The translations under genes were made by a program, and so were the position numbers. A stretch of DNA of 64,000 bases. Source: Patescibacteria group bacterium (lineage in GTDB: Bacteria; Patescibacteriota; UBA1384; GWA2-35-9; JBASTP01). This document shows positions 1 to 64,000 of the stretch, one piece after another (the stretch's first letter is position 1; each line of letters begins with the position of its first letter). The stretch is taken from NCBI GenBank assembly GCA_049274945.1, contig JBASTP010000002.1, positions 81,216-145,215 of the forward strand, in the 5' to 3' direction. Under the pieces are notes generated by a model. The model did no database searches. It saw only the letters and a list, made by a program, of their open reading frames with translations, and was not told the DNA's origin.

Positions 1-433
1 AATCGAGTAATTGTTTTTTGAAGAGCTCATCTGTTCTTATGGCATTGATTATTTTCTTCAGTGAGATATCTAGAGAGCTGGTGTCAAAATTCAAGGACTG
101 ATACCTGGCAATAAATCCATAAGGATTTTCTCCATTAATGGCAAGGGGCATTATCTTTTTCCTTCTAGCAAAAGCAATTCCACATTCTTGATCAGTCCAG
201 TTGGATATTTTGTAATGGTCCGTGATAATGGGAATAAAAATATCGGTGCTATCTAGATGTCGCAAAATTACCTCTTGCCACTCATGAGAGGGAATAATAT
301 CTTCATGTGCTAAAAATATCTCGATGCCGTAACTTTCTAGACCGGACTTTATACGCCCGGCCAATTCCTTATCTTTAGTTGAATAGCTTAAAAATATTCT
401 AATAGTGCTAGGTACATTTCCAATAGTTTCCAT
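1..433 (-). CDS. TIR-domain protein, N-terminal ~144 aa; C-terminus lies beyond the window start
   Basis: Reverse-complement translation from ATG at 433 is open to position 1: METIGNVPSTIRIFLSYSTKDKELAGRIKSGLESYGIEIFLAHEDIIPSHEWQEVILRHLDSTDIFIPIITDHYKISNWTDQECGIAFARRKKIMPLAING... This matches the TIR_2 pattern (FLSYS...D, E-rich alphaC, W...E...A). Very AT-rich (~32% GC) compared with its neighbours. Absent from the ORF track because it has no in-window stop. Confidence 0.6.
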   Translation of the reverse strand, partial: METIGNVPSTIRIFLSYSTKDKELAGRIKSGLESYGIEIFLAHEDIIPSHEWQEVILRHLDSTDIFIPIITDHYKISNWTDQECGIAFARRKKIMPLAINGENPYGFIARYQSLNFDTSSLDISLKKIINAIRTDELFKKQLLD

Positions 434-434
434 G

Positions 435-505
435 CGGGGACGGAGGGGATCGAACCCCCGACTAGGGTTTTGGAGACCCTTGTGATACCACTTCACCACA
501 TCCCC
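435..505 (-). tRNA. tRNA-Trp (anticodon CCA)
   Basis: Reverse complement GGGGATGTGGTGAAGTGGTATCACAAGGGTCTCCAAAACCCTAGTCGGGGGTTCGATCCCCTCCGTCCCCG folds as a cloverleaf: 7-bp acceptor, anticodon loop CUCCAAA, T-loop TTCGATC. Confidence 0.85.
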
Positions 506-534
506 ATTACCGCCTAACGGCGGAAAACTAAATT

Positions 535-705
535 TTATTTTTTGCTCTCTTTATGCTCGGTGTGTTTGCGGCACTTGCGGCAAAACTTGGTAATCTCAAA
601 CTTCTTTTTAGCCTCGATCACCCCCTTCGACTTGCGCGAGGTGTAGTTGGTGTTGCCGCACACCGTGCAACGCAAGGCCATCAATTCTTTTTTGCTTTTT
701 GCCAT
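535..705 (-). CDS. rpmG: 50S ribosomal protein L33
   Basis: 56-aa ORF MAKSKKELMALRCTVCGNTNYTSRKSKGVIEAKKKFEITKFCRKCRKHTEHKESKK with the L33 CxxC...CxxC zinc ribbon. Below the 60-aa threshold of the ORF track. Confidence 0.85.
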   Translation of the reverse strand: MAKSKKELMALRCTVCGNTNYTSRKSKGVIEAKKKFEITKFCRKCRKHTEHKESKK

Positions 706-766
706 GTTATATTATTCCTTGTTTACTTACTGTGCTTGCCACGCGAAGCTCCAAAGGAGCGAAGTG

Positions 767-841
767 TGGAGCCGAGAGCGGGAATCGGACCCGCGGCCTT
801 TTGCTTACCATGCAAATGCTCTGCCACTGAGCTACCTCGGC
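767..841 (-). tRNA. tRNA-Thr (anticodon GGU), CCA encoded
   Basis: Reverse complement GCCGAGGTAGCTCAGTGGCAGAGCATTTGCATGGTAAGCAAAAGGCCGCGGGTCCGATTCCCGCTCTCGGCTCCA; anticodon loop AUGGUAA. The T-loop reads TCCGATT (C at position 55). Confidence 0.8.
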
Positions 842-1419
842 ATTAAACTAAATAGTAAATCTCGAAATTTTTTATTATGAAAGTAAACTGTCAAAACCCC
901 GTACTCACTTTTTTTCCGATATGTTCCCTTGGCCCTAGAAGGTGTAATAACAATTTTTTTGTGAAATTGGCTTCTCGGAACGTTTAAAACCTTTAACCAA
1001 TAATTTAAAACCGCCTCTGGATCAAGGTCATTAAAGATTTGCAGTCCAAATCTCAAATGATTCCTCTCAATTCTAAAGATTTTTACCAGAAAATCAATGA
1101 ATGTGTTAATTAATAAAGGATCAGAATTGCCCAATCGTATGGTGGTTTTATAAGTTTTTGCTCCTTCGCCCCAATATAAACCAATACCTAAACCCAACAA
1201 TTGCGCCTCTTCGAGAGTAGTGGGTTGTGTAAATAAGAAAGGATCTCCATCGGGATTATTCAATAGATATATCGCGTCGCTAATTGAACGTCTCTTAACC
1301 TGACGCTTCTCCATCCAATAGGCGACCTTGTGTAAAGAGCAATTCAGAAGAACAGCAATTTGTTGCATGGATTTCCCTTGCTTTAAATAGAAATCTTGGA
1401 GCACCTCCTTGGTAATCAT
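832..1419 (-). CDS. Free-standing protein with an N-terminal HTH and a single LAGLIDADG-like motif (homing-endonuclease-like)
   Basis: 195-aa ORF with a sigma-region-4-like HTH (SMQQIAVLLNCSLHKVAYWMEK) and the motif LLGLGIGLYWGEGAK...IRLGNSDPLLINTFIDFLVKIF, which resembles a LAGLIDADG helix plus downstream core. AT-rich. Its 3' end overlaps tRNA-Thr by 10 nt. Sits between tRNA-Tyr and tRNA-Thr. Confidence 0.45.
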   Translation of the reverse strand: MITKEVLQDFYLKQGKSMQQIAVLLNCSLHKVAYWMEKRQVKRRSISDAIYLLNNPDGDPFLFTQPTTLEEAQLLGLGIGLYWGEGAKTYKTTIRLGNSDPLLINTFIDFLVKIFRIERNHLRFGLQIFNDLDPEAVLNYWLKVLNVPRSQFHKKIVITPSRAKGTYRKKSEYGVLTVYFHNKKFRDLLFSLMPR

Positions 1420-1737
1420 AGTTCTATCATAACAGGCTTATGACGAGGGGTAAAGTAAATCCAAGCTAGTTTACAGGTCTACCATACAGTTCAGTCGGAA
1501 CCCCGACTTTGTGTAAGAGCTAATGGGCGAAATTAACCTAAATAGAAAATTTCTTATGGGTGGACGTTGATAAATCCTAATACCTTCTTTACTGTTAAAC
1601 TCAAATAGTCTTCCTGTAAAATCATCAGCCTTGAGCGGTTTTTTCAAATGTTTTTCAAGATCCAGCTCAGGAGGAAAACCCTGCTCTCTTGTGAGCTGCA
1701 ACGTATCATTGATTTCAATTAAACTTCCCATAATTTG

Positions 1738-1821
1738 TGCTGGGGGAGGGATTCGAACCCCCGAAGGCGTTGAGCCACGACGTTTACAGCGTCGCCTCGT
1801 TGTCCACTTGAGTACCCCAGC
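1738..1821 (-). tRNA. tRNA-Tyr (anticodon GUA), long variable arm
   Basis: Reverse complement GCTGGGGTACTCAAGTGGACAACGAGGCGACGCTGTAAACGTCGTGGCTCAACGCCTTCGGGGGTTCGAATCCCTCCCCCAGCA. Perfect 7-bp acceptor stem, anticodon loop CUGUAAA, A73 discriminator. Confidence 0.85.
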
Positions 1822-1873
1822 GCACATACATTATAGCTATAAGGTAAAAAATCCTCAACACACCTCCTGTCGC

Positions 1874-1913
1874 TTGACACTATCCCGGCGATGTGATGTA
1901 ATGATATTACATC
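1874..1913 (+). promoter_or_regulatory. Putative vapBC promoter/operator: TTGACA followed by the perfect inverted repeat GATGTAAT-GAT-ATTACATC, ending 1 nt before the ATG
   Basis: TTGACA at 1874-1879. 19-nt palindrome at 1895-1913, typical of an autoregulated RHH antitoxin operator. The mRNA is probably leaderless. Confidence 0.45.
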
Positions 1914-2195
1914 ATGAAACACCTGGTGAGAACCCAAATCAGTCTCCCGCAAGACCTGAAAGAGAAGATCACCCGCGAGGCGCGCCAGCGCAATATCAGC
2001 ATGGCGGAATACCTGCGCCAGGCAGCTGCCGCGTATGAGCGGAAAACGAAACTTACCCAAACCATGCGCCGGAAAATCGCCAACGAATTAAAAGGCAGCA
2101 TCAACCCAAAAACCGGCTGGGGATCAGTTGAACAGGTGAAGGAGTGGCTGCGGCGAGAACGCAATTTATCAGATGCCCGTCTTACTGGACTCTAA
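1914..2195 (+). CDS. Ribbon-helix-helix antitoxin (VapB/CopG-like)
   Basis: N-terminal RHH signature TQISLPQDLKEKITREARQRNISMAEYLRQA. Overlaps the downstream PIN gene by 23 nt. Confidence 0.7.
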   Translation: MKHLVRTQISLPQDLKEKITREARQRNISMAEYLRQAAAAYERKTKLTQTMRRKIANELKGSINPKTGWGSVEQVKEWLRRERNLSDARLTGL

Positions 2196-2553
2196 CATCT
2201 TGATCTATTATCTCCAGGACCAGCAACCATATGCTGACGCTGTAGAACAGTGGATTCAACAAGGCACCGTTGCCATTTCCGTTATCAGCATCGCCGAATA
2301 TCTATCGAAACCGCCTTTGGAGGGCACTGCCCCGCTCGAGAAAACCTTGTCGATCGTCGATGTGGTACCGGTTACCATTGAAATCGCAAAAACGGCCGGC
2401 GAGCTGCGGCATCGCCTGATTCGCAAACGCACTCGAGTCGCACTGATTGATTGCCTAATCGCGGCGACCGCCATTACCCGAGATTACCAAATTGCCACTG
2501 CTGATCGAAAAGGGTTCCCGTTCAAAGAACTCAAATTTGCGAAGTTCAAATAA
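2173..2553 (+). CDS. vapC: PIN-domain toxin VapC
   Basis: MPVLLDSNILIYYL...ALIDCLIAATA carries the conserved PIN acidic residues. Classic VapBC arrangement with the upstream antitoxin. Confidence 0.85.
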   Translation: MPVLLDSNILIYYLQDQQPYADAVEQWIQQGTVAISVISIAEYLSKPPLEGTAPLEKTLSIVDVVPVTIEIAKTAGELRHRLIRKRTRVALIDCLIAATAITRDYQIATADRKGFPFKELKFAKFK

Positions 2554-2555
2554 TA

Positions 2556-3068
2556 TCAACAACTTACTGTAACGGAAGGATCCAATGATTTACATGAAGG
2601 AGGGCTAGTCAAGACATCTTTCAAGGGACCCTGGCAACTATTGAAACCATTGGTAGTTGCCTTATTGACTGCAGTTTCGAAATCGAGCTTGTTGTCGTAG
2701 TCGCACTGCATTACTTTGCCAAGCCAGGCGGCGTTAGGGTTCTTAATGAATTGAGACTTTACGTTACAACCATGCTCACTTGGGCCAATAATCTCATATT
2801 GATAAGTCACGGTACCCACACTTAATGCCGCGAGATCTACACTGGGAGTATATCGAGTCGGCAGACACTGTTGAAATCGTTCGTTTATGCACTTTTTGGC
2901 AGGTTCCTCACGTTCTGGATATTCGAGGTTGGGGCTTCCGCAGTCCGCCACAGTGGTGGTCTTGCCTGCCAAAATTTGCCAAGCCACAGCTAAGATTAAG
3001 AGTAATGCCACAATAATTACGCTAGTCAAGAAACCGTTGGAAAGCCAAATCGATTCTTTATTAGTCAT
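2556..3068 (-). CDS. Hypothetical membrane-anchored or secreted Cys-rich protein
   Basis: 170-aa ORF with an N-terminal hydrophobic segment and at least 10 Cys. No recognisable family. Start ATG abuts the tRNA-Thr 3' end. Confidence 0.5.
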   Translation of the reverse strand: MTNKESIWLSNGFLTSVIIVALLLILAVAWQILAGKTTTVADCGSPNLEYPEREEPAKKCINERFQQCLPTRYTPSVDLAALSVGTVTYQYEIIGPSEHGCNVKSQFIKNPNAAWLGKVMQCDYDNKLDFETAVNKATTNGFNSCQGPLKDVLTSPPSCKSLDPSVTVSC

Positions 3069-3069
3069 G

Positions 3070-3141
3070 AGCCGAGGAGAGGATTTGAACCTCCGACCCG
3101 CGCTTTACAAAAGCGCCGCTCTACCACTGAGCTACCTCGGC
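3070..3141 (-). tRNA. tRNA-Thr (anticodon UGU)
   Basis: Reverse complement GCCGAGGTAGCTCAGTGGTAGAGCGGCGCTTTTGTAAAGCGCGGGTCGGAGGTTCAAATCCTCTCCTCGGCT; anticodon loop UUUGUAA. Confidence 0.8.
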
Positions 3142-3215
3142 TTGACCACTGAGTCCCGACGTTTCGGTCGGGAGGCCGACCCTGAAGGGCGTCGGCCCTA
3201 CCTCGGCACGGCTTA
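3142..3215 (-). repeat. tRNA-5'-fragment plus double-hairpin element immediately 5' of tRNA-Thr(UGU)
   Basis: The minus strand reads GCCGAGGTAG (a copy of the tRNA 5' end), then the hairpin GGCCGAC-N10-GTCGGCC, then the hairpin TCCCGAC-N6-GTCGGGA, then CTCAGTGGTCAA (D-loop-like), and then the intact tRNA. Confidence 0.5.
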
Positions 3216-3249
3216 ATTCTACCATAATCGAGCGGCGTTGAACGGCCAG

Positions 3250-3283
3250 CGAAGCCCCAATTGCCTAAGAGCGGATCACGGAG
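3250..3283. repeat. 34-nt exact repeat, copy 1: GCGAAGCCCCAATTGCCTAAGAGCGGATCACGGA
   Basis: Identical 34-mer at 32356-32389. Both copies are intergenic and lie 3' of a minus-strand gene. Confidence 0.7.
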
Positions 3284-3412
3284 GATTCGGCCGGGCTGGG
3301 TTCCTGAGCGAAGTCGAAGGAGAGGCCAAAACCGAGTGCCAGGGAGGGATTTGCCGCTGGAGCAAATCAACTCCCGGCGCTCGTGGCAATGGGGCGAGCC
3401 TGGCCGGGTAAA

Positions 3413-3910
3413 TTACCCCTCATGCAACTTATCGAGCATTGCCTTGTAGCGGTCGTTGGTTGAATCGAGCGACATTGCCTGTTTGAGCGCGGCTTCGGCC
3501 TTGCGCTTGTTACCCAGGCCCAAGTAAGCCATCGCCAAATTGTAGTGGCGCGCCGCCACCTGGCTATCGAAGCGTAGCACCGTGAGAAACGCATCACGGG
3601 CGTCTTTGTAGTTCTTCCGCTCAAGGTAAATAATGCCGAGTCTGTTGTATACCTTAGGTAGATCGGGTTTCGCGGCGGCGATTTTTAGGTAGTAGGCCTC
3701 GGCGGTGTCGTACTCGCGTGATTTGAAGGCCTGCTCTGCGCGAGCCAGCAACTCTTCCACAGAATTGGAATCGGTAACAGTGAGTGGTTTAGGAGTGTTG
3801 GAATCGGGCAAAACGCTCGTACTCCGGCCGATCGTGGTAAACGGCAAACGCTTCATGAGAATCACGAAGATTAAGCCAGCAACAAGGAGGGTAATAATTT
3901 CGAATGCCAT
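3413..3910 (-). CDS. TPR-repeat protein with an N-terminal transmembrane anchor
   Basis: MAFEIITLLVAGLIFVIL..., then TPR-like repeats (AEAYYLKIAAAKPDLPKVYNRLGIIYLERKNYKDARDAFLTVL...). Confidence 0.6.
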   Translation of the reverse strand: MAFEIITLLVAGLIFVILMKRLPFTTIGRSTSVLPDSNTPKPLTVTDSNSVEELLARAEQAFKSREYDTAEAYYLKIAAAKPDLPKVYNRLGIIYLERKNYKDARDAFLTVLRFDSQVAARHYNLAMAYLGLGNKRKAEAALKQAMSLDSTNDRYKAMLDKLHEG

Positions 3911-3911
3911 A

Positions 3912-4571
3912 CTAGCTACTTATTTTCACCAGCAGATTCTCGAGGAGGAGCCGCTCGTTGATGTTATAGACGAGCTGCCGTTTGGCCGTCAGACACTCCT
4001 CGATCAGCCGTTGGGTCGGCTCATCATATACCAAGGCTTCGCGGAGTGCAAGAACTAATGTGTCGATAAACTCCCTTGCCTGTTTTTGTTCGGCAAGCGT
4101 TCGGGCAAGGGTAAACTTCTCTTGAATTGACATTGCCGACAATTGCTTTGGAGCGGGGTAGCTGCCGAGCGGACTTGCGACACCTCCTAAGCGAACTTTT
4201 TCGAGCCGTGAGGCAAGGGTAATGGGAATGTCATCAACATGCTTGGCTTGGAAAAACATGAGGGTTCCCCCGGGTGGCTCCTCGACGATTTTAAGGAGCG
4301 CCGCCGCTGCCTCGCCCCAAAGTTTGCCGGCAATAAATGCTAGCTTGCCGCTACCGCCAAATGGCCGCACGATTAAACGCTTTATCAAACCGCGCACTTC
4401 ATCAATCGAAATCTCGGGTGAGTCAATCATCAGCCGATCGGCCGGGTGAATGGCCAGCCCACTGACGAGCTTATCAAAAAAATGTTTGGCTTCAGCAGGT
4501 TCTCCCACAAGGAGGTAGCCATGGGCGCCTTTACCCTCCTTGAGCTTAGTAATGAATTGATCAATCACCAT
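3912..4571 (-). CDS. holB: DNA polymerase III delta-prime subunit-like clamp-loader protein
   Basis: HGYLLVGE, an HPD...PE...IDEVR...FGG.GKLAFIAG block, and LLKIVEEPP (the LKTLEEPP motif). Degenerate P-loop, consistent with delta-prime. Confidence 0.65.
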   Translation of the reverse strand: MVIDQFITKLKEGKGAHGYLLVGEPAEAKHFFDKLVSGLAIHPADRLMIDSPEISIDEVRGLIKRLIVRPFGGSGKLAFIAGKLWGEAAAALLKIVEEPPGGTLMFFQAKHVDDIPITLASRLEKVRLGGVASPLGSYPAPKQLSAMSIQEKFTLARTLAEQKQAREFIDTLVLALREALVYDEPTQRLIEECLTAKRQLVYNINERLLLENLLVKISS

Positions 4572-4724
4572 GAGTATGTTGACACTACCGAGGTTCTGTG
4601 GTATTGTAAAGAAGGTTTAGGTTTTTCCGAAACCCCGCGGCCTACACCCAGGTTATCTGGTGGTCGAAACCGTTGGCAATACATTACTAACCCCCAGTTT
4701 ACCTGGGTCAATCCAAGCTATATT

Positions 4725-5012
4725 ATGGCTGAATTTCAAGACAAGGAACTCACCTGCCGCGATTGCGGCAAGCCGTTCATCTGGACCGCCGGAGAACAGG
4801 AGTTCTACAGCTCAAAAGGCTTTTCGAACCCTCCTGCTCGCTGCCCTGACGATCGCAAAAAAGCGAAAGAGCAGCGCAACTCCGAGCGCGTGATGTATCA
4901 AATCACGTGTGCCAATTGCGGCAAACCCGGTGAAGTCCCCTTCAAGCCACAGAACCCTGAGGGGCTCCTGTGTGCTGATTGTTTTAAAGAGAAACGCGCC
5001 CAAGCGGCTTAA
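4725..5012 (+). CDS. Zinc-ribbon protein (CxxC...FY..KGF...RC...C family)
   Basis: The track ORF 4446-5012 overlaps holB antisense. The plausible start is ATG 4725 (MAEFQDKELTCRDCGKPFIWTAGEQEFYSSKGFSNPPARCPDDRKK...CANCGKPGEV...CADCF). Upstream TTGACA-17-TATTGT at 4578-4606. Confidence 0.5.
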   Translation: MAEFQDKELTCRDCGKPFIWTAGEQEFYSSKGFSNPPARCPDDRKKAKEQRNSERVMYQITCANCGKPGEVPFKPQNPEGLLCADCFKEKRAQAA

Positions 5013-5205
5013 CGTCGCCTAGGTGGCGCAGCGTCCGCAAGCAACGGGAACAGAGCGTTTTCCCGGCGTGTTTGATGATGTTCGGCAAAAAGATCCGTTT
5101 AGTCCGGTGAAGTGAGTTGGGACGATTGTAACCGGTAACGGGCCGCTTGCCGCACCGTTCACAGATGCGTTCGGCATCATGCAGTCGAAGGGTTGTTTTA
5201 GCCAT
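4984..5205 (-). CDS. rpmB: 50S ribosomal protein L28
   Basis: CERCGKRPVTGYNRPNSLHRTKRIFLPN matches the L28 core (C..CGK....GN..SH...TKR). It has a roughly 10-aa N-terminal extension. Confidence 0.6.
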   Translation of the reverse strand: MAKTTLRLHDAERICERCGKRPVTGYNRPNSLHRTKRIFLPNIIKHAGKTLCSRCLRTLRHLGDVKPLGRVSL

Positions 5206-5240
5206 ACTTTGTATGCTAGCATACCTTCTAAAGGACGTCT

Positions 5241-5870
5241 ATGCTCTGGCAGCTACTTAGCTCCCCTTTTGAATTTGCCGGATTGCTCCTAGCGCTTGTT
5301 ACCGCCATCAGCTGGCACGAAGCGGCGCACGGTTTTATGGCGAACCGCCTTGGTGACGATACCCCTAAGCTTGCCGGGCGACTCACGCTTAACCCCCTAG
5401 CCCATCTCGATCCGATTGGCTCACTGTTTTTGCTCATTTTCGGTTTTGGCTGGGGTAAACCCGTGCCGATTAACTCAACAAAATTCCGCAATCCTGCGCT
5501 CGACGAGTTTAAAGTGGCAATCGCCGGGCCGCTCTCAAATATCATCCTGGCCACCGCCTTTGGCCTTTCGCTGCGCCTGCTTGGCGGATCCATTTCACAA
5601 AGCATCTTCGAACTGCTCTCTATTTTTGTATTCATTAATTTGGTGTTGGCGGTGTTTAATTTTCTGCCAATACCGCCGCTCGATGGTTCAAAACTGCTGC
5701 GCCTGGTGGTGCCGTTTGAAATCTACCTCATGATCGAGCAACTTGGCTTCCCGATCCTCATTGGGCTACTCCTCCTTTCGGCCATTGGGATACCAATTTT
5801 TAACACCGCAGTACTTGGACCCACGTCGGTCCTCTTCCAATTAATAACTGGTATCCAACCGACGTTTTAG
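5241..5870 (+). CDS. Site-2 protease / peptidase M50 family membrane metalloprotease
   Basis: HEAAHG (HExxH) within a transmembrane helix, polytopic membrane profile, and a later LDG motif. Confidence 0.7.
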   Translation: MLWQLLSSPFEFAGLLLALVTAISWHEAAHGFMANRLGDDTPKLAGRLTLNPLAHLDPIGSLFLLIFGFGWGKPVPINSTKFRNPALDEFKVAIAGPLSNIILATAFGLSLRLLGGSISQSIFELLSIFVFINLVLAVFNFLPIPPLDGSKLLRLVVPFEIYLMIEQLGFPILIGLLLLSAIGIPIFNTAVLGPTSVLFQLITGIQPTF

Positions 5871-5903
5871 ATACAATGCGGATCATGAGTGCGATCTGCG
5901 GAT

Positions 5904-5958
5904 CAGGGTGTGGCGCAGTTGGTAGCGCGTCCCGACGTACGTCGGGAAGGTCGCCGGA
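5904..5958 (+). pseudogene. tRNA-like 5' fragment in tandem with tRNA-Pro (acceptor plus D-arm retained, anticodon arm replaced by an 18-nt perfect palindrome)
   Basis: CAGGGTGTGGCGCAGTTGGTAGCGCG resembles the 5' half of tRNA-Pro. It is followed by TCCCGACGTACGTCGGGA (a perfect palindrome) and AGGTCGCCGGACA. There is no T-arm or acceptor 3' strand. Confidence 0.5.
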
Positions 5959-6031
5959 CAGGGTGTAGCTTAGTTGGTAAAGCGCCAGGCTGGGGGTCTG
6001 GAGATCCCGGGTCCGAGTCCCGGCACCCTGA
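5959..6031 (+). tRNA. tRNA-Pro (anticodon GGG)
   Basis: CAGGGTGTAGCTTAGTTGGTAAAGCGCCAGGCTGGGGGTCTGGAGATCCCGGGTCCGAGTCCCGGCACCCTGA. C1:G72, G37 and A73 are typical of bacterial tRNA-Pro. The T-loop reads TCCGAGT (C55). Confidence 0.75.
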
Positions 6032-6042
6032 CACAAAATATT

Positions 6043-8286
6043 ATGACCCAAACTACCTACACTAAAGCCGTAATTTCCCAAAAACTCGAGGACCGGTTCC
6101 TTACCACCCAGGTAATCGAACCAGATGATGCCGATTCAGAGCTCGGTACGCTCTTTGCGCTCGTCGAAATCACCCGGCCCTGGTACCCGAATGCTCAAAT
6201 CGGCCAGACTATTATCAACACCCTTAAACGCGAGTACTACCGCGGTAAATCTACTTCTGATCTCGAGAACTTCGAACAGGCCCTCAAGAAGGTAAACGAA
6301 ACGCTCGCCCGAATCACCGAAACTGGCGAGACCGACTGGATCGGCCGCCTTTCGTCGGTGATCGCCCTGCGAGTAGATAAACAAATCCACCTATCCTCGG
6401 CAGGCAATGCGCGCGGCTACCTACTGCGAGGCGGCAAGCTGGCCGAGGTAACTGAACCGAGTGTCCGGGCCGAAGAACCCCACCCGCTTGCCACCTTTTC
6501 ATCGATCGTCTCAGGAGAAATTACCACCAATGATGTGGTGTTACTCACGTCGCCAATCCTCATTGATGAGTTCGATAAAAACACCCTAAAAGACCTGATG
6601 ACCGACGAATCGAGCTACCAGGCCGCCACTAATATCATCAAACGCCTGCCTAAAGACAAACGTCGGATGGTTAACTTCTTAGTGCTCGGGGAGTCGCCCA
6701 AAACCGACGAGCGCTACCCCAGTGTGGTCTACCTTGATGAATCGGCAGGGGCAACCTCGACCGCCCTCAAAGATATAGTTACCAAACAAGTTATGCCTGC
6801 TCTCGAGGTGGGCATAGATGGGGCGAGTCGTGCGCTGGGCTTGGCGACAACCTACCTGCGAGAAAAAATCCTCCCGGAATCCAAACGGTTGGGCAAGCTC
6901 GCCTACGATCAAACCCGCAAACAAGCAGTCCCTTTTGTCCGGCAAACCATTACCAAAACCACCACCAAATTCAAGGAAGTTACCAAAGAAAAAGCCCCGA
7001 TTCATCAAAGCATCATTGGCAAAAATCTTTTCACGGTCCACGACTACCATGGGCCCAAGTCAGCTGCCGCCAAGGGGGAAAAAATAAAACTCCCTGTCCT
7101 ACGGCTGCCACCCCAAACCAAGGCCCGCTTGAGCTCGATTGGCGCGAGCTGGCTCGTCCGCGTGAAAAACTTTATTACAGAAGCTCGGCAGGGCAAGCGC
7201 CGTACCCAACTGCTCCTTGCCGGCGCCCTGGTGTTGGCGCTCATCCTCATCGTCTCAATCAGCGCGCAGCGCTCCACCTCAAGCTCAAAGGCTCGATTTA
7301 CTGATCAGCGGGAACGGCTCACCCAGGCGAAACGCCAAGCTGAGGAAGGTAAAACTGCCTTGATCTTCGGCCAGCAAGCCCAAGCGCAAAAACTCTTTGC
7401 CCAGGCGCTCGAGGGCGCTCGGTTTGCGGCGCCCCACCCCAAACTCAATGAAGAAGCCCAGTCAGTGCTCAGCGAAGTTGAAGGCCAACTCGACAAACTC
7501 ACCGCCACCACTCGGTTTAAGGACATGAAATCGATTCTTGAAATTGGCCAGGCAACCGGCATGGCAGAGTTTGATTCCAAAATCTGGGGGTTCAATGATT
7601 CAGGCAATTTGGTAGCCGCTAACCTGCTCGAAGGCACTACCGACCAAGTGGCGGCCGCCGAGAAAGCGGTCAAGGTAATCCTAACCGCCAAACAGGACGA
7701 TAAGCTATTCGGCCTTACTTCTGAAGCGCAACTCGTCCGGGGCCATCTCAAAGACAAAACCAACAAGGTTGTGCCAGCGCTCGAGGGCGCAACCCTTGGT
7801 AGCGGCAAAGACATGAAAATATTTGCCGGCAACCTCTACCTCCTTGATACCGAAGGTAACCAGGTTTGGCGCTATTCGCTTTCTGATGAAGGTTATAAAG
7901 GCGCCGCCGGGTTTTTCAAAAAGGGACCAGGGCTAGGGAGCGCCATAGGCATGGCGATCGACGGCGCGATTTATGTACTCCGAACCGACGGTAAAGTGGA
8001 TAAATATCTCAAGGGTGAAAAACAAGGGTTTAATCTTGCCGCCGCGCCCCAGCCCGACGAGACAATCAGCGACCCCAAAAAAATTGTGGCCGATGCCGAT
8101 TCGCTCTCGATCTTTATCCTAGACAACGCCAAAAACCGGCCGCGCCTAGTTGAGTATGGCAAGGACGGCAAGTACATTCACCAGTATGTATTCGAGCTCG
8201 GCTCGGTGGACGAGATCTACGTTGCCCCCCGCGGCCGCAAGGCGTGGCTCACCTCTGGCGGGAAGTTGTACGAAGTCAATTTATAG
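6043..8286 (+). CDS. Large hypothetical membrane protein (N-terminal cytoplasmic domain, one transmembrane segment, C-terminal repeat/beta-rich domain)
   Basis: 747 aa starting at MTQTTYTKAV. The track start at 5974 overlaps tRNA-Pro. Central transmembrane segment LLLAGALVLALILIVSI. C-terminal repeats such as GNLYLLDTEGNQVWRY and GAIYVLRTDGKVDKY. The N-terminal region loosely resembles a SpoIIE/PP2C-like fold (low confidence). Confidence 0.6.
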   Translation: MTQTTYTKAVISQKLEDRFLTTQVIEPDDADSELGTLFALVEITRPWYPNAQIGQTIINTLKREYYRGKSTSDLENFEQALKKVNETLARITETGETDWIGRLSSVIALRVDKQIHLSSAGNARGYLLRGGKLAEVTEPSVRAEEPHPLATFSSIVSGEITTNDVVLLTSPILIDEFDKNTLKDLMTDESSYQAATNIIKRLPKDKRRMVNFLVLGESPKTDERYPSVVYLDESAGATSTALKDIVTKQVMPALEVGIDGASRALGLATTYLREKILPESKRLGKLAYDQTRKQAVPFVRQTITKTTTKFKEVTKEKAPIHQSIIGKNLFTVHDYHGPKSAAAKGEKIKLPVLRLPPQTKARLSSIGASWLVRVKNFITEARQGKRRTQLLLAGALVLALILIVSISAQRSTSSSKARFTDQRERLTQAKRQAEEGKTALIFGQQAQAQKLFAQALEGARFAAPHPKLNEEAQSVLSEVEGQLDKLTATTRFKDMKSILEIGQATGMAEFDSKIWGFNDSGNLVAANLLEGTTDQVAAAEKAVKVILTAKQDDKLFGLTSEAQLVRGHLKDKTNKVVPALEGATLGSGKDMKIFAGNLYLLDTEGNQVWRYSLSDEGYKGAAGFFKKGPGLGSAIGMAIDGAIYVLRTDGKVDKYLKGEKQGFNLAAAPQPDETISDPKKIVADADSLSIFILDNAKNRPRLVEYGKDGKYIHQYVFELGSVDEIYVAPRGRKAWLTSGGKLYEVNL

Positions 8287-8514
8287 TTATCGTGCTAGAA
8301 CGACGTTCTCGAGTGAGGCACGCCGGAACTGTTGCGGCCGGTAGCGCTTCGAGACGCCCAATACCTCAAAACCAATCACATGTCCCTTGTCATCGAGGTC
8401 AACTACGACCCCTGGCTCTACTTCGCGGCTACGGCTAACATATTTGCGATCTTGAACCGCAAGGTAGAGTGCATCTGCTTGTTCGTCATATTCTATCTTC
8501 ATGGTCTTCTTCAA
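8287..8514 (-). CDS. DUF2283-like small protein (putative antitoxin partner)
   Basis: MKIEYDEQADALYLAV... is the typical DUF2283 start. 4-nt overlap with the upstream DUF4258-like gene. Confidence 0.5.
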   Translation of the reverse strand: MKKTMKIEYDEQADALYLAVQDRKYVSRSREVEPGVVVDLDDKGHVIGFEVLGVSKRYRPQQFRRASLENVVLAR

Positions 8515-8738
8515 TCACTTTTATCAACTGCGGTAATAATTTCGATTGCTCCACCGCGGCGCTTATATGATACCTGTAAGTAACGTTTACCGATATGCTT
8601 AAATGCGTTAATAACACTTTGATCTAACTGATAAGGTATTTGATGATCGGGATTCAAGAGAACTGTTCGCACCTCTCGCTCGGAAATTTTGCGCCACTTC
8701 ATTCGTCGCTTGGCGTGGCGAGTGTAAACAATCTTCAC
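8511..8738 (-). CDS. DUF4258-like small protein (putative toxin partner)
   Basis: 75 aa; pairs with the downstream DUF2283-like gene in a known two-gene arrangement. Confidence 0.5.
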   Translation of the reverse strand: MKIVYTRHAKRRMKWRKISEREVRTVLLNPDHQIPYQLDQSVINAFKHIGKRYLQVSYKRRGGAIEIITAVDKSD

Positions 8739-8916
8739 CGTTCTCCTTGTGAGCCGAGCATATCACGAACCGCCTTAGCATTGCAACCGCGGCCGCAAGG
8801 CGTGGATATTAATATTTCGTCCCTATCTTTTTAGAATAAATAACCATAACCGTTAACCGTAGCCGTTCCTAGAGCGGCGACAGGTAGCGCTCCTGGTATT
8901 TTGTTCAATTCAATCC

Positions 8917-8950
8917 CAAAGCGGTCGCCTCCGGCAGACCGCTTTTTTTA
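8917..8950 (+). terminator. Rho-independent terminator on the plus strand
   Basis: AAAGCGGTCGCCTCCGGCAGACCGCTTT stem followed by TTTTTTATT. No annotated plus-strand gene upstream, so there may be a small RNA at about 8790-8950. Confidence 0.5.
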
Positions 8951-9490
8951 TTCCGAGTTCCGTTTTTCGATTGCTTCGAGCACTTTTTCGACCAGCTGCT
9001 TGGGATTATCGGCGTAGATGATATGGCCCGGGCCGCGCTTGGCCACCTCCACGATATGGGGAATCTCATCGGCCATGCCGCCCGAACCCAGGAGTACGCC
9101 GATAATTTTATCTTCCTCGAATGAAGTAGTGAATTCGTTTAAGGTGCCAATCCTGCCGCAAATCGTGATCACGGCGTCTGAGAGTGTAGTGAGCAAGGTA
9201 TTACGGTGGGCGTAGCCAAACCCCGAGTAAAAAATAATGTCGTGGTGGTTGATCGGCAGTTTATAGGTGTTTTGGTGCTGTTTTGCGCTCCCGGCCGGCG
9301 AAAATCCAATCACCATGCCGCCGGCTTCTCTGGCACCCTGGGCCACGAACTCGGGCACCCCGGTGGTGGCGCCGGTAAGCACCACGCAATCGTGCTTCGC
9401 GAGTTCTTTACCCACCTCGAATGACATGTCCTTGCCGCTCACGGTGCACTCCCCTGCTGCGGCGCCCGATACTGCGATTTTATATTTCAT
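8948..9490 (-). CDS. LOG/TIGR00725-like Rossmann-fold protein
   Basis: Begins MKYKIAVSGAAAG... and contains VLTGATTG and ICGRIGTLNEF (a PGGxGTxxE-like motif). The track start at 9565 would overlap argS; ATG 9490 preferred. Confidence 0.55.
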   Translation of the reverse strand: MKYKIAVSGAAAGECTVSGKDMSFEVGKELAKHDCVVLTGATTGVPEFVAQGAREAGGMVIGFSPAGSAKQHQNTYKLPINHHDIIFYSGFGYAHRNTLLTTLSDAVITICGRIGTLNEFTTSFEEDKIIGVLLGSGGMADEIPHIVEVAKRGPGHIIYADNPKQLVEKVLEAIEKRNSE

Positions 9491-9492
9491 AG

Positions 9493-11097
9493 TTACATTT
9501 TTTCCGGCGCGCTTACGCCCATGAGGGTAAGGCAATGCTCGAGCACATTCATACTTGCCCTGCAAAGCCCAAGCAGCGCTTCCCGCTTCGCCCCCTCACT
9601 TTTTAGTACCGGCACCGATTCGTAAAAATCGTGGAAGAGGCTCGCGGTTTTCATAGCATAGTGGCTCAGGCGATGAACTTCAAGCGTCGCGCCCAGGTCG
9701 GCAACCAAATCCGGGTATGCCGTGAGCACCAGCACGAGTTGCCGAATTTTAGGATTGTCGAACTCTAAATCATTAACCCTTAACTCTGCACTCTTAACTC
9801 TCTCACTCCTCGTCACTTTTGCGAGAATCGAATGGATTCTCGCAATCGCGTATTGCACATAGTACACCGGATTGTCTTTACTCTGTTTTTTTGCCAACTC
9901 CAAGTCAAAATCCATGTGAGTGTTGGCATCGTGTAAGAGCATAAAAAAACGAAACGCGTCTTTGCCCACCTCCTCCAGCACCTCGCGGGCGGTCACAAAG
10001 GTACCGGCCCGCTTCGACATTTTGACCATTTCCTGCCCCCGCTTTACCCGGACAAACTGATAGAGAATAACCTTGAACTTATGCTGGTCGAAACCATAGA
10101 TCGAAGCTAACGCCCGCAGTTTAGGCACGTGGCCAACGGTATTACTGCCGAACACATCAACCACAAGATCGTAGCCGCTTTCAAATTTTTCTTTGTGATA
10201 CACCACGTCAGCGGTGAAATAAAGATACGAACCATCACTTTTCACGATAACCGCATCCTTATCCTTCAAAAAATCGTCTTTTGGAGCAAACCACGTCGCT
10301 CCGTCCTTTTTTTTGAGTAACCCTTTCTTGTCTAATTCGGTAAGCACCGCTCCGGCCTGCTCGTCTAACTCGCTTTCATGAACGACGCGATCAAACGAAA
10401 CACCCATGGCACGGCAATCATCAATAATTTCTTTAAACATCACCTCGACCGCCTTCATCCCAGCTTGGTGCGGATCGCTCACTTCGCTAATTTTTTGTTT
10501 GAGATCTTGTAGGTACTCACCTTGGTATTGCGTTCCTTGACCGGCCAGCGATTCCCCCAATTCTTTAATCTGGTTGCCCCGGTTGTTGTTGATGTACTCG
10601 CGCAGTACCTTGTAGCCATTAGCGGCGAGCACGTTTGCGATGGTGTCGCCCAGCGGCCCGCCGCGGGCGTTACCGATGTGGAGCGGCCCCGTGGGATTAG
10701 CCGACACAAACTCCACGCGCGCTTTCTTACTCTTAAAACGGTCGTTAGCTCCGTAGCCTGGCTTGACTGCGTGAGCTATGGCCCGTGCGAGAGCAGCACT
10801 AGAAAGTGTTATGTTCAGGAACCCCGGCGGAGCAACGGTAACACGTGCAAAATCCGCGTGATGTTTGAGTTTCTCCACCAAATCATTCGCGAGTGTGAGC
10901 GGTTGGCCACTCACATGCTTAGCCAAAACAAGCGCGAGATTGGAGGACACATCGCCGAACATTGGGTTAGGTGGCAAACTTACTACATGGCCCCGCAAAT
11001 TACCGGCCGAAGTATCGGCGACACGCTCAATAATTTCTCTAACAGTTTCAATCAATGTCGTCATGGAATTAGAAAGCAAACCAAGTGGCGAAGGCAA
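9493..11097 (-). CDS. argS: Arginyl-tRNA synthetase
   Basis: 534 aa. Class I motifs P..G.LHIGNARG and KMSKRAG. Overall ArgRS architecture. Confidence 0.9.
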   Translation of the reverse strand: MPSPLGLLSNSMTTLIETVREIIERVADTSAGNLRGHVVSLPPNPMFGDVSSNLALVLAKHVSGQPLTLANDLVEKLKHHADFARVTVAPPGFLNITLSSAALARAIAHAVKPGYGANDRFKSKKARVEFVSANPTGPLHIGNARGGPLGDTIANVLAANGYKVLREYINNNRGNQIKELGESLAGQGTQYQGEYLQDLKQKISEVSDPHQAGMKAVEVMFKEIIDDCRAMGVSFDRVVHESELDEQAGAVLTELDKKGLLKKKDGATWFAPKDDFLKDKDAVIVKSDGSYLYFTADVVYHKEKFESGYDLVVDVFGSNTVGHVPKLRALASIYGFDQHKFKVILYQFVRVKRGQEMVKMSKRAGTFVTAREVLEEVGKDAFRFFMLLHDANTHMDFDLELAKKQSKDNPVYYVQYAIARIHSILAKVTRSERVKSAELRVNDLEFDNPKIRQLVLVLTAYPDLVADLGATLEVHRLSHYAMKTASLFHDFYESVPVLKSEGAKREALLGLCRASMNVLEHCLTLMGVSAPEKM

Positions 11098-11156
11098 GCA
11101 AGATAACTAAAATTGGACCGCAGCCACAACCGCTGCACGGGTTAAACTCCGGAACG

Positions 11157-12353
11157 CTACCGCCCGAGCTTTTTCCCTTTACTGGTGACATGGGCAAACC
11201 TCCGTTTGCCTACTTGAATAATAAGGTCGGTTACTTCGATCTCGTCTTTGGGACTCAAGATTTGTTTACCGTGGACACGCACCCCGCCCTGCTCAATGAG
11301 TCGTGCCGCCTCCGAACGCGACTGAGCAAGTTTCGTAGCGATCAGCAATTCATGAACGGTGAGTTTTTTTTCGGAAATGGTGAATATGGGGATATCCTTG
11401 GGCATTTCCCGATCGCGGAACACGCGGTTAAACTCAGCCTCGGCCTCCTGCGCGGCCGGTTCGTCGTGCAACATCTCAACCATTAAGTGAGCGAGATGGG
11501 CTTTGGCATCGCGAGGGTGATTCCTGATTTCTTGTTTGACTTTTGCTAACGCCTCGAATGCCAAATCGGTCAACAGCTCAAAATATGGCACCACCAGCGC
11601 GTCGGGAATCGACATTACCTTACCGTAGATATCGCTCGGACTATCAGTGAGATTAATCGTGTTGCCTACTGATTTCGACATCTTCTCTTTGCCGTCGGTG
11701 CCGAGTAAGTATGGGGAAATTATGACATCCTGAGGCTCCTGACCATAGGCCTTTTGAATCAGCCGCCCGGTAATGAGATTAAATTTCTGCTCACTCGCAC
11801 CAAGCTCAACATCAGCCCTAACCGCCACCGAATCGTAGCCCTGGAGCAGCGGGTAGAGTGTCTCGTGGTGCATTAGTGAATGGCCGGCGGTCTTGCGCTT
11901 GGCAAACGTTTCGTGTGAAAGCAGGTGCCAGGTGGAGACTTTGCTGGCAAGCTCAATTATAGTATCGAGGCCAAAGTCATCAAACCACTCTGATTGCCAG
12001 CGAACTTCGGTTTTATCGGGGTTAAGAATCCTAAAAGCCTGCTCTTGGTATGCCTTGGCATTGGCTTTGACTTCCGATTCCGATAGCGAGGACCTCGTTT
12101 TATCGCGTCCCGAGGGATCGCCAATCCGCGCGGTAAAATCCCCAATAATCAATACGGCAGTGTGTCCCGCATCCTGGAACTGGCGCAGCTTACGCAGCCC
12201 CACGGTGTGGCCCAAATGCAAATCTGGTGCCGTGGGATCAATGCCAAGCTTAACGCGCAGGGCGTCGCCTTTCCCAAGGCGCTGGGCTAAGTGGTCCCGA
12301 TTAATCACCTCGATTACGCCGCGGGTAAGCAGCTGCTCGTTTGATGGCTTCAT
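11157..12353 (-). CDS. tyrS: Tyrosyl-tRNA synthetase
   Basis: GIDPTAPDLHLGHTV (HIGH) and KMSKSVGN (KMSKS), with a C-terminal S4-like domain. Confidence 0.9.
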   Translation of the reverse strand: MKPSNEQLLTRGVIEVINRDHLAQRLGKGDALRVKLGIDPTAPDLHLGHTVGLRKLRQFQDAGHTAVLIIGDFTARIGDPSGRDKTRSSLSESEVKANAKAYQEQAFRILNPDKTEVRWQSEWFDDFGLDTIIELASKVSTWHLLSHETFAKRKTAGHSLMHHETLYPLLQGYDSVAVRADVELGASEQKFNLITGRLIQKAYGQEPQDVIISPYLLGTDGKEKMSKSVGNTINLTDSPSDIYGKVMSIPDALVVPYFELLTDLAFEALAKVKQEIRNHPRDAKAHLAHLMVEMLHDEPAAQEAEAEFNRVFRDREMPKDIPIFTISEKKLTVHELLIATKLAQSRSEAARLIEQGGVRVHGKQILSPKDEIEVTDLIIQVGKRRFAHVTSKGKKLGR

Positions 12354-12400
12354 GTTGCTTTACTTTACCCTGAAAACCGCTATAATGTAAAGGAATCAAA

Positions 12401-15205
12401 ATGACCGCCTTCTTTAATCCGCTTGGGGTACGCGAAATCCGAGCCCAAGCTAAACGATCAAAAATATGGGGTCGGCTCAAGTTGCCCGACTTCAAGGCTC
12501 CGAAAACCTGGCTGACGATCGGCATCGTCGCTCTATTTTTGTTTGCCTGGGTCTCCAAGGATCTGCCTACCCCGGGCAGGATTAAACGTAAAGTTAATGT
12601 TGGCTCAACCCAGATTTTGGATCGCAACGGCGAGCTGGTGTTTGCCTTCTCCGGTGAACAAAAACGGCTCGTGATCCCCTTTTCCGACATGCCGGAAACG
12701 ATTCGGGATGCCACCATTGCGGTCGAAGACAAAGATTTTTACAAACACCTCGGCATCAAGCCCACCTCGATTCTCCGCGCCGCTTGGCACAACCTAACTA
12801 ATACCAAATCTACCCAAGGCGGCTCGACCATCACCCAGCAGTTTGTCAAAAACGCCCTCCTTAACCCCAAGAGAAACCTGTTGCGTAAAGTTAAAGAAGT
12901 CATCCTTTCGCTCGAACTCGAGGCGCTCTACTCTAAGGATAAAATTCTCGAACTCTACCTCAATGAAATCCCCTACGGCACCAATGCCTACGGTGTTGAG
13001 GCCGCCAGCCGCACCTATTTTGGCAAGCCCGCTAAGGAACTAACCCTCGCCGAGTCGGCAGTGCTCGCTGGCTTGCCCCAAGCCCCTACCTACTTCTCAC
13101 CGTACGGTTCGCACAAAGATGAGCTGCTTCGGCGTAAAAACTTTGTGCTCGAGAAAATGTACGAGCAACACTACATTGATACTGCTGAGTTCGATCAAGC
13201 CAAAACTCAGGAAATTAAATTCCAACCGCGGCGAGACTCAATTATCGCCCCTCACTTCGTCTTCTACATTCGGGAACAGCTAACCAAAAAGTACGGTGAG
13301 CGAGTGGTTTCAGAAGGCGGGCTCAAGGTTACCACAACGCTCGACTTAAAAATGCAGCGGATTGCCGAAGACTCAATCGAAGAAGGCGCCAAGCGGCTCG
13401 ACCGATTTGGCGCCAATAATGCCGCAGCCGTCGTGCTGGACACCAAAAGTGGCCAAGTGCTCGCCATGGTAGGCAGCCGCGACTACTTCAACGACGAAAT
13501 TGACGGCCAATTCAACGTCACCATCTCCAATCGCCAGCCGGGTTCGGCATTCAAACCAGTGGTGTACGCTACCGCGATGAAACGCAATGATTTCAATCCG
13601 GCTCGGGTGATTTTTGACCTTCCCACTACCTTTGGCACCGTTTCGCCGGGCGGGCCCCCTTATAAACCCGATAACTACGACGGCAAAAACCGCGGCCCGG
13701 TAACGGTGCGCCAGGCGCTCGCCAATTCACTCAACGTGCCGGCGGTCAAGGTGCTCGCGCTCACTGGCCTACCCGAGGTACTTAAAACCGCCAAAGATAT
13801 GGGTATCACCACGCTCAATGACCCCAACCGCTACGGCCTCTCGCTGGTGTTGGGCGGCGGCGAGGTAAAACTGATTGAGCTCACCAATGCCTGGGCAACA
13901 TTGCTGAACGATGGCACCTACTCCAAACCGGTCTCAATCTTGAAAGTTGAAGACACCCGGAGTGGCAAAGTCCTTGATGAGTTCAAACGGTCCGAGCAGC
14001 ACCGAGCCCTTGATAAACAGATTGCCTACGAAATTACCAATATCCTTTCTGACTCCGATGCCCGTTCACAAGTGTTCGGGTTCACCAACCTCTTTTCCGT
14101 CCCCGGCCACTCAGTGGCAGTAAAAACCGGCACCACCCAAGAATTCCGCGACGCCTGGGCAGTCGGCGGCAGTAAGCAGGTCGCCGTAGGGGTGTGGTCG
14201 GGCAACAGCAACAACAAGGCTATGAAAAAGGGCGCCGACGGTTCAACAGTTTCAATTCCCATGTGGAATAGCATTCTCTCCCAAATCCTCCGCGACTGGC
14301 AGGATGAGCCGTTTGTTAGGCCAGACGGGATCCAGGAAGTAACCGTCGAAAAATTCTCGAACAAACTGCCTTCAAACGCATCCCGCGAACTTACGACCGA
14401 CATCTTTGCTGCCTGGCAGGTTCCCAAAGACAAAGACGACATTAACGTAACCGTGCGGGTGAACAAAGCAACCGGCAAGCTTGCCACCGTGCTAACGCCT
14501 TCGGAGTTGATCGAAGAACGAGTCGTTACCAAAATCCATTCCGAGCGGCCCAACAATCCCGACTGGGAAGAGCCGGTCGCCCGCTGGGCGCAAGAAAATG
14601 GCTTTATCCAAGCCGAAGCGCCGAGCGAGCAAGATGACCTCTACACTTCTGAACGAGTACCGATTATCACCATTACCAAACCCAAAAACGATGGACAGGT
14701 AGAAGGGGTTTTTGAAATCACCGCCGAAGCTTCGGCTCATTTCGGCGTTAAGCAAGTTGGGTTTGCAATCGATAATGCCCCAATTGCCACGGCAGTCAAT
14801 GCTCCTTACACCACGAGCTACAACGCCAATAATCTTTCTGGCGGCAACCACATTCTCAAGGTAACTGTTGAAGACACCAACAGCGCTAAAATTTCAAAAG
14901 AGATCACCATCCTTGTGGTGCGCGGTTCAGAAATACCGATCATCGGAGCTGTCCAAGTTTCTGCAATTGCTACCTCAAAGGCGACCGTGACTTGGACTAC
15001 TTCAAAACCGGCCGATGGCCAGGTGGATTATGGCGCCACGAACTCACTGGGCGCCACGTCCTCAATCCAAGGAAACCACACCACCGAGCACATAATCGAG
15101 CTTACCAACCTGACTCCTAAAACCACCTATTACTTCCGCGCCCGTTCGAAAGATTCCTCCGGCAGTCAGGGTATCTCCACAATCTCGAGTTTTACGACCC
15201 AGTAA
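12401..15205 (+). CDS. Bifunctional class A penicillin-binding protein (glycosyltransferase plus transpeptidase) with a C-terminal FN3/Ig-like extension
   Basis: GT51 motifs (EDKDFYKH, GGSTITQQ), transpeptidase SAFKP/SLN/KTGT motifs, and a C-terminal YYFRARSKDSSG domain. Confidence 0.9.
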   Translation: MTAFFNPLGVREIRAQAKRSKIWGRLKLPDFKAPKTWLTIGIVALFLFAWVSKDLPTPGRIKRKVNVGSTQILDRNGELVFAFSGEQKRLVIPFSDMPETIRDATIAVEDKDFYKHLGIKPTSILRAAWHNLTNTKSTQGGSTITQQFVKNALLNPKRNLLRKVKEVILSLELEALYSKDKILELYLNEIPYGTNAYGVEAASRTYFGKPAKELTLAESAVLAGLPQAPTYFSPYGSHKDELLRRKNFVLEKMYEQHYIDTAEFDQAKTQEIKFQPRRDSIIAPHFVFYIREQLTKKYGERVVSEGGLKVTTTLDLKMQRIAEDSIEEGAKRLDRFGANNAAAVVLDTKSGQVLAMVGSRDYFNDEIDGQFNVTISNRQPGSAFKPVVYATAMKRNDFNPARVIFDLPTTFGTVSPGGPPYKPDNYDGKNRGPVTVRQALANSLNVPAVKVLALTGLPEVLKTAKDMGITTLNDPNRYGLSLVLGGGEVKLIELTNAWATLLNDGTYSKPVSILKVEDTRSGKVLDEFKRSEQHRALDKQIAYEITNILSDSDARSQVFGFTNLFSVPGHSVAVKTGTTQEFRDAWAVGGSKQVAVGVWSGNSNNKAMKKGADGSTVSIPMWNSILSQILRDWQDEPFVRPDGIQEVTVEKFSNKLPSNASRELTTDIFAAWQVPKDKDDINVTVRVNKATGKLATVLTPSELIEERVVTKIHSERPNNPDWEEPVARWAQENGFIQAEAPSEQDDLYTSERVPIITITKPKNDGQVEGVFEITAEASAHFGVKQVGFAIDNAPIATAVNAPYTTSYNANNLSGGNHILKVTVEDTNSAKISKEITILVVRGSEIPIIGAVQVSAIATSKATVTWTTSKPADGQVDYGATNSLGATSSIQGNHTTEHIIELTNLTPKTTYYFRARSKDSSGSQGISTISSFTTQ

Positions 15206-15207
15206 TA

Positions 15208-15480
15208 TCAATATCCTTTCTTGCGGTGGAATACGTCATGGATAACCACAATATCTTTTTCAATATCATATCGCATGCGGTATTTTCCGATACGAATCCT
15301 CCAAGCACCAATCGGTTCATTGGTAAGTTTTTGGATATCATGTTGCCTGGATAGGTTGTAAGGATCTTCTTGCAAAATTTGAACCATCCGATTGAGCCGT
15401 TGCTTTACCTCCAGGTCTCGCTTGGTCAGTTTTTCCGCCAGTTGGAAAGCCTTCCTTGTGAATTTGACTATAAAAGTCAT
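15208..15480 (-). CDS. RelE/ParE-family toxin
   Basis: 90 aa, basic, C-terminal ...VVIHDVFHRKKGY. Sits immediately downstream of a Phd/YefM-like gene. Confidence 0.65.
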   Translation of the reverse strand: MTFIVKFTRKAFQLAEKLTKRDLEVKQRLNRMVQILQEDPYNLSRQHDIQKLTNEPIGAWRIRIGKYRMRYDIEKDIVVIHDVFHRKKGY

Positions 15481-15488
15481 TCGGTGAG

Positions 15489-15764
15489 TTACGACTTATC
15501 TGGATATTTCCGGTGGAGTTCATCGAGCACTTGCTCAGCGAGGATAAGCCTACCTCCTTTGTAGTCGCGATAGCTTAATTCGAGGCGTTTCCGAAGATCA
15601 GGATCAATACTGTCGAGGTAATCCTCGTAATCATCGTAATTGGCGATCACGGCAACCGGGATGCCGTGTTTTTCGAGCACCACGTGCCCCCCTTTCTCTC
15701 GAATCTGTTCAACCACCCCGCCGAGTTTGACCCGGGCTTTTGAAATAGGTAATATTTTGATCAT
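15489..15764 (-). CDS. Phd/YefM-family antitoxin
   Basis: MIKILPISKARVKLGGVVEQI...VVLEKHGIPVAVI is the typical YefM N-terminus. Confidence 0.7.
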   Translation of the reverse strand: MIKILPISKARVKLGGVVEQIREKGGHVVLEKHGIPVAVIANYDDYEDYLDSIDPDLRKRLELSYRDYKGGRLILAEQVLDELHRKYPDKS

Positions 15765-15879
15765 ATCTAATCAATATACATCAATATCAATCGATTTGTA
15801 AATACTTTTGGGATAATATTTCTAAAATCTTATTTACCTTTATTCTGCGATCGTGAGATAACAGTACAATGCCATAATA

Positions 15880-15915
15880 AAAAAACCCTCAAGTTTTGAG
15901 GCCTGAGGGTTCGTG
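15880..15915 (-). terminator. Rho-independent terminator (hairpin CCCTCAGG...CTTGAGGG plus T7) downstream of the 15927-16733 gene
   Basis: Minus strand reads CGAACCCTCAGGCCTCAAAACTTGAGGGTTTTTTT. Confidence 0.6.
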
Positions 15916-15926
15916 GCAATTCTGAC

Positions 15927-16733
15927 TTAAACATGCCCAAGTTCCAGATAAATCCCCTGGGCATGGGCGTGCTCAATGAAAGCTTGATCTGACCAGTAAT
16001 AAGCAATCAATCGTCCGTCAAATTGACAGACCCCCTCCTTTGGACTTTTCAAGGTTGTATTCAGGTCAGACGAGTGGGAGGTAACTATGGGACACGTACG
16101 ATCGCTGTATTCCACAACCAAGTGATAGAATTCAGCAGGCTGCCAGTGATGTTGCCGAAAGTTGACGAGTGATTCTTTAGCTTCAAAGAACAACCGTTGT
16201 TCAAGAAAATCCAGATGTCGCCGGCTGCCTCGTATGATGGTCGAGTTGTGATCCTCACCCTCCCAAAATGGTCCTGGGATCTCGCATTGTATCCGTACCA
16301 CCTGGGGAATTGCCTTTAATAACTCAATCGAGTGAAACCAACCATCACTGATGAGTTCTGGGGTGTATTCTGGTCTCAGTGGAAAAACCGGGTTGCCTGT
16401 TCTTTTAGAACTAATAATCGCACGCCTTCGATCAACCACCAATCCAGTTGGTTTGGCTATGACTTTCTCAAAGAAAGGAAACCATGTTTCGTCATCAAGC
16501 AATGAAACAACTTTAGCCTTGATCTCTTCGGGGTGAAAAAGCAAGAACTTTACCTTCTCGGCAGTTGGACAGAGAAAAAAATCTGCTGTAACTTTAATCC
16601 TGCCAGTGACGAAATCGTACATACGGTATTCGATAACATCCGGAATCGAGCAAGATCCTTTTGGGACAATGCCAGTCTCAAAACAGGACATCTGCGTTCC
16701 CTCCATGTCTGCTACTATTGAACTGGTTGTCAA
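15927..16733 (-). CDS. Hypothetical protein (268 aa), no recognised domain
   Basis: Long ORF flanked by AT-rich non-coding DNA and its own terminator. Composition slightly lower in GC than the core. Confidence 0.5.
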   Translation of the reverse strand: MTTSSIVADMEGTQMSCFETGIVPKGSCSIPDVIEYRMYDFVTGRIKVTADFFLCPTAEKVKFLLFHPEEIKAKVVSLLDDETWFPFFEKVIAKPTGLVVDRRRAIISSKRTGNPVFPLRPEYTPELISDGWFHSIELLKAIPQVVRIQCEIPGPFWEGEDHNSTIIRGSRRHLDFLEQRLFFEAKESLVNFRQHHWQPAEFYHLVVEYSDRTCPIVTSHSSDLNTTLKSPKEGVCQFDGRLIAYYWSDQAFIEHAHAQGIYLELGHV

Positions 16734-16851
16734 TATGCAAGGTATTCTTGGTACTGCACAAGCCTAATAGCATCAAAAGTATATCAAAAAGATCAGGTAT
16801 TGTGAACCCATTAGAGAACCTTACAATACAATACAATAAATAACATGCCTT

Positions 16852-17799
16852 TCATTCTTTTGGCCTGACAAAAATCATCTTCCCGGCGGCGGTTTGGAAA
16901 ATCCGTTCTACCTCAGTGTCGATGTCTTGGCCAACGTACTGGCTGCCGTCCTCAACCACAATCATCGTACCGTCAGGCAAAAAACCAACGCCCTGCCCCC
17001 TACCTTTGCCTTTCTGGATCACCCTCACAAGGAGCGACTCGCCGGGCACCACCGCCGGGCGCAGTGAGTTAGCGAGTTCATTGACGTTCAACACCATTAC
17101 TCCCGAGATCGAGGCCACTTTATTCAAATTGTAGTCGCTCGTGATAATTCTCGCGCGCCGTGATTTGGCAACTTTAACAAGTTTTTCATCCACCTTGTCG
17201 GTGCGGGTCGGGTTGTCTTCAATAACCGCGAAGCCAACTTTCGGATGTTTTTGTAGATCGGTGAGCACCTCGAGTCCCCGTCTGCCCTTAGCCCGTTTAA
17301 TAGGATCAGCGGAGTCAGCCACATTCTGGAGTTCATTCAATACAAATCGGGGTACAATCAATTTATCGGTAATGAACCCAGTTTCGATCACCTCCGAAAT
17401 CCTGCCGTCAATGAGCGATGACGTGTCCAAGACGAGCTCGCGGCCCTCTTTGCGCTCTTCGGGATAGGCAAACGCGAGTAGGCGCTGATAGATTACGCTC
17501 GTCACGTCAGAGACTTTTCGCGATTGGGTAACGAAAAAGTCAAACACGACAATGGTAAGGAATGCCTGAACAATAAGCGGCAACCACTGGCCATACGCAC
17601 CCGGCAGCTGGCGGAAAAACCCAGCGGCAAGCGAGCCAACCAGTAATCCAAGGAGTAACCCGATAAGGCTAAAGATAAAATACGTCACCGGCACCCGGAA
17701 TAACCGCCGAGTCAGAAAGTACAGCACGAACGCCACGCCGAGCGCAACGACAAAGATTGTGAAGCCATCCTCGGGAATGTTTTGAAAAAAGTAGTTCAT
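16852..17799 (-). CDS. PIN plus TRAM domain membrane protein (YacL-like)
   Basis: N-terminal transmembrane helices, a PIN-like core (LVLDTSSLIDGRI...) and a C-terminal TRAM-like beta-barrel. Lies directly downstream of radA, as yacL does in Bacillus. Confidence 0.65.
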   Translation of the reverse strand: MNYFFQNIPEDGFTIFVVALGVAFVLYFLTRRLFRVPVTYFIFSLIGLLLGLLVGSLAAGFFRQLPGAYGQWLPLIVQAFLTIVVFDFFVTQSRKVSDVTSVIYQRLLAFAYPEERKEGRELVLDTSSLIDGRISEVIETGFITDKLIVPRFVLNELQNVADSADPIKRAKGRRGLEVLTDLQKHPKVGFAVIEDNPTRTDKVDEKLVKVAKSRRARIITSDYNLNKVASISGVMVLNVNELANSLRPAVVPGESLLVRVIQKGKGRGQGVGFLPDGTMIVVEDGSQYVGQDIDTEVERIFQTAAGKMIFVRPKE

Positions 17800-17802
17800 A
17801 TA

Positions 17803-19095
17803 TTACTTCTTGAGCAACTTTGCGATTAATTCACCAATGGTGCTTGCTTGTGGCGCGAGGATGTACCCCAACCGTTTTACCTCTTGCTCGCGGGCGTTTG
17901 CCTGAGACACTTTGCGGATCTCGCCGCTTAATCCAATCTCGCCAAAAATACAGATATTGCTTTCTGCCGCTAGATTCATTCGCGCCGAGGCGATCGCTAC
18001 TGCCACCGCAAGGTCAGCGGCGGGCTCCTTGAGTTTAACGCCTCCCACCACATTAATATAGATGTCTTGATCGGCGAGTTTGATGCCGGCGCGCTGCTGC
18101 AGCACCGCGGCAATCAAGTTTAACCGATTCACGTCAAACCCGTTGGCCGACCGTTTGGGGTAACCAAAGGCAGTGCCACTGGTGAGCGCCTGGACCTCTA
18201 CCAAGAACGGTCGGGTGCCCGACGTTGTACAGGTAATCACCGAGCCTGGCGCTTCACGCCGTTCTGACAAAAACAGCGACGAGGGATTTTTAATTTCCAC
18301 CAAACCCTTTTCGGTCATGGCGAACACGCCGATTTCGTCGGTGGCGCCAAAACGGTTCTTAACGCAGCGGAGAATCCGAAAATTCCGATACGGATCACCC
18401 TCAAGGTAGGCCACCGAGTCAACCAAGTGCTCGAGCATTCGTGGCCCGGCCACCGTGCCTTCCTTGGTAACGTGTCCTACTAAAATTACCGGTACCCGGC
18501 TCGATTTAGCAAATTGCTGGAGCCGCATGGCGCACTCCCGCACCTGCACGATTGAACCCGGGCTCGAAGGAAAATCGGGGTGGTAGACCGTCTGAATCGA
18601 ATCAACGATCAAAAGCTTGGTCTTTTCAGCCTCCAGAGTGTCTAGCATCTGGCCAATTTCAGATGCAGCCACTGCCTGGAATTGCCCCGCAAGGCCAATC
18701 CGCTCCGCTCGCAACTTAATTTGCTCGAGCGATTCTTCGGCAGAAAGATACACCGTGCCGGCAATCTTCTCGGCAACTTGCAGCAGGAGGGTTGACTTGC
18801 CAATGCCGGGATCGCCGCCAATGAGGGTAATGCTGCCGGGCACAATCCCCCCGCCAAACACCCGATCAAACTCAAACACCCCGGTTTCAATTCGGGAAAA
18901 ATCGGTTTGCACTACATCAGCGAGCAGTGAGAGTTGGAGAGGTTCTGTTTTCTGATGTCCCCTACTACCTATTCCCTTTGATACTGTAAACTCTTTGAGC
19001 GAGTTCCACTCCTGGCAGGTTGAGCACTGCCCCTGCCAGCGAATGAACTCCTCGCCGCAGTTAGAACAAACAAAGATCGTCTGGGATTTCGGCAT
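17803..19095 (-). CDS. radA: DNA repair protein RadA/Sms
   Basis: N-terminal C4 zinc finger (CSNCGEEF...CSTCQEW), RecA-like Walker A (GGDPGIGKSTLLLQ), KNRFG motif and a C-terminal Lon-like domain. Confidence 0.9.
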   Translation of the reverse strand: MPKSQTIFVCSNCGEEFIRWQGQCSTCQEWNSLKEFTVSKGIGSRGHQKTEPLQLSLLADVVQTDFSRIETGVFEFDRVFGGGIVPGSITLIGGDPGIGKSTLLLQVAEKIAGTVYLSAEESLEQIKLRAERIGLAGQFQAVAASEIGQMLDTLEAEKTKLLIVDSIQTVYHPDFPSSPGSIVQVRECAMRLQQFAKSSRVPVILVGHVTKEGTVAGPRMLEHLVDSVAYLEGDPYRNFRILRCVKNRFGATDEIGVFAMTEKGLVEIKNPSSLFLSERREAPGSVITCTTSGTRPFLVEVQALTSGTAFGYPKRSANGFDVNRLNLIAAVLQQRAGIKLADQDIYINVVGGVKLKEPAADLAVAVAIASARMNLAAESNICIFGEIGLSGEIRKVSQANAREQEVKRLGYILAPQASTIGELIAKLLKK

Positions 19096-19185
19096 AACAA
19101 CACATAGTAAACCCTATTGAAAACTAAGTCAAAATTTGTAATAATCCCCATCGAGTACTCTAAGTTCATTTACAAGGAGTGATAA

Positions 19186-19590
19186 ATGGCAACCACAAGC
19201 GCTGGGCGAGACAAGTGGTATAACCCCGTTAGCACTTTCGAGAGAAATCAAGCTATAGTTGTGAAGAATATTGGGGGTGGTGTCCGTTCGTCAAAAGACG
19301 ATCCTGATTTTTTTGTAGTAGAAACATCAGGCCTTGGTCCTATATGGGTACCCCAAGGAAATGACGTAGATGGTACCCCACACCTGAGAATTGAGGTGCA
19401 CCCGGAGATCAGTGGTGAGTACTTTGGAGGAGGCATGATCGATGTCAGCGGATATGGAAACAACACGTATGCTATTCTCGCATCTGCAACCGAAGAAGAA
19501 CTCTGTGAATTATTTGAACGAAATGGACTTGAATTCCCAGGCGTAACTGCTCGGTACGAGTTACTACCAAAATTAGTCAAAGTCAGTTAA
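19186..19590 (+). CDS. Hypothetical protein (134 aa)
   Basis: GGAG ribosome-binding site, with an upstream TTGAAA-16-TAATAAT promoter-like sequence at 19118-19146. No family recognised. Confidence 0.5.
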   Translation: MATTSAGRDKWYNPVSTFERNQAIVVKNIGGGVRSSKDDPDFFVVETSGLGPIWVPQGNDVDGTPHLRIEVHPEISGEYFGGGMIDVSGYGNNTYAILASATEEELCELFERNGLEFPGVTARYELLPKLVKVS

Positions 19591-19605
19591 CGCCTATTCT
19601 TCTCG

Positions 19606-19636
19606 ACCTTCACCACCGTAGCACACACGTGACTAC
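19606..19636 (+). terminator. Rho-independent terminator
   Basis: CCGTAGCACACACGTGACTACGG followed by TTTTTTG. Confidence 0.6.
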
Positions 19637-19707
19637 GGTTTTTTGTATCCGGCCCTTAAACCTCACACCTCCGAGGTATGAGGTTTAATTCAGTAACCGG
19701 CGAGAGG

Positions 19708-19833
19708 TACCAGCCGAGGGTGGGTTGCTAGCGCCACAGGAAGGGAGCATCCGATCACATAATACGGATTGTGATACGGAGCGACCGCTCCTGTAGAGCG
19801 CACACCCGAGGCGGTGCCCGAGCCAGGACCCGC
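19708..19833 (-). repeat. R150 repeat family, copy A (3'-UTR element of recJ)
   Basis: About 92% identical to 49357-49503 and shares conserved blocks with 25450-25595 (GCTAGCGCCRCAGGAAGGGAGCATC ... GGAGCGACCGCTCCTG ... CCCGAGCCAGGACCCG). Ends 3 nt from the recJ stop codon. Confidence 0.7.
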
Positions 19834-19835
19834 GA

Positions 19836-21506
19836 TTATTCCGCTTTCCGTATTCCCACCAACTTCAAATCCAAGTGGGTTCTGCCCTGCCAGGTGTTGA
19901 GCTGGGGCCAGAACGCCAGGTCAACCCGGCTGCCCACTGCAACCTGCGGCGCCTGGTCAGCCATGGAAAAACCAATTGCTTTAACGATCGCTTGCGAATG
20001 GTCAAACCCAACTTGGAGCTGCAAGTGGGCCTGCTCAGCACCCACCAATCGCGAACCCTTGACCACCACATTTTTGAGCGCAAGCACCGGATGGGGGTTC
20101 CCCACCCCGAACGGTTCCAAGGTGGAGAGGGTTTGGGTGAGGGCTATGGATAGCTCTTTAGGACTAATCTGGGCGTCAATCGTAATCCTCGGGATAAGAT
20201 CTTGATCGGATAGCTCCTTGTCAGCAAGCTTGCGAAGGGAACTATAAAAAGTGGCTAACTTACCCGAAGGCAGGCTTACCCCGGCGGCTCGGGCATGGCC
20301 GCCGAACGAGATTAAATCGGCCTTAAGTTTCTCAAGATTGTTAACAAGATGAAACGCATCAATCGAACGCGCCGAACCCTTGGCAATACCGTCTTCAATG
20401 CTTAACACAATGGCTGGGCGGTGGTGCTCGTCGGTCAATCTGCCGGCGACCAGGCCCACCACACCGGCGCCCCAGCCTTCCTTAGCTACGAGGATCACCT
20501 TATGGTGATCAAGGTTGCCTGAGGCGACCAGTGCCCTCGCCTCCTGCAACACCCGTTTAAGTTCTTCTTGGCGCTCAAGGTTAATGTCGCTCAGCGACTG
20601 CGCTAACTCTTTGGCTTGGACGCCATCGCGGGAAATCAGGAGGTAAAACGAACGCGAGGCATGGTCCATGCGGCCGGGCGCATTGATCCGCGGCGCCACA
20701 ATAAAACCAATCTGCCAACCGGAAATATCACCGTCGTGGAGCCCCGAAACTTCAAGCAGCGCCCGCAGCCCCAGCCGCTTGCGCTTAGCCATCACCATCA
20801 GGCCGTATTTCGCGATCAGCCGATTCTCTGAAGCGAGCGGCACCATATCTGAGATGGTTGAAATGGCGGCAAGATCCAGCTGCCAGCGGGAAAAATTGGG
20901 CTCATCGGCAGTGAGCGCCTGGGCCACCTTCCAGGCGAGGCCTCCTGCAGCATAATCCTTAAACTTTGATGGGCAGCCGGGCTGCTTGGGATTAATCACA
21001 ATCGCCTTGGGCAAGGTGCTACCGACCAAGTGGTGGTCAATGACGATCACATCCATCTTGGCTTTGCGGGCATAGGCAACCTCTTTTTCCGACCGTATGC
21101 CAAGATCAACGGTTAGAAGGAGCGTTACCCCTTCTTTTTTTAACGCATCGATCCCCTGTTTATTAAGGCCATACCCTTCGGCTCGCGAGGGAATATACAC
21201 CGATGCGTCCGGTCCACCCACCTTGAGCGCCAGGTAGTGGAGCGTTTCCCATAAAATGGCCGCCGCCGGAATGCCGTCGGCATCGTAGTCGGCAAAGATG
21301 CCAATTTTTTCTTTGCGTTCGATCGCTTGGGTAATCCGCTGAGTTGCCTCGGCTACACCCTTGATAGTGAACGGATCGATCGTGTCAGTCTCAAAATTTG
21401 GCTTGAGGAACCGCTCGTGCTCATCCTTTCCGATACCACGGTTCAGTAAAATCTGTTCAATCAGATCATCGGATTGCTTCGGAGCAAATTGCCAGCGCTT
21501 ATGCAT
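19836..21506 (-). CDS. recJ: Single-stranded-DNA-specific exonuclease RecJ
   Basis: DHH motifs (DYDADGI, VIVIDHH) and a DHHA1 domain. 556 aa. Confidence 0.85.
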   Translation of the reverse strand: MHKRWQFAPKQSDDLIEQILLNRGIGKDEHERFLKPNFETDTIDPFTIKGVAEATQRITQAIERKEKIGIFADYDADGIPAAAILWETLHYLALKVGGPDASVYIPSRAEGYGLNKQGIDALKKEGVTLLLTVDLGIRSEKEVAYARKAKMDVIVIDHHLVGSTLPKAIVINPKQPGCPSKFKDYAAGGLAWKVAQALTADEPNFSRWQLDLAAISTISDMVPLASENRLIAKYGLMVMAKRKRLGLRALLEVSGLHDGDISGWQIGFIVAPRINAPGRMDHASRSFYLLISRDGVQAKELAQSLSDINLERQEELKRVLQEARALVASGNLDHHKVILVAKEGWGAGVVGLVAGRLTDEHHRPAIVLSIEDGIAKGSARSIDAFHLVNNLEKLKADLISFGGHARAAGVSLPSGKLATFYSSLRKLADKELSDQDLIPRITIDAQISPKELSIALTQTLSTLEPFGVGNPHPVLALKNVVVKGSRLVGAEQAHLQLQVGFDHSQAIVKAIGFSMADQAPQVAVGSRVDLAFWPQLNTWQGRTHLDLKLVGIRKAE

Positions 21507-21523
21507 TTTTTATAATGTAGGTA

Positions 21524-21612
21524 AACAACCACAGATATCTGATCCACTGATTGACACTGATTAGGACTCCTATCTGTGTTTATCTGTGGAATAAATCAGT
21601 GGTTGTAGTCCT
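21524..21612. repeat. Division/cell-wall cluster junction element A (palindromic, CCACAGAT and CACTGAT motifs)
   Basis: AACCACAGATATCTGATCCACTGATTGACACTGATT...TATCTGTGTTTATCTGTGGAATAAATCAGTGGTTG. Related to the elements at 28986-29085, 30238-30322 and 33490-33530. Confidence 0.7.
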
Positions 21613-21615
21613 ACC

Positions 21616-22428
21616 TTATTTGTAATAAACATATCCTTCCACCCTCAAATCCACGTACTCTTTAATTTGGTCTTTTCGCTCGGTCCACACCAACTTGAGC
21701 GCCTCGAGCTGGCCGGCCAGCGAACGGCTGGTTTCAAAGAGCAAGCGCGGGCCGGTTTCGGTGTGGGCTTCGATCTGAAACGTCGATTGTTTTACGGTAA
21801 AATCCTTGATTTTAAGATCAACTGCTTGGGGTAACTCCGCCACTGCTCGCCGGACGAACTCAATAAAATCGGGGCTCACGACGGGCTGGTCTCGATTGAC
21901 CGCCAACCCTGATTCATCAACTACTTGCTTCGCAGCCTGGACGGTTGGGTGATCAGCCGGCACTTCCTTGTACGCATAGCCCTCCTTATCGAGCAAGTAG
22001 TACTTATCCTGGGATTTCCATAGGAGCACCGGGTCACGCTCAACTACTTGGATCCGCACAATGTCGGGCAGGCCGCGCACAATCTTAATGCGTTTAATTG
22101 AGGGCTGTTGCTCACGAAGTTTCTCCTCTGCCCGATGGCCGCCGAGCAAAAAAATGTTGCGGCCTTTGAGTTTTTCGATCTCGGCCTGCGTTTCCGGTTT
22201 CACTTCGCCTTGGATTTCGAGCTGCCGTACCTGGAACATCGGCGCGGTCAGCAAAAACCAAACGCCAATACCCAATACTGCAACGATTGCAATCGCCACA
22301 ACCCGACGGCCCGAAAACGGGAACGATGGGTCAGGCTTCGATTCTTCCGTCTGACCCAAAATACCGGGCTCGCGCCAAACCGGCTGCCGTTTGCTGCCCC
22401 CTACTTTTTTGCCAGGAAAAAAAATCAC
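21616..22428 (-). CDS. ftsQ: Cell division protein FtsQ/DivIB (POTRA domain)
   Basis: N-terminal transmembrane segment, a POTRA-like region (VRQLEIQGE...), and its position in the division/cell-wall cluster next to ddl. Confidence 0.6.
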   Translation of the reverse strand: MIFFPGKKVGGSKRQPVWREPGILGQTEESKPDPSFPFSGRRVVAIAIVAVLGIGVWFLLTAPMFQVRQLEIQGEVKPETQAEIEKLKGRNIFLLGGHRAEEKLREQQPSIKRIKIVRGLPDIVRIQVVERDPVLLWKSQDKYYLLDKEGYAYKEVPADHPTVQAAKQVVDESGLAVNRDQPVVSPDFIEFVRRAVAELPQAVDLKIKDFTVKQSTFQIEAHTETGPRLLFETSRSLAGQLEALKLVWTERKDQIKEYVDLRVEGYVYYK

Positions 22429-22504
22429 CTGAGGCTCATTGTATCAGATAACTATATTTATTGACTAACTATTGCTATAATATGACTGTTTCAACTTCAG
22501 TGAG

Positions 22505-22993
22505 GTGAGTATCTTGAAAATCAAGACTCTAGCACAGTGCCTGAAAGCAGCAGGTTGTTCAGCACCCATTGCTGAATGGATTGAGAGAGTAAGCGAAAGG
22601 ACACTGGACCTACTATTCATCATTGACCACGATGGCATCATCCGATTTGCTTCTCCTATGCATTCTAAAACATGGGAAGCATTGATCCTTCCAGGAAGCC
22701 GGTGTCAACCGTACTCTTTGTTAGGAACAGACTATTTCGGCCTTTTTAGGGTGAAACCAACGGATAAGAGGATTACAACAATCCCACTCTGGCGGGCGAT
22801 GCACGGCAAGCCGGTCGCGACGAAACCGCCGTACCCAATAATTGGCATGTGGAATAAGAAAACCTACGTAATTGAAACCCTTCCTGCGCGTACAAATCCA
22901 AACATCTACCTGGAAATGTGGAGACTGTCTGGACATCCCTCAGTATTTAAGACGCACGAAATGTTTTTGGATTTCCGACGTCCCTCCAGATAA
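22505..22993 (+). CDS. Stand-alone PAS-like domain protein (GTG start), antisense to the flanking division/cell-wall genes
   Basis: LDLLFIIDHDGIIRFASPMHSKTWEALILPGS...GKPVATKPPYPIIGMWNKKTYVIETLP resembles a PAS fold. Confidence 0.4.
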   Translation: MSILKIKTLAQCLKAAGCSAPIAEWIERVSERTLDLLFIIDHDGIIRFASPMHSKTWEALILPGSRCQPYSLLGTDYFGLFRVKPTDKRITTIPLWRAMHGKPVATKPPYPIIGMWNKKTYVIETLPARTNPNIYLEMWRLSGHPSVFKTHEMFLDFRRPSR

Positions 22994-23061
22994 ATCCTTA
23001 TAGGAAACTCCCCAAGAGACCACTTAATCTTAAGATGGCCTCTTTTTTGTTATCAGACCGA

Positions 23062-24105
23062 TTATTTTCCCCCCAACGCCAAGTGGATTAGTTTTTCTAT
23101 CAACTCCGAAAAATCGTAGCCGGCGCCGCGGGCGGCGTCAGGAAAGAGCGAGGTTGGCGTGAGGCCGGGGATGGTGTTGATTTCCAAAACGTACAAGTTT
23201 TGGCCCCGCGAAGCCTTGGCGAAGTGGGGCGAGCCCCAAATAAAATCTGTGCGGGAAAATCCGCGGCAGCCGATTACCGTATGGGCCTTGATTGCCCACT
23301 CCGTTACGAGTTTTTCGACAGTTTTTGGAATCCGCGCCGGAATAATGTGATCAGAACCCTCTTCCTCGTATTTTGAGGCGTAATCGTAAAATTCGCCCTT
23401 GTTGGCGATAATTTCGACCACCGGCAGGGCCTTCGGGTGCTCGTTGCCCAGTACCGCACAGGTTAGTTCGATGCCGTCAATGAACTGTTGCACAATCACA
23501 TCTTTGTTATATTTTTTCGCGAGGACAATCCCCTGTTTCAACTCTTTTTTATTGCGGCAAATACTCACCCCCAGCGAACTGCCGTGGTAATTCGGTTTAG
23601 TTACCACTGGAAAATCCGCCGTCTTTTTACCCCTGACTACTGCTCCCTGACTACTGACTACTGTATAATCCGGCACCCGCATCCCGGCATCGCGGAAGAG
23701 TGCGAGCGACCGCACTTTGTCCATGCCAAGGGCCGAAGCGAGCACCCCGGAACCGGTGTATGGAATTTTGAGCAGCTCAAGCACTGCCTGAATAGTACCG
23801 TCCTCGCCACCTTTGCCGTGCATCGCAATAAACGCCACATCAATTTTGCCAGAGAGTTCTTTTTGTTTGATTGGCACAAGCGCGTTTCCCCTGACTACTG
23901 GCTCCTGACTACTGACTACTAATTTGACCGGCCGTGCCAACCACTTGCCCTGCTTCGTTATCTCAATCGGCAGGACTTCAAATTTCTTGTTGGCGGTGAG
24001 CGCTTGTACTGCCGCCATCCCCGACGCAAGCGAAACCTCGCGTTCGCCCGAAGCTCCCCCCATTAGTACTGCAACTTTAATCTTCTTTGCCATAGTTATT
24101 ACCAC
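23062..24105 (-). CDS. ddl: D-alanine--D-alanine ligase
   Basis: MAKKIKVAVLMGGASGEREVSLASG, ATP-grasp motifs, C-terminal EINTIPG. Contains two in-frame copies of the peptide VVSSQ(E/G)(P/A)VVRG, encoded by AGTAGTCAG-type mini-repeats. Confidence 0.85.
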   Translation of the reverse strand: MVITMAKKIKVAVLMGGASGEREVSLASGMAAVQALTANKKFEVLPIEITKQGKWLARPVKLVVSSQEPVVRGNALVPIKQKELSGKIDVAFIAMHGKGGEDGTIQAVLELLKIPYTGSGVLASALGMDKVRSLALFRDAGMRVPDYTVVSSQGAVVRGKKTADFPVVTKPNYHGSSLGVSICRNKKELKQGIVLAKKYNKDVIVQQFIDGIELTCAVLGNEHPKALPVVEIIANKGEFYDYASKYEEEGSDHIIPARIPKTVEKLVTEWAIKAHTVIGCRGFSRTDFIWGSPHFAKASRGQNLYVLEINTIPGLTPTSLFPDAARGAGYDFSELIEKLIHLALGGK

Positions 24106-24174
24106 TAGTAAAAAGACCTAACCCTCCTTAGGCCTACACTCATTGTACCATATCCGAACCTGAAAATCAATGGT

Positions 24175-25404
24175 TTAGTGCTCACCTAGCAGCTGCTTCT
24201 CGATCCGCAGCAGCTCGTTGTACTTGGCAATCCGCTCACCGCGGTTTGGCGCCCCGGCTTTAATAAACTGGGAAGCGGTTGCCACGGCCAAGTGGGCAAT
24301 AAACGTATCCTCGGTCTCCCCTGCCCGATGCGAGATTTGCACCGCCATATTGGCATCCTTGGCGAGCTTGATCACCTGCAAGGTCTCGCTGAGCGTGCCA
24401 ATTTGGTTCGGTTTTACCGAGATTGAGTTAGCGGCCTTGCGCTCGATCCCCTGCCCCAGACGGGTGATGTTGGTGGAGAACAAATCGTCCCCGGTGATAA
24501 ACGCGCGTGGCCCGAGCCGCCCGGTAATAGCCGCCCAATCCTGCCAGTCGTCTTCTGCAAAAGGGTCCTCAAGCGTCTCGATGGGATACTCGGTAATCAG
24601 CCGGTCGTAGTAGTCAATCGGAGCATGGGGGTAGGTAACGGCTTTAAGATCGGCAATACCGCCAGCGGCCACGTCGATCGCAATCGAAACTTGGGAGCGC
24701 GGTTCGTAGCCAGCGCGGGCAATTGCCTCGGAAAGAATCTCGACCGCCTCTTCGTTGCTCGAAAACTGCGGCGCGTACCCGCCTTCCTCACCGACGTTAG
24801 TGGAAAGTTTGAGCGCTTCGAGCTGTTTACCGAGCGTCTCAAAGATTCGGCGGCCGATTTCGAGCTTCTCTCGAAAGGACATCTCGCCGGAGGGCACGAT
24901 CATGAAATCCTGGAACGGAATATTGTTGTCGGCGTGGACACCGCCGTTAATGAGGTTGAACATCGGGGTGGGCAGGTGGGCAATCGGCATACCCGGCGAG
25001 TAGAGATCCATAATGTGGCGATAGAGCGGCACGCCCCGTGCCGCCGCAGCGGCACGGGCAATCGCGAGCGATGTCCCCAAAATCGTATTAGCCCCCAAGT
25101 TAGATTTATCTTGGGTACCGTCGAGTTCAATTAAGTACTGATCAAGTTTAGCCTGCTCGATGGCATCTCGCCCCTTGATGGCCGGGCCAATCGAGGTGCG
25201 CAAGGTGTTGACCGATTTCGTAAGATCAGTCTGAATTTTAGCTTCATAGCGGCCCGTCAGAGCACCGGCCGGCACCGAAGCAACGCCGCGAGCCCCACCC
25301 TCGAGTACCACCGTGGCCTCGATCGTCGGCACGCCGCGCGAGTCAAGAATAATTTGGCCGTCAAGTGATTGAATTTTTGACAAAGCACCTCCTTTATGAT
25401 CCAT
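24175..25404 (-). CDS. eno: Enolase
   Basis: ILDSRGVPTIEATV; overall enolase architecture. 409 aa. Confidence 0.9.
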   Translation of the reverse strand: MDHKGGALSKIQSLDGQIILDSRGVPTIEATVVLEGGARGVASVPAGALTGRYEAKIQTDLTKSVNTLRTSIGPAIKGRDAIEQAKLDQYLIELDGTQDKSNLGANTILGTSLAIARAAAAARGVPLYRHIMDLYSPGMPIAHLPTPMFNLINGGVHADNNIPFQDFMIVPSGEMSFREKLEIGRRIFETLGKQLEALKLSTNVGEEGGYAPQFSSNEEAVEILSEAIARAGYEPRSQVSIAIDVAAGGIADLKAVTYPHAPIDYYDRLITEYPIETLEDPFAEDDWQDWAAITGRLGPRAFITGDDLFSTNITRLGQGIERKAANSISVKPNQIGTLSETLQVIKLAKDANMAVQISHRAGETEDTFIAHLAVATASQFIKAGAPNRGERIAKYNELLRIEKQLLGEH

Positions 25405-25449
25405 GCTAGCAGATTGACGGGTGGCGAAGTGGAGCCAAACCGAGGCAGT

Positions 25450-25595
25450 AAGCTAGCGCCGCAGGAAGGGAGCATCAGAGGACCGCAGCGAAGCGAGGTT
25501 CTCGGAGCGACCGCTCCTGCCGAAGTCGCCGTAGGCGACTGAGGCTGACCACTGCAGCAGAGCGCTGCCGAGGTTGGCCCGCGAGCCAGGACCCG
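25450..25595 (-). repeat. R150 repeat family, copy B (between the murB stop and the eno start)
   Basis: Shares the conserved blocks with copies A and C, but with different internal hairpins. Confidence 0.6.
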
Positions 25596-25613
25596 TCAAT
25601 TTGTTCCATTTTA

Positions 25614-26582
25614 TCACCACTGCCCAACGTACTCAATTTCTTCCTCGAGCACCTCGCCGGTTTTCTCACGCACCAGGGTGCGGATTCGTTCGGTAAGATC
25701 GCGAATATCAGAGCCACGAGCAGTACCAAGGTTCACAATCCAGTTAGCGTTCTTTGGCGAGAGTGCTGCCCCGCCCACCCTGAGCCGGTGGGCACCCGCC
25801 GCCCGAATCAAGTAGTTAGCGGTTTTCTTAATAAACTCGTCACTCTCAGTAAGCCCAGAGGGCCGACCCGCGGGATTTTTGAAAATTGAACCGGAGACCG
25901 TTTCTCCCTGTGGCTGCCGCTGCCGCCGCTTGCTATGCATCTCGCCGATTTTTCCGAGAATATCTTCGCGCTTGAACCGCTGAAACTGAACGGTAACCGT
26001 CAGAATAATGGGTTTTGGTTTACCTTCTTTGGCGAGTTGCTTAACCCTGCTCATCCGGTAGTCAAACGCGAACCAGGCATGATCAACTTGCTTAATGGTG
26101 CCATCGGGTAAAAGGAGGGTGGCCCCGCGCACGAAATCACCAATCATGCCGCCATACGCACCAGCGTTGCCGTAGACCGCACCGCCAATCGTGCCAGGAA
26201 TGGTGGCAAGGAACTCAAGACCACCGAGGTTACGCGCCGCCGCTTCCATAACCAGGCGAGCGCCGGGCACCCCGGCGTCAACGATGGCTTGCGACTTTTC
26301 GACCATCAAAGAAATATTTTTGGTTCGATTGTGGATTACGAGACCCGGAAAACCAAAATCCGAAAAAATGATGTTAGCGCCGCCACCCACTAAAAAGTAG
26401 GGCACGTTCGCTTGGGTTGCGAACGTAGCGGCCTCAATAATTTCCGCGCTGGTGTCGGCTTCAACATAAAAATCAGCCACGCCACCCAGGTGCATGGTGG
26501 TGTGCTCTGCCATCACTTCGTGTTCGCTAAAACGATCCCCAAACCGCTCCTTCATGGCGTCGGTGAATTGCGCGATAGTCAT
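25614..26582 (-). CDS. murB: UDP-N-acetylenolpyruvoylglucosamine reductase
   Basis: FAD-binding N-terminal domain (HTTMHLGGVADFYVEA) and a MurB C-terminal domain. Confidence 0.85.
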   Translation of the reverse strand: MTIAQFTDAMKERFGDRFSEHEVMAEHTTMHLGGVADFYVEADTSAEIIEAATFATQANVPYFLVGGGANIIFSDFGFPGLVIHNRTKNISLMVEKSQAIVDAGVPGARLVMEAAARNLGGLEFLATIPGTIGGAVYGNAGAYGGMIGDFVRGATLLLPDGTIKQVDHAWFAFDYRMSRVKQLAKEGKPKPIILTVTVQFQRFKREDILGKIGEMHSKRRQRQPQGETVSGSIFKNPAGRPSGLTESDEFIKKTANYLIRAAGAHRLRVGGAALSPKNANWIVNLGTARGSDIRDLTERIRTLVREKTGEVLEEEIEYVGQW

Positions 26583-27844
26583 AGCAGTCCTCTCCCCACT
26601 TCATTGATGTTCGTTGCCCCAACGGTAACCACGATATCGCCTGGTTTGATAATTCGCTTGAGACGGCTGACGATTGCGCCATAGTCTCCGTAGAATTCGG
26701 CTGATTTTCCAACTGCCCGGGCAAGGTCCTCGGAGGTTACCGAAACCGACTCGTCCCGACCTACCACTTGGTAGACTGGCGCAAGCAGCACCAGATCGGG
26801 TTGCCGTAATACTGCAACAAATTTATCAAAGAGGAGTTTGGTACGGCTCGCTTGATGGGGCTGGAATACCGCGATGAGCCGCACCTTAGGATACAACTCT
26901 CGCAGTGTTTTGAATACCACGGCAAGCTCGGCAGGGTGGTGGCCATAGTCGTCGTACACGGTCACCCCGCCACTTACCCCAAGCCGCTCGAGCCGGCGGC
27001 CTACCCCTTTAAAGTTATTGAGCGCGGTTTTGATAATCTGGGCTGGGATACCTAATTCATGGGCTAGGTGGGCTGCCAGCGTCGCGGCTAGGATGTTGTG
27101 TTCGCCGGGAACTTTGAGATGCACCCCGGGCCAAGGTTCTTTTGCGCTGACCGCTTTGACCTTACACTTGGCAGATTTAACTACTGCCCTAAGATTTTTA
27201 TCATCGCCGTTAATCACCAACACGCCATTACCGGGGATGAGTTTCACAAAATCGCGGAATACCCGAATGATTTGGGGCAACCCCTTGGGGAACGTATCGA
27301 GGTGCTCTGCATCAATATTGGTAATGATGGCAGCGCGCGGGACAAATTGTAAGAACTGTTTATCATATTCACAAGCTTCTGCCACCACATGACGACCATT
27401 ACCAATGCGATAGCTGGCATTAAACTCCTTGATGACCGCGCCGCTCGCAATGGTAGGGTCTACACCTGCCTCAACTAAAATCATCCCAAGCATCGCCGTA
27501 GTGGTAGACTTGCCGTGCGCCCCGGCAATTGCGACGCCAAGCTTGCCTGCTTCGGCCATGAGCCTACCAATCACCCAGGCGCGAGTTTTTATGGGAATGT
27601 TCAATTCCTGGGCCTTGGCTACTTCTTTGAATCCAGGTGATTGAGGGGTAATTGCTTGCGAGATCACTACTAAATCGAGTCCGCCGGCTGGCGGATTGGT
27701 GATGTGTTTGGGATCATGACCATCGGTCGCAAAATCACAACCACTAACGGCGAGCCCCCTGGCTTCTAATACCTTTGCCAACCCACCCATCGAAACCCCG
27801 TTAAGGCCGATCATGTGGACGCTTTTTATATCGTCGAGTTCCAT
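26579..27844 (-). CDS. murC: UDP-N-acetylmuramate--L-alanine ligase
   Basis: GAHGKSTTTAML P-loop and the Mur ligase three-domain layout. 4-nt overlap with murB. Confidence 0.9.
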   Translation of the reverse strand: MELDDIKSVHMIGLNGVSMGGLAKVLEARGLAVSGCDFATDGHDPKHITNPPAGGLDLVVISQAITPQSPGFKEVAKAQELNIPIKTRAWVIGRLMAEAGKLGVAIAGAHGKSTTTAMLGMILVEAGVDPTIASGAVIKEFNASYRIGNGRHVVAEACEYDKQFLQFVPRAAIITNIDAEHLDTFPKGLPQIIRVFRDFVKLIPGNGVLVINGDDKNLRAVVKSAKCKVKAVSAKEPWPGVHLKVPGEHNILAATLAAHLAHELGIPAQIIKTALNNFKGVGRRLERLGVSGGVTVYDDYGHHPAELAVVFKTLRELYPKVRLIAVFQPHQASRTKLLFDKFVAVLRQPDLVLLAPVYQVVGRDESVSVTSEDLARAVGKSAEFYGDYGAIVSRLKRIIKPGDIVVTVGATNINEVGRGLL

Positions 27845-27855
27845 GCGAGGCTATT

Positions 27856-28977
27856 CTAGCGTTTTTTTCGCAGAATTTCAAGGATAATCTGAGCGATGTG
27901 ACTTGCCGCATCGGGCTTGCCAAGGAGCGACATCTTGTTGGCCATTGCCCCGAGACGGAACTCGGAGCTCAGTAATTTTTTAAGGGTGTCAGCCAATTCC
28001 TCAACCGATACTTGGTGATCATCAATCATCAGCCCTCCTCCGGCGTGCGCGAAGATTTCGGCATTTTTGAGTTGGTGGCCAGAAGCGGCTGACCGAAGTG
28101 GCAGCAATATGGCTGGCTTACTCGCTGCGGCAAGCTCCGCGAGCGTTGAGGCGCCAGCACGAGACAGCACGAGATCAGATGCCACGAGCGCCTGGGGAAA
28201 CTCGCGTTTAAGAAAACTAACCACATGGTAGCGTTTGCGCTCATAAAGGGGAAGTTTTGCGCGAATCCGAGCAAGCCACTCGAGATCGTGTACCCCGGAA
28301 ATATGGATTATCTGGAACTCCTGAAGTAATTTCCCGGCAATCCGCGAAATAAGATGATTAATACGATGGGCACCCTGGGAGCCGCCCATCACAAGGAGCG
28401 TTTTATTGCGTGGATCAAAACCGATTTCCTTAAGATAGTTTTTGGCTGGCCGCAAAAATTCGCTCCGGACGGGAATACCGGTGTAGATAAGTTTTTTAGC
28501 GAACGGCACATTGCCCGGCTGCCGGCCGGACAGGTAGAACTTTTTTGGAAACCCAACCATTACAAACAGGGCGTGACGAGCAGCGATTCGATTAGCAAGG
28601 CCAAACACCGCATCCGACTCGTGCACAAGAATCGGTATCCCCAGCCCTTTGGCGGCAAGCACCACTGGCAGACTAACATAGCCACCCTTGGCGAGCACGA
28701 GGTCGGGCTTGAAACGGCGCAGCAGGTCCCGTGCCTTGAGATAACCGGCAACTACCCGGAATGGGTCAAATAGATTTTGAAGATCAACATAGCGCCGCAG
28801 TTTACCGACCGGAATCGCCTCAAACGGCACTACGCCGGCCGTTAGATCGCGCTCGATAGCCTTCGAACCAATATAGAGAAAGCGGCAGTCGGCCCGCTTA
28901 CGCAGCTCCTGGGCAACAACCAGGAGGGGCCAGACATGGCCTGCGGTGCCGCCGCCAGTTAAAACGATTTTATGCAT
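27856..28977 (-). CDS. murG: Undecaprenyldiphospho-muramoylpentapeptide beta-N-acetylglucosaminyltransferase
   Basis: MHKIVLTGGGTAGHVWP... GT28 N- and C-terminal domains. Confidence 0.85.
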   Translation of the reverse strand: MHKIVLTGGGTAGHVWPLLVVAQELRKRADCRFLYIGSKAIERDLTAGVVPFEAIPVGKLRRYVDLQNLFDPFRVVAGYLKARDLLRRFKPDLVLAKGGYVSLPVVLAAKGLGIPILVHESDAVFGLANRIAARHALFVMVGFPKKFYLSGRQPGNVPFAKKLIYTGIPVRSEFLRPAKNYLKEIGFDPRNKTLLVMGGSQGAHRINHLISRIAGKLLQEFQIIHISGVHDLEWLARIRAKLPLYERKRYHVVSFLKREFPQALVASDLVLSRAGASTLAELAAASKPAILLPLRSAASGHQLKNAEIFAHAGGGLMIDDHQVSVEELADTLKKLLSSEFRLGAMANKMSLLGKPDAASHIAQIILEILRKKR

Positions 28978-28985
28978 AAATTAAG

Positions 28986-29085
28986 GTAGTAAAACAACCA
29001 CTGATGTTAATCCACTGATAATCACTGATTGGGCATACCTGATCTGTGTTTATCTGTGGATCAAATATCTGTGGCTGTGATACTT
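28986..29085. repeat. Division/cell-wall cluster junction element B (inverted copy of element C)
   Basis: GGTAGTAAAACAACCACTGATG...TATCTGTGGATCAAATATCTGTGGCTGTGATAC. Its ends are reverse complements of the ends of element C. Confidence 0.7.
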
Positions 29086-29090
29086 CATTA

Positions 29091-30215
29091 TTATGTAACT
29101 GTTCGCTTCGAAATATTAAGTAATATCCCTACCCCAATAAGCAGTGTTACGAGCGCCGATCCGCCATAACTCACAAACGGCAACGGTATCCCGGTAAGCG
29201 GCACAATACCAAGGTTAGCGGCTATGTTAACAAAGCTCTGTCCGGCGACCCAGCTGGCAATACCAACCGCGAGGAGTTTACCAAAATCATCAGGAGCCTT
29301 CCGGGCTATTCGCAAGCCGCGGAGTGCGACAAATATCAGCGCTGCAAGAAGCGGAATTGTCCGTAGAAAGCCAAGTTCTTCTACAATCACCGCAAAAATA
29401 GCATCGGTATGAGCTTGCGGCAAGTAGAGATACTTCTGCCTGGAATTGCCAAATCCCAATCCAAGTAGTCCGCCTGAGCCAATCGCTAAGATGGTTTGGT
29501 TGAACTGATAACCGGAACCAAGCAGATCAGCCGAAGGATTGAGAAATGTCAAAAAACGCTGCCACCGGTAGCTTGAAAATCGGATCAGCACGAAAAACAG
29601 AGCGAGCGCACTAAGACCCCCACCTAACAAGTGGATGGTCCGGGCACCGGCGGCCCAAAACATTGAGGCGGCGATCAAACTAATCACAATCACGGTGCCG
29701 AGATCAGGCTGTTTTACGATGAGTCCAACAAGCAGCAGTAAAAGGAGTGAAAACGGGAACAACCCTGATTCTACATTCCTGATTGCCTCACCGCGACGCT
29801 CAAGCCAGGCCGCCAAGTAAATCACAAAGGTAAGTTTTACAAGCTCAGAGGGCTGAAGTAGCACCGGACCAAGGTTGATCCAGCGGCTCGCGCCGGAGAG
29901 TTTCAAGCCGATCCCGGGAATGAACACCAGGACAAGCAAAACAATTGAAATCCCCATAAGCGGACTCGCAATCTTGCGCCAAAATCGGTAGTCAATGTTT
30001 GCCGAGATGGCCAGCGCCAGCATGCCTACCACTACGGCAATCGCTTGGCGAGTGAGGTAGTACCAATTAGTACCGAAACGCTCAAACGAGATCACCACCG
30101 AGGAAGATGAGATCATTAAAATCCCGAACAGCGTGAGGGCTGTTACGACAAAGAGCAACCAATAATCAAAGCGTGGATAGAAAGCTTGCCGGTAACGACC
30201 GAGAATAGTAGCCAA
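29091..30215 (-). CDS. ftsW: Peptidoglycan glycosyltransferase FtsW (SEDS family)
   Basis: Ten-transmembrane SEDS profile. Positioned between murD and murG. Confidence 0.8.
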   Translation of the reverse strand: MATILGRYRQAFYPRFDYWLLFVVTALTLFGILMISSSSVVISFERFGTNWYYLTRQAIAVVVGMLALAISANIDYRFWRKIASPLMGISIVLLVLVFIPGIGLKLSGASRWINLGPVLLQPSELVKLTFVIYLAAWLERRGEAIRNVESGLFPFSLLLLLLVGLIVKQPDLGTVIVISLIAASMFWAAGARTIHLLGGGLSALALFFVLIRFSSYRWQRFLTFLNPSADLLGSGYQFNQTILAIGSGGLLGLGFGNSRQKYLYLPQAHTDAIFAVIVEELGFLRTIPLLAALIFVALRGLRIARKAPDDFGKLLAVGIASWVAGQSFVNIAANLGIVPLTGIPLPFVSYGGSALVTLLIGVGILLNISKRTVT

Positions 30216-30237
30216 TGAAGTTCCTCCTTAATAAGGA

Positions 30238-30322
30238 AGTATCACGACCACAGATATCTGATCCACTGATTTTCACTGATCTGTGATTATCTGTGGATTG
30301 ACATCAGTGGTTGTTTTACTAC
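30238..30322. repeat. Division/cell-wall cluster junction element C (overlaps the murD stop codon)
   Basis: GTATCACGACCACAGATATCTGATCCACTGATTTTCACTGATCTGTGATTATCTGTGGATTGACATCAGTGGTTGTTTTACTACC. Confidence 0.7.
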
Positions 30323-31623
30323 CTTCTTATCGATTCTAGCACAAGCTCTTTGAATCGCCGACCTCGCTCTTCCAAATTCCCGAATTGATCGTAGGAAGCG
30401 GCAGCTGGTGATAGGAGCACAATGTTGCCAGGGTTTGCCGATGACGTTGCAATTTCCATCGCCTGATCAAGCCCACCAGCGTGAATTGACCCTGGAATCA
30501 ATTTGTGGAGCACCCTACCGGTTTGGCCAATCAAAATTACCTGGCTCGTTCGCTCCTTGATTGGCCTCAGCAGCGGTTTTAGGTTGATTTTCTTGTCATA
30601 CCCGCCGGCGATCAAGATCACCGGCTTGCTAAACGAGCTGAGGGCGGCAATGGTGGCTTCGGGAGTGGTGGCGGCAGAGTCGTTGTAGAACTTTACGCCG
30701 TCGCGCTCGCCGACATATTCGAGAACGTGCTCAACACCCGGAAAAGTAGCTAGGGCCTGGTAGCTAGTAGCTAGCGACACACCGAAGAGTCGGCCGACTT
30801 CGGCAGCGAGGGTGGCGTTCATCAAATTATGTTCTCCCGGAACCCTTAGGGTTAACTGTTTGAGCGGCCGCTGTACCTTAACTAGGCTTGCCCGCGCGCC
30901 TTTGGCAATCTTTTGGACGTTTTTGTCGCGCCAGTTGAGCACCGCGAAGTCATCGCGTTTTTGAAATCTCACAATATTACACTTCGCATCCAGGTAGGCG
31001 CGCATCGTGTTGTGCCAATCCAGGTGGTCGGGCGTAATGTTCACGACTACCGAAATATTGGGTGATTTTTTGATAATCGGCAGCCAGGCAAGTTGGAACG
31101 ATGAAAGCTCGAGCACCACAAGGTCACTCGGTTTAATCTTATCTAGTTCCGAAAGTAACGATTTGCCAATATTGCCACCGAGCCAAATGTTTGAGTCTTT
31201 GAGTCTTTGAGTCTTTGAGTGTTTGAGCAGTGCAAAAATCATTCGCGCAACCGTTTCTTTGCCATTAGTCCCAGTTACCCCAATAATTTTTGCCGGGCAC
31301 CGTTCCATAAAAAGGTTGATTTCAGTTGTCATGGGGATACGCCATTTTGAGGCCATCTTGAGATAGGGTGAGTCGGGCTTAACGGCCGGGTTTACCACAA
31401 TAAGGTTGCTTTTTTTCAGCTCGCGGCTATCGTGTTTTCCGAGAATGAAATTGACTTTAAGACCTTTGAGTTTTTTGAGTGATTCTGTAAGTTCATCTGC
31501 GGTTTTGAGGTCAGTTACGGTAACCTGCGCGCCCCGAGCCACAAGCCAGCGGGTCACGCCAATTCCTCCCCCGAACCGCCCCAGCCCCATCACCAACACT
31601 TTTTTGCCTTTTAAATCAGTCAT
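30319..31623 (-). CDS. murD: UDP-N-acetylmuramoylalanine--D-glutamate ligase
   Basis: N-terminal Rossmann (KKVLVMGLGRFGGG), GVTGTNGKETV P-loop. Contains an in-frame 9-nt tandem repeat (CTCAAAGAC x4) at 31188-31230 and a GCTAGTAGCTAG mini-repeat at about 30760. Confidence 0.85.
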   Translation of the reverse strand: MTDLKGKKVLVMGLGRFGGGIGVTRWLVARGAQVTVTDLKTADELTESLKKLKGLKVNFILGKHDSRELKKSNLIVVNPAVKPDSPYLKMASKWRIPMTTEINLFMERCPAKIIGVTGTNGKETVARMIFALLKHSKTQRLKDSNIWLGGNIGKSLLSELDKIKPSDLVVLELSSFQLAWLPIIKKSPNISVVVNITPDHLDWHNTMRAYLDAKCNIVRFQKRDDFAVLNWRDKNVQKIAKGARASLVKVQRPLKQLTLRVPGEHNLMNATLAAEVGRLFGVSLATSYQALATFPGVEHVLEYVGERDGVKFYNDSAATTPEATIAALSSFSKPVILIAGGYDKKINLKPLLRPIKERTSQVILIGQTGRVLHKLIPGSIHAGGLDQAMEIATSSANPGNIVLLSPAAASYDQFGNLEERGRRFKELVLESIRR

Positions 31624-31634
31624 AAGATAAGATT

Positions 31635-32342
31635 TTACGATAATCCGACTACCGATACCATCACCCCGCCGATTTTTTCATGGGTGTGGTGGTAGGACCA
31701 GTAGCTGACGGGAAGCTCTGCGGTACACTTGGCTTGTGAGTCAATGTGCTCTGGCCTGATGCCCGCTTTAACGAGCTGATCAACTACTGCTTTTTTGAGA
31801 TCGATTCCGATCCTCCCCTCTTTCGGAGCCGAATCAGTGGGTAAAAGTTTGACGCGTTCATCTTCAGGTGCAACATCATAGTGCTTGCTGCAAATGAATG
31901 GCCCAAATTTGACGGTAATATTTGCCGGGTCACACTTAAAGTGCTTGACCATCTCGCCCACCATCTTGCCGGACAGTCCGTTTGTGGCACCGCGCCAGCC
32001 CACGTGAGCTACCCCAATCGCAACTGGACTCTCTCTAGTAACCCCTGGGGTTACTAGAGAAGACTCGTCAACAAAAAATAAAGGGATACAATCCGCATGA
32101 TAAACCGCGAGCCACAGATTGGGCGTTTTACTGATTAGGCCGTCGGTGTTTTTGCGCAATTGCGGCCGCTTAACCACGCCAACGCGATCGCCATGCGCCT
32201 GCTGCATGTACACTACCTTATTCGGGTTGACACCACGGCTAGCAAAAAAACGTTGATGGTTTGCATCAACTTGCTCTTTGGCGCCGAACTTATATGACAT
32301 ATTGCCGTCGGCGATCGTTGATGTAAAAATTTGTACTTTCAT
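31635..32342 (-). CDS. pgeF: Peptidoglycan editing factor PgeF/YfiH-like (DUF152)
   Basis: QQAHGDRV...YHADCIPLFFVDE...GVAHVGWRG motifs. Start taken at MKVQIF (32342); the track start at 32369 would lie inside the 34-nt repeat. Confidence 0.65.
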   Translation of the reverse strand: MKVQIFTSTIADGNMSYKFGAKEQVDANHQRFFASRGVNPNKVVYMQQAHGDRVGVVKRPQLRKNTDGLISKTPNLWLAVYHADCIPLFFVDESSLVTPGVTRESPVAIGVAHVGWRGATNGLSGKMVGEMVKHFKCDPANITVKFGPFICSKHYDVAPEDERVKLLPTDSAPKEGRIGIDLKKAVVDQLVKAGIRPEHIDSQAKCTAELPVSYWSYHHTHEKIGGVMVSVVGLS

Positions 32343-32355
32343 CTTATAAAGCGGC

Positions 32356-32389
32356 CTGCGAAGCCCCAATTGCCTAAGAGCGGATCACG
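32356..32389. repeat. 34-nt exact repeat, copy 2
   Basis: Identical to 3250-3283. Lies between the mraY stop and the pgeF start. Confidence 0.7.
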
Positions 32390-32412
32390 GATGGAGCGAA
32401 CTAAGCCGCTAC

Positions 32413-33465
32413 CTAGCCTCGCCCAAACAGCGCGATAAATAACCCAATCACCGCAAACACGGTGCCGGTTACCCAAAAGCGCATCGTCACCTTAGTTTCC
32501 GGCCAGCCGATCGCCTCTAGGTGGTGGTGGAACGGCGCCACAATAAATACCTTTTTATGAAATAGTTTCTTACTAGCAATCTGGATAATTGATGACAGCG
32601 TGTCGATCACAAATACAAAACCAATAATCGGTAGCACCAATGCAGTATTAGTGAGCATGGCAATCACCCCGAGGGTTGCCCCCAGGGCAAGCGAACCGGT
32701 ATCCCCCATAAAAAACCGCGCCGGGTAAATATTGAACCACGTGTAGGCTAGGGTTGCCCCAACCACCGTGCCACAGAAGGCTGCGAGCGCTACCTTGCCT
32801 TGCGAGAGCGCGATCACGGTGAACGCACCGAACACCACCGCCAGCAACCCACCCGCTAAGCCATCGAGGCCATCCGTCAAGTTCACGGCATTGGCTGAAG
32901 ACACAATCACGAGAATAAAGAGGGGCACATACCAAAAACCAATCTCGACATTCGGCGGCAAGCCGAAGAACCGGCCACCGGGAATATGAATCGCCGACCA
33001 ACCGAGCTTGGAATAAAACCACCAGGCACCGAGGGCGGCCAGCGCAATCAGCCAGAGCATTTTGACCCAAAAACTTAGCCCCGCCACACCATTACCATTG
33101 GCGCCCTTTACATTGATCAAATCATCCACCAGCCCGAGGATGCCGAACGCGGCAATCGTGAACGCCGGTAGGTACGTTTCGGCCCGCGACCAGTTGAAAA
33201 CTAGCGTGAGCCCAGCCACCACCAACCAAATCAGCACGCCTGCCATGGTTGGCACCCTTCGCTTGAGCTTATCGGCATGCAGTTTTTGGTAAAACACCGC
33301 CTTCTCGCCGGTAATTGCCCTGACCTTTGGTTTTTTCCAGAGCTTAAAATGGTAGAGCACCCAAGAAAGCACCGGGGTGAGGAGCATCGAAATCACAAAC
33401 CCAGCAACCACCAGGCCAAAAATAAAAATCAGGTCCTGAATTTGGAAAATAATTGTTTCGCTCAT
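32413..33465 (-). CDS. mraY: Phospho-N-acetylmuramoyl-pentapeptide transferase
   Basis: Polytopic membrane protein with MraY DD..D and HHH motifs (VAPFHHHLE). Confidence 0.9.
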   Translation of the reverse strand: MSETIIFQIQDLIFIFGLVVAGFVISMLLTPVLSWVLYHFKLWKKPKVRAITGEKAVFYQKLHADKLKRRVPTMAGVLIWLVVAGLTLVFNWSRAETYLPAFTIAAFGILGLVDDLINVKGANGNGVAGLSFWVKMLWLIALAALGAWWFYSKLGWSAIHIPGGRFFGLPPNVEIGFWYVPLFILVIVSSANAVNLTDGLDGLAGGLLAVVFGAFTVIALSQGKVALAAFCGTVVGATLAYTWFNIYPARFFMGDTGSLALGATLGVIAMLTNTALVLPIIGFVFVIDTLSSIIQIASKKLFHKKVFIVAPFHHHLEAIGWPETKVTMRFWVTGTVFAVIGLFIALFGRG

Positions 33466-33489
33466 GTAATACTCGATTTAATGTAGGGC

Positions 33490-33530
33490 GGCAACCACAG
33501 ATTTATGCCACAGATAACCACAGATTATTT
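33490..33530. repeat. Division/cell-wall cluster junction element D (three direct CCACAGAT repeats, overlaps the murF stop codon)
   Basis: GCAACCACAGATTTATGCCACAGATAACCACAGATTATTTC; spacings of 14 and 10 bp. Confidence 0.65.
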
Positions 33531-34751
33531 CACCAAAGCGTCGACAATCTCCTTGAACCCCATTCCATGCGACGCTTTTACGAGTATTGTATCCCCTTTA
33601 CGAACCTGTTGCAACAGAAAATCGGTTGCGCCATGTTTATCATCGAAATGTTTCCCACCCATCAGTTTAGCCAACGGGCCTACGGTGATGACAAGATCAG
33701 CGGATTGCCGGGCGGTTGCCCCTACCGCTTGGTGCGCCTGCCGGGCGGCGGAGCCAAGTTCAAACATGTCGCCAAGTACGGCAATGGTCCTGCCTTTTAT
33801 CTTTGCGAGCTCACCGAGCGCCAGGTCCATTGATACTGGATTGGCGTTGTAACTTGAATCAATGATCGTGCTGCCATGTTTGCCCCTAAGAGTATTAAAA
33901 CGACCCTGGGGCGGCTCGAACGACTTGATCACACGGTTGATGGTGGCAGCCCGCACCCCAAAGTAGCGGCCAACTGCCCGCGCCGCCCCGTCGTTAAACT
34001 TAAAACCTTGAGCTTTGATCCACACTGTTTTGGAAGATGTCCGGTCGCCCATTTTCCGCACCAAGGGATCATTGCCATTGAGTACCGCCAGGCCGTCTTG
34101 CGGCAGCGCAGCCACAATTTCGCCCTTCTCTTTAGCAATCTGGGCTCGTTTTCTGAAGAATTCGAGATGAGCGTCGCCCACATTAGTAACCACGGCAACA
34201 GTTGGTTTGACAAATGACAGGAGAAATTTGAAATCCCCGGGCATATCGGCGGCAAACTCGAGAACCCAGAGCTTGGGGTAGCTAGTAGCTAGCAACCAGT
34301 AGCTAGTAGCTAAGAAGGCCTTCAGGAGCCACCAGGGCCACTGCCAGAGACTAGGGCCGAGGTTTGGCCAATCGGGTTTAAACCCCAGGAGAGCAATGGG
34401 GATACCGGTTTTTGTAGAGAGTGAACCTGGACTGACCGCCACCCGATGGTGGTATTTCTGTTTAAGTACCTGGTAGATCAAAAATTTCAGGGTTGTTTTA
34501 CCAGCCGAACCTGTTACGACGACGAATTGTGGCCGGTGACGAGCGATCACCAGTGCAACGAGCAGCTTGAGATAGTTCTTGACAAAAAAGAGACCAAGAG
34601 TTCGCATAGATTGATTATACCTGTTAAAACGAGCTAAAGCAATCATCCAAGAATATTTTGTGATATACTGGATCAAAGCGATTGACAGTTTAATAATCCT
34701 GTGGTAAGATACCATCGCCTGGAATGGCCTTGAAAACCGAGCTTGAATCAC
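33525..34751 (-). CDS. murF: UDP-MurNAc-pentapeptide synthetase MurF-like Mur ligase
   Basis: VVVTGSAGKTTL P-loop. Position upstream of mraY. Short (408 aa). Contains two in-frame LLATSY repeats encoded by GTAGCTAGTAGCTA. Confidence 0.7.
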   Translation of the reverse strand: MIQARFSRPFQAMVSYHRIIKLSIALIQYITKYSWMIALARFNRYNQSMRTLGLFFVKNYLKLLVALVIARHRPQFVVVTGSAGKTTLKFLIYQVLKQKYHHRVAVSPGSLSTKTGIPIALLGFKPDWPNLGPSLWQWPWWLLKAFLATSYWLLATSYPKLWVLEFAADMPGDFKFLLSFVKPTVAVVTNVGDAHLEFFRKRAQIAKEKGEIVAALPQDGLAVLNGNDPLVRKMGDRTSSKTVWIKAQGFKFNDGAARAVGRYFGVRAATINRVIKSFEPPQGRFNTLRGKHGSTIIDSSYNANPVSMDLALGELAKIKGRTIAVLGDMFELGSAARQAHQAVGATARQSADLVITVGPLAKLMGGKHFDDKHGATDFLLQQVRKGDTILVKASHGMGFKEIVDALVK

Positions 34752-34765
34752 AACCTGAACGGCAA

Positions 34766-35467
34766 ATGCTGTCTGAAGAACGGGTTCTGAAGGCAGTGGA
34801 AACAGGGCAAAATGGGCCCCGCTTCAACTTCAAGAAATACCTTGAGGGTTTTTACAAAGGTTTTGCCCCGGACGCTCACGGCAGGTGGCCGACGGTTGGC
34901 AACGACAGTCATACAACAATCGCTGAACTCAACCAGCGAGCCTTTGATGACTGGCAATATGTTGAGAAAAACCAACCCCGGTTTGGGAACACCATCAAGG
35001 GTTGGGCGGCAGAGTGGCTGATTCTGAAATCGCTCGCTGAGCGGTACGATGGCGGTTTGAAATTCGAAAAAGGCACCGACCCGCTCACCGAAGCAAAGGG
35101 CGAAGATCTGAGGATGGAACTGCCCTTTAAAAATGAAAAACATTGGTTCCGCTTCGATATCACGGTCTCGGATGAAACGCAACTCCACGCCAAGCAAGAC
35201 CGCGCCGCAGCCGAAGCGAAATATCGCACCGAGCCACTTGAGACAATCGTGCCGTTGCCGGTTGGCAAATTGACGAAGGACCGTGAGCGGTTCATCCAAC
35301 TCCAACACTACCCTAGCCTCCGAACCGCGTTTGCCGAAACCTTGGTTGAGCAGTACATTCCCGCGCTGCTCGTTGAAAACCTCGGACCGCAGCTTCAAGC
35401 TCGGGGACTCAATGCCAAAGAGATTAGCAACCGAGCGCGCCTCATTCCCCATCCTGCGAGGAGGTGA
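34766..35467 (+). CDS. Hypothetical protein (about 233 aa)
   Basis: Protein-like composition, whereas the fully overlapping antisense ORF (34748-35470, minus) is F/R/L/C-rich. Start moved to ATG 34766 to clear murF. Confidence 0.5.
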   Translation: MLSEERVLKAVETGQNGPRFNFKKYLEGFYKGFAPDAHGRWPTVGNDSHTTIAELNQRAFDDWQYVEKNQPRFGNTIKGWAAEWLILKSLAERYDGGLKFEKGTDPLTEAKGEDLRMELPFKNEKHWFRFDITVSDETQLHAKQDRAAAEAKYRTEPLETIVPLPVGKLTKDRERFIQLQHYPSLRTAFAETLVEQYIPALLVENLGPQLQARGLNAKEISNRARLIPHPARR

Positions 35468-35653
35468 CAATGCGTGTCCACACGATTGCTTATCGGCCTA
35501 GCCACTTGGTTTTTTCGAAGAATCTATCTCCCGCTGTGGTGCCGGTACCGTTGGCACACTAAGCATTGCTCCAGTTGCAAAGGCAACCGTCACGCCTGCA
35601 ACTGTGATGCTTACTTCAGACTGATCGCCCGTTTCCACACTTGGATCCGAAAC

Positions 35654-35684
35654 TAAACGCTCCCGCCGCGGGAGCGTTTTTTTT
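35654..35684 (+). terminator. Rho-independent terminator (AACGCTCCCGCCGCGGGAGCGTT plus T8)
   Basis: Perfect 10-bp stem followed by TTTTTTTT. Confidence 0.65.
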
Positions 35685-35693
35685 AGCTGGAGC

Positions 35694-36386
35694 CTATCCT
35701 TCGGTAGTAACGTAGTTTGCCGAGATCCAACCCGTTTTGCCGGGTTCGTATTCAATCTGGTACCAACCGTCCTTTGTCTCAATCAGCTTGGCACTTTGGC
35801 CCGGGTTTAATTTACCCACTTCCTGGGCGCCGGTGTTCGGCTGGGCGCGTACGCGTAGCGAGCCAATATCCTGATCTTTGAGTTTTACTGACTTTGCACC
35901 ACCACTGACCGGAGTTGCCTTAACCGATTGTACGGGATTTTCCTTCTGACTCGTTGGCTTTGCGGGCGAGGCCGATTTTGCCTTGTTAATCGCCTCCATA
36001 ATCGGAGATTTTACCCCCACCTCTTCTATAAGCTGAATCTTTTCACGATTAATCAGCGTTTCGCCTTGTGGGCCATGGAGTTCTTGACCACGCTTTACTA
36101 AGTCGAGCTTAGAACCTTCGGGCTGCGTCTCCCCCGAAGGCACCGCCCGCAGATAGTAAACATTGCGCAAAGTAACGTACTGGCTCGTTTTATTCGCTAT
36201 GGTGCCGAAGTACGCTTGGTTATTATCCAAAAATACTCCAAAGTAGCGCTCGCCGGAACTACGCGAGATTAGCTTATCGACTACCGCCGGTAGTTTTACT
36301 TGTTTTTTGGAAACTAAATAACCCAGGAACGCTCCCGATACCACGAGTGCGCTCACCACCGAAGCGATAATCGACTTAGTATGCAT
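35694..36386 (-). CDS. Membrane-anchored protein with a C-terminal bacterial SH3 (SH3b) domain
   Basis: N-terminal transmembrane segment; C-terminal GSLRVRAQPNTGAQEVGKLNPGQSAKLIETKDGWYQIEYEPGKTGWISANYV is SH3_3-like. Confidence 0.6.
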   Translation of the reverse strand: MHTKSIIASVVSALVVSGAFLGYLVSKKQVKLPAVVDKLISRSSGERYFGVFLDNNQAYFGTIANKTSQYVTLRNVYYLRAVPSGETQPEGSKLDLVKRGQELHGPQGETLINREKIQLIEEVGVKSPIMEAINKAKSASPAKPTSQKENPVQSVKATPVSGGAKSVKLKDQDIGSLRVRAQPNTGAQEVGKLNPGQSAKLIETKDGWYQIEYEPGKTGWISANYVTTEG

Positions 36387-38287
36387 TAGAACTTAGTTAC
36401 GGTAATACGGTATGTTTCCGCAGCTGGATCGGCCAGGGCTGAAACACTCACGTTACAGCGCCTTACTCGAACCGTGTCTGCGGCGCTCACGTAGCCCCAA
36501 ATTGCGGAGTTAGCGGCCGGAGATGCCGGAGTGCCGACATGGACAGAGTCGCCAGTCGCTGCTCCGGTCAAGGTAATGGCACCCGATTCCTCACAGGTGC
36601 TTGCAGCCGTGGCACCAAAATCAATGCTTGAAGTACCTGAAACAACATCAAGTAATGTGGTGGTGCCAAGGTTCAATGAAACGAGTACTGCAGCGCCGCC
36701 TGTACCGATAGACCAGTTGTCGTCAATAATAGAGACGGTGGTGGCAGAAGAGGAACCAATCGCAATGGTGTTGGCCACCGCGCCAGTGCCGATACTGATC
36801 GAGTCGGCGGTGGTGGCGCCAGTGCCAATATTAATCGTGTCGGCGTTCGTACCGGTGCCGATCGCAATGGTGCGGGTCACATTGGTAGAACCAAGGTTCA
36901 AGGTAGTGGCAGCATTGGCGACATTGAAGGTGGCAGCCGTGGTGGAAAGATCGCCACCGTTAACGGCGATGTCGCCGCCGGTTGTAATATCACCCGAGGA
37001 ACCGGTAACATCAAAATTGGTTAGATCAAGATTTGCGGTCGTGCCAATAATTGCGTTATCCGCAATAGAGATCGCATTGGTGTAATCCGAATCGGTAATA
37101 TCAATTGCCGTGGTCTGGGCCGCCGAGGCCGAGAGCGTAAGCAAGCCCGTACCGGTAATCTGCCAATCATCGCCGCCGGTGATTGCTACGGTAGTTGAAG
37201 CATTATCATTACCGATCGCAATGGCATCGGCAGTGGAACGATGAGTAGCAATATTAATGGTATCAGCGCCCGATGCCGTAACACCGCCGATATCAATCGT
37301 TTTTGTAGCGGTTGAATCGGCAAAATTAAGGAGAGTGGCCGCACCGCCGATGTTTAACGTTTCAACACCGGTGTTGAGGAGATTAACTGTCGTAGCCGAT
37401 GAAGTAATGTCATCGCCAAACTGGGCATCGCCGGCAAAGGAAATATCCCCTTCAGCGTCCACCTTAAACTTGCTGGTGCCGTCCACAGCCACTCCGAGCA
37501 ACGTCCCGTTACTTGGAGCGCTCGCCGGGTTGATGTAGACCGGCCCGTCCGCCACCCCAGATCCGCCTGGTTTGGAAGTAAACTTGATTGCTCCCTCGGC
37601 AGTATCGCCTTCGTCGGATCTAAGTAGCACCCCAGGAAGCAAGCCACCTATCTTTGCGGCATTGACATTGGTGATGGCCGATCCATCAAGCGAACCGAAA
37701 TAGCTCGAGGTGAAACTGGCAATCTTGCCGTCCTTACCGATAATTTCAACATCGCCGACTTTAATCGCCTGGCTCGTGGTGAGAGCGCCACTTGTATTGA
37801 CTAGGAGCCCTCCTGTGCCCACGCGGAAACCTTCGAGCAACGTGAGTTCTTGATTAAAGGTAGATTTGCCGGTAACTTTCCCACCGCTCAACGGCAAAAA
37901 TTGGGTAACCGAAGGAACGGGAGTCGGCTTCGGAGCCGGTGCGGGAGTTGGCGTGGGCTTGGGGGTCGCCGATGGCGCCGGTGTCTCGATTGGGTTTGGT
38001 CGCAGGGTTGGTGTAGGAGTTTGTACCGGTTTTGGGGTAGTAATCGGTTTCGACGGCTTCTGGCTATCGGCCTGGGCAAAAAAACCCGAGAAAAAATTTT
38101 TCAATGACTGAAAAATTCCCGTCTGATTATTAGAACTGTCCTGAATGCCGCGAACAACTCTGTTAGTTTGCTTATCATGGGATGCAAACGTATTACCGGA
38201 AGAACCAACAATAACTAAGCCTGCAATCGCCAGGGTTATAAAAAAGCGAAAACTAAATTTAGCCAGGTTAACTCCCCCTCCGGTCAT
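36386..38287 (-). CDS. Large surface-exposed repeat protein (Pro/Thr-rich linker plus Thr/Gly/Ala-rich beta-helix-like repeats)
   Basis: 633 aa. N-terminal transmembrane/signal segment, a PTPTP linker, and many TINIGTGATTADSISIGTG-type repeats. Upstream extended -10 (TGTTGTATAAT) and a GAGGGGAG ribosome-binding site. Confidence 0.6.
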   Translation of the reverse strand: MTGGGVNLAKFSFRFFITLAIAGLVIVGSSGNTFASHDKQTNRVVRGIQDSSNNQTGIFQSLKNFFSGFFAQADSQKPSKPITTPKPVQTPTPTLRPNPIETPAPSATPKPTPTPAPAPKPTPVPSVTQFLPLSGGKVTGKSTFNQELTLLEGFRVGTGGLLVNTSGALTTSQAIKVGDVEIIGKDGKIASFTSSYFGSLDGSAITNVNAAKIGGLLPGVLLRSDEGDTAEGAIKFTSKPGGSGVADGPVYINPASAPSNGTLLGVAVDGTSKFKVDAEGDISFAGDAQFGDDITSSATTVNLLNTGVETLNIGGAATLLNFADSTATKTIDIGGVTASGADTINIATHRSTADAIAIGNDNASTTVAITGGDDWQITGTGLLTLSASAAQTTAIDITDSDYTNAISIADNAIIGTTANLDLTNFDVTGSSGDITTGGDIAVNGGDLSTTAATFNVANAATTLNLGSTNVTRTIAIGTGTNADTINIGTGATTADSISIGTGAVANTIAIGSSSATTVSIIDDNWSIGTGGAAVLVSLNLGTTTLLDVVSGTSSIDFGATAASTCEESGAITLTGAATGDSVHVGTPASPAANSAIWGYVSAADTVRVRRCNVSVSALADPAAETYRITVTKF

Positions 38288-38365
38288 TATTAAGTACTCC
38301 CCTCTATAGTGCTTCTATAATGTATATTATACAACATTATGGCGACCTTTGCAAGTTGTCAATAG

Positions 38366-40090
38366 CTAATTGTTTGGAATTGGCTGGTTTGGCTGTACCT
38401 GATAGTAGGTTAAAATCTGCTTGGCCAGTTTGCCGAAGGTCGGCGCGGCCGAGGACTCGGCAAATTCCACATTCTTCGGCCGATCAAATTTTACGAGCAT
38501 AGCAAACTTGGGATCATCGGCCGGGAAAAAGCCGCCGAAGCTGCCAATGTGGGCATTTTCAAGGTAGCCGGCGCCGGAAGGATTGGGAATCTGGGCCGTG
38601 CCGGTTTTACCTGCCACCTTAAAACCTGGCACCTTGGCTTTTTTGCCGTGGCCGTTTTCAACCACGGAAATGAGCATCTGGGTAACCAGGTGGGCAGTTT
38701 CTGGCTTGATTGCCTCGCCCAGCTGCTTTGGTTCGAACTTAACTTCAGTGCCGTCGGGCCGGATCATTTTTTCCACAAGGTAAGGGCGCATCAGCTTGCC
38801 GCCGTTTGCCAAGGTTGCGTAGGCATTAACGAGCTGGAGCGGCGTCATGGAGATGCCTTGGCCAAATGAAAGTGTGGCGCGGTGAATGTCACGCCAATTT
38901 TTAAGCTCGGGAAGTGTGCCAGTTGTTTCGCCGCTTACATCAACGCTGGTTTTGACGCCAATGCCAAAGCGCTTAAAATTCTCATGCATCGCTTCGTTGC
39001 CGATTAAATTGGCAAGATAAACCAAACACACGTTATCGGAATTCTCAAGGCATTGAGTTACGTTTTCCTGGCCAAAACTCTTATCCTGCGCGGTGTGGAT
39101 TTCGTAGCCCTGCACCACCACCATATTAGAAAAATTACCCGAGGTTTCCGCCGTAATCTTGCCGACATTAAGCCCCCCGGCTACCACAATCGGTTTGACG
39201 ATTGATCCCGGCTCGTAGACCGCTGACACAATGGGATTTAAAAACACTTTTTGATCCTCGGGCTTGACCTCGTTAAACGTATTGGGATCGTATTCAGGAG
39301 CACTCGCCAACGCTAAAATCGCGCCGGTTTTCACATCCATTACAATCACCTGGCCGGCATCTGCCGCATACTTTTCGATCCCCTCTTGCAACGCTTGTTC
39401 AACCATAAACTGAACGTTGCTGTCTACCGTGAGGTGAAAATCAGAGCCGTCCCTGGCTTCTCTGGATCGAGCAACCGAAATAAACCGGCCCTTGTTGTCC
39501 TTCTCGGCGAGCACCGCGCCCGGCGCCCCCTTGAGCTCCGCATTGTAAAAACCTTCGATGCCGTAGCGGCCCTCTGCCTCAAAATCAACAAACCCAAGGA
39601 TATGGGCCGCAAAGGATTGTTCGGGATAAAATCGAACGTGTTCGGGAATAGTCAGAACTCCCGGGAGGGCAAGTTTTTCAATTTCCTTAGCTTTCGGTTC
39701 GTCGACGCGCCGCTTAATGGGAGGCACGTAGAGCTTTTGATTATTGATCTTCTCGAAAATCGCTTGTTCCTGATCCTTCATATCGAGTTTTTCGGCAAGC
39801 AATTTGGCCACTTGGTGGCGATCTTCGGTATTTTTAGGAACTACAAGGATTTGATATTTTGCGGCGGTTAGGGCCACGGGTACCGGACCATCCTTGCTGC
39901 GCAGGTAAATTGCTCCACGCTTGGGCGGCAATTCCTGACGGGTAAAGTGCTGGGCTTTGGCGAGTTCTTTAGCTTGAGCGTGAAAAATAATCGATTTTTC
40001 AAATAATCTCGCTACCACCGTGCCAAACAACACAAAAAAAACCACCCCAAGGATGGTGATACGATTTTGCAGGAGGGGTAGCCGTGTCAT
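38366..40090 (-). CDS. ftsI: Peptidoglycan D,D-transpeptidase FtsI/PBP2-type class B PBP
   Basis: N-terminal transmembrane anchor, dimerisation domain, and transpeptidase motifs SIVKP, SDN, KTGT. Confidence 0.85.
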   Translation of the reverse strand: MTRLPLLQNRITILGVVFFVLFGTVVARLFEKSIIFHAQAKELAKAQHFTRQELPPKRGAIYLRSKDGPVPVALTAAKYQILVVPKNTEDRHQVAKLLAEKLDMKDQEQAIFEKINNQKLYVPPIKRRVDEPKAKEIEKLALPGVLTIPEHVRFYPEQSFAAHILGFVDFEAEGRYGIEGFYNAELKGAPGAVLAEKDNKGRFISVARSREARDGSDFHLTVDSNVQFMVEQALQEGIEKYAADAGQVIVMDVKTGAILALASAPEYDPNTFNEVKPEDQKVFLNPIVSAVYEPGSIVKPIVVAGGLNVGKITAETSGNFSNMVVVQGYEIHTAQDKSFGQENVTQCLENSDNVCLVYLANLIGNEAMHENFKRFGIGVKTSVDVSGETTGTLPELKNWRDIHRATLSFGQGISMTPLQLVNAYATLANGGKLMRPYLVEKMIRPDGTEVKFEPKQLGEAIKPETAHLVTQMLISVVENGHGKKAKVPGFKVAGKTGTAQIPNPSGAGYLENAHIGSFGGFFPADDPKFAMLVKFDRPKNVEFAESSAAPTFGKLAKQILTYYQVQPNQPIPNN

Positions 40091-40298
40091 ATTTTAGAAA
40101 AATTATCTGGCTCGGGTACCGCCTCGGGCGTGCGCTCTACTCGCCTCCGGCTCGCCCTCCGCCTCGCTGCTTGGTAGCTCCTGCCCTTCGACAAGCTCGG
40201 GGTCCCGTCGTCCAGGCAGCTCAGCGGGGCAGGAGCGCTTCGCTTCCTGTGGCGCTAGCAACCCGCCTTCGGCTGGTACCTCTCGCTAAACAGCTTAA

Positions 40299-40541
40299 TT
40301 ATTTCGGAGCCTCGAGTCCTGAGTTGGTAAGTTTCTGCGCCTCGGCTAGGGACTTGAGGCGCAACGTCTCAATCTCGAGCCGCTCGTTTTCTTCCTGCAA
40401 ACCCTGTTTGGTTAGCTCGAGCTCACGCACTTTGTAATTTTTGGTCGCCGATTGGGACGACTGGGCAAGATAAAACAGCGCCAGCGCCGCCAAAATGAGC
40501 AAGGTAATGAACCGCAACGAGAGTGGTCCGACTTGGATCAC
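40299..40541 (-). CDS. ftsL: FtsL-like small membrane coiled-coil protein (GTG start; true start uncertain)
   Basis: One transmembrane segment plus a coiled-coil (ELELTKQGLQEENERLEIETLRLKS). Position between ftsI and mraZ. Confidence 0.5.
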   Translation of the reverse strand: MIQVGPLSLRFITLLILAALALFYLAQSSQSATKNYKVRELELTKQGLQEENERLEIETLRLKSLAEAQKLTNSGLEAPK

Positions 40542-41045
40542 TTGGTTAATGGTTCGCTTTTGGATCCCCAGCGCGGCGGTGTTCCGATTAGTGATGGTGA
40601 GTGAGATGGTAACTCCTTATTGAAACAAAAAAGCTTAAAGTAATTGGCGGCCGGCAGCGGTGGAAAGCTTCCCCGTGGCGTCTCTCCCGATTTTGAAGTC
40701 GTGATTGAGCCATTTTTGAGGGAACCCCTCCTTTTGCTTTGTGTTTTTTAAAGAAAGATTAGTCCTTTTTATTTTGATCCCAGCTCACCCTTAATGGGTG
40801 GGTCAGGACACATGTGCCGCTGCCGACCTATCCATAAAACAAAAATAAGTTGAAAACAGCTTGTTCATCAGCTCACGTGTGCGCTTTATGCTTCGCACCC
40901 TGCGCCACTCCGCTTGGCAGCTCAACGCACTAAGCGTGCATTTCGCTCCAGGCTGCGCGGCGGGGTTGGAGCAGCGCCTTCGGCGCTTTCCAATGCGCTA
41001 GCGACCCACGTTCGCTTGATGAACTTCGCGTTTTCTCGATAACCG

Positions 41046-41477
41046 TCAGATGTCCAACGACTGAAGGTGCGTCAGTAATTCCTCGCGCGATGATGTGGCA
41101 GTTTTCTTGAGTTTTTCCCAGCGGCTCCCCTGCCAAACCTCAATCTTGTTATACATACCGATCACCACGGCCTCAGTGCTAATACCGGCATATTCCCTAA
41201 GGAATTGCGGTATGAGCGCGCGGCCCTGGCGGTCGAATTCTACTTCTATTGCCCCTGATAGCATAAACCTCGCAAAGGCGCGGCCCTTGGGGTTACTCAT
41301 GGGAATAGCTGCCAATTTCTGGGCTAGTTTTTCCCACTCTGCTCGCGGATACACTACTAAATTAACATCGTCACCTCGGGTAATTACGGCACCCTTGCCT
41401 AGTTCTCTGCGAAACCGGTATGGCATGGCCAAGCGACCTTTTCCGTCAATTGTGTGCTCGAATTCTCCGATAAACAT
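41046..41477 (-). CDS. mraZ: Transcriptional regulator MraZ
   Basis: Duplicated SpoVT/AbrB-like halves with DxxxR motifs (IDGKGRLAMP / FDRQGRALIP). Confidence 0.85.
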   Translation of the reverse strand: MFIGEFEHTIDGKGRLAMPYRFRRELGKGAVITRGDDVNLVVYPRAEWEKLAQKLAAIPMSNPKGRAFARFMLSGAIEVEFDRQGRALIPQFLREYAGISTEAVVIGMYNKIEVWQGSRWEKLKKTATSSREELLTHLQSLDI

Positions 41478-41519
41478 GGCTAATATGTGCAGGTGCTGGG
41501 AGTAGTACCCGCTTTCCCC

Positions 41520-41566
41520 TAGTTATCCACTTATTCTACTACTTTTCCCCACTTTTATCCACAATA
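41520..41566 (-). promoter_or_regulatory. MraZ-box-like direct repeats (GTGGATAAAA / GTGGGGAAAA / GTAGTAGAAT / GTGGATAACT, about 10-12 bp periodicity) upstream of mraZ
   Basis: Minus strand reads TTGTGGATAAAAGTGGGGAAAAGTAGTAGAATAAGTGGATAACTAGG, 40-85 nt upstream of the mraZ ATG. Resembles the E. coli GTGGG-repeat MraZ operator. Also contains a perfect DnaA-box 9-mer, TTATCCACA. Confidence 0.5.
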
Positions 41567-41702
41567 GTAACATGGCTTGGATCCTTGTCAAGCCCCCCTC
41601 CCACTCTGCCCCACTAAGGCGCCCTACTCACTCTGCGTACGCCCAATAAACAAAAAAAGCGTTCCTCTATCGGAACGCTAGTAACTGCCTATTAGTTTTC
41701 GA

Positions 41703-42488
41703 CTAAGTACCGGCAAACACGGTGTACTGTTTACTAGGCACCATGAGAAAGGCTGATTCTGTTTTCAAGAGGCTCATGAAGGTCGGGTAGTGAATAATTT
41801 CGTTAATATCATGGGGCGACCTCACTTGGAGATCTAGGCTTTGGATGTCTGTATCAAACTCGTGGCCTTTCAAATTTCCAGCGATTACTTTGGCTGTTTT
41901 GACCAATCGCACATCACCGATGACCTCAATGAGAAGCTCAAAATCATTACCGCAGTATTGTGCAAGTAACTCAACATTCTGCTGAGAAAGTAACATTCGT
42001 GACGCTCCATAACAGCCCGCCGCGGTGATTCCAAAACAGCAGATTAGCCGCTTGCCCCAGGGTGTCGTGGTCGCTAGTGCAACGCCGTAATCACGATTGC
42101 CGTGCACCAATTTGTACTGGGAACCAGTGATGATATCGTTTAACGCATTGCCTCGCCCAATAGTGAACCGCCGGGCGGGAATCGCTTTAAGGATTGATCG
42201 TACCAGCAGACACTTGGTCAGGCAACCAACAACAACGAGGTGCTGATCTTGAGGGACCGCATCATCGCTAGGCCGCCACGTATTCATTATACCTACTGGG
42301 TAGAGCTGCCCAAACATCATCTGAAACTCGCTGGTCACTCGCCAGTAGTCGGTCGGTCTGTTAGGATCTTTCCTGTATGTAGGCGGGATAAGTAGAAAGC
42401 TCGGCCTGAGACCGCCGTAGATTCGCATGAAACGAGAATAAGTAAGCAGTATTGTGTCTTGGGGTCCATTGGTGCTGACCTCAACCAT
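41703..42488 (-). CDS. Hypothetical protein (261 aa), possibly with a Rossmann-like core; own promoter
   Basis: Upstream TTGCAA-16-TATATAAT and a GGAGGTG ribosome-binding site. Gly-rich segments (VVVGCLTK..., ICCFGITAAGCYG). No family recognised. Confidence 0.45.
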   Translation of the reverse strand: MVEVSTNGPQDTILLTYSRFMRIYGGLRPSFLLIPPTYRKDPNRPTDYWRVTSEFQMMFGQLYPVGIMNTWRPSDDAVPQDQHLVVVGCLTKCLLVRSILKAIPARRFTIGRGNALNDIITGSQYKLVHGNRDYGVALATTTPWGKRLICCFGITAAGCYGASRMLLSQQNVELLAQYCGNDFELLIEVIGDVRLVKTAKVIAGNLKGHEFDTDIQSLDLQVRSPHDINEIIHYPTFMSLLKTESAFLMVPSKQYTVFAGT

Positions 42489-42686
42489 AACAACATCACC
42501 TCCAAAAATTCACGTGCAACTACTTGGATTATATACCTATCTAGACCTAGGTTGCAAGAGTATTGTGACGCTCTCTGGAAAATCGCGAGGCCTTAGCGCT
42601 CTTGTTTGCTGTAGTATACAACCGCAGCGATTGTTGCGAGGACCAGGAGACCGAAAATGATTAGAACAATGTTTTCCGGTTTCATA

Positions 42687-42884
42687 TCACTTTTTATTTT
42701 TTTGCCGCTTATCGTATTCCATCGCAAAAATAAACAGGAACAAACCCATCGCAAGCGATGCGGTATAAACAATTAATAGATTCAATCCAACATCTGTGGT
42801 CATTGGTTTGCATTTTTGGACAGTAATCCAGCAAGAGTCACAAAGCCAACTGCTATGATTATACCGACAGCCACAGTGTACCAT
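42687..42884 (-). CDS. Small hypothetical membrane protein (65 aa)
   Basis: C-terminal transmembrane helix (LLIVYTASLAMGLFLFIFAM). Low confidence because of its size. Confidence 0.3.
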   Translation of the reverse strand: MVHCGCRYNHSSWLCDSCWITVQKCKPMTTDVGLNLLIVYTASLAMGLFLFIFAMEYDKRQKNKK

Positions 42885-43009
42885 TTAATCGGCGCCGGCA
42901 AAGTTGGGAGAAATGCTCCCACTACCAGTGACCCAAAAATAATTTTGCCACCATCCAGGAAGAATTCGGAAAAGACTTTTCTCATCGGCTCATTCCCATT
43001 GTAACTCAT
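42800..43009 (-). CDS. Small hypothetical membrane protein (69 aa; overlaps the previous ORF)
   Basis: Two predicted transmembrane helices. A further 33-aa transmembrane ORF lies at 42583-42685. Confidence 0.3.
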   Translation of the reverse strand: MSYNGNEPMRKVFSEFFLDGGKIIFGSLVVGAFLPTLPAPIKWYTVAVGIIIAVGFVTLAGLLSKNANQ

Positions 43010-43164
43010 AGAGACTCTTGACTCAACGTGTGCCCATTGACATCCCCACTAACCCCAACCCGCGCTCAATGCGCACCCCCTCCCGATGTCACATCGGGAG
43101 GGTTTTTATGAGATTTTTTTAGCCAAATAATCCTTGAGCTCCTTGAGCTTTACTCGTTCTTGTT

Positions 43165-44169
43165 TTAACTCTTAAAGACTTTCTCGCGCTCTTCTTGATA
43201 ATTTGGATCAAAAGTAATTTTCGTAGCGGTGACTAAAAACACTGGAATATCATTGGGGAGTTTATCAAGATCCAAAGCGCCCATTCTTTCTAAATCCTGT
43301 CTCTCAAGGCGTTTTTTAACTATACCCTCAAACCTTACGGCACGTTTATTCGTATTAACATTCATAAGTCCTGTTGTCTCCTGACTTCTATTAAAAATAA
43401 ACTCTTCGTCAACTGGAATATTAAAGATGACACAAGATTGCATCTCTTTTTTAGAGGCTTCTCCTCCGAGGTAGAATAAAATTGGTCTTTGAGATGCATA
43501 TACCCCCTCATCCCAAGCGTTAGCCACGCCTGGAATAAGCATAAAATCAGAACCATCAGCGACCTTATCTGATTCAATACTGCTTACGTGAAAATATGAA
43601 GTATGCTCTTTGATTTGATGTTCAATCTGTTCATAAACTATTCGTTGTGCCCGCATCTCCTTAAGATTATCACGTCCCATTTTAATCATACCACTTACAC
43701 TATCCAGAATTGCCCATCGCTCGTTTGGTTCAGTGGTCTCTCTCAGCCCCTGTAATTTACCTATCTCTTCATCCAACCAAGCCAAAATCATCCGATAATC
43801 TCGCATAGGCAACGGTTCGTGATTTTTATGCAGTTTTGTCATCATTTCTGATAAGAAATCCTGCTCATTTTGAGATTCTGAACGCAGATGCTCAAGAACG
43901 ACTAAAGTTTTTTCAGACCCCGATTCTTTGACTATACAATCGACAACTAGATCGGGTGATTTAAGAGTTAATTCGACCATTTTTTTTGGATTACTGGAAC
44001 CAAATTCAATAACTTGATGAGCTAATTCACGGGCCTTTTGCAGCCTTGGTTTATTGGTCGCATTCAATTCGTCAATAAGTTGTGATTCTAACATTACGGT
44101 GTTGCCACCGTTGCTTTGTTCTAAGGAGGTATTTTCTGGTTTAGGTTGTTCTATTTTTTCTTCATCCAT
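43165..44169 (-). CDS. Hypothetical protein (334 aa) in an AT-rich islet
   Basis: GC visibly lower (about 38%) than the flanking core genes. No recognised domain. Confidence 0.5.
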   Translation of the reverse strand: MDEEKIEQPKPENTSLEQSNGGNTVMLESQLIDELNATNKPRLQKARELAHQVIEFGSSNPKKMVELTLKSPDLVVDCIVKESGSEKTLVVLEHLRSESQNEQDFLSEMMTKLHKNHEPLPMRDYRMILAWLDEEIGKLQGLRETTEPNERWAILDSVSGMIKMGRDNLKEMRAQRIVYEQIEHQIKEHTSYFHVSSIESDKVADGSDFMLIPGVANAWDEGVYASQRPILFYLGGEASKKEMQSCVIFNIPVDEEFIFNRSQETTGLMNVNTNKRAVRFEGIVKKRLERQDLERMGALDLDKLPNDIPVFLVTATKITFDPNYQEEREKVFKS

Positions 44170-44195
44170 TTGTCGTGATTACTATTTATAAAGAT

Positions 44196-45524
44196 TTACT
44201 CGATCTTTTGAGATAAGTAGTTCTTAAGGTCTTTAATCGTCACCCGCTGCTGTTTCATGGAATCGCGGTCGCGGACGGTAACCGATTGGTCTTTGAGCGT
44301 GTCAAAATCAACCGTAATGCAAAAAGGCGTTCCGATTTCGTCTTGACGGCGGTAGCGCCGGCCAATTGAACCGGAATCATCGTACTCAACATGCCATTCT
44401 TTTTTAAGATCATGGTAAATGTCCTGAGAAACTTCAGGGAGCTTATCTTTATTCACCAGGGGAAATACCGCCGCCTTGATCGGCGCAACCCGAGGATTAA
44501 AATGTAATACTTCCTCAACTTCTTTCACTGCCTTGGTGGTTACGGTCCGGCCACCCTCGACCGCTTCATAACTTTCGAGCATGAACATTAAAAGATTGCG
44601 GTCAAGTCCAGTCGAAGTTTCGATAATATAGGGAGTCAACCTCTTACCAGTTTTTTCATCGAATACCGAAAGATCTTTACCCGAAAATTTGCTGTGGCGG
44701 GACAAATCCCAATCTCCCCTATTGTGGATGCCCTCGAGTTCCTTCCAACCAAACGGAAACTTATATTCAATATCGATTGCCCGTTTGGCGTAGTGGGCAA
44801 GCTCGTCTTTGCCATGTTCATGAAATCTTAGATGATCTTTGTTAATGCCGAGCGCCAGGTAATAATCCATGCGTTGCTTTTGCCAATATGCAAACCATGT
44901 ATCAGCTTCAGTTGGATGAATGAAAAACTGCATTTCCATTTGTTCAAACTCGCGCAACCGAAATAAAAAGTGTCCAATCGTAATTTCATTACGGAATGCT
45001 TTACCTACTTGGGCGATACCAAATGGCAGTGACTTTCTTGTTGACTCTTTTACGTTGACGAAGTTGACATAAATCCCTTGAGCAGTTTCACCACGCAAAT
45101 ATGTTTTGGTCTTTGATCCTTCTACCGTACCGAGTCTGGTTTCCACAAGTAAATTGAATTGCTTGGGTGCCATGAATTCGTGGATGTGATGATCAGTTTC
45201 GTCTTTTTTCGGCGCCATATCTTGCCGGAAACGCTGGTGGCATTTTTTGCACTCAACGAGCGGGTCGGTAAAACCGGCGCCGGTATGCCCCGATGCCTCC
45301 CATACGCTCGGCGCCATGAGAATGTTGCTGTCAATGAGCACTATGTCATCTCGTTCGCGCGTCATAGTATGAATCCAGATGTCTTTAAGATTATTTTTTA
45401 GCTCAACACCAATTGGACCGTAATCATACACGCCGCTCAACCCACCGTAAATTTCAGAGGAGGGGAAAATAAACCCCCGGCGCTTGGCGAGCGAGACGAT
45501 TTGTTCCATTAAATCTTGTGGCAT
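44196..45524 (-). CDS. glyQS: Glycyl-tRNA synthetase (dimeric GlyQS type)
   Basis: IVSLAKRRGFIFPSSEIYGGLSGVYDYGPIGVELKNN, FRNEI, GLDR and SIGRRYRRQDEIGTPF are GlyRS hallmarks. Confidence 0.9.
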   Translation of the reverse strand: MPQDLMEQIVSLAKRRGFIFPSSEIYGGLSGVYDYGPIGVELKNNLKDIWIHTMTRERDDIVLIDSNILMAPSVWEASGHTGAGFTDPLVECKKCHQRFRQDMAPKKDETDHHIHEFMAPKQFNLLVETRLGTVEGSKTKTYLRGETAQGIYVNFVNVKESTRKSLPFGIAQVGKAFRNEITIGHFLFRLREFEQMEMQFFIHPTEADTWFAYWQKQRMDYYLALGINKDHLRFHEHGKDELAHYAKRAIDIEYKFPFGWKELEGIHNRGDWDLSRHSKFSGKDLSVFDEKTGKRLTPYIIETSTGLDRNLLMFMLESYEAVEGGRTVTTKAVKEVEEVLHFNPRVAPIKAAVFPLVNKDKLPEVSQDIYHDLKKEWHVEYDDSGSIGRRYRRQDEIGTPFCITVDFDTLKDQSVTVRDRDSMKQQRVTIKDLKNYLSQKIE

Positions 45525-45534
45525 GATTTAATTA

Positions 45535-45975
45535 TTAGACAAATTGAGCATTCAGTTTATCCCCTAACCAATCAAAATCTCGTTTGTTACGAGACACAAG
45601 AATTAAGTTTTGATTCATTGCAGTGGCAGCAATGATACTATCGGGTATAAATTTATATCGGAGTCGTTGCTCTTTTAACCTTCTATCACGAATTATTTGA
45701 GCCGCCGCCTCAATGTGCCAATCAACGCCAATAGTGGTAACAAAATTCTGTATCTCTAAAATTTTTGCCCGTTTTTCGGGATAGTTTGCACTATCGTGCA
45801 TCAGTAATTCAAGGATTGTAATCTTTGATATTCGGGCATCGGGATGGAGATCGTGAGGAAAATATTGATGAAATACATCACTAATGCTGCGCCATCCACG
45901 TAAATGATCAATAATCAGATCAGTATCAATGAGATATTGGGACACAACTAATCCTTTGGAATACCCTTTTCCCAA
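45535..45975 (-). CDS. vapC: PIN-domain toxin VapC
   Basis: YLIDTDLIIDHL...DSIIAATA. Lies downstream of, and overlapping, an RHH gene. Confidence 0.7.
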   Translation of the reverse strand: MGKGYSKGLVVSQYLIDTDLIIDHLRGWRSISDVFHQYFPHDLHPDARISKITILELLMHDSANYPEKRAKILEIQNFVTTIGVDWHIEAAAQIIRDRRLKEQRLRYKFIPDSIIAATAMNQNLILVSRNKRDFDWLGDKLNAQFV

Positions 45976-46217
45976 TTGCCTCTAATAGAACGAACATATT
46001 CAACACCGTCCGTAAAATTCCACTTGTTTGTGCTCGCTTGATCCAAAAATTTTGATAATCTATCAAGATTTCCTCTGGATTTTGATTGATTTGTTTTTGC
46101 CAATTTATCCACAACAAGCTCTCGAATAAAACCGGACCGAGTCTCAAAATCGCGTTTTGCGGCTTCATCAACATCTTTCAATAACTTGTCAGGAATAGAA
46201 ATCATCACCTTTGCCAT
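45948..46217 (-). CDS. Ribbon-helix-helix antitoxin (VapB/CopG-like)
   Basis: MAKVMISIPDKLLKDVDEAAKRDFETRSGFIRELV is an RHH signature. Confidence 0.65.
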   Translation of the reverse strand: MAKVMISIPDKLLKDVDEAAKRDFETRSGFIRELVVDKLAKTNQSKSRGNLDRLSKFLDQASTNKWNFTDGVEYVRSIRGNWEKGIPKD

Positions 46218-46260
46218 AATAATCTAATTCTATAATTTTTATATACTTTGTCAATACTGC

Positions 46261-47340
46261 TTAACAATTATAAACCCGTGGTAGTTCAACGGGAATGCGG
46301 GTAAGAACTTCGTGTGTGTTAGTGTCGAGCAGTTTTGCGAGATCAAGCGCCGTAATGGCTTGATTGCCAGAACCACCTATTAGGATTACTTCGTCACCAA
46401 CGGTTAGTTTTTTAGTGAGATCGGTGGCATCGATTATTGTCATTGACATTGCCACCCTACCCAGCACCGGGCAGCGCACGCCTTCAACAAGAATTGCGCC
46501 TTTATTTGAAAGGTTGCGGCTGTAGCCTTCGGCATAGCCAGCGCCCACTACCGCAACAGTGCTATCGCGCTTGGTTTTGTACGTACTGCCATACCCCACC
46601 AGCTGTCCTTTTGCCACCTGCTTAACGGAAATAATTTTTGCTTTCCAACTGAGCACGGGTTCCAGTTCGCCTGACGAAGCATCGGCAAAATAGCCATATA
46701 GGGCAATCCCCGGCCGCACGAGATCCAAGTGGCTTTCAGGAATGTTAAAAATCGCTCCGGAATTTGCGGCGTGTTTGAGGACGTTCTTGCCGAGCGTATT
46801 AGTTAAACTACGGTACTCGTCGAGTTGTTTTTTGGTATAGGGAAAGTCAGAATCACTCGAGGCAAAATGGGTAAATACGCCTTCCAAAAGTAGCTCACTA
46901 GGTAAATCGGCGAGGATTTGCGCTGCCTGTTTGGGAGCCATGCCTAACCGGTTGAGCCCAGTCTCAATTTTTAAGTGGACAAACGCCGCCTTACCGACTT
47001 TTTTGGCCGCATCGGCAAACAATTTCACGTGCGCAGGGTCGTAGAGCGTAAGGCGGAACTCACTCCTTATTGCCTCGGGCAGGTTTTCTGGCTCGGTATG
47101 GGTTAAAATCAAAATGTTACCGACAATTCCGCTATCGCGCAGGGTAGCTGCTTCATTAAAACTGGTAACACCAAACCAGCCCACCCCTTGTTCTTGCAGA
47201 AAACGGGCAACCTCAATCATGCCGTGGCCATAGGCATTGGCTTTAACAATAGCCATTACACCGCTTTTGGGCGCTTTACGCGAAATAATTTCCAAATTAT
47301 GGGCAAGCGCTTTTAAATTAATTTCGAGCCAGGTGGTCAT
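46261..47340 (-). CDS. alr: Alanine racemase
   Basis: PLP-lysine motif AIVKANAYGHG, TIM-barrel plus C-terminal beta domain. Confidence 0.85.
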   Translation of the reverse strand: MTTWLEINLKALAHNLEIISRKAPKSGVMAIVKANAYGHGMIEVARFLQEQGVGWFGVTSFNEAATLRDSGIVGNILILTHTEPENLPEAIRSEFRLTLYDPAHVKLFADAAKKVGKAAFVHLKIETGLNRLGMAPKQAAQILADLPSELLLEGVFTHFASSDSDFPYTKKQLDEYRSLTNTLGKNVLKHAANSGAIFNIPESHLDLVRPGIALYGYFADASSGELEPVLSWKAKIISVKQVAKGQLVGYGSTYKTKRDSTVAVVGAGYAEGYSRNLSNKGAILVEGVRCPVLGRVAMSMTIIDATDLTKKLTVGDEVILIGGSGNQAITALDLAKLLDTNTHEVLTRIPVELPRVYNC

Positions 47341-48077
47341 AAGAGGTTTTTCACTGTTTTAAGCTCAATTTTAGTCTGCCAGCGGAAGAAATCGTAGACG
47401 AGCTGGAAAAAGTTTTCCCCAAACCGTTCATCAGCCATAATCTTTGGCAAGATTGCCGTGTCAGAGCCCTTGAGCAATCTCAGCAATTTTACCAGTTTTG
47501 GCTCGATTGGTGTAGCGGCTGCATCTGAGCCCGCATGTTCGCGGTGGAGCAACCCGCCTTGAGCATGGGACCAAAAAAGTTCCCCTTCTTGCAGCTGCCG
47601 GTGGCAAAACAGGCACTTGTTGAGCTCGGGTGTAACCCCTTCCAGTGCTAAAAAGTTCAGTAAAAACCAAGCGGCAAGAAGGTGCCGCGGTTCGCCGGCA
47701 CTTTCTATGAAATCGAGCGCTTGTTGGAGAAGGTTAAAAATAGGCCGCTGGGCAGTCCCCTCTTCCGTCAACCGATTAACCACCTCGGCACAAAAAAAAG
47801 CCAGTTCAGTGCGTCTAAAATCGCGGTGGATCGCCGGGTATACCTTGATCGGCGCCACCTCGGCCACGGTGTAACTGGAATTGCCCTGAACAAGATGAAA
47901 CTGTGAAAGATACAGCAACTCGAGGCCTCCTGCGAGTTTCGAGAGTGTGCGGCGCACGGCTTTAGCCTTCACCGTAAGTTTGCCGGACGATTCCGAAAAA
48001 ATGGTGACGAGCCGGTCCGCCTCGTTCACGTTAGCGCGCTTTAGAATGACGGCTTGTGTTTTGAGACTGCGTTTCAT
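47337..48077 (-). CDS. recO: DNA repair protein RecO
   Basis: N-terminal OB fold (AVILKRANVNEADRLVTIFS), a Cys-containing zinc region (CLFCHRQ). 4-nt overlap with alr. Confidence 0.7.
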   Translation of the reverse strand: MKRSLKTQAVILKRANVNEADRLVTIFSESSGKLTVKAKAVRRTLSKLAGGLELLYLSQFHLVQGNSSYTVAEVAPIKVYPAIHRDFRRTELAFFCAEVVNRLTEEGTAQRPIFNLLQQALDFIESAGEPRHLLAAWFLLNFLALEGVTPELNKCLFCHRQLQEGELFWSHAQGGLLHREHAGSDAAATPIEPKLVKLLRLLKGSDTAILPKIMADERFGENFFQLVYDFFRWQTKIELKTVKNLL

Positions 48078-48807
48078 GGGCCTTTTGTGCCAGCTCCAGG
48101 TGCTTAAGGGTGTTAATGCCGATTGCTTCCGAGATATCTGTTACCGGCACGGCAATCGCCCGCTTGCCTTGCTCCACTGCTAACTCGAGCAGATCGGTGA
48201 GATAGTACTCTTTCGAGATTGGATTTTTGGCAATTTTGGGCAGGTTTTGCCAAAGAAATTTGTTTTCAACGAGCCAGGGTCCGGCATTCTTCCAATTAAA
48301 GTTCTTTCTTTGTGCAGCGGTTGTGTTTTTTTCTTCAACAATTTTAGTAACATGGCCACTTTTGTCGGTAATCAGAAGACCGAGTCCGAGATAATTAGGG
48401 GCTTTGGCTGAGGCAATGGCAAGTGTCGCACCAGTTTTTTTAACACGTTCAATCATTCGTCTCAATGTTACTACGGAAACGAGCGGATTATCGCCATTTA
48501 CGATAAAAGTATGACCAGATTTATTAGCAAGAAATTTCCGAGCTTGCTGTGCAGCATGAGCAGTACCCAGTTGGGGTTTCTGCCATACATATTGGTAATT
48601 CCTGCCCAATTCCTTCATGACTTTATCTCCGTGAAAACCAACCACGATAATGGGTCGAGAAATCGCCAAATCTTTGAGTGCCTCTACCGTACGCCTAATC
48701 ATGGGACGACCTGATAATTGGTACAAAACTTTTGGACGATCATTGGAATTGATTCTTGTCCCTTTGCCTGCTGCTAAAACAATTGCATATAAGTTTGCCA
48801 TTCCCAC
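48031..48807 (-). CDS. Sugar-phosphate nucleotidyltransferase (GlmU N-terminal-domain-like)
   Basis: AIVLAAGKGTRI and a GT-A fold signature. Lacks a C-terminal acetyltransferase hexapeptide domain. Confidence 0.6.
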   Translation of the reverse strand: MGMANLYAIVLAAGKGTRINSNDRPKVLYQLSGRPMIRRTVEALKDLAISRPIIVVGFHGDKVMKELGRNYQYVWQKPQLGTAHAAQQARKFLANKSGHTFIVNGDNPLVSVVTLRRMIERVKKTGATLAIASAKAPNYLGLGLLITDKSGHVTKIVEEKNTTAAQRKNFNWKNAGPWLVENKFLWQNLPKIAKNPISKEYYLTDLLELAVEQGKRAIAVPVTDISEAIGINTLKHLELAQKAHETQSQNTSRHSKAR

Positions 48808-48911
48808 ATTTTATACCTGTTTTTGCCACAAAAAAAGCCCTTCGACTCGGCCGCAGTAAGCGGCCTCGCTCAGGGCTTGAAAATAGGTATGGTAGGTATG
48901 GTGGGAAATAC

Positions 48912-49109
48912 TTATGATGCCTGTTCGAGGTTTCGCCGAACGGCTTCTAACTGCTTGCGAACGCCTGCTAGTCTTAACTCGAGCTGCGGTTTGTCGCAAT
49001 CGGGAACACCATTGTTTAATGCTCTCTCTATGTTAACCTGCTCACCGCAAAGGTCAGCAAACTCTCTCGTGAGAGCAAGATACCTATTGCTTAGTTCGTA
49101 ACTGTCCAT
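48912..49109 (-). CDS. Small coiled-coil hypothetical protein (65 aa)
   Basis: Start MDSYELS preceded by a GGAGGT ribosome-binding site. Low-complexity helical sequence. Confidence 0.35.
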   Translation of the reverse strand: MDSYELSNRYLALTREFADLCGEQVNIERALNNGVPDCDKPQLELRLAGVRKQLEAVRRNLEQAS

Positions 49110-49356
49110 TCCAGTACCTCCAGATTGTTCCGGTGCCAACCCTTCGACAAGCTCAGGCTAAACGAAAAACCGCCTTGTCGGCGGCCCTTCGAAAGTGAAA
49201 TGTTTTTGTGATTTCAGCAATCGCAAGGTACCGCCCTCTCATCAAGGAGAATAATGACTCCAAGAGCAAGTTTGGTTCTTACTGAATGCTTCATCACACT
49301 ATATAATTTACCGACAGTAAGACGAGTTGTCAAGTATTTTAGCGGGCGGCGAAGGG

Positions 49357-49503
49357 TGCCAGTCGAGGGTGGGTTGCTAACGCCACAGGAAGGGAGCATC
49401 CGATCACAAATTACGAATTGTGATACGGAGCGACCGCTCCTGCCCCGCGGAGCGGGGTCCGAAGGATAGAGTGCACACCCGAGGCGGTACCCGAGCCAGA
49501 CCG
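49357..49503 (-). repeat. R150 repeat family, copy C (3'-UTR element of mutM; carries an extra 24-nt hairpin insert)
   Basis: About 92% identical to copy A, apart from the insert CCCCGCGGAGCGGGGTCCGAAGGA. Confidence 0.7.
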
Positions 49504-49510
49504 CTCAAAA

Positions 49511-50383
49511 TTACTTTTGACACACCGGGCAATAGTGCGCGCTGCGGCCACCCATTTTCTTGCGCTCGATTACCCCTCCATCTTTACGCGAACACTTGTT
49601 GCCATCCTTCTGGTAGGCTTTTGCCAGACTGTAGAATGTGCCAAGCGCGCCAGAGAGGTTACGGAATGCGGAAAATGAGGTGCCGCCAGCCGCAACAGAC
49701 CAGTTGAGAATCTTTGGGGTACAACTCACAATCCTGCGCCACTCAATACCGGTAATTGTTTTTACCCGACGAAACGGATGGACTTTCGCACAATAGAGAA
49801 TCTCATCTGAATAAATATTGCCAATCCCGGCAATGAGCGATTGATCCATGAGAAATTGTTTCACCCACATACCCGGCCGCCGGGCAGCCAGCGCCGCCAT
49901 GGCTTTGACATTAAAATCTTTTGACAGCGGCTCGACGCCAAGTTCTCCACCCATTGCGGTAGCTTCCTGACCATGAAGCACCACCCGCATCCAGCCAAAC
50001 TTACGCAAATCGTTAAAATAAAGGTGGGAACCGTCGGTAAATTCAACGATCACGTGGGTATGTTTATGGGGTGGCACTTGATCGTAGACTTTTTGGGGAT
50101 GCCCGCCCACCAATCCGTCGGAGTTTGGGCCATCCTTGGTGTAAATCAGTTGTCCGGTCAGCTTTAGGTGGATAACCAGCGACTTACCATTTGAAAGCGG
50201 CACATAAAGCAGTTTAGCGCGCCGATTGACTGATTGCACTTTGGCGCCAATAATATCGTCGCCACCTACTAGAAAACTTTTGCGATGGCGCACCTCAATA
50301 TCCTTGATGGTTTTCCCAACAATCGTATTCTGGAGTCCGCGACGCAGGATTTCTACTTCTGGCAGCTCAGGCATGTTGATCAA
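49511..50383 (-). CDS. mutM: Formamidopyrimidine-DNA glycosylase
   Basis: N-terminal MPELPEVE, H2TH domain, C-terminal zinc finger CPVCQK. Confidence 0.85.
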   Translation of the reverse strand: MINMPELPEVEILRRGLQNTIVGKTIKDIEVRHRKSFLVGGDDIIGAKVQSVNRRAKLLYVPLSNGKSLVIHLKLTGQLIYTKDGPNSDGLVGGHPQKVYDQVPPHKHTHVIVEFTDGSHLYFNDLRKFGWMRVVLHGQEATAMGGELGVEPLSKDFNVKAMAALAARRPGMWVKQFLMDQSLIAGIGNIYSDEILYCAKVHPFRRVKTITGIEWRRIVSCTPKILNWSVAAGGTSFSAFRNLSGALGTFYSLAKAYQKDGNKCSRKDGGVIERKKMGGRSAHYCPVCQK

Positions 50384-50394
50384 TTATACACACA

Positions 50395-50423
50395 AAAAAG
50401 ACACCAACCATGGTGTCTTTTTT
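50395..50423. terminator. Bidirectional-looking hairpin (AAGACACCAACCATGGTGTCTT) flanked by an A-run and a T-run
   Basis: 11-bp stem. T6 on the plus strand and T6 on the minus strand. A 44-aa transmembrane mini-ORF (50434-50568, minus) lies upstream. Confidence 0.5.
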
Positions 50424-50625
50424 GTGGTTGCCGTTATTTGCTTGGTACGGCGAGCATCCACAGTCCCATGATCACCAGGTATGCCCCAACGATCGTGGTG
50501 GCTGAGTCCTTGAGCAAGAATACAAGGATCCCTGCAACCAAGGAGAGGACCGGGTGTACGTACTTCATTATGCCTCCCGGATACCCCGAAAAATTAATGA
50601 TAATTTCGGGTACCTTACTTCTAGA

Positions 50626-51930
50626 CTACAGCAGGGTTGGCTGGACTGTCAACCCTTCGACTCGACTCCGCTCGCTCACGGCATCGCCAAACACCGAAAC
50701 TTTACCATACTCACCATCGTAGCCCGGTTCAATACTAATCGTGCCCTCCCGCACGCGGCGCAGCCCCTCGATAATGCGCGGATCGAGCCGGCCCTCGAGC
50801 TCATTGAGCGGAGCATCCACCAGGAGGGCATATTCGTTACCAAAATCGCTAATAATTTTTTGGTAGCGGTCTTTGATAAATTGACTCGCTTCTCCTTTGC
50901 CCAATGCCTCTGAAATAATTTGCGATAATTGCACGAGTTTTTTGAACGGCGGGCGGGTAATGCCCGATGCTTTGGCCGCCTCCTCAACGCTGCGGTCAGC
51001 CAACGCGTCCACGCGGTATTCAACCCCCACGGTTACCGGCCGCTCACACTTGGGACAAATGCCATTCAATTCTTTTGTCTGGGCCGGCGAGAGCCGCACC
51101 TTGTGCTCGCGGTGCCCGTCCCAATGATATTTGCCCTCTTCCGGGAAAAATTCGATGGTGTAATCAATGCGCGGGGTAATTGTTGGCTTCCAAGTCTTTG
51201 CCGTCGAATTCTTAATGGCCTCAATAATCGTATCGTAACTCGGCTCCTCCATCTCAAAAATCGTGGCTTCGCGCATTAAGTTACCGCCCGAGTGGCCGTC
51301 CCCTGCTGAAACAATGGCCACATGATCGAGCGATGAAAGCCGCCAGTTCATGAGCGGGTCGGAAGACAGGCCGGTTTCAATAGCATGGATATGCTGGGCC
51401 TGATCGCCGAAACATTCCTCAATCGAATCAAATCCGGACATCGAACCAAACAGTGAAAACCAGGGGGTCCAGGCGTGCGCCGGAATAATTTCGATGCGTG
51501 GGTCAATTGATTTAAGAAGTTTCACTAAATCATGGGCCGAAATGCCAAAAATCGGCCGGCCGTCGGCATACAGGTTGCCACGCTTGCCAAGTTCTGTGTT
51601 AATTTTTGCAACCGTTTCGAGCGACGGCGCTAAAATCACGTTGTGAATGCGGCGCAACTTGCCGCCCTGGCTATAAATGCTCGAAATTTCCGAGGTTAAT
51701 ATGTAAAAAGGGCCGGTTTCGTCATCACCCACTCGCCGATATAGCCCATTTCCCAGCGGCTCGAGCTGTTTTTTTAGTTCTGCAAACCAAAGCGGGTGGG
51801 TAAAATCCGCTGAACCGATTAGACCAATCCCTTTAATTTTACTCCAGTTATAGAGACCCTCAACGTCAAGGTTTTTTGATGTGGCGCGGGAATATTTGGA
51901 ATGAAGATGGAGATCGGCAATCAGGCGCAT
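50626..51930 (-). CDS. PHP-domain protein, EndoQ/TIGR00375-like
   Basis: MRLIADLHLHSKYSRATS (PHP motif I), further His/Asp clusters, and a C-terminal zinc ribbon CPKCERPV. Confidence 0.55.
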   Translation of the reverse strand: MRLIADLHLHSKYSRATSKNLDVEGLYNWSKIKGIGLIGSADFTHPLWFAELKKQLEPLGNGLYRRVGDDETGPFYILTSEISSIYSQGGKLRRIHNVILAPSLETVAKINTELGKRGNLYADGRPIFGISAHDLVKLLKSIDPRIEIIPAHAWTPWFSLFGSMSGFDSIEECFGDQAQHIHAIETGLSSDPLMNWRLSSLDHVAIVSAGDGHSGGNLMREATIFEMEEPSYDTIIEAIKNSTAKTWKPTITPRIDYTIEFFPEEGKYHWDGHREHKVRLSPAQTKELNGICPKCERPVTVGVEYRVDALADRSVEEAAKASGITRPPFKKLVQLSQIISEALGKGEASQFIKDRYQKIISDFGNEYALLVDAPLNELEGRLDPRIIEGLRRVREGTISIEPGYDGEYGKVSVFGDAVSERSRVEGLTVQPTLL

Positions 51931-51932
51931 GA

Positions 51933-51952
51933 CCAGATGTTATCACATCTGG
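51933..51952 (-). promoter_or_regulatory. Palindrome CCAGATGT-TATC-ACATCTGG immediately upstream of the EndoQ-like start (putative operator)
   Basis: Perfect 8-bp arms, 2 nt from the ATG. Partially conserved in the duplicate at 52921-52990. Confidence 0.35.
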
Positions 51953-51999
51953 AGTGCAAAATTCAAAGTGAAAAATGGAAAGTTAATCATCAATACCAT

Positions 52000-52374
52000 T
52001 CAATTTCCTGAAGGCGCTTGAATGCTTATCACTTCTCCTTCAATATGGCCGCTTAAATCGTAATAATTATCCGATTGATCGGGAACTATCTTACCACGGA
52101 TTGTGAGTTTAGTACCGTCTCCAGCAAGATACTTTGGCAACGGCAACCCAGTGACATTTTTTAAATCATAAAATTTGCCATCCGCTGTCCTAAAACCAAA
52201 CCTACACTCCGTTGTAGTAACATTACTTTTTATCCTATGGGGCACACAAGTTGTTTCGGCAGTGATCAGGGGAATAGCAGATGACTTATTCACCTTCATT
52301 ACATAATATCCAACGAGTCCTAGCAAAGTTAGTGCAAGAATACTTCCCAGAATAATAAGTACAATACGTATCAT
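52000..52374 (-). CDS. Small membrane-anchored hypothetical protein (124 aa, start MIRIV)
   Basis: AGGGGGA ribosome-binding site 7 nt upstream. The track ORF extends upstream through the poly-G tract (FGGGGGR) only as a translational artefact. Confidence 0.45.
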   Translation of the reverse strand: MIRIVLIILGSILALTLLGLVGYYVMKVNKSSAIPLITAETTCVPHRIKSNVTTTECRFGFRTADGKFYDLKNVTGLPLPKYLAGDGTKLTIRGKIVPDQSDNYYDLSGHIEGEVISIQAPSGN

Positions 52375-52394
52375 AATATTTCCCCCTGAAACTA

Positions 52395-52445
52395 CTTTTT
52401 CCTCTACTCTACCCCCCCCCCCCCCGAAGGAATTATGCAAGGGGG
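52395..52445 (-). promoter_or_regulatory. Promoter with a 14-nt homopolymeric G tract (C14 on the plus strand, 52412-52425) in the -35/-10 spacer
   Basis: Minus strand reads TTGCAT-AATTCCTTC-G14-TAGAGT. Spacer is 23 nt. A paralogous copy lies at 53700-53745. Confidence 0.5.
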
Positions 52446-52774
52446 TACTCGCGACCGTATTTCTTGACTTCAGCAAGCCAGGGAGAATCAGCGGTTTGGT
52501 ATTCTTGCTCGGAGGCAATGTGGGCTTCAATTAAAGGAGAAATTTGAGCGGCGATAATATTCATTTTTGCCAACTCGTTGAAATCGTCTTTCTTTTCAAA
52601 CTCTGGCGAAACCACTAAAAAATCGATGTCACTCCAGTCGTGCACATCCCCTTTCGTATAGGATCCGAATAACACTAAACGAGACACCGGATACCCTGCT
52701 TGCTCAAGAACGATCCGGTAGTCTTGCGCCAGTTTAGCAATTTCTTGCTGGGTTAATTTTGGTTTAAAAACCAT
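52433..52774 (-). CDS. Minimal nucleotidyltransferase (MNT, pol-beta superfamily), toxin-antitoxin component
   Basis: LVLFGSYTKGDVHDWSDIDFLVV matches GS...G...D.D. Confidence 0.7.
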   Translation of the reverse strand: MVFKPKLTQQEIAKLAQDYRIVLEQAGYPVSRLVLFGSYTKGDVHDWSDIDFLVVSPEFEKKDDFNELAKMNIIAAQISPLIEAHIASEQEYQTADSPWLAEVKKYGREYPLA

Positions 52775-52924
52775 TGGAGTAATTCCTTACAAAATTTTTG
52801 AGATCGAGTTGCTGCTTCGCAACTTTAAAGTCCTCTTTTGCTTTTTGTTGCCAAAATTCGATTTTATCTTGTAGCTCCACACTTACATGATACGCTTTAT
52901 TAACTGATTTTAGAAGGGCCAATG
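52764..52924 (-). CDS. Short HEPN-like helical ORF upstream of the MNT gene (possibly truncated; TTG start)
   Basis: KAYHVSVELQDKIEFWQQKAKEDFKVAKQQL. The longer track ORF reads through the duplicated EndoQ-like fragment. Confidence 0.3.
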
Positions 52925-52990
52925 GAGATCGGCAATGAGACGCATGGCCAGATAGTACCACATCTGGAGTGAAAAATTGAGAGCTATTTG
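52921..52990 (-). pseudogene. Duplicated promoter/5' fragment of the EndoQ-like gene (about 85% identical to 51900-51965)
   Basis: Encodes an 11-codon remnant MRLIADLHWPF* and retains the CCAGAT...ATCTGG palindrome. Confidence 0.55.
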
Positions 52991-53682
52991 GTCTTTCGGA
53001 GTTCGTAAACCGCCCAGAAATCTTGTATGAAATCCACTGCAACAGGTTTTGCGGAATATGGATAGGTTTGAAGCGACCTTACATCACCTTCGTGAAATTC
53101 GAATAAATCACCCGATTTTCCCCCAGAATCTTGAGCAGTTTGGTCTGCCTTCTGTTTCAGTTCGATCAGAGCATTGGCCCGTGCTTTCTCTTTTAATTGC
53201 GTGATGGTTTTATCATCAAACTTCAGCTCGGGACCATTGACTCTTGATACCCCAAGAGCTGTAACCGTGTTGGCAATATCTTGCGCTTTTGCAATATCCC
53301 TGATCGTAATTTCTATTGTAGCGTTTCCTTCATAACCGTTTGCCGGGCCGCCTCCCTCTATTCCAGAATAACTCTGATTAACTGAAATTGATCCGGTTTT
53401 AATATCTGAATCGCTAACCCCTTTAGCCTTTAGCGCAGTAAGTAGTGCGGATATCTTTTCATTGGTTTTTTGACGCGTAACATCAGCGGCCTTATCTTTT
53501 TCGTTCACGTCTATTGATAATTCGGCAAGATCAGGAACGGCCTGTACTTTACCTTCTCCTGTTACGGTGATCTCCGATACATTATTGATTGAAAATTCCC
53601 AAGGACGCCAAACAATAAGACCAATCGCGATGATTGCAACAAGGATGAGCGCAAAAATTTGCCAAAAATTGAATCGCATCAT
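52984..53682 (-). CDS. SIMPL-domain (DUF541) periplasmic/membrane-anchored protein
   Basis: N-terminal transmembrane segment. ITVTGEGKVQAVPDLAELSIDV fits the SIMPL core. Confidence 0.65.
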   Translation of the reverse strand: MMRFNFWQIFALILVAIIAIGLIVWRPWEFSINNVSEITVTGEGKVQAVPDLAELSIDVNEKDKAADVTRQKTNEKISALLTALKAKGVSDSDIKTGSISVNQSYSGIEGGGPANGYEGNATIEITIRDIAKAQDIANTVTALGVSRVNGPELKFDDKTITQLKEKARANALIELKQKADQTAQDSGGKSGDLFEFHEGDVRSLQTYPYSAKPVAVDFIQDFWAVYELRKTK

Positions 53683-53699
53683 TCCCCATTTTCCCTATT

Positions 53700-53745
53700 A
53701 CTTTCCTCTACTCTACCCCCCGACGGGAAAATGCAAGAGGGCTAT
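53700..53745 (-). promoter_or_regulatory. Paralogous promoter with a 6-nt G tract in the spacer (TTGCAT-TTTCCCGTC-G6-TAGAGT, spacer 15 nt)
   Basis: The -35 and -10 hexamers, and the downstream GTAGAGGAAAG, are shared with the 52395-52445 copy. Confidence 0.5.
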
Positions 53746-54134
53746 AGTTTTTTCCAAAGTTTTTGTAAAGCGCGGTCGGAAGTAACAAAGTTATTGGTTT
53801 TAGCCTTTTTTGCCATCAGTACAATTAAACAATCATCAAAACTTACTCCGGAACTTTTTTGGTATAAATCGAGCGCCTCAAAGAGCAACTTTTTATCTTC
53901 AACCAAACAATTAGGCACACTAAGTAGCATAAAAATTCTATCCGTCAATGCTTGTTTAGATATTTTGTAGTATGTCCGCGAAGTCCACTCAAATTCGAGG
54001 ATTACCGGCAACGGCAAAAAGAGAACAAGCGATCCCTCTTGTGCTTGTTTCATTAATGTAAAAGATCTTTTGTTGACTGGCCGTTCTAAAAAATAATCAA
54101 GTAAAATATTGGTATCAAGCGCGACTGTTTTCAC
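53742..54134 (-). CDS. vapC: PIN-domain toxin VapC
   Basis: ALDTNILLDYF ... DCLIVLMA. Confidence 0.7.
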   Translation of the reverse strand: MKTVALDTNILLDYFLERPVNKRSFTLMKQAQEGSLVLFLPLPVILEFEWTSRTYYKISKQALTDRIFMLLSVPNCLVEDKKLLFEALDLYQKSSGVSFDDCLIVLMAKKAKTNNFVTSDRALQKLWKKL

Positions 54135-54400
54135 TTGCGTTTTTTTACAATCTCGAGGGCAGCGAGATATTTAGCTTGCTCAATGGCATACGAACGGGGC
54201 TTACCGTCATCATACTTGCTCAGCGAACCGGCGAGCTCTAAAATTCGAGATTCTGATTTAGGAACTGCCGTAAACCCCAAACGAGTGGGCGTCACTTCAA
54301 ATTTGGTGCCGGGCTTTACCGCCAGCTTGCGCCGCACCGCTTTAGGAACAGTAAACTGACCTTTAGAGGTAAGAGTAGTAATATATGGTTTTTCTTGCAT
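54131..54400 (-). CDS. AbrB/MazE/SpoVT-family antitoxin
   Basis: TLTSKGQFTVPKAVRRKLAVKPGTKFEV is a swapped-hairpin barrel signature. Confidence 0.65.
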   Translation of the reverse strand: MQEKPYITTLTSKGQFTVPKAVRRKLAVKPGTKFEVTPTRLGFTAVPKSESRILELAGSLSKYDDGKPRSYAIEQAKYLAALEIVKKRK

Positions 54401-54457
54401 ATTAATTCCTTACGTTTATTGTAAGTCTCCTTACGTTTTGTGTCAATAAGCTATGTA

Positions 54458-55261
54458 TTACTCAGTCCTCAAGAGATACCCGCGCTGGCGGGCGATGCGG
54501 AACATGTACATAAAGAAGGATACGGCGGCGAAAAGATATCCAAAATTTAGCCCAAACGCCCAAGCGAGCTCAGTAACCGGAATTTGACCGGTGGTAATAA
54601 CGCTACGCATGCCCTCGAACACGTGAGACAGAGGCAAAAACCCGGCAATTGATTGCAGCCACTGAGGAAACACCGAAACCGGATAAAACACCGCGGCAAA
54701 CGGCTGAATAGCAAAGGCAATCCCCCACGCCAACACCTCTGCGCCCACACCGTAGCGTAAAATTACTGCCGTAGCAAAAATGCCAAACACCCAGCCCGAG
54801 AACAATAAATTGAGCACAAACGGCAAAAGCGACGGCCCGAGTGAGAAAATATTAAAAGTGTACAATAACCACGCGATAATGCTTGTCACAATAAAACTCG
54901 CAAAAATTTTAATAAAACCGGTCGCAAGAATCCCAGCTAAAAATTCATGCTCATTGAGCGGCGTGACAAATAAATTAAACAGATTTTTTGACCATAATTC
55001 CTCTAAAAAACCGATGGAAACGCCAAGGCTTGAACGCAAGAATACTTCCCACAAAATGATCGCGCCAATAAGAAATTGGAGTACATTCGTAACAAACGTA
55101 GAATTACCAAACATCTCAGAATTGCTCAAAAATAAGGTGATAAATCCCCAAAGCACAAGTTCTAAGGTTGGCCAGTAAAAAATTTCAATGAGCCGCGGTA
55201 ATGACCTGCGATAAAGATATAAATATCTCAGCACCAGTCCAAAAATACGGCGAGTGTTCAT
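54458..55261 (-). CDS. ABC-2 type transporter permease
   Basis: Six-transmembrane profile. Translationally coupled to the upstream ATPase gene (4-nt overlap). Confidence 0.7.
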   Translation of the reverse strand: MNTRRIFGLVLRYLYLYRRSLPRLIEIFYWPTLELVLWGFITLFLSNSEMFGNSTFVTNVLQFLIGAIILWEVFLRSSLGVSIGFLEELWSKNLFNLFVTPLNEHEFLAGILATGFIKIFASFIVTSIIAWLLYTFNIFSLGPSLLPFVLNLLFSGWVFGIFATAVILRYGVGAEVLAWGIAFAIQPFAAVFYPVSVFPQWLQSIAGFLPLSHVFEGMRSVITTGQIPVTELAWAFGLNFGYLFAAVSFFMYMFRIARQRGYLLRTE

Positions 55262-55986
55262 CTTGCCTCCCGGGTTAACTCAATAAACGCTTGCTCTAAA
55301 TCCCCTTTTCCGTGGCGCCGTGCAATATTAGCCGGAGAACCCTGGGCCACAATAGCGCCATGATCCAAAAAAATTACCCGGTCTACAATTTGACGCACCT
55401 CAGCCATATTGTGTGAAGTATAGAGAATAGTAAGTTTATGACGACGGTGCAAATCTTTAAGAAGCGCGCGGACTTTGTGCGCCACCACTGGGTCAAGTGA
55501 AGCGGTTGGTTCATCAAGAAATAAAATTTCCGGGTCGTTAATGAATACTTTGGCTAAATTGAGCCGGGTTTGCTGTCCGGATGACAATTTTCCAACAAGA
55601 GTATTTTTAATGTCAGCAAGATCAAAAAGGGTAATGAGTTCAGTAATTTTTGCCCGTAAATTTGGCACTTGATAGAGATGACCAAATACAGTTAATGATT
55701 CTTGGACCGTAAGATTATAGGGCATGATAATATAGGCCGATGAAAAATTGACGCGTTGCAGAATAACCTGCCGGTCTTTCGCGATATCTTTGCCAAAAAT
55801 TTTAACGCTTCCTGAGGTCGGCTCAAGTAAGCCCAAAAGCATTTGAATCGTGGTGGTTTTACCGGCGCCATTAGGACCAAGGAATCCCAAAATCTCTCCC
55901 TCTCGCACCACAAAGGACACCTTGTCTACGGCAATGGTTTTGTCAAACTTTTTCGTGAGGTTTTTAACTTCGATGATGTTTGACAT
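55258..55986 (-). CDS. ABC transporter ATP-binding protein
   Basis: Walker A GPNGAGKTT, signature LSSGQQ, Walker B ILFLDEPT. Confidence 0.85.
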   Translation of the reverse strand: MSNIIEVKNLTKKFDKTIAVDKVSFVVREGEILGFLGPNGAGKTTTIQMLLGLLEPTSGSVKIFGKDIAKDRQVILQRVNFSSAYIIMPYNLTVQESLTVFGHLYQVPNLRAKITELITLFDLADIKNTLVGKLSSGQQTRLNLAKVFINDPEILFLDEPTASLDPVVAHKVRALLKDLHRRHKLTILYTSHNMAEVRQIVDRVIFLDHGAIVAQGSPANIARRHGKGDLEQAFIELTREAR

Positions 55987-56027
55987 GAGTTCCTTTCTCA
56001 GATTTTTCGTAAGTTGGGTGTTGGCGA

Positions 56028-56147
<120 letters not shown>

Positions 56148-56310
56148 AAAGGTGGGTTGCTCTCTCTCGGAATGAATCCCAGAGTTGGAACAGGTAAGCA
56201 TTTGACCGATTAGTACGCCTTGGCTCAAACCCTTGCGGGTCTTCCACCTAGCGCCTATCAAGGTCGTGGTCTTCGACCGGTCTATAACGAAGTCTAATCT
56301 TGGGGAGGGC

Positions 56311-56341
<31 letters not shown>

Positions 56342-56419
56342 GCCCGAGCATAGCTACCCAGCACTGCCCTTGGTAGGACAACTGGTACACCAGAGGCTCG
56401 GCTCCTCCGGTCCTCTCGT

Positions 56420-57165
56420 CACGTACTCTTCTATCACTAGAAGCGTAGACTATATCTTCACCCACCTTAGGCGGGGCCGGCATATTAGCTGCCTTTCGGC
56501 AACTCTCAAGCAGATGCTTTCAGTCGTTACGGGGTCAAGCCTAAAACCTCATATAATTCGTCTTTGGTTTTCTTTCTTCGAGTGACGTAGTTTTGCTGCT
56601 GCACACTCAGTATTAAATCAACCAGGTATCTCTTCTCTCTAGGAATCAAACGCAATTCACCTTTTTGAGAGAGTAGTATTGCTGCCTTGTAGATGGCTCT
56701 CGCCTGGATTTTTTTGAAACGGATATATGGCAATAATTTTTTAAGAATTCGTGCCACCTGTTGAAAACCATTAATCCGTAATTCAGTAATACCATCATTT
56801 CGGCGCGAGATATATCCGATCTTGATCCTTTTCTGAATCCACATTAACGGTTGTTCATGACGGCTATCTTGGTAAAAACAGATCGTAACCATGAATCTGT
56901 GACCAAGATTGCCATCTTTCCGTTTCTTGACTTGAAGCATTAAGCTCCCGTCACCATCAAGAAAACCAGCAATATATGCAAAATGAGTTGTAGACTGACT
57001 TCCCACGGTATTGTCTTAACTGGTTTGTGGTCCTCAAGTTAATTGTCTCACAATTTGCTGACCGAAGCAAACTGCCTGCAATGCACTAACCACTATTCCA
57101 ATTAAGATTCCACCGTTATAAGCCGGATTGTCATGCTCGATTGCTCGAACAAGTAGCAATTATTT
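56420..57165 (-). mobile_element. Group I intron D inserted inside the sarcin-ricin loop (between CCUAGU and ACGAGAGG, near E. coli U2656/A2657); carries a LAGLIDADG ORF
   Basis: Exon junction restores CTAGT|ACGAGAGGACCGG. Intron ends ...GATATAGTCTACGC...GTACGTG (terminal G), with P7-like GACTAT/ATAGTC pairing. Confidence 0.65.
56527..57006 (-). CDS. LAGLIDADG homing endonuclease (single motif, 159 aa) within intron D
   Basis: HFAYIAGFLDGDGSLML... Confidence 0.8.
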   Translation of the reverse strand: MGSQSTTHFAYIAGFLDGDGSLMLQVKKRKDGNLGHRFMVTICFYQDSRHEQPLMWIQKRIKIGYISRRNDGITELRINGFQQVARILKKLLPYIRFKKIQARAIYKAAILLSQKGELRLIPREKRYLVDLILSVQQQNYVTRRKKTKDELYEVLGLTP

Positions 57166-57216
57166 ACTAGGAGGGGAACCCCTCAGACTTCAACGCCCAC
57201 AGCAGATGAGGACCGA

Positions 57217-57564
57217 CAGTCTGTTGCTTGATAACCACATCCATAACCGAAATGTATCTGTGGCGCCCAGCACCTTTTGAATAAAAGGTACTGGATCTGC
57301 ATGTCGCCATGCAGCTCGGACTATATCTTCCTCGCCTTTTCAGGCGGGTCTAGCGTATAGTCTCTGAGGATTTCTGCATTACTGCAGATCTTTCCTGCTG
57401 ATTGTCTCCGTAGGTACAGCACCGTATGGCGCGTACCGTAGTCCAACCGGTTGCCCGTTGGAATTTTAGAGAGTTTCCAGCATATAGTCCCGACGGCCTT
57501 ACGGTGTCGGGATCCCGATCTCTTTCGAGCATCGGGACTAAATTTTGAGACAGCAAGGTTGTTT
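57217..57564 (-). mobile_element. Group I intron C, ORF-less (348 nt), inserted at GAGACAGU|UCGGUCC (peptidyl-transferase-centre A2602 region, near L2593-2604)
   Basis: Exons rejoin as ...GTCGCAAGACAGT|TCGGTCCTCATCTGCTGTGGGCG. P7-like GGGACTATATG ... GATATAGTCCG. Terminal G. Confidence 0.6.
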
Positions 57565-57664
57565 ACTGTCTTGCGACGTTCTGAACCCAGCTCACGTGGC
57601 GTTTTAACTGGCGAACAGCCAGACCCTTGGGCGCTGCTCCACGCCCAGGATACGCCGAGCCGAC

Positions 57665-58555
57665 CATGTTTCTCCATGATTACTCATGGCATAGACTATA
57701 TCACCATCCCGCGTTTGGCGGGAGTTCGGCGTCTGATCTACTATTAGAGCAGATCTCACCCGTCTCGCATTAGTTAGAGTCCTCATATAATGCGATAGGG
57801 ATCAGTCGTTACGGGGTTATTGAGAAGCAACTTTATATCGCATGATTGGGGGTATAAAGGGTCGAATGATTTTATGGAGCTTTCGTGATTCAGTATTATT
57901 GAAATACATTCGAAGACCTCTTCCTCCATCTTGATACGCTTTTGCTCGTAAACCAAAGTTTTGGTCTAAAGCTTCAATGAGTAGTTGAATGTCTTTTGGA
58001 TCGAACGCATGGGTCGAGATGCTAGATGTTTTACCTCCATTGAGGTTACCGTCATCCATATACCAAGTGGCTAATGATCGTGGCGACAACATTTCTGAAA
58101 TGTTCAACGGCACTATTTTCTTGCCGTTTCGATAAAACTGTTTGTGGATTTGCGTTAGAATGGGGTGCCGAAAGGTTCGAAACCACCAAGATTTCGTCAC
58201 GTTCTCTCCATCTAAACTAACAAATCTCTGTTGGATGCCACTCGGAGCCCATTTCTTAAATGCTCGCCACTTCCATAAAACATAATCTCTAAATTTTGCC
58301 CCATGTTCGATTTTAAAGTTTGCATTCTTTGCATCGTGACCAACCCTCATTGTGCCATCGCCCAAAAGGGAACCTATTACGATTGATTCCTGACGAGGTT
58401 TCAATCGTAGTCTTCTCTTTCGAGCAATCAACATTTTTGTTTGTGACATTGCTTCTTTGTAAACTTCCCTCGGTATTACCCTCTTTCCTAATTATATCAG
58501 GAGTAGGGCTCCACCGATATAAGCCAAATTTTTCATGCAGGATTGCTCCTGCAAG
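57665..58555 (-). mobile_element. Group I intron B inserted at CACCUCGAU|GUCGGCUC (near L2500-2504); carries a LAGLIDADG ORF
   Basis: Upstream exon follows GGGATAACAGGCTGATCGGGCCCAAGAGTCCATATCGACGGCCCGGTTTGGCACCTCGAT. Downstream exon resumes GTCGGCTCGGCGTATCCTGGG. Confidence 0.7.
57817..58449 (-). CDS. LAGLIDADG homing endonuclease (double motif, 210 aa) within intron B
   Basis: [10 protein letters not shown] and WYMDDGNL motifs. Confidence 0.8.
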
Positions 58556-58612
58556 CGACATTTCTATCGAGGTGCCAAACCGGGCCGTCGATATGGACTC
58601 TTGGGCCCGATC

Positions 58613-58649
<37 letters not shown>

Positions 58650-59062
58650 TCTAGCAGTCTCGTACCTGACTAGAGGATCACTAACTCCGCCTTTCGGCAC
58701 TGCGCGGCTTGTTTGCCTTGCAGTTAAGCTGGCATATGGGTTTGCCCTATCATCTGGATTTCCATCCCAGACTAGCCAACCTTTGAACTCCTCCGTTACC
58801 TTTTGGGAGGACGCCGCCCCAGCGAAACTACCCACCAACCACTGTTCCCCAACAAACGTCGGGGTTAGAATTTCCAATCGTCGAGAGGGGTTTTTCATGG
58901 TCGCCCTTGCGGGCTCCCCCATCACTACACACGAACAATCAAAAACTCAATGGCAAGCTGTAGTAAAGCTCCACGGGGTCTTTCCGTCTTGCTGCGGGTA
59001 CAGCGCATCTTCACGCTGATTGTAATTTCACCGGGTCCCTGGTTGAGACAGTTTCCAGACCG

Positions 59063-59647
59063 TTATGCCATTCGTGCGGGTCGGAACTTCGTGTTCACCC
59101 CACTATTACTAGTGGCACTGACTATATCTTTCAAGATAGAACGATATTTACGATTTCCACTGTTCATCTGATTAGCTAGCTGCTCAATCTTCGCCAAACC
59201 ATGTTCATTTATATGTTCGTGATTTAGCATTAAACTACAGATTTCCTTGAATAGTAGAAAGTCTCGTTGTTTCTCGGATTGTAATGGAAACTGATCGAAA
59301 AACGGGATAATTCTTTCCATTAAATCTTTTAGCGATCTTACTTCATACTTCAATGTTTTATCAGAATAATCAGGGCGGATTGAACCGCATCCAAAATGTT
59401 TCTGCATCTGAAATAATACGTTTGCTCGATCACTATTTTGACTTACCGAGAAACTCGGTCTCACTTCCCATCCAGTCTTAATTGATGCCCGAGGATTAAA
59501 TGAAACACAGAAACATCCTTCGCCATCAACATATCCCGAGATGTAAAATGAGAAATCTCGTTGTGATATTGTTCTATTTTGAGTCGGCGTATTAGTTATC
59601 ATTTTGATAACTCTCGGCCCGAAGGCCTCAGTCGATACGGGGTCCAA
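59063..59647 (-). CDS. LAGLIDADG homing endonuclease (194 aa) of intron A; its last 9 codons read across the 3' splice site into the 23S exon
   Basis: YISGYVDGEGCFCV motif. C-terminal ...VNTKFRPARMA* is encoded by the exon sequence AAGTTCCGACCCGCACGAATGGCATAA. Confidence 0.8.
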   Translation of the reverse strand: MDPVSTEAFGPRVIKMITNTPTQNRTISQRDFSFYISGYVDGEGCFCVSFNPRASIKTGWEVRPSFSVSQNSDRANVLFQMQKHFGCGSIRPDYSDKTLKYEVRSLKDLMERIIPFFDQFPLQSEKQRDFLLFKEICSLMLNHEHINEHGLAKIEQLANQMNSGNRKYRSILKDIVSATSNSGVNTKFRPARMA

Positions 59648-59757
59648 CTGTAGTGGACTTCCCTCGGTATTACCCTTCTTAATTATATCAAGAATAGGGC
59701 TTCACCGATATTAGCCGACAAGGGCAAGCGGATCTCGGCCGCACGCCGGATCCTTGT
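59090..59757 (-). mobile_element. Group I intron A inserted at CUUGUCGGGU|AAGUUCCGACC (near L1951); carries a LAGLIDADG ORF
   Basis: Exon 1 ends ...GGTAGCGAAATTCCTTGTCGGGT. Intron ends ...GATATAGTCAGTGCC...GAACACG. Exon resumes AAGTTCCGACCCGCACGAATGG. Confidence 0.7.
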
Positions 59758-60737
59758 ACCCGACAAGGAATTTCGCTACCATCGAACGGTTCATGTATGT
59801 TAACTCATGGTCTCCCATGAGATCGGACTATATCATCTCCAATGGTGGAGTCTGGCGTATAGTCTCTGAGGGTTCCCATCCCATGGGATGGGCCTTCCCT
59901 GCTGATTGTCTCCGTAGTCCAACCGCTTGCGCGTTGGAATTTTAGAGAGTTTCCAGCATATAGCCAGATTTTTGTTATCGATAACTACTAACCTTAATAG
60001 TTACCGCTGCCGTTCACTCGCGCTTAGGTTTGGAGCTCATGCACAGCTTGCGCCATGCAATCACCCCGCCCCGTAACGTACGAGCACTGGGCAGGCATCA
60101 CTCCGTATACGTCCCTCAAAGGGTTCTGCACGGAGCTAAGTTTTTGTTAAACAGTCGCCTGGAACTCGTTTGCTGCGATCCCGACTTTACGTCGGGACAG
60201 GGCATATCCCTAAGTTACGCCCGATTTTTTGCCGAGTTCCTTAACCAGGGTTTTCCCGATCACCTGAGGCTACTCGCCTCGTCCACCGGAGGCGGTTTGC
60301 GGTACGGTTACCAACTGTAGTGGCCTGCCACTTTTCTAGACGCCCGCTCCCCCAGACGCTACGTAGCCGTAGCAACATCTGAGCTTGCAAACGTGTCATG
60401 ACAGGATAGTCTATTGGTAGTGCCGGAATATTGACCGGCTGTCCTTCTCTTTTGTACAAAAATTAGGACCGACTAACCCCCCGCCGATTGCCGTTGCGGA
60501 GGAAACCTTGGACATGCGGTGGCCTGATTTTTCATCAGGCTAATACGTTACTCATGCCGGCATTCTCACTCCCATACGCTCCAGGGTCGCTTACGCTTCC
60601 CCTTCACTGCAAATGGGACGCTCCCCTACCACGCCGATGCATAGCATCGACATCCGTAGCTTCGGTAAAGGCCTTAAGCCCCGTTGAATTTTCGGCGCAA
60701 TCCACCAATCGGCCAGTGAGCTGTTACGCTATCTTTG

Positions 60738-60775
<38 letters not shown>

Positions 60776-61335
60776 GGGTGAATTACTTCCTTCTCCACTG
60801 AGGCCTTATTTAGGGACCTTAGCTGACGGTCTGGGTTGTTTCCCTTTTGACTCGTGAAGCTTAGCCCTCACGGTCTGACTAGCCGCCTCAAACCCTCGGC
60901 ATTCGGAGTTTGGTTGGATTTGACACCCGAAGGTGCCAAAATCCATTCAGTGCTCTACCTCCGAGGATGTAGCGGCCGCTATACCTATGCATATTTCGGG
61001 GAGAACCAGCTATCTCCGGGTTCGCTTGGCATATTACCCCTATCCCCAAGTCATCCCCTAGTTTTGCCACACTAGTGGGTTCGGACCTCCCCCCGACTTT
61101 CATCGGGGTTCATCCTGCTCAGGGATAGATCACCCGGTTTCGGGTCTATCCGATCGGACTCATCGCCCTATTAGGACTCGCTTTCGCTGCGGCTCGTCGC
61201 CTGAGGCGACTTAACCTTGCCCGAGCGGATAACTCGCCGGCTCATTCTTCAAAAGGCACGCCGTCACCCCGCCAAAGGCGGGGCTCCGACTCCTTGTAAG
61301 CACATGGTTTCAGGTACTATTTCACTCCCCTACCC

Positions 61336-61382
<47 letters not shown>

Positions 61383-62243
61383 GAAAGCATATTTAGCCTT
61401 AGGAGACGATCCTCCCATATTCTTCCCACTGGATTTCACGTGTCCAATGGTACTTTTCTTTGGCACTAGGCCAAAGGATCAATCACGGAGCACGACACAG
61501 TTTTGGCTACGGGGCTATTACCCGCTCTGGCCGGCCTTTCCAGACTCGTTCGCCTACCATGTTATGGCGCTTTCGATCGAGGCTCTTCCCGTTTCGCTCG
61601 CCACTACTCCGGGAATCGCAAAAGAACATTAAAGTTGACAAACGGCTGACTATAATTCAGCCGTCCACCAGCTCGAATACTCTCTTTCCCCCTAACGGGG
61701 GATGTTGCTTTCTTGTCCTCTGCTTACTGAGATGTTTCAGTTCGGCAGGTGCCCAATCCCGATATAATCGGGATTAACGCGTCTTCCACGCGCTGGGTTG
61801 CCCCATTCGGAGATCCCCGGATCAATGCTTCGTTGCCAGCTCCCCGAGGCTTATCGCAGGCTCGTACGTCCTTCTTCGGTGCTTTCCGCCAAGGCATCCA
61901 CCATGTGCCCTTATTCGCTTACCTGTTCCGACTCTGAGAGTAATCTGAGGGCGAAACCCTCGGTTTCTCCCTCAGCGCTCGCGTCGGCAAAGCCGACCCC
62001 GATGCAAAATCGGGGCTTCGCGCTCGCTGCTCCCTCTTCCGCTGTAAAAGCATTGAGGAAACGAGATTACTTTTCGGAACTTGTTACTTTTTGTTCAAGT
62101 TCAGGGTTTAAAAAAGTCCGCTCCAGGCGGACTCATTGCAATGAACTACCTAAAACATAGCCTTAGTTCATTGGAACCAGTCCTCCTGGGAAATAGCTAG
62201 TTGTTGGCGGGTAACCATATGTTGTTTTGTCTGAACCAACCCT

Positions 62244-62272
62244 ATTATCAGCCGCTACTGCGACCTTGTCAA
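62244..62272 (-). promoter_or_regulatory. Candidate rRNA promoter: TTGACA-17-GATAAT on the minus strand, about 300 nt upstream of the 23S 5' end
   Basis: TTGACA is the reverse complement of 62267-62272; GATAAT is the reverse complement of 62244-62249. The spacer is 17 nt. Confidence 0.5.
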
Positions 62273-62347
62273 CCCCTTCGACAAGCTCAGGGTTGATACT
62301 GAGCAAGGTCGAAGTATCAAGCCCTATAATTTAGCCGTTTTACGAAC

Positions 62348-63076
62348 TTACTTTACTTCGACTTCCTTGCGGACCTTCTCGACGATTTCCTTAGCTGCAC
62401 TCTGGCCACCCAAACCGAACGCGAGACCACCGGCAATGGCAAGGAGGGCAACTAAACCAGTGAAGAGGGTCTGCAGGAAGATAGTGGCAATCCCTAACTG
62501 TGACAGTGCGGCAATTATGGCAAAGGTGAGGATGGCATACTTAGTTACCGATCCTGCCAGGTCGGAGAAAGAAAGCTTCGCAGCCTGGGCGCTACCCCGT
62601 ACCACTCTCGAAAGGAAGTGGGCAAAGATTGCGCCAACAAGCAAGGTAAGCGCGGCACCGATCACGTTCGCCGAGTAGCTAACGAGACGGTCCAAGAAGC
62701 TCGAAACCTGAGGAAGCCCAAGCACCTGGGCAGCGGCAACAAATGATACCAGCATAATAATCCATTTGATGCCCGCGGCAACCAAGCCCGTGGTGTCCTT
62801 GCGGCTGTCGGCTTTCTTGATCACCTCTTCAACCCTGACTTTTTCAAAGAGGGTTTGGAGGCCGACTGCCCGGAGCACGTTATCAACCACCCACTCTAAA
62901 AACGCGGCGACAATCCACCCAACGATGACAATGAGCGCGGCGCCGATAAGAGCAGGGATAAAGTTGATGATCCGAGTGATAATATCCGACAGAGCGTTTG
63001 AAACGGCTAAACTCCAATCTGATACTGAATATGGCATAGTAGTAAAAGAATGAATAAAAATTACTAATAAGTTCAA
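62348..63076 (-). CDS. Membrane protein with conserved-transmembrane-helix repeats (MscS N-terminal-like)
   Basis: Several amphipathic/transmembrane repeats of the form ...VG.IVAAFLE.VV.N.L... 242 aa. Confidence 0.55.
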   Translation of the reverse strand: MNLLVIFIHSFTTMPYSVSDWSLAVSNALSDIITRIINFIPALIGAALIVIVGWIVAAFLEWVVDNVLRAVGLQTLFEKVRVEEVIKKADSRKDTTGLVAAGIKWIIMLVSFVAAAQVLGLPQVSSFLDRLVSYSANVIGAALTLLVGAIFAHFLSRVVRGSAQAAKLSFSDLAGSVTKYAILTFAIIAALSQLGIATIFLQTLFTGLVALLAIAGGLAFGLGGQSAAKEIVEKVRKEVEVK

Positions 63077-63152
63077 GATAACTCGACCTGGTCGCCTGAG
63101 GCGACCACCTTGTTACCTTATTCTAGTATAGCCTCCTGAGGGATGGTGTCAA

Positions 63153-63716
63153 ATGAATGGTTGCAAACCATTGTATAGATGCATTGGAAGCGGTATGATC
63201 AAACGTTGTTCTTTAAGAACTGGGGGTAAACCCATGGAAAGACGCCCTGACCGTACCATTAATCTATGGCGATCAACTAACGGAATCCACTTCCGAGGCA
63301 CAAGTACCGATGGGCAAGGCGTGACCTTCTGTCGTGTTCAACCGATCGTAAGTGATATGATAACAGAAGAAAAAAACGTCTTTGTTACTGGAGTAGATGT
63401 ACTTGCAGAAAACTTTCCCTATCTACCTGAGATGAGAGAAGGTAGCGATTTTTGTAGACAAGGTGCAATCCATAAATACCCTGGAACGTTTTATTTTCTG
63501 ACACTCTGGGATGAAAAAGGTCGTAGTGGTAACGGCGGCTATCATCTGCTTTTTGCCGTCGCCGACTTTCAAGGCCATGGGACACATATTGTATTTAACA
63601 ACCGCAACTCACTCGGGTGGCCAGATCCAAATCTTACTGCCGATGAGCTAGCGCAATGCCAAAGGATAACCCTGGAATATCTTCCCGGTGGCTTGGGACA
63701 ATTCTTCGAAATCTAA
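63153..63716 (+). CDS. Hypothetical protein (187 aa)
   Basis: ORF followed by a strong terminator. No family recognised. The start may instead be the internal MERRPDR. Confidence 0.4.
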   Translation: MNGCKPLYRCIGSGMIKRCSLRTGGKPMERRPDRTINLWRSTNGIHFRGTSTDGQGVTFCRVQPIVSDMITEEKNVFVTGVDVLAENFPYLPEMREGSDFCRQGAIHKYPGTFYFLTLWDEKGRSGNGGYHLLFAVADFQGHGTHIVFNNRNSLGWPDPNLTADELAQCQRITLEYLPGGLGQFFEI

Positions 63717-63744
63717 CTACAAACCCTCGTTCTCAACCACAAAA

Positions 63745-63782
63745 AGAACTCACGTAACGTGAGTCTTTTTTTGTGGTGTTTG
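63745..63782 (+). terminator. Rho-independent terminator (ACTCACGTAACGTGAGT plus T7)
   Basis: Hairpin followed by CTTTTTTTGTGG. Confidence 0.6.
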
Positions 63783-64000
63783 TTTGAAAAAGTCAGAACC
63801 CATTTTGCGGAGAACCCCCAATGACCGCCTCCGCTTCGCTCCGGCGGAACGCTCGGGCGCGGCGGAATTCCCCCCACACCCCCCTTCCGCCGCGCCCTCG
63901 CTTTGAAAGCCGTCGTCATTCAGACCAACGAAGCTGGCACGCCACAAGTGGATTTATTATAGCTTGCCTTCCTTTATCAATTCAATTGATGACTTTCCGG

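Follow-up and report, generated by a model that had tools for sequence, protein, structure and literature searches.

A putative MraZ operator, palindromic junction repeats and a structured leader RNA in the division/cell-wall gene cluster of a Patescibacteria group bacterium

The DNA analysed here is a stretch of 64,000 nucleotides, hereafter called the window, which contains a division/cell-wall gene cluster. The mraZ gene (41046..41477, minus strand) encodes a 143-aa protein that has the two DXXXR motifs, DGKGR and DRQGR, and matches the Pfam MraZ family in two stretches (E = 1.6e-36); the Pfam result and the translation show that the gene is intact. The mraZ promoter (41564..41591, minus strand) is strong and of the sigma-70 type, being composed of TTGACA, a 16-nt spacer and a TG-extended TACTAT; 10 of its 12 hexamer positions match the consensus, and a TG precedes the -10 hexamer. 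The upstream gene ends in an intrinsic terminator (41658..41679, minus strand) with an 8-bp stem followed by TTTTTTGTTT, which isolates the mraZ promoter from that gene.

Upstream of mraZ, the minus strand from 41564 to 41521 reads TTGTGGATAAAAGTGGGGAAAAGTAGTAGAATAAGTGGATAACT. This putative operator (41521..41564) contains four boxes: GTGGATAA, GTGGGGAA, GTAGTAGA and again GTGGATAA, of which the third is degenerate (GTAGT). The starts of the boxes are spaced 10, 10 and 12 nt apart, the final base of the -10 hexamer is also where the first box starts, and the last box is separated by 44 nt from the mraZ start codon. A GTGG-N6-GTGG pair is present at 41549-41562. In published work, the motif that MraZ binds is GTGG[A/T]G, which occurs three times at the mra promoter with spacers of 4 nt (bioRxiv 10.1101/2022.02.09.479790).

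The sequence-only reading had likened these repeats, phased at roughly 10-12 bp, to an MraZ operator, and our analyses bear this out. The boxes directly follow the promoter. Their position, phase and sequence are kept in relatives: of 40 related mraZ loci, 38 have one or more GTGG pairs spaced by exactly 10 bp at most 200 nt upstream of mraZ, against 114 of 13,870 control windows (0.8%). Moreover, the 20-mer block GTGGATAAAAGTGGGGAAAA is identical in five relatives (L117, L134, L122, L124 and L173). In the relatives' operators, 90% of the boxes have an A three positions after GTGG, and their flanks are rich in A/T. A matrix for this lineage was built from these operators, and among 858 GTG[GT] sites the operator boxes of the window ranked 2nd, 4th and 15th, with scores between 10.7 and 15.9 bits. 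When up to two mismatches were allowed, the only match to the double-box pattern within the window was the operator itself. Just upstream of the -35 hexamer, a second pair, GTGGGG/GTGGGA, 10 bp apart (41599..41614, minus strand), obtained weak matrix scores of 4.6 and 1.4 bits; these are possibly auxiliary MraZ boxes.

As had also been observed from the letters, the operator includes a perfect DnaA-box 9-mer, TTATCCACA, at 41555-41563. The possibility that the mraZ promoter harbours a DnaA-box cluster or an origin was rejected, because local enrichment was not found. Only two 9-mers resembling TTATCCACA are present within 41500-41620, both of which are MraZ boxes, and the whole 64-kb window is not enriched either (16 matches with at most one mismatch, 12.4 expected). 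We regard the 9-mer as a by-product of the GTGGATAA box.

The operator shares with the MraZ binding repeats of E. coli, B. subtilis and Mollicutes a GTGG core, a 10-bp period, a location by the promoter of an operon that starts with mraZ, and its occurrence once per genome region. It differs from them in its lineage-specific box, GTGG(G/A)(T/G)A between A/T-rich flanks, in the coincidence of one box with a perfect DnaA 9-mer, in the additional weak pair upstream of the -35 hexamer, and in an operon that lacks rsmH. Judged by sequence, position and conservation, the boxes at 41521-41564 form an MraZ operator of the ordinary, conserved kind. Bound MraZ would block RNA polymerase and thereby repress the mra operon, an autoregulation like that of the bacteria just named.

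The gene rsmH is absent after mraZ, as the sequence-only reading had noticed, and tblastn searches with the RsmH proteins of six relatives detected no trace of it in the 64 kb, neither elsewhere nor as a pseudogene remnant in the spacer. The gene content indicates that rsmH is lost from the mra operon in a clade formed by this genome, its close strains and L117. The region that follows mraZ had been described as a 500-nt non-coding spacer. It does lack rsmH, but it holds a hairpin insertion, a conserved structured RNA and the probable start of ftsL. The insertion is GC-rich, ~200 nt long and located directly after mraZ (40845..41040, minus strand; -89.6 kcal/mol, z = -3.95). It is present in the window, L001 and L002 and absent in L198, and the window contains no second copy. 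The ftsL-like gene is located at 40299..40607 (minus strand). An ORF caller placed its start at GTG 40541; the start is probably ATC 40607, ~66 nt upstream of that GTG and 5 nt after GGAG. The arrangement GGAG-N5-ATC is kept in the window and L198 and, upstream of 40541, the differences between these two in the ftsL frame are synonymous except for one conservative Ile/Val change. The ftsL homologue of L117 gave a weak match to FtsL_2.

Upstream of ftsL, sequence conservation and covariation point to a putative structured leader RNA of 180 nt (40649..40828, minus strand), of which some 25 homologues were collected; in relatives, the homologues are located between mraZ and rsmH. The predicted RNA is made up of a long-range helix P1 (formed by GGUCGGCAGCGG with CCGCUGCCGGCC), a hairpin P2, A-rich linkers and a AGGAGGGG motif. 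From AAAGCAAAAGGAGGGG to GGCCGCC (~110 nt), there are zero substitutions between the window and L198, which has one extra A, and ftsL diverges between the two. P1 is 97.1% paired, double changes occur at 10 of the 12 pairs, and none of 500 shuffles reached the observed score; these pairs were counted on core-anchored 12-nt segments that had first been located by a helix finder favouring complementarity. Counting was anchored on the core because MAFFT/RNAalifold misaligned the 5' strand of P1 in the full leader RNA.

Searches of Rfam with 40649-40828 at E values up to 10 returned only chance-level matches to snoRNAs and antisense RNAs (E = 4-10), and the leader RNA homologue of L138 gave no match. 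The mraW RNA motif of Actinobacteria (Rfam) is likewise a structured RNA 5' of rsmH/mraW in the division/cell-wall cluster. The leader RNA differs from it by a long closing helix, a GGCAG/CUGCY core and A-rich linkers, and the Rfam searches did not link the two, although the Rfam set used may not include the mraW model. A ribosome-binding site followed by a 41-codon ORF, proposed earlier for this region, did not hold up: AGGAGGGG belongs to the conserved RNA, and the ORF is frameshifted in near-identical strains. Similarly, a 107-aa ORF in the equivalent spacer of L117 is probably spurious, since it has no Pfam match and overlaps the RNA homologue. As read from these comparisons, the spacer left after the loss of rsmH combines a hairpin insertion, GC-rich and variable between strains, with the conserved structured leader RNA, which here precedes ftsL.

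Further along the cluster, four related elements, here named A to D, are present on the minus strand at the junctions indicated by the sequence-only reading. Element A (21512..21621; ftsQ/recJ junction) is a full palindrome, each arm of which holds three CCACWGAT units; its ends are inverted and flanked by TA. Element B (28983..29093; ftsW/murG junction) and element C (30229..30328; murD/ftsW junction) are also full palindromes; as had been claimed, the two are inverted relative to one another, with a match of 94% over 47 nt. Element D (33479..33527; murF/mraY junction) is a half element with three ATCTGTGG units. The reported overlaps with stop codons were found as well: C supplies the murD stop (30319-30321), and D overlaps that of murF (33525-33527). 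The earlier size estimate was ~45-100 bp; A, B and C are imperfect palindromes of ~100-110 bp. The folds of A, B and C have a dG of about -40 kcal/mol with z values of -5.3 to -8.3 relative to shuffles; no fold was found for D. The sequence CCACAGAT occurs 12 times in the window where 1.5 occurrences are expected, and the three-unit pattern occurs four times where none is expected, only at A-D.

The ends of the elements read 5'-A(G/T)G(T/A)AG in inverted orientation, each copy in the window and in relatives has TA on both sides, and copies are present in both orientations. A-D sit between co-directional genes, after one stop codon and before the next start. On their coding strand, no sigma-70-like promoter was found, and no terminator-like site (a GC-rich stem plus a T-tract) was called. 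Because they lie between co-directional genes and have neither promoters nor terminators of their own, A-D are probably co-transcribed; they would form part of the polycistronic division/cell-wall mRNA and fold there into long imperfect hairpins (about -40 kcal/mol).

Comparison with close strains, 90-93% identical in FtsW (L197, L198, L199 and L200), revealed that the elements turn over. The murD/ftsW junction is filled in the window and in L198/L199, is empty (32 nt) in L197 and contains a variant with ATCCGTG units in L200. At the ftsW/murG junction, the window has element B, and L197 and L198 have other palindromic families. At the murF/mraY junction, a half element in the window corresponds to a full element in L198 and to a second repeat family in L197. 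Related copies were found in L198 (two), and variants in L200 and L121. The empty site of L197 has TA before AGGAGG and a diverged left flank, as compared with the filled copies, which have TA on both sides. This second family, which is GC-rich, also has a copy in the window at the ftsL/ftsI junction (40106..40286), with matches of 94-95% to 19700-19826 and 49349-49500. Among the 80 division-cluster loci of more distant relatives (1.03 Mb), only one such array was found. Between close strains, then, elements of this type come and go at intergenic junctions or give way to others. No transposase was found among the window genes scanned or beside arrays in 114 loci, and no autonomous partner element among the window genes and the neighbours of arrays.

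Several known repeat classes resemble A-D in part. Correia elements of Neisseria target TA, and the TA flanks of A-D match this. These MITEs are further like A-D in that they are ~100-150 bp long with inverted ends, are intergenic and often located between co-transcribed genes, vary in presence between strains and form mRNA hairpins (PMC2649163). In contrast, the arms of A-D are built from three 8-nt units, and no promoter-like ends or IHF site were found. The REP/BIME sequences of enterobacteria, associated with RAYT transposases, are extragenic palindromes inside operons that possibly stabilise mRNA, and a GTAG motif near the ends of A-D (TAAGGTAG) recalls them; REPs, however, are GC-rich single hairpins of 20-40 nt, whereas A-D are ~100 nt, AT-rich and built from units. 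No RAYT gene was seen in the 64 kb or in the relatives' loci examined. Rickettsia palindromic elements can sit in frame inside protein-coding genes, which resembles an array that lies within an integrase ORF in L053 and leaves its frame unbroken. A-D have no sequence relation to these elements, and are intergenic and merely clip stop codons. The STRR sequences of heterocystous cyanobacteria are contiguous 7-mer units of unknown function, dispersed between genes and often downstream of them. Short tandem units, intergenic location and frequent placement 3' of genes are shared, but the units described here are 7-8 nt long, recur every 9-15 nt and are usually arranged in two inverted arms. No known RNA family matched A-D, the spacer or the cross-phylum arrays described below.

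We therefore favour, with reasonable though not high confidence, an account in three parts: an MraZ operator at the mraZ promoter, selfish-looking palindromic repeats A-D, and the loss of rsmH from an operon that keeps a structured leader RNA after mraZ. A-D would be copies of a non-autonomous palindromic repeat of ~100 bp of the MITE/Correia/REP kind. By analogy with such repeats, RNase III may bind or cleave their hairpins, or the hairpins may protect the mRNA segments that precede them. Several observations weigh against this account: all four copies of the window are in the division cluster, the only empty site, that of L197, has a diverged left flank, no transposase or autonomous partner was found in the window or beside the arrays, D has a 10-bp GTGG pair, and the unit recurs across phyla with a central mismatch kept in several genomes (see below).

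A repeat of the same MITE-like origin could also have acquired a function, so that A-D would be domesticated RNA hairpins that set the relative amounts of mRNA segments, through cleavage by RNase III, protection against exonucleases or uncoupling of translation, and whose location in the cluster is selected. The strength of the coding-strand hairpins of A-C (-40.4 to -41.3 kcal/mol; z between -6.6 and -8.3) fits this possibility, but the opposite strand folds equally well and D has no fold. Their exact placement, with a stop codon on one side and the next start on the other, fits it too, as does clustering in the operon: the division/cell-wall span has 13 of the 49 junctions in the 64-kb window and contains all four copies (rough post-hoc P = 0.003). 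Correia elements act in this way in Neisseria (PMC2649163), and across phyla those one-armed arrays that are located directly 3' of genes have CACAGAT in the sense orientation 32 times versus 14. However, L197 has an empty site at murD/ftsW, and both L197 and L198 have other families at junctions where the window has this element; therefore, no particular junction needs the element. We consider selected function of this kind unlikely.

Tandem arrays of the unit, in the general form CACNGAT, are not confined to this lineage. The same array pattern was found at more than 114 loci of many phyla, including Acidobacteriota, Bacteroidota, Chloroflexota, Cyanobacteriota, Planctomycetota, Verrucomicrobiota and candidate-phyla-radiation bacteria, and GC-rich genomes among them. 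In other candidate-phyla-radiation bacteria, arrays adjoin queH, PAP2 genes and a gene for a sugar-nucleotide dehydratase/epimerase (Pfam GDP_Man_Dehyd, Epimerase), and one is the array within the integrase ORF of L053. An A.A or U.U mismatch central to the unit pairs recurs in the window, L198, L089, L094 and L121. Together with the recurrence of the unit across phyla, this mismatch hints that more than a hairpin is involved, namely a factor that recognises the sequence. Rfam contains nothing resembling the arrays, literature searches by sequence yielded nothing relevant on the unit or array, and a large survey of MITEs (PMC11602168) does not mention the motif. A phage origin was rejected, with only four matches in a viral collection, as was a gene travelling with the arrays, because no protein family recurs beside them at 114 loci.

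One proposal is that C(A/G)CNGAT units every 9-11 nt form a single class of element across many phyla, usually with two inverted arms, a fixed polarity and a location directly after stop codons, kept by a shared sequence-specific factor such as a transposase/recombinase or a DNA/RNA-binding protein; A-D would then be the candidate-phyla-radiation version with the central A.A/U.U mismatch. We judge this to be quite improbable. A related idea, which seems very doubtful to us, is that the arrays are recognition arrays for a protein or ribonucleoprotein common to many phyla (e.g., a transposase/recombinase or nucleic-acid-binding protein) and that the palindrome is secondary. The breadth of the distribution, extending to GC-rich genomes, would agree with recognition, as would the high share of one-armed arrays (144 of 198), the fixed polarity (CACNGAT units come before ATCNGYG units 43 times and after them 4 times) and the mismatch kept in the candidate-phyla-radiation copies. 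Nevertheless, the spacing of the units peaks at 9 nt, followed by 10 and 11, which does not correspond to a helical turn and resembles simple tandem duplication, neighbouring proteins do not recur, and some matches are ordinary coding repeats (L012).

The earlier suggestion that A-D are MraZ binding sites distributed at internal promoters of the division/cell-wall cluster, so that MraZ would control these directly, is not supported and seems extremely improbable. It has some points in its favour: the units of A-D contain GTGG or GTGT, two units per arm are 10 nt apart, D contains a GTGG-N6-GTGG pair, all four copies of the window are within the division cluster, an array directly follows mraZ in L121, and in B. 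subtilis a double GTGG repeat is present at the mraY/murD junction (bioRxiv 10.1101/2022.02.09.479790). However, with the matrix of the relatives' operators, the units of A-D rank only 52nd to 652nd of the 858 sites and score at most 6.7 bits, because the conserved A three positions after GTGG is missing from all of them except the first unit of D. The sequence shared with the operator is limited to the GTGG core, and the ATC found in each unit, just as conserved, is not matched by anything there. Phasing differs as well: D is the only element with a 10-bp-phased GTGG pair, in A, B and C a distance of 13-15 nt separates the two units of an arm that contain GTGG, the third unit is out of phase, and the double-box pattern does not match A-D even with two mismatches. 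The lack of a coding-strand promoter, the variable presence among close strains with unrelated palindromes as substitutes, the virtual absence from the 80 other division-cluster loci, and the existence of like arrays in unrelated contexts and within coding sequence also speak against it.

If A-D were MraZ operators, MraZ would be a cluster-wide regulator, which would change the view of how division and cell-wall synthesis are controlled; the evidence opposes this. The conservation of MraZ boxes with GTGG and 10-bp spacing in the candidate phyla radiation (Patescibacteria) extends a known system. The covarying leader RNA, with its lack of an Rfam match, and the cross-phylum CACNGAT arrays may merit separate study. 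In this tiny genome, the intergenic junctions of an operon that is both essential and tightly packed are hot spots at which several families of hairpin-forming repeats come and go from strain to strain, a turnover that is of use in strain typing and calls for caution in motif searches.

The window belongs to a bacterium of the candidate phyla radiation (Patescibacteria) whose FtsW is 92% identical to a protein of a Candidatus Berkelbacteria assembly. Its division/cell-wall cluster lies on the minus strand, where mraZ (41046-41477) comes first and is followed by a spacer, a called ftsL-like ORF (40299-40541), ftsI (38366-40090), three unknown or SH3-domain genes (34748-38287), murF (33525-34751), mraY (32413-33465), a yfiH-like gene (31635-32369), murD (30319-31623), ftsW (29091-30215), murG (27856-28977), murC (26579-27844), murB (25614-26582), enolase (24175-25404), ddl (23062-24105), ftsQ (21616-22428) and recJ (19836-21506). 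The content is unusual at 19836-25404, with murB, enolase and ddl in succession, and recJ and radA are found downstream of ftsQ instead of ftsA and ftsZ. The ftsI-murF interval, which encodes a repetitive protein of 633 aa, one with an SH3 domain and an unknown one of 240 aa, is a variable island within the cluster; the close strain L198 has only one gene there (3673-4413), on the opposite strand. A 40-nt repeat (98% identical) is present next to tRNA-Thr (3243-3282) and across the mraY/yfiH junction and the yfiH start (32352-32391). Within the rRNA region (56136-61924), the 23S rRNA gene contains a group I intron at 59804-60006, and another match to a group I intron occurs at 57297-57557, past the 23S 3' end and between the 23S and 5S rRNA genes. 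These introns have repeats of 52 nt (96% identical) and 41 nt (88%) in common, and the ORFs flanking them might encode homing endonucleases.

The sequence-only reading had proposed that the GTGG repeats upstream of mraZ resemble an MraZ operator, and the stretch reads as quoted there, with box starts 10, 10 and 12 nt apart. On the minus strand, the mraZ promoter (41591-41564; TTGACA-16-TG-TACTAT, 10/12 consensus matches) comes after the terminator (41679-41658) that ends the upstream gene, and the first operator box starts on the final base of the -10 hexamer. Using MraY, we retrieved 80 division-cluster loci from relatives; mraZ was identified in 39. Among the 40 loci with sufficient upstream sequence, close strains included, 38 contain a GTGG pair at exactly 10-bp spacing no more than 200 nt upstream of mraZ, a pair found in 114 of 13,870 control windows (0.8%). 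The block GTGGATAAAAGTGGGGAAAA is identical in the relatives L117, L134, L122, L124 and L173, and the box derived from the relatives' operators is (A/T)(A/T)GTGG(G/a)(T/g)A. This agrees with the published MraZ repeats of the mra promoter, three GTGG[A/T]G motifs with 4-nt spacers, a triple that in B. subtilis is present nowhere else (bioRxiv 10.1101/2022.02.09.479790). The encoded MraZ contains both DXXXR motifs. Promoter position and conservation both uphold the operator reading: the repeats are a normal MraZ operator, to which MraZ is predicted to bind. The DnaA-box 9-mer noted in this stretch is explained as a by-product of the GTGGATAA box; 9-mers resembling a DnaA box show no enrichment.

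A Methyltransf_5 (RsmH) gene is located directly downstream of mraZ in 11 of the 12 closest mraZ loci. As had been noticed from the sequence, gene annotation and tblastn of the window confirm that it is absent here; it is also missing after mraZ in L001, L198 (both close strains) and L117, and tblastn detected no rsmH remnant in the window or L117.

The spacer between mraZ and ftsL consists of three pieces: a GC-rich hairpin, an RNA-like element and the ftsL 5' end. The hairpin, an insertion of about 200 nt directly downstream of mraZ (40845-41040; -89.6 kcal/mol), is shared by the window, L001 and L002 and missing from L198. Because a U-rich stretch comes after it, it might attenuate read-through from mraZ. 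Upstream of the called ftsL GTG (40541), the window and L198 differ only synonymously in the ftsL frame, except for one conservative Ile/Val change. Since GGAG-N5-ATC is conserved at the ftsL 5' end in both, ftsL probably starts at the non-canonical ATC at 40607, 5 nt past GGAG. The proposed ribosome-binding site with a 41-codon ORF does not hold. The ORF is frame-shifted in L001 and L002 by a 1-nt indel after codon 23, and has a different tail in L198, and in L117, L124, L173 and L134 AGGAGGGG is not followed by any ORF; AGGAGGGG itself pairs locally (GAGGG/CCCUC) within the conserved RNA.

This 180-nt RNA-like element (40649-40828, minus strand), directly downstream of the mraZ region, combines the AGGAGGGG motif with a 12-bp long-range helix (P1), a hairpin and linkers rich in A. 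Over about 110 nt, starting at AAAGCAAAAGGAGGGG and ending with GGCCGCC, the window and L198 show zero substitutions and one extra A in L198; the neighbouring ftsL diverges between them. Homologues were found in L198 (1043-1249), L117 (1518-1688), L173 (756-927), L134 (4454-4588), L122 (1234-1407), L124 (5681-5835), L138 (6339-6594) and about 15 more loci, in most relatives between mraZ and rsmH. In distant candidate-phyla-radiation homologues (MraZ 30-36% identical), the closing helices are 13-21 bp long, and helices of 12 bp or more are present in about 27 of 41 mraZ-downstream windows vs 8% of random windows. The distant group also has a common block, ACACCUCCCAAAACUCCACCUCACAUAAGUCUCUC, similar to the 16S 3' end, and AGGUGAUC within the 3' strand of the helix. 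Covariation in the long closing helix is strong: with the GGCAG/CUGCY core as anchor, pairing in P1 reached 97.1% across 17 distinct sequences, and 10 of 12 pairs had changes on both sides. The P1 segments having first been located by a complementarity-seeking helix finder, these statistics and the covariation score (0.723 vs 0.397 in shuffles, reached in 0 of 500, and collapsing in slid controls) should be read with that caveat. Neither the element nor its L138 homologue matches an Rfam model. The element is possibly a cis-regulatory leader of rsmH/ftsL, and this side observation may be new.

The four junction sites named in the sequence-only reading, A (ftsQ/recJ), B (ftsW/murG), C (murD/ftsW) and D (murF/mraY), are exactly those matched by a three-unit pattern with 0 expected matches in 64 kb, and CCACAGAT occurs 12 times vs 1.5 expected. 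As described, B and C are inverted copies, and C contains the stop codon of murD and D that of murF. A, B and C are imperfect palindromes of 100-110 bp, each arm containing three units (CCACWGAT, CCACAGAT, CACAGAT and their inverse); D is a single arm. Their outer ends, A(G/T)G(T/A)AG..., are in inverted orientation, with a TA dinucleotide on both sides. RNA folding of A, B and C gave energies of -40 to -44 kcal/mol whichever strand was used, with z-scores of -5.3 to -8.3, and no fold for D. Because CACAGAT faces ATCAGTG, or CACTGAT faces ATCTGTG, every unit pair has a central A.A or U.U mismatch.

The proposal that these elements are MraZ sites distributed over internal promoters failed the matrix, promoter, conservation and close-strain tests. 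On a matrix from the relatives' operators, the operator boxes rank 2nd, 4th and 15th of 858 GTG[GT] sites, and the element units 52nd to 652nd, with at most 6.7 bits. A double-box pattern allowing up to 2 mismatches matches only the operator in the window; a GTGG-N6-GTGG pair is present in D only, among the four. No sigma-70-like promoter was detected within the elements on the coding strand. The relatives' 80 loci (1.03 Mb) contain a single such array, directly downstream of mraZ in L121.

Close strains with FtsW 90-93% identical (L197-L200) differ at the same junctions. At murD/ftsW, where the window has C, L197 is empty (32 nt), L198 and L199 contain the element, and L200 a variant with ATCCGTG units. 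At ftsW/murG, element B is replaced by a palindrome of CTAATTA units in L197, by a different palindromic family, also found downstream of murC, in L198 and L199, and by a CACGGAT/ATCCGTG variant in L200. The murF/mraY junction, with half element D in the window, has a GC-rich second-family copy in L197 and the full element in L198 and L199, and is outside the coverage of L200. This strain-to-strain turnover fits mobile or unstable repeats, not conserved operators, and we file A-D as a new family of MITE/Correia/REP-like repeats. They would likely form a long hairpin in the polycistronic mRNA, which might be cut by RNase III, by analogy only with Correia elements, which are RNase III substrates (PMC2649163).

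All four copies in the window lie inside the division/cell-wall span, a span that accounts for 13 of the 49 junctions (P = 0.003, a rough post-hoc value). The GC-rich second family, whose copies are 83-96% alike and reach about 180 nt, is present at the end of recJ (19698-19826), the murB/enolase (25452-25521) and ftsL/ftsI (40106-40286) junctions, and outside the cluster (49347-49500); in L197 it occupies other junctions (1-120 and 8000-8190). That three of the four window copies are at cluster junctions or the recJ end suggests that junctions of the long operon simply tolerate or attract insertions. Other palindromic intergenic elements occupy the same division-cluster junctions in L197 (1190-1350, 4520-4630) and L198 (10070-10175, 12590-12685); the short units of these sister-strain palindromes differ, being of the ATGTCAAAT type, the CTAATTA type or, in L198, a third family. 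Unit-array palindromes therefore seem to form a general class in the lineage.

When one genome per species was scanned, CACNGAT arrays turned up at no fewer than 114 loci vs about 3 by chance (a rough estimate). Among the matches listed, which include Acidobacteriota, Bacteroidota, Chloroflexota, Cyanobacteriota, Planctomycetota, Verrucomicrobiota and others, C(A/G)CNGAT units recur every 9-11 nt (spacing peak 9 nt, next 10 and 11), mostly as two inverted arms (CACAGAT... then ...ATCTGTG), with one-armed arrays common. In these same matches, polarity is fixed (CACNGAT then ATCNGYG 43 times vs 4 reverse), arrays frequently start only a few bases from a stop codon, and no gene family accompanies them. 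Examples are L038 6241-6400, L091 5065-5200, L017 5983-6100 and L046 at about 3726. One Bifidobacteriaceae assembly carries at least 8 loci and a Terriglobia assembly at least 7, and arrays are rare in viral contigs. Other candidate-phyla-radiation arrays adjoin sugar-nucleotide dehydratase/epimerase (Pfam GDP_Man_Dehyd, Epimerase), queH and PAP2 genes. In the Saccharibacteria contig L053, two pairs of 57-nt copies (1390-1500 and 2060-2165) lie in frame within a Xer-like tyrosine recombinase (integrase) gene and split its catalytic domain, recalling the Rickettsia palindromic elements, which are likewise in frame. The arrays match no Rfam model, the literature searched by sequence contained no description of them, and this cross-phylum side observation may be new. 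For the window, the sequence observations, the operator and the loss of rsmH stand, and the distributed MraZ sites and the ribosome-binding site with its ORF do not: the locus combines an ordinary operator with repeats that form a new family but are of a kind already known.

Follow-up and report, generated by a model that had tools for sequence, protein, structure and literature searches.

Candidate slippage-variable poly-G promoters in front of envelope-protein genes of a Patescibacteria bacterium

We analyzed a stretch of 64,000 nucleotides from a Patescibacteria group bacterium (contig JBASTP010000002.1, positions 81,216 to 145,215; hereafter the window) and found two promoter-like elements, P1 and P2, that are good candidates, as yet unproven, for switches turning envelope-protein genes on and off by slippage. 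From their sequence and that of their relatives, we somewhat favor the reading that P1 and P2 are copies of a sigma-70-type promoter cassette, in which a poly-G spacer of slippage-variable length would switch envelope genes. The best reading by analogy would be a homopolymer promoter switch of the porA/tp0126 type, set in a replaceable gene slot beside toxin-antitoxin modules.

Both elements lie on the minus strand, and their sequences are as the first-pass annotation of this DNA had described them. P2 (52406-52440) consists of TTGCAT (-35), AATTCCTTC, G14 and TAGAGT (-10), with a spacer of 23 nt, and P1 (53710-53736) of TTGCAT, TTTCCCGTC, G6 and TAGAGT, with a spacer of 15 nt. The G14 tract of P2 (52412-52425, C14 on the plus strand) abuts the -10 hexamer; the G6 tract of P1 occupies 53716-53721, and not 53719-53724, where it had been placed at first. 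A search of the window for TTGCAT-N13-25-TAGAGT returned two matches against 0.04 expected, and none of 100 shuffles gave two or more. As had also been claimed, the C14 run is the longest homopolymer of the window, and by far: the runners-up, A/T runs, reach 8, and G/C runs elsewhere do not go beyond 6. The block between the -35 box and the tract is 9 nt long in both elements, which share an exact 20-mer, GGGGGGTAGAGTAGAGGAAA (repeat D5). The suggestion that they differ mainly in tract length holds for the hexamers, which are identical, but not for the 9-nt blocks, which differ at four of nine positions, nor for the downstream sequence, where identity extends only through GTAGAGGAAA. The -35 box of P2 and the stop codon of the MNT gene upstream of it overlap (TTGCATAA), and P1 begins 5 nt past the PIN stop codon. 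Just 3' of the P2 -10 box, on the same strand, a purine-rich conserved block, AGAGGAAAA (52397-52405), is predicted to comprise the start site and the initial transcribed region.

The C14 tract had been flagged as a possible assembly artefact, and poly-G sequencing or assembly errors might also account for length differences between assemblies. Illumina chemistry is error-prone on long G runs, and a Logan contig from a second run (L016) ends within the G14 tract after 11 G, a break that might stem from branching of the assembly graph between alleles or just from low coverage. By contrast, the Logan assembly contig L001 (run SRR28002976, 2472 bp), whose reads may or may not be those behind the source MAG, is 100% identical to the window across P1 and P2, G14 and G6 included, so the tract is not the product of a single assembler. 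Two different assemblies recover G14, each with the correct sequence on either side of it. Independent samples and projects also have tracts at this position of the motif, with lengths of 6-10, where Illumina errors are rare. Given L001 and this recurrence, we consider an artefact hardly credible and rejected it.

The element, ~45 nt long, has five more copies in relatives: G10 in locus L009, G10 and G8 in L011, G6 in L013 and G7 in L002. The copies stem from different genomes, including a MAG labelled Nomurabacteria. In all seven, an uninterrupted G homopolymer lies between the -35 and -10 hexamers and abuts the -10 box. The layout of the cassette is CCC-TTGCAT, a pyrimidine-rich 9-nt block, the G tract, TAnnnT and ARAGGRAAR, with the pattern CCCTTGCAT...Gn...TAnnnT. 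Conservation is complete (7/7 copies) for TTG in the -35 box and for T1, A2 and T6 in the -10 box, whose positions 3-5 are variable (GAG, CGC, CGA). The consensus ARAGGRAAR follows the -10 box in six copies, and a CCC(C/T)C run stands 5' of TTGCAT in five. The block 5' of the tract has a length of 9 nt except in L002, where it is 8 nt, so nearly all of the variation in spacer length (15-23 nt) stems from the G run. Tract length varies between related genomes (family range G6-G14) while the flanks stay fixed; in a pair of SIMPL orthologues, the tract at the same position is G6 in the window and G10 in L009. We did not find the element in loci L012, L014, L015 and L017 (a G7 run of L017 sits in a different context). 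Motif scans returned five matches in a genome-contig collection, of which L002 alone had the element architecture, two chance-like matches in a metagenome-contig collection and none in a viral-contig collection, the source MAG itself being missed by both the genome- and the metagenome-contig scan.

Do the hexamers belong to a promoter? That they behave like a real sigma-70-type promoter is supported indirectly by the invariance of TTG and TA...T and by two of the related loci. L010 carries the same CCCTTGCATTCTTCC block, likewise preceded by CCC(C/T)C, then an 18-nt A/T spacer and a consensus TATAAT, with no G run; this promoter variant precedes a homologue of the 409-aa gene of L011. In L013, the ATG lies 8 nt past the -10 box, resembling a leaderless gene. 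In the window, L009 and L011b (the G8 copy), 27-31 nt of leader separate the -10 box from the start codon, which has an SD-like run of purines in front of it. In L015 and L017, the form TTGCAT-17-TA(G/C)TAT is also found 5' of endonuclease Q (EndoQ), a conserved leaderless gene, and in nine loci the distance from the EndoQ -10 box to the ATG is exactly 6 nt. Within the window, strong -35/-10 pairs peak at spacings of 16-17 nt (10 found, ~2 expected) and are at background level at 15 nt and at 19 nt or more. Because strong promoters of the window favor 16-17 nt, tract length would be expected to affect transcription. The first-pass annotation had reckoned that about eight G would give a 17-nt spacer; the arithmetic is right, and G8 occurs in one natural copy.

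Hexamers of the form TTGnnn/TAnnnT are present in all copies, and a spacing of 17 ± 1 nt only in L011b (17 nt) and L010 (18 nt). Three of the seven G-tract copies have a spacer of 15 nt and just one has 17 nt; this means either that a 15-nt spacer is tolerated as a ground state or that the -35 box is less important than assumed. A minimal promoter model leaves the conserved 9-nt block and ARAGGRAAR unexplained. The spacer counts would suit a reading in which the promoter is real, but the G tract is a mutationally unstable passenger that drifts neutrally, with expression arising by read-through or -35-independent initiation and no selected switch. A terminator scan predicted none between the upstream toxin-antitoxin genes and the controlled genes, so read-through could express the latter at any tract length, and L010 manages without any tract. 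However, a neutral tract should gain interruptions, and there are none in 61 G positions, in copies whose flanks deviate from consensus at 21.6% of positions (rough P ~4e-7, a statistic that is partly circular because the tract is defined as an uninterrupted run). The tract is, moreover, kept at the same position across different genomes, the Nomurabacteria-labelled MAG among them. Long G/C runs are otherwise nearly absent from these genomes: in ~125 kb of CPR sequence, 5/6 of the G/C runs of at least 7 fall within the element. Neutral drift of a passenger tract is therefore, in our judgment, unlikely, though it deserves to be kept in mind.

Under the favored reading of a slippage-driven switch, the ~45-nt cassette, which recurs in Berkelbacteria-like CPR genomes, fronts a replaceable slot that has toxin-antitoxin modules on one side and EndoQ on the other. 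The uninterrupted G tract, which forms the 3' part of the -35/-10 spacer, would change in length by replication slippage, and each G gained or lost would shift the spacer towards or away from the 16-18 nt used by the RNA polymerase of this organism. The predicted states are on for G8 (17 nt), intermediate for G7 and G9, weak for G6 and G10 (15 and 19 nt), and off for G14 (23 nt). The sequenced population would then have its SIMPL promoter (P1) in a weak state and its small-protein promoter (P2) in an off state, and envelope composition would vary heritably and reversibly, as happens at contingency loci. We infer promoter activity, slippage within the population and on/off consequences; since the tracts have unique flanks and are short enough to be covered by Illumina reads, the proposal is directly testable with existing metagenome reads.

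The genes behind P1 and P2 had been described as embedded among toxin-antitoxin modules. Upstream of P1 lie an AbrB/MazE-like antitoxin (54131-54400) and a PIN toxin (53742-54134), both on the minus strand, a pair with a canonical promoter of its own (TTGACA-17-TACAAT, 54446-54418, minus strand). Upstream of P2 lie an antitoxin-like MNT-type nucleotidyltransferase (52433-52774, minus strand; Pfam NTP_transf_2, E = 4.4e-11) and, preceding it, a truncated HEPN N-terminal remnant (~52775-52901; 39% identity over 33 aa to a HEPN protein of L017, pairwise E = 3e-5). On the 3' side, the variable slot is anchored by the conserved gene of the EndoQ family (50626-51930, minus strand; PF27218), whose closest named relative is from Candidatus Berkelbacteria (86% identity). 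The promoter and 5' end of this gene are present twice on the minus strand, as a direct repeat D1 of 62 nt and 85% identity. The functional unit, D1b (51907-51968), has the -10 box TAACAT 6 nt before the ATG, which indicates that EndoQ is leaderless; D1a (52922-52983), a duplicate of the promoter and first eight codons (MRLIADLH, with a stop shortly after), marks the left edge of an insertion. In L009, SIMPL directly adjoins EndoQ. Comparison of these sequences indicates that the HEPN remnant, MNT, P2 and the small gene behind it came via an insertion of ~950 bp flanked by the duplicated EndoQ promoter and 5' end. P1 and P2 had been called paralogues, but P2 is no simple local duplicate of P1.

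The hotspot between an ABC transporter gene and EndoQ is empty in L012 and has different contents in L009, L010, L011, L013 and the window. Within this hotspot, the element is always found where variable modules meet, the cargo behind it is different in nearly every genome, and P2 came with an insertion flanked by 62-nt direct repeats. These observations could point to an element that chiefly serves as a junction for recombination or insertion in a cassette system, its hexamers being incidental and its G run a product or target of recombination. In keeping with such a junction, the blocks outside the hexamers are conserved. On the other hand, the element has no inverted repeats, and neither a scan of island proteins of the window nor the precomputed Pfam lists for the related loci showed a recombinase or integrase domain; the element does not, then, resemble an attC-like cassette site. 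Both in the window and in L010, the borders of the insertion fall within the 5' region of EndoQ and not at the element, and the variable positions are exactly those at which a promoter is tolerant. We hold a mere junction to be very unlikely. Returning to the promoter switch, we put forward, as a tentative extension that we rate a little below even, that Berkelbacteria-like CPR possess a modular contingency slot in which an exchangeable poly-G promoter cassette has envelope genes swapped behind it by recombination. If so, there would be two layers of surface variation, namely which gene is present and whether it is on, and the Candidate Phyla Radiation would have its first described case of simple-sequence-repeat phase variation.

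The element might instead act as RNA on read-through from the toxin-antitoxin genes, either as a terminator or attenuator hairpin of C run and G run or as a G-rich modulator of translation. The CCC(C/T)C run before TTGCAT, in five of the seven copies and L010, could pair with the G run, and the upstream genes are not followed by a separate terminator. Nevertheless, the folding z-scores of six copies (-0.42 to +0.44) are no better than those of shuffles, there is no U tract 3' of the element, the CCC run is present also in L010, which has no G run to pair with, and L011b has no co-oriented gene upstream. Rfam gave no match at the elements in the window and none in the whole of L002. With shuffle-level folds, an empty terminator scan and no Rfam match at the elements, we rejected a structured RNA or terminator, and an RNA role in general appears highly improbable. 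A translational frameshift switch via a 176-aa ORF (52000-52530) that runs through G14 was likewise rejected: this ORF overlaps MNT in a different frame, and P1 lacks a counterpart, the tract there being separated from the SIMPL ATG by an in-frame TAG.

The first-pass annotation had likened the elements to phase-variable promoters, including those of opa-like loci. The promoter architecture is supported, as the tract is the only length-variable part among the copies and the hexamers are promoter-like, but the comparison with opa was mistaken. The opa genes, which would share the mutational mechanism of slipped-strand mispairing, switch by frameshift through an intragenic pentamer repeat and not through a promoter tract. 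Here, by contrast, the tracts are intergenic, the MNT stop preceding the P2 tract and the in-frame TAG following that of P1. In Bordetella fim, a poly-C tract between the activator site and the -10 box tunes transcription. In N. meningitidis opc, a poly-C tract overlapping the -35 box does so (PMC7864442). These tracts act via the -35 box or the activator site, whereas here the -35 box is conserved and lies outside the tract.

More precise analogues, both established by experiment, are porA and tp0126. N. meningitidis porA has a poly-G tract between -35 and -10, and its expression depends on a 17-nt spacing (summarised in PMC7864442). The likeness lies in a G tract inside the -35/-10 spacer of a sigma-70-type promoter, porA being a surface-protein gene. 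The elements described here differ in that they belong to CPR and not to Proteobacteria, the tract abuts the -10 box, its range is wider (G6-G14, spacers of 15-23 nt) and the same cassette fronts unrelated cargo genes; switching is here a prediction. In Treponema pallidum, a poly-G tract lies between -35 and -10 of tp0126 (an OmpW homologue), tprE/G/J and tprL have poly-G promoters, of which those of tprE/G/J are permissive at 8 G or fewer, and the poly-G tracts of envelope-gene promoters vary in length within strains (PMC7864442). This small-genome, host-dependent bacterium resembles our case in having poly-G in the promoters of several envelope-protein genes. By contrast, its tracts were sized in vivo and reporter-tested, whereas ours are known from differences between genomes, and its promoters are not copies of one mobile cassette. 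Putative mobile promoters, or promoter propagation, are known in prokaryotes, where a short conserved promoter stands before unrelated genes. The present element is similar in having several copies before unrelated genes, within and between genomes, but its copies carry a hypermutable tract and are tied to one ABC transporter-EndoQ hotspot beside toxin-antitoxin modules.

The mechanism had been called unexpected in a small-genome lineage, but such genomes, as in Treponema pallidum and Mycoplasma, are its typical hosts. Mycoplasma, with its small genome, is a typical user of such switches. T. pallidum, small in genome and host-dependent, uses homopolymer promoter switching (PMC7864442). The homopolymer promoter mechanism is already known, and it is its occurrence in CPR that appears to be unreported; in the literature searched, there was no paper joining CPR/Patescibacteria with phase-variable or homopolymeric promoters. 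For the uncultivated, ultra-small CPR/Patescibacteria, a life attached to host cells is assumed, and diversity-generating retroelements occur in CPR. The means by which they vary their surface are largely obscure, and a slippage-controlled promoter family would add a classical contingency-locus mechanism. It would also single out the SIMPL and the DUF5818-like protein as envelope proteins under fluctuating selection, and would show that one promoter cassette is able to serve a replaceable gene slot. An intragenic 9-mer repeat in Gracilibacterium is the only repeat-based hypervariation of CPR found in the literature searched (PMC6851277).

Lastly, the genes behind the elements had been described as encoding a small membrane protein and a SIMPL envelope protein. 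The gene downstream of P1 (52984-53682, minus strand) encodes a SIMPL/DUF541 protein of 232 aa (Pfam SIMPL, E = 6.8e-35), with a hydrophobic N-terminal stretch that we judged by eye from the translation to be a membrane anchor; an orthologue (P0002, 84% identical) stands behind the same element in L009. The downstream proteins of L011 (409 aa) and L013 (328 aa) also have hydrophobic N-termini. The exception is the 168-aa protein of L011, which looks soluble, with no hydrophobic N-terminal stretch in its translation. Judging from the translations, then, the controlled genes mostly appear to encode N-terminally anchored extracytoplasmic proteins (SIMPL, DUF5818-like, 328 aa and 409 aa), and the cargo is of the surface or envelope type, the 168-aa protein excepted.

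The gene downstream of P2 (52000-52374, minus strand) encodes a protein of 124 aa with an N-terminal membrane helix (residues 2-28) and a small Cys-pair beta domain that is distantly DUF5818-like. A word-indexed protein search with it returned the query itself only, a single-sequence AlphaFold model was too poor for a fold search (mean pLDDT 57.9), and the family profile gave nothing significant against PDB sequences (best E = 0.1, to an S-layer protein). A HMMER search returned 120 remote homologues, and DUF5818 was assigned in 4/40 relatives. The leader from the P2 -10 box is 31 nt, with an SD-like GGGGGA 5' of the ATG. Upon inspection of the family, we noted that residues C43, C57, T54, G60 and Y105 are invariant.

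On the minus strand of the window, which derives from a Patescibacteria MAG, two promoter-like elements share the layout TTGCAT, a G tract and TAGAGT. P2 (52440–52397) precedes the gene of a 124-aa membrane-anchored protein and reads ccccc-TTGCAT-AATTCCTTC-G14-TAGAGT-AGAGGAAAA, and P1 (53736–53701), directly ahead of a SIMPL gene, reads ccctc-TTGCAT-TTTCCCGTC-G6-TAGAGT-AGAGGAAAG. A search of the window for the combined -35/-10 pattern returned 2 matches against 0.04 expected, confirming the pair described in the first-pass annotation. Its C14 run at 52412–52425 is indeed the longest homopolymer of the 64-kb window, in which a homopolymer count found no other G/C run longer than 6; its coordinates for the G6 tract were slightly off, the actual tract lying at 53716–53721. 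The independent Logan assembly of SRR28002976 matched 100% across both elements. A Logan contig from a second run, SRR28002555 (L016, positions 1–1025), is 100% identical to window 53439–52415 and stops within the P2 tract after 11 G. A branch in the de Bruijn graph, where alleles of different tract length part, could explain this end, as could simple low coverage. Every G/C run of at least 6 in the window, 13 in all, is C on the plus strand and hence G on the minus strand, and the long ORFs are mostly on the minus strand.

Read 5' to 3' on the minus strand, the neighbourhood begins with a canonical promoter (TTGACA-17-TACAAT, 54446–54418), followed by genes for an AbrB/MazE-like antitoxin and a PIN toxin, P1 and the SIMPL gene (Pfam E = 6.8e-35). 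Next come D1a, a 62-nt copy of the promoter and first 8 codons of the endonuclease Q (EndoQ) gene, then a truncated HEPN remnant, an MNT nucleotidyltransferase gene, P2, the 124-aa protein gene and, last, the true EndoQ promoter (D1b) with the EndoQ gene. The closest relative of the EndoQ protein is from Candidatus Berkelbacteria (86% identity). The small 124-aa protein is a real gene; 120 remote homologues have in common a conserved Cys pair and a VCLPHK...EC..GLKT.DG motif, and a few relatives touched Pfam DUF5818.

Look-ups anchored on proteins found this neighbourhood again in related genomes. The insertion-free locus L009 has the order ABC transporter, AbrB, PIN, element (TTGCAT-TCTTTCGTC-G10-TAGAGT), SIMPL (84% identical) and EndoQ. 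Two copies occur in L011: TTGCAT-TCTTCCGCC-G10-TACGCT, behind a ParE module and before a 409-aa anchored protein, and TTGATT-TCTTCCGTC-G8-TACGCT, before a 168-aa protein adjoining EndoQ. The L013 element is TTGCAC-AATTTCTTC-G6-TACGAT, with a 328-aa anchored protein starting at an ATG 8 nt further on, and that of L002, a MAG labelled Nomurabacteria, is TTGACT-TTTTTCGT-G7-TAGAGTAGAGGAAAA. The L010 version begins with the same CCCTTGCATTCTTCC and continues with an 18-nt A/T spacer and a consensus TATAAT, with no G tract. In L012, the ABC transporter directly adjoins EndoQ, giving an empty site. The gene slot immediately before EndoQ has the element in front of it in L009, L011, L013 and the window, which since the insertion has it twice; the cargo differs each time. 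With neighbourhoods that are insertion-free, empty or filled with other cargo in relatives, this region is a variable island.

Toxin-antitoxin modules are inserted in the EndoQ 5' end at different codons, HEPN/MNT in the window (52922–52983 versus 51907–51968) and Polbeta/HepT in L010 (1610–1720). Each insertion leaves a pseudo 5' fragment of EndoQ, with a complete promoter and gene downstream, and the arrangement fits integration that would be homology-anchored on one side with an illegitimate join on the other. At L010 583–640, ATA stands where the homologous 409-aa gene of L011 has its ATG start, and the gene caller instead began the L010 gene at the TTG within the -35 box; this homologue may be a pseudogene or have an unusual start codon.

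Several features support reading the element as a putative promoter of the sigma-70 type whose spacer would work best at about 17 nt. All seven copies with a G tract keep TTG in the first hexamer and T1, A2 and T6 in the second, and it is the tolerant positions that vary. The G-less L010 version has an ideal -10 box at 18 nt. From -10 box to start codon, the leader spans 27–31 nt in four copies, with an SD-like purine run ahead of the ATG; that of L013 (8 nt) resembles a leaderless gene. The EndoQ -35 box in L015 and L017 is TTGCAT at 17 nt, and within the window, strong -35/-10 pairs favour spacings of 16–17 nt (10 found versus ~2 expected).

Other readings of the element found little support. 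Six copies folded no better than shuffled sequence, which disfavours a structured RNA, and neither a terminator scan nor Rfam gave a match at the elements. A recombination site is unlikely: the element shows no inverted repeats, no recombinase domain turned up among the island proteins scanned or in the Pfam lists of the related loci, and in both the window and L010 the toxin-antitoxin insertions have their borders in the EndoQ 5' region, not at the element. Nor would a reading-frame switch apply, the tracts lying outside reading frames that matter. A 176-aa ORF (window 52000–52530, minus strand) starts at TTG and, with G14, reads across the tract into the frame of the small membrane protein. 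Its overlap with the MNT gene is in a different frame, and its own frame would open or close with tract length. We judged it a chance ORF.

Variation in spacer length is concentrated in the tract. The pre-tract block is 9 nt in six of seven copies (8 nt in L002), and tracts range from 6 to 14 G, giving spacers of 15, 15, 15, 17, 19, 19 and 23 nt; between the orthologous SIMPL promoters of the window and L009 the difference is four G. The tracts are G at every one of their 61 positions, while the flanking non-hexamer blocks depart from consensus at 21.6% of positions (P about 4e-7, a rough and partly circular estimate), and five of the six G/C runs of at least 7 in ~125 kb of CPR sequence examined fall in the element. 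Such purity and clustering are what a tract kept pure yet unstable should show, short of proof of within-population switching. The main rival is neutral drift of an unstable tract within a promoter: a 17-nt spacer occurs in only one natural copy and 15 nt in three, and read-through from upstream toxin-antitoxin genes is possible. A further G7 run, at L017 228–234 downstream of a 5S rRNA gene (gattcctt-G7-accctg), has an upstream pyrimidine block resembling that of P2 and lacks a -10 box.

The first-pass proposal of slipped-strand phase-variable promoters is partly supported and sharpened: both elements of the window belong to a conserved, apparently exchangeable putative promoter cassette whose poly-G spacer is hypervariable, and which precedes a replaceable gene slot occupied mostly by genes for envelope proteins. 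Its opa analogy was not a proper one, the opa switch being intragenic, and the mechanism is not unexpected in a small-genome lineage, small genomes being typical for homopolymer promoter switching. Poly-G between -35 and -10 in N. meningitidis porA and T. pallidum tp0126 has the same design, and the element resembles T. pallidum tpr promoters, in which 8 or fewer G are permissive (PMC7864442). In the literature searched, phase variation through promoter homopolymers was not reported for CPR or Patescibacteria; the sole related item was an intragenic 9-mer hypervariable repeat in a Gracilibacterium (PMC6851277). The proposed mechanism is known from other bacteria and has apparently gone undescribed in this lineage.

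In nine loci, exactly 6 nt separate the EndoQ -10 box, TAnnAT, from the ATG (window 51930–51975, minus strand; L009 2560–2600; L010 1610–1650; L011, L012, L013, L014, L015 and L017), and the gene appears to be leaderless throughout the lineage. A palindrome overlaps this box (CCAGATGT...ACATCTGG in the window, CAGGATAT...ATATCCTG in L010); because both arms change between genomes, it suggests an operator bound by a dimeric regulator. On the plus strand at 54407–54443, two 16-nt direct repeats, TCCTTACGTTT(A/T)T(T/G)GT, lie 21 nt apart; they overlap both boxes, -35 and -10, of the AbrB/PIN operon's canonical promoter and are probably an operator for the antitoxin. Interrupted rRNA genes are typical of CPR. 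The rRNA region of the window (56019–61924) comprises a 5S gene and a 23S gene; it contains two group I introns (57297–57557 and 59804–60006), and the ORF at 56527–57006 resembles, by eye, a LAGLIDADG homing endonuclease.
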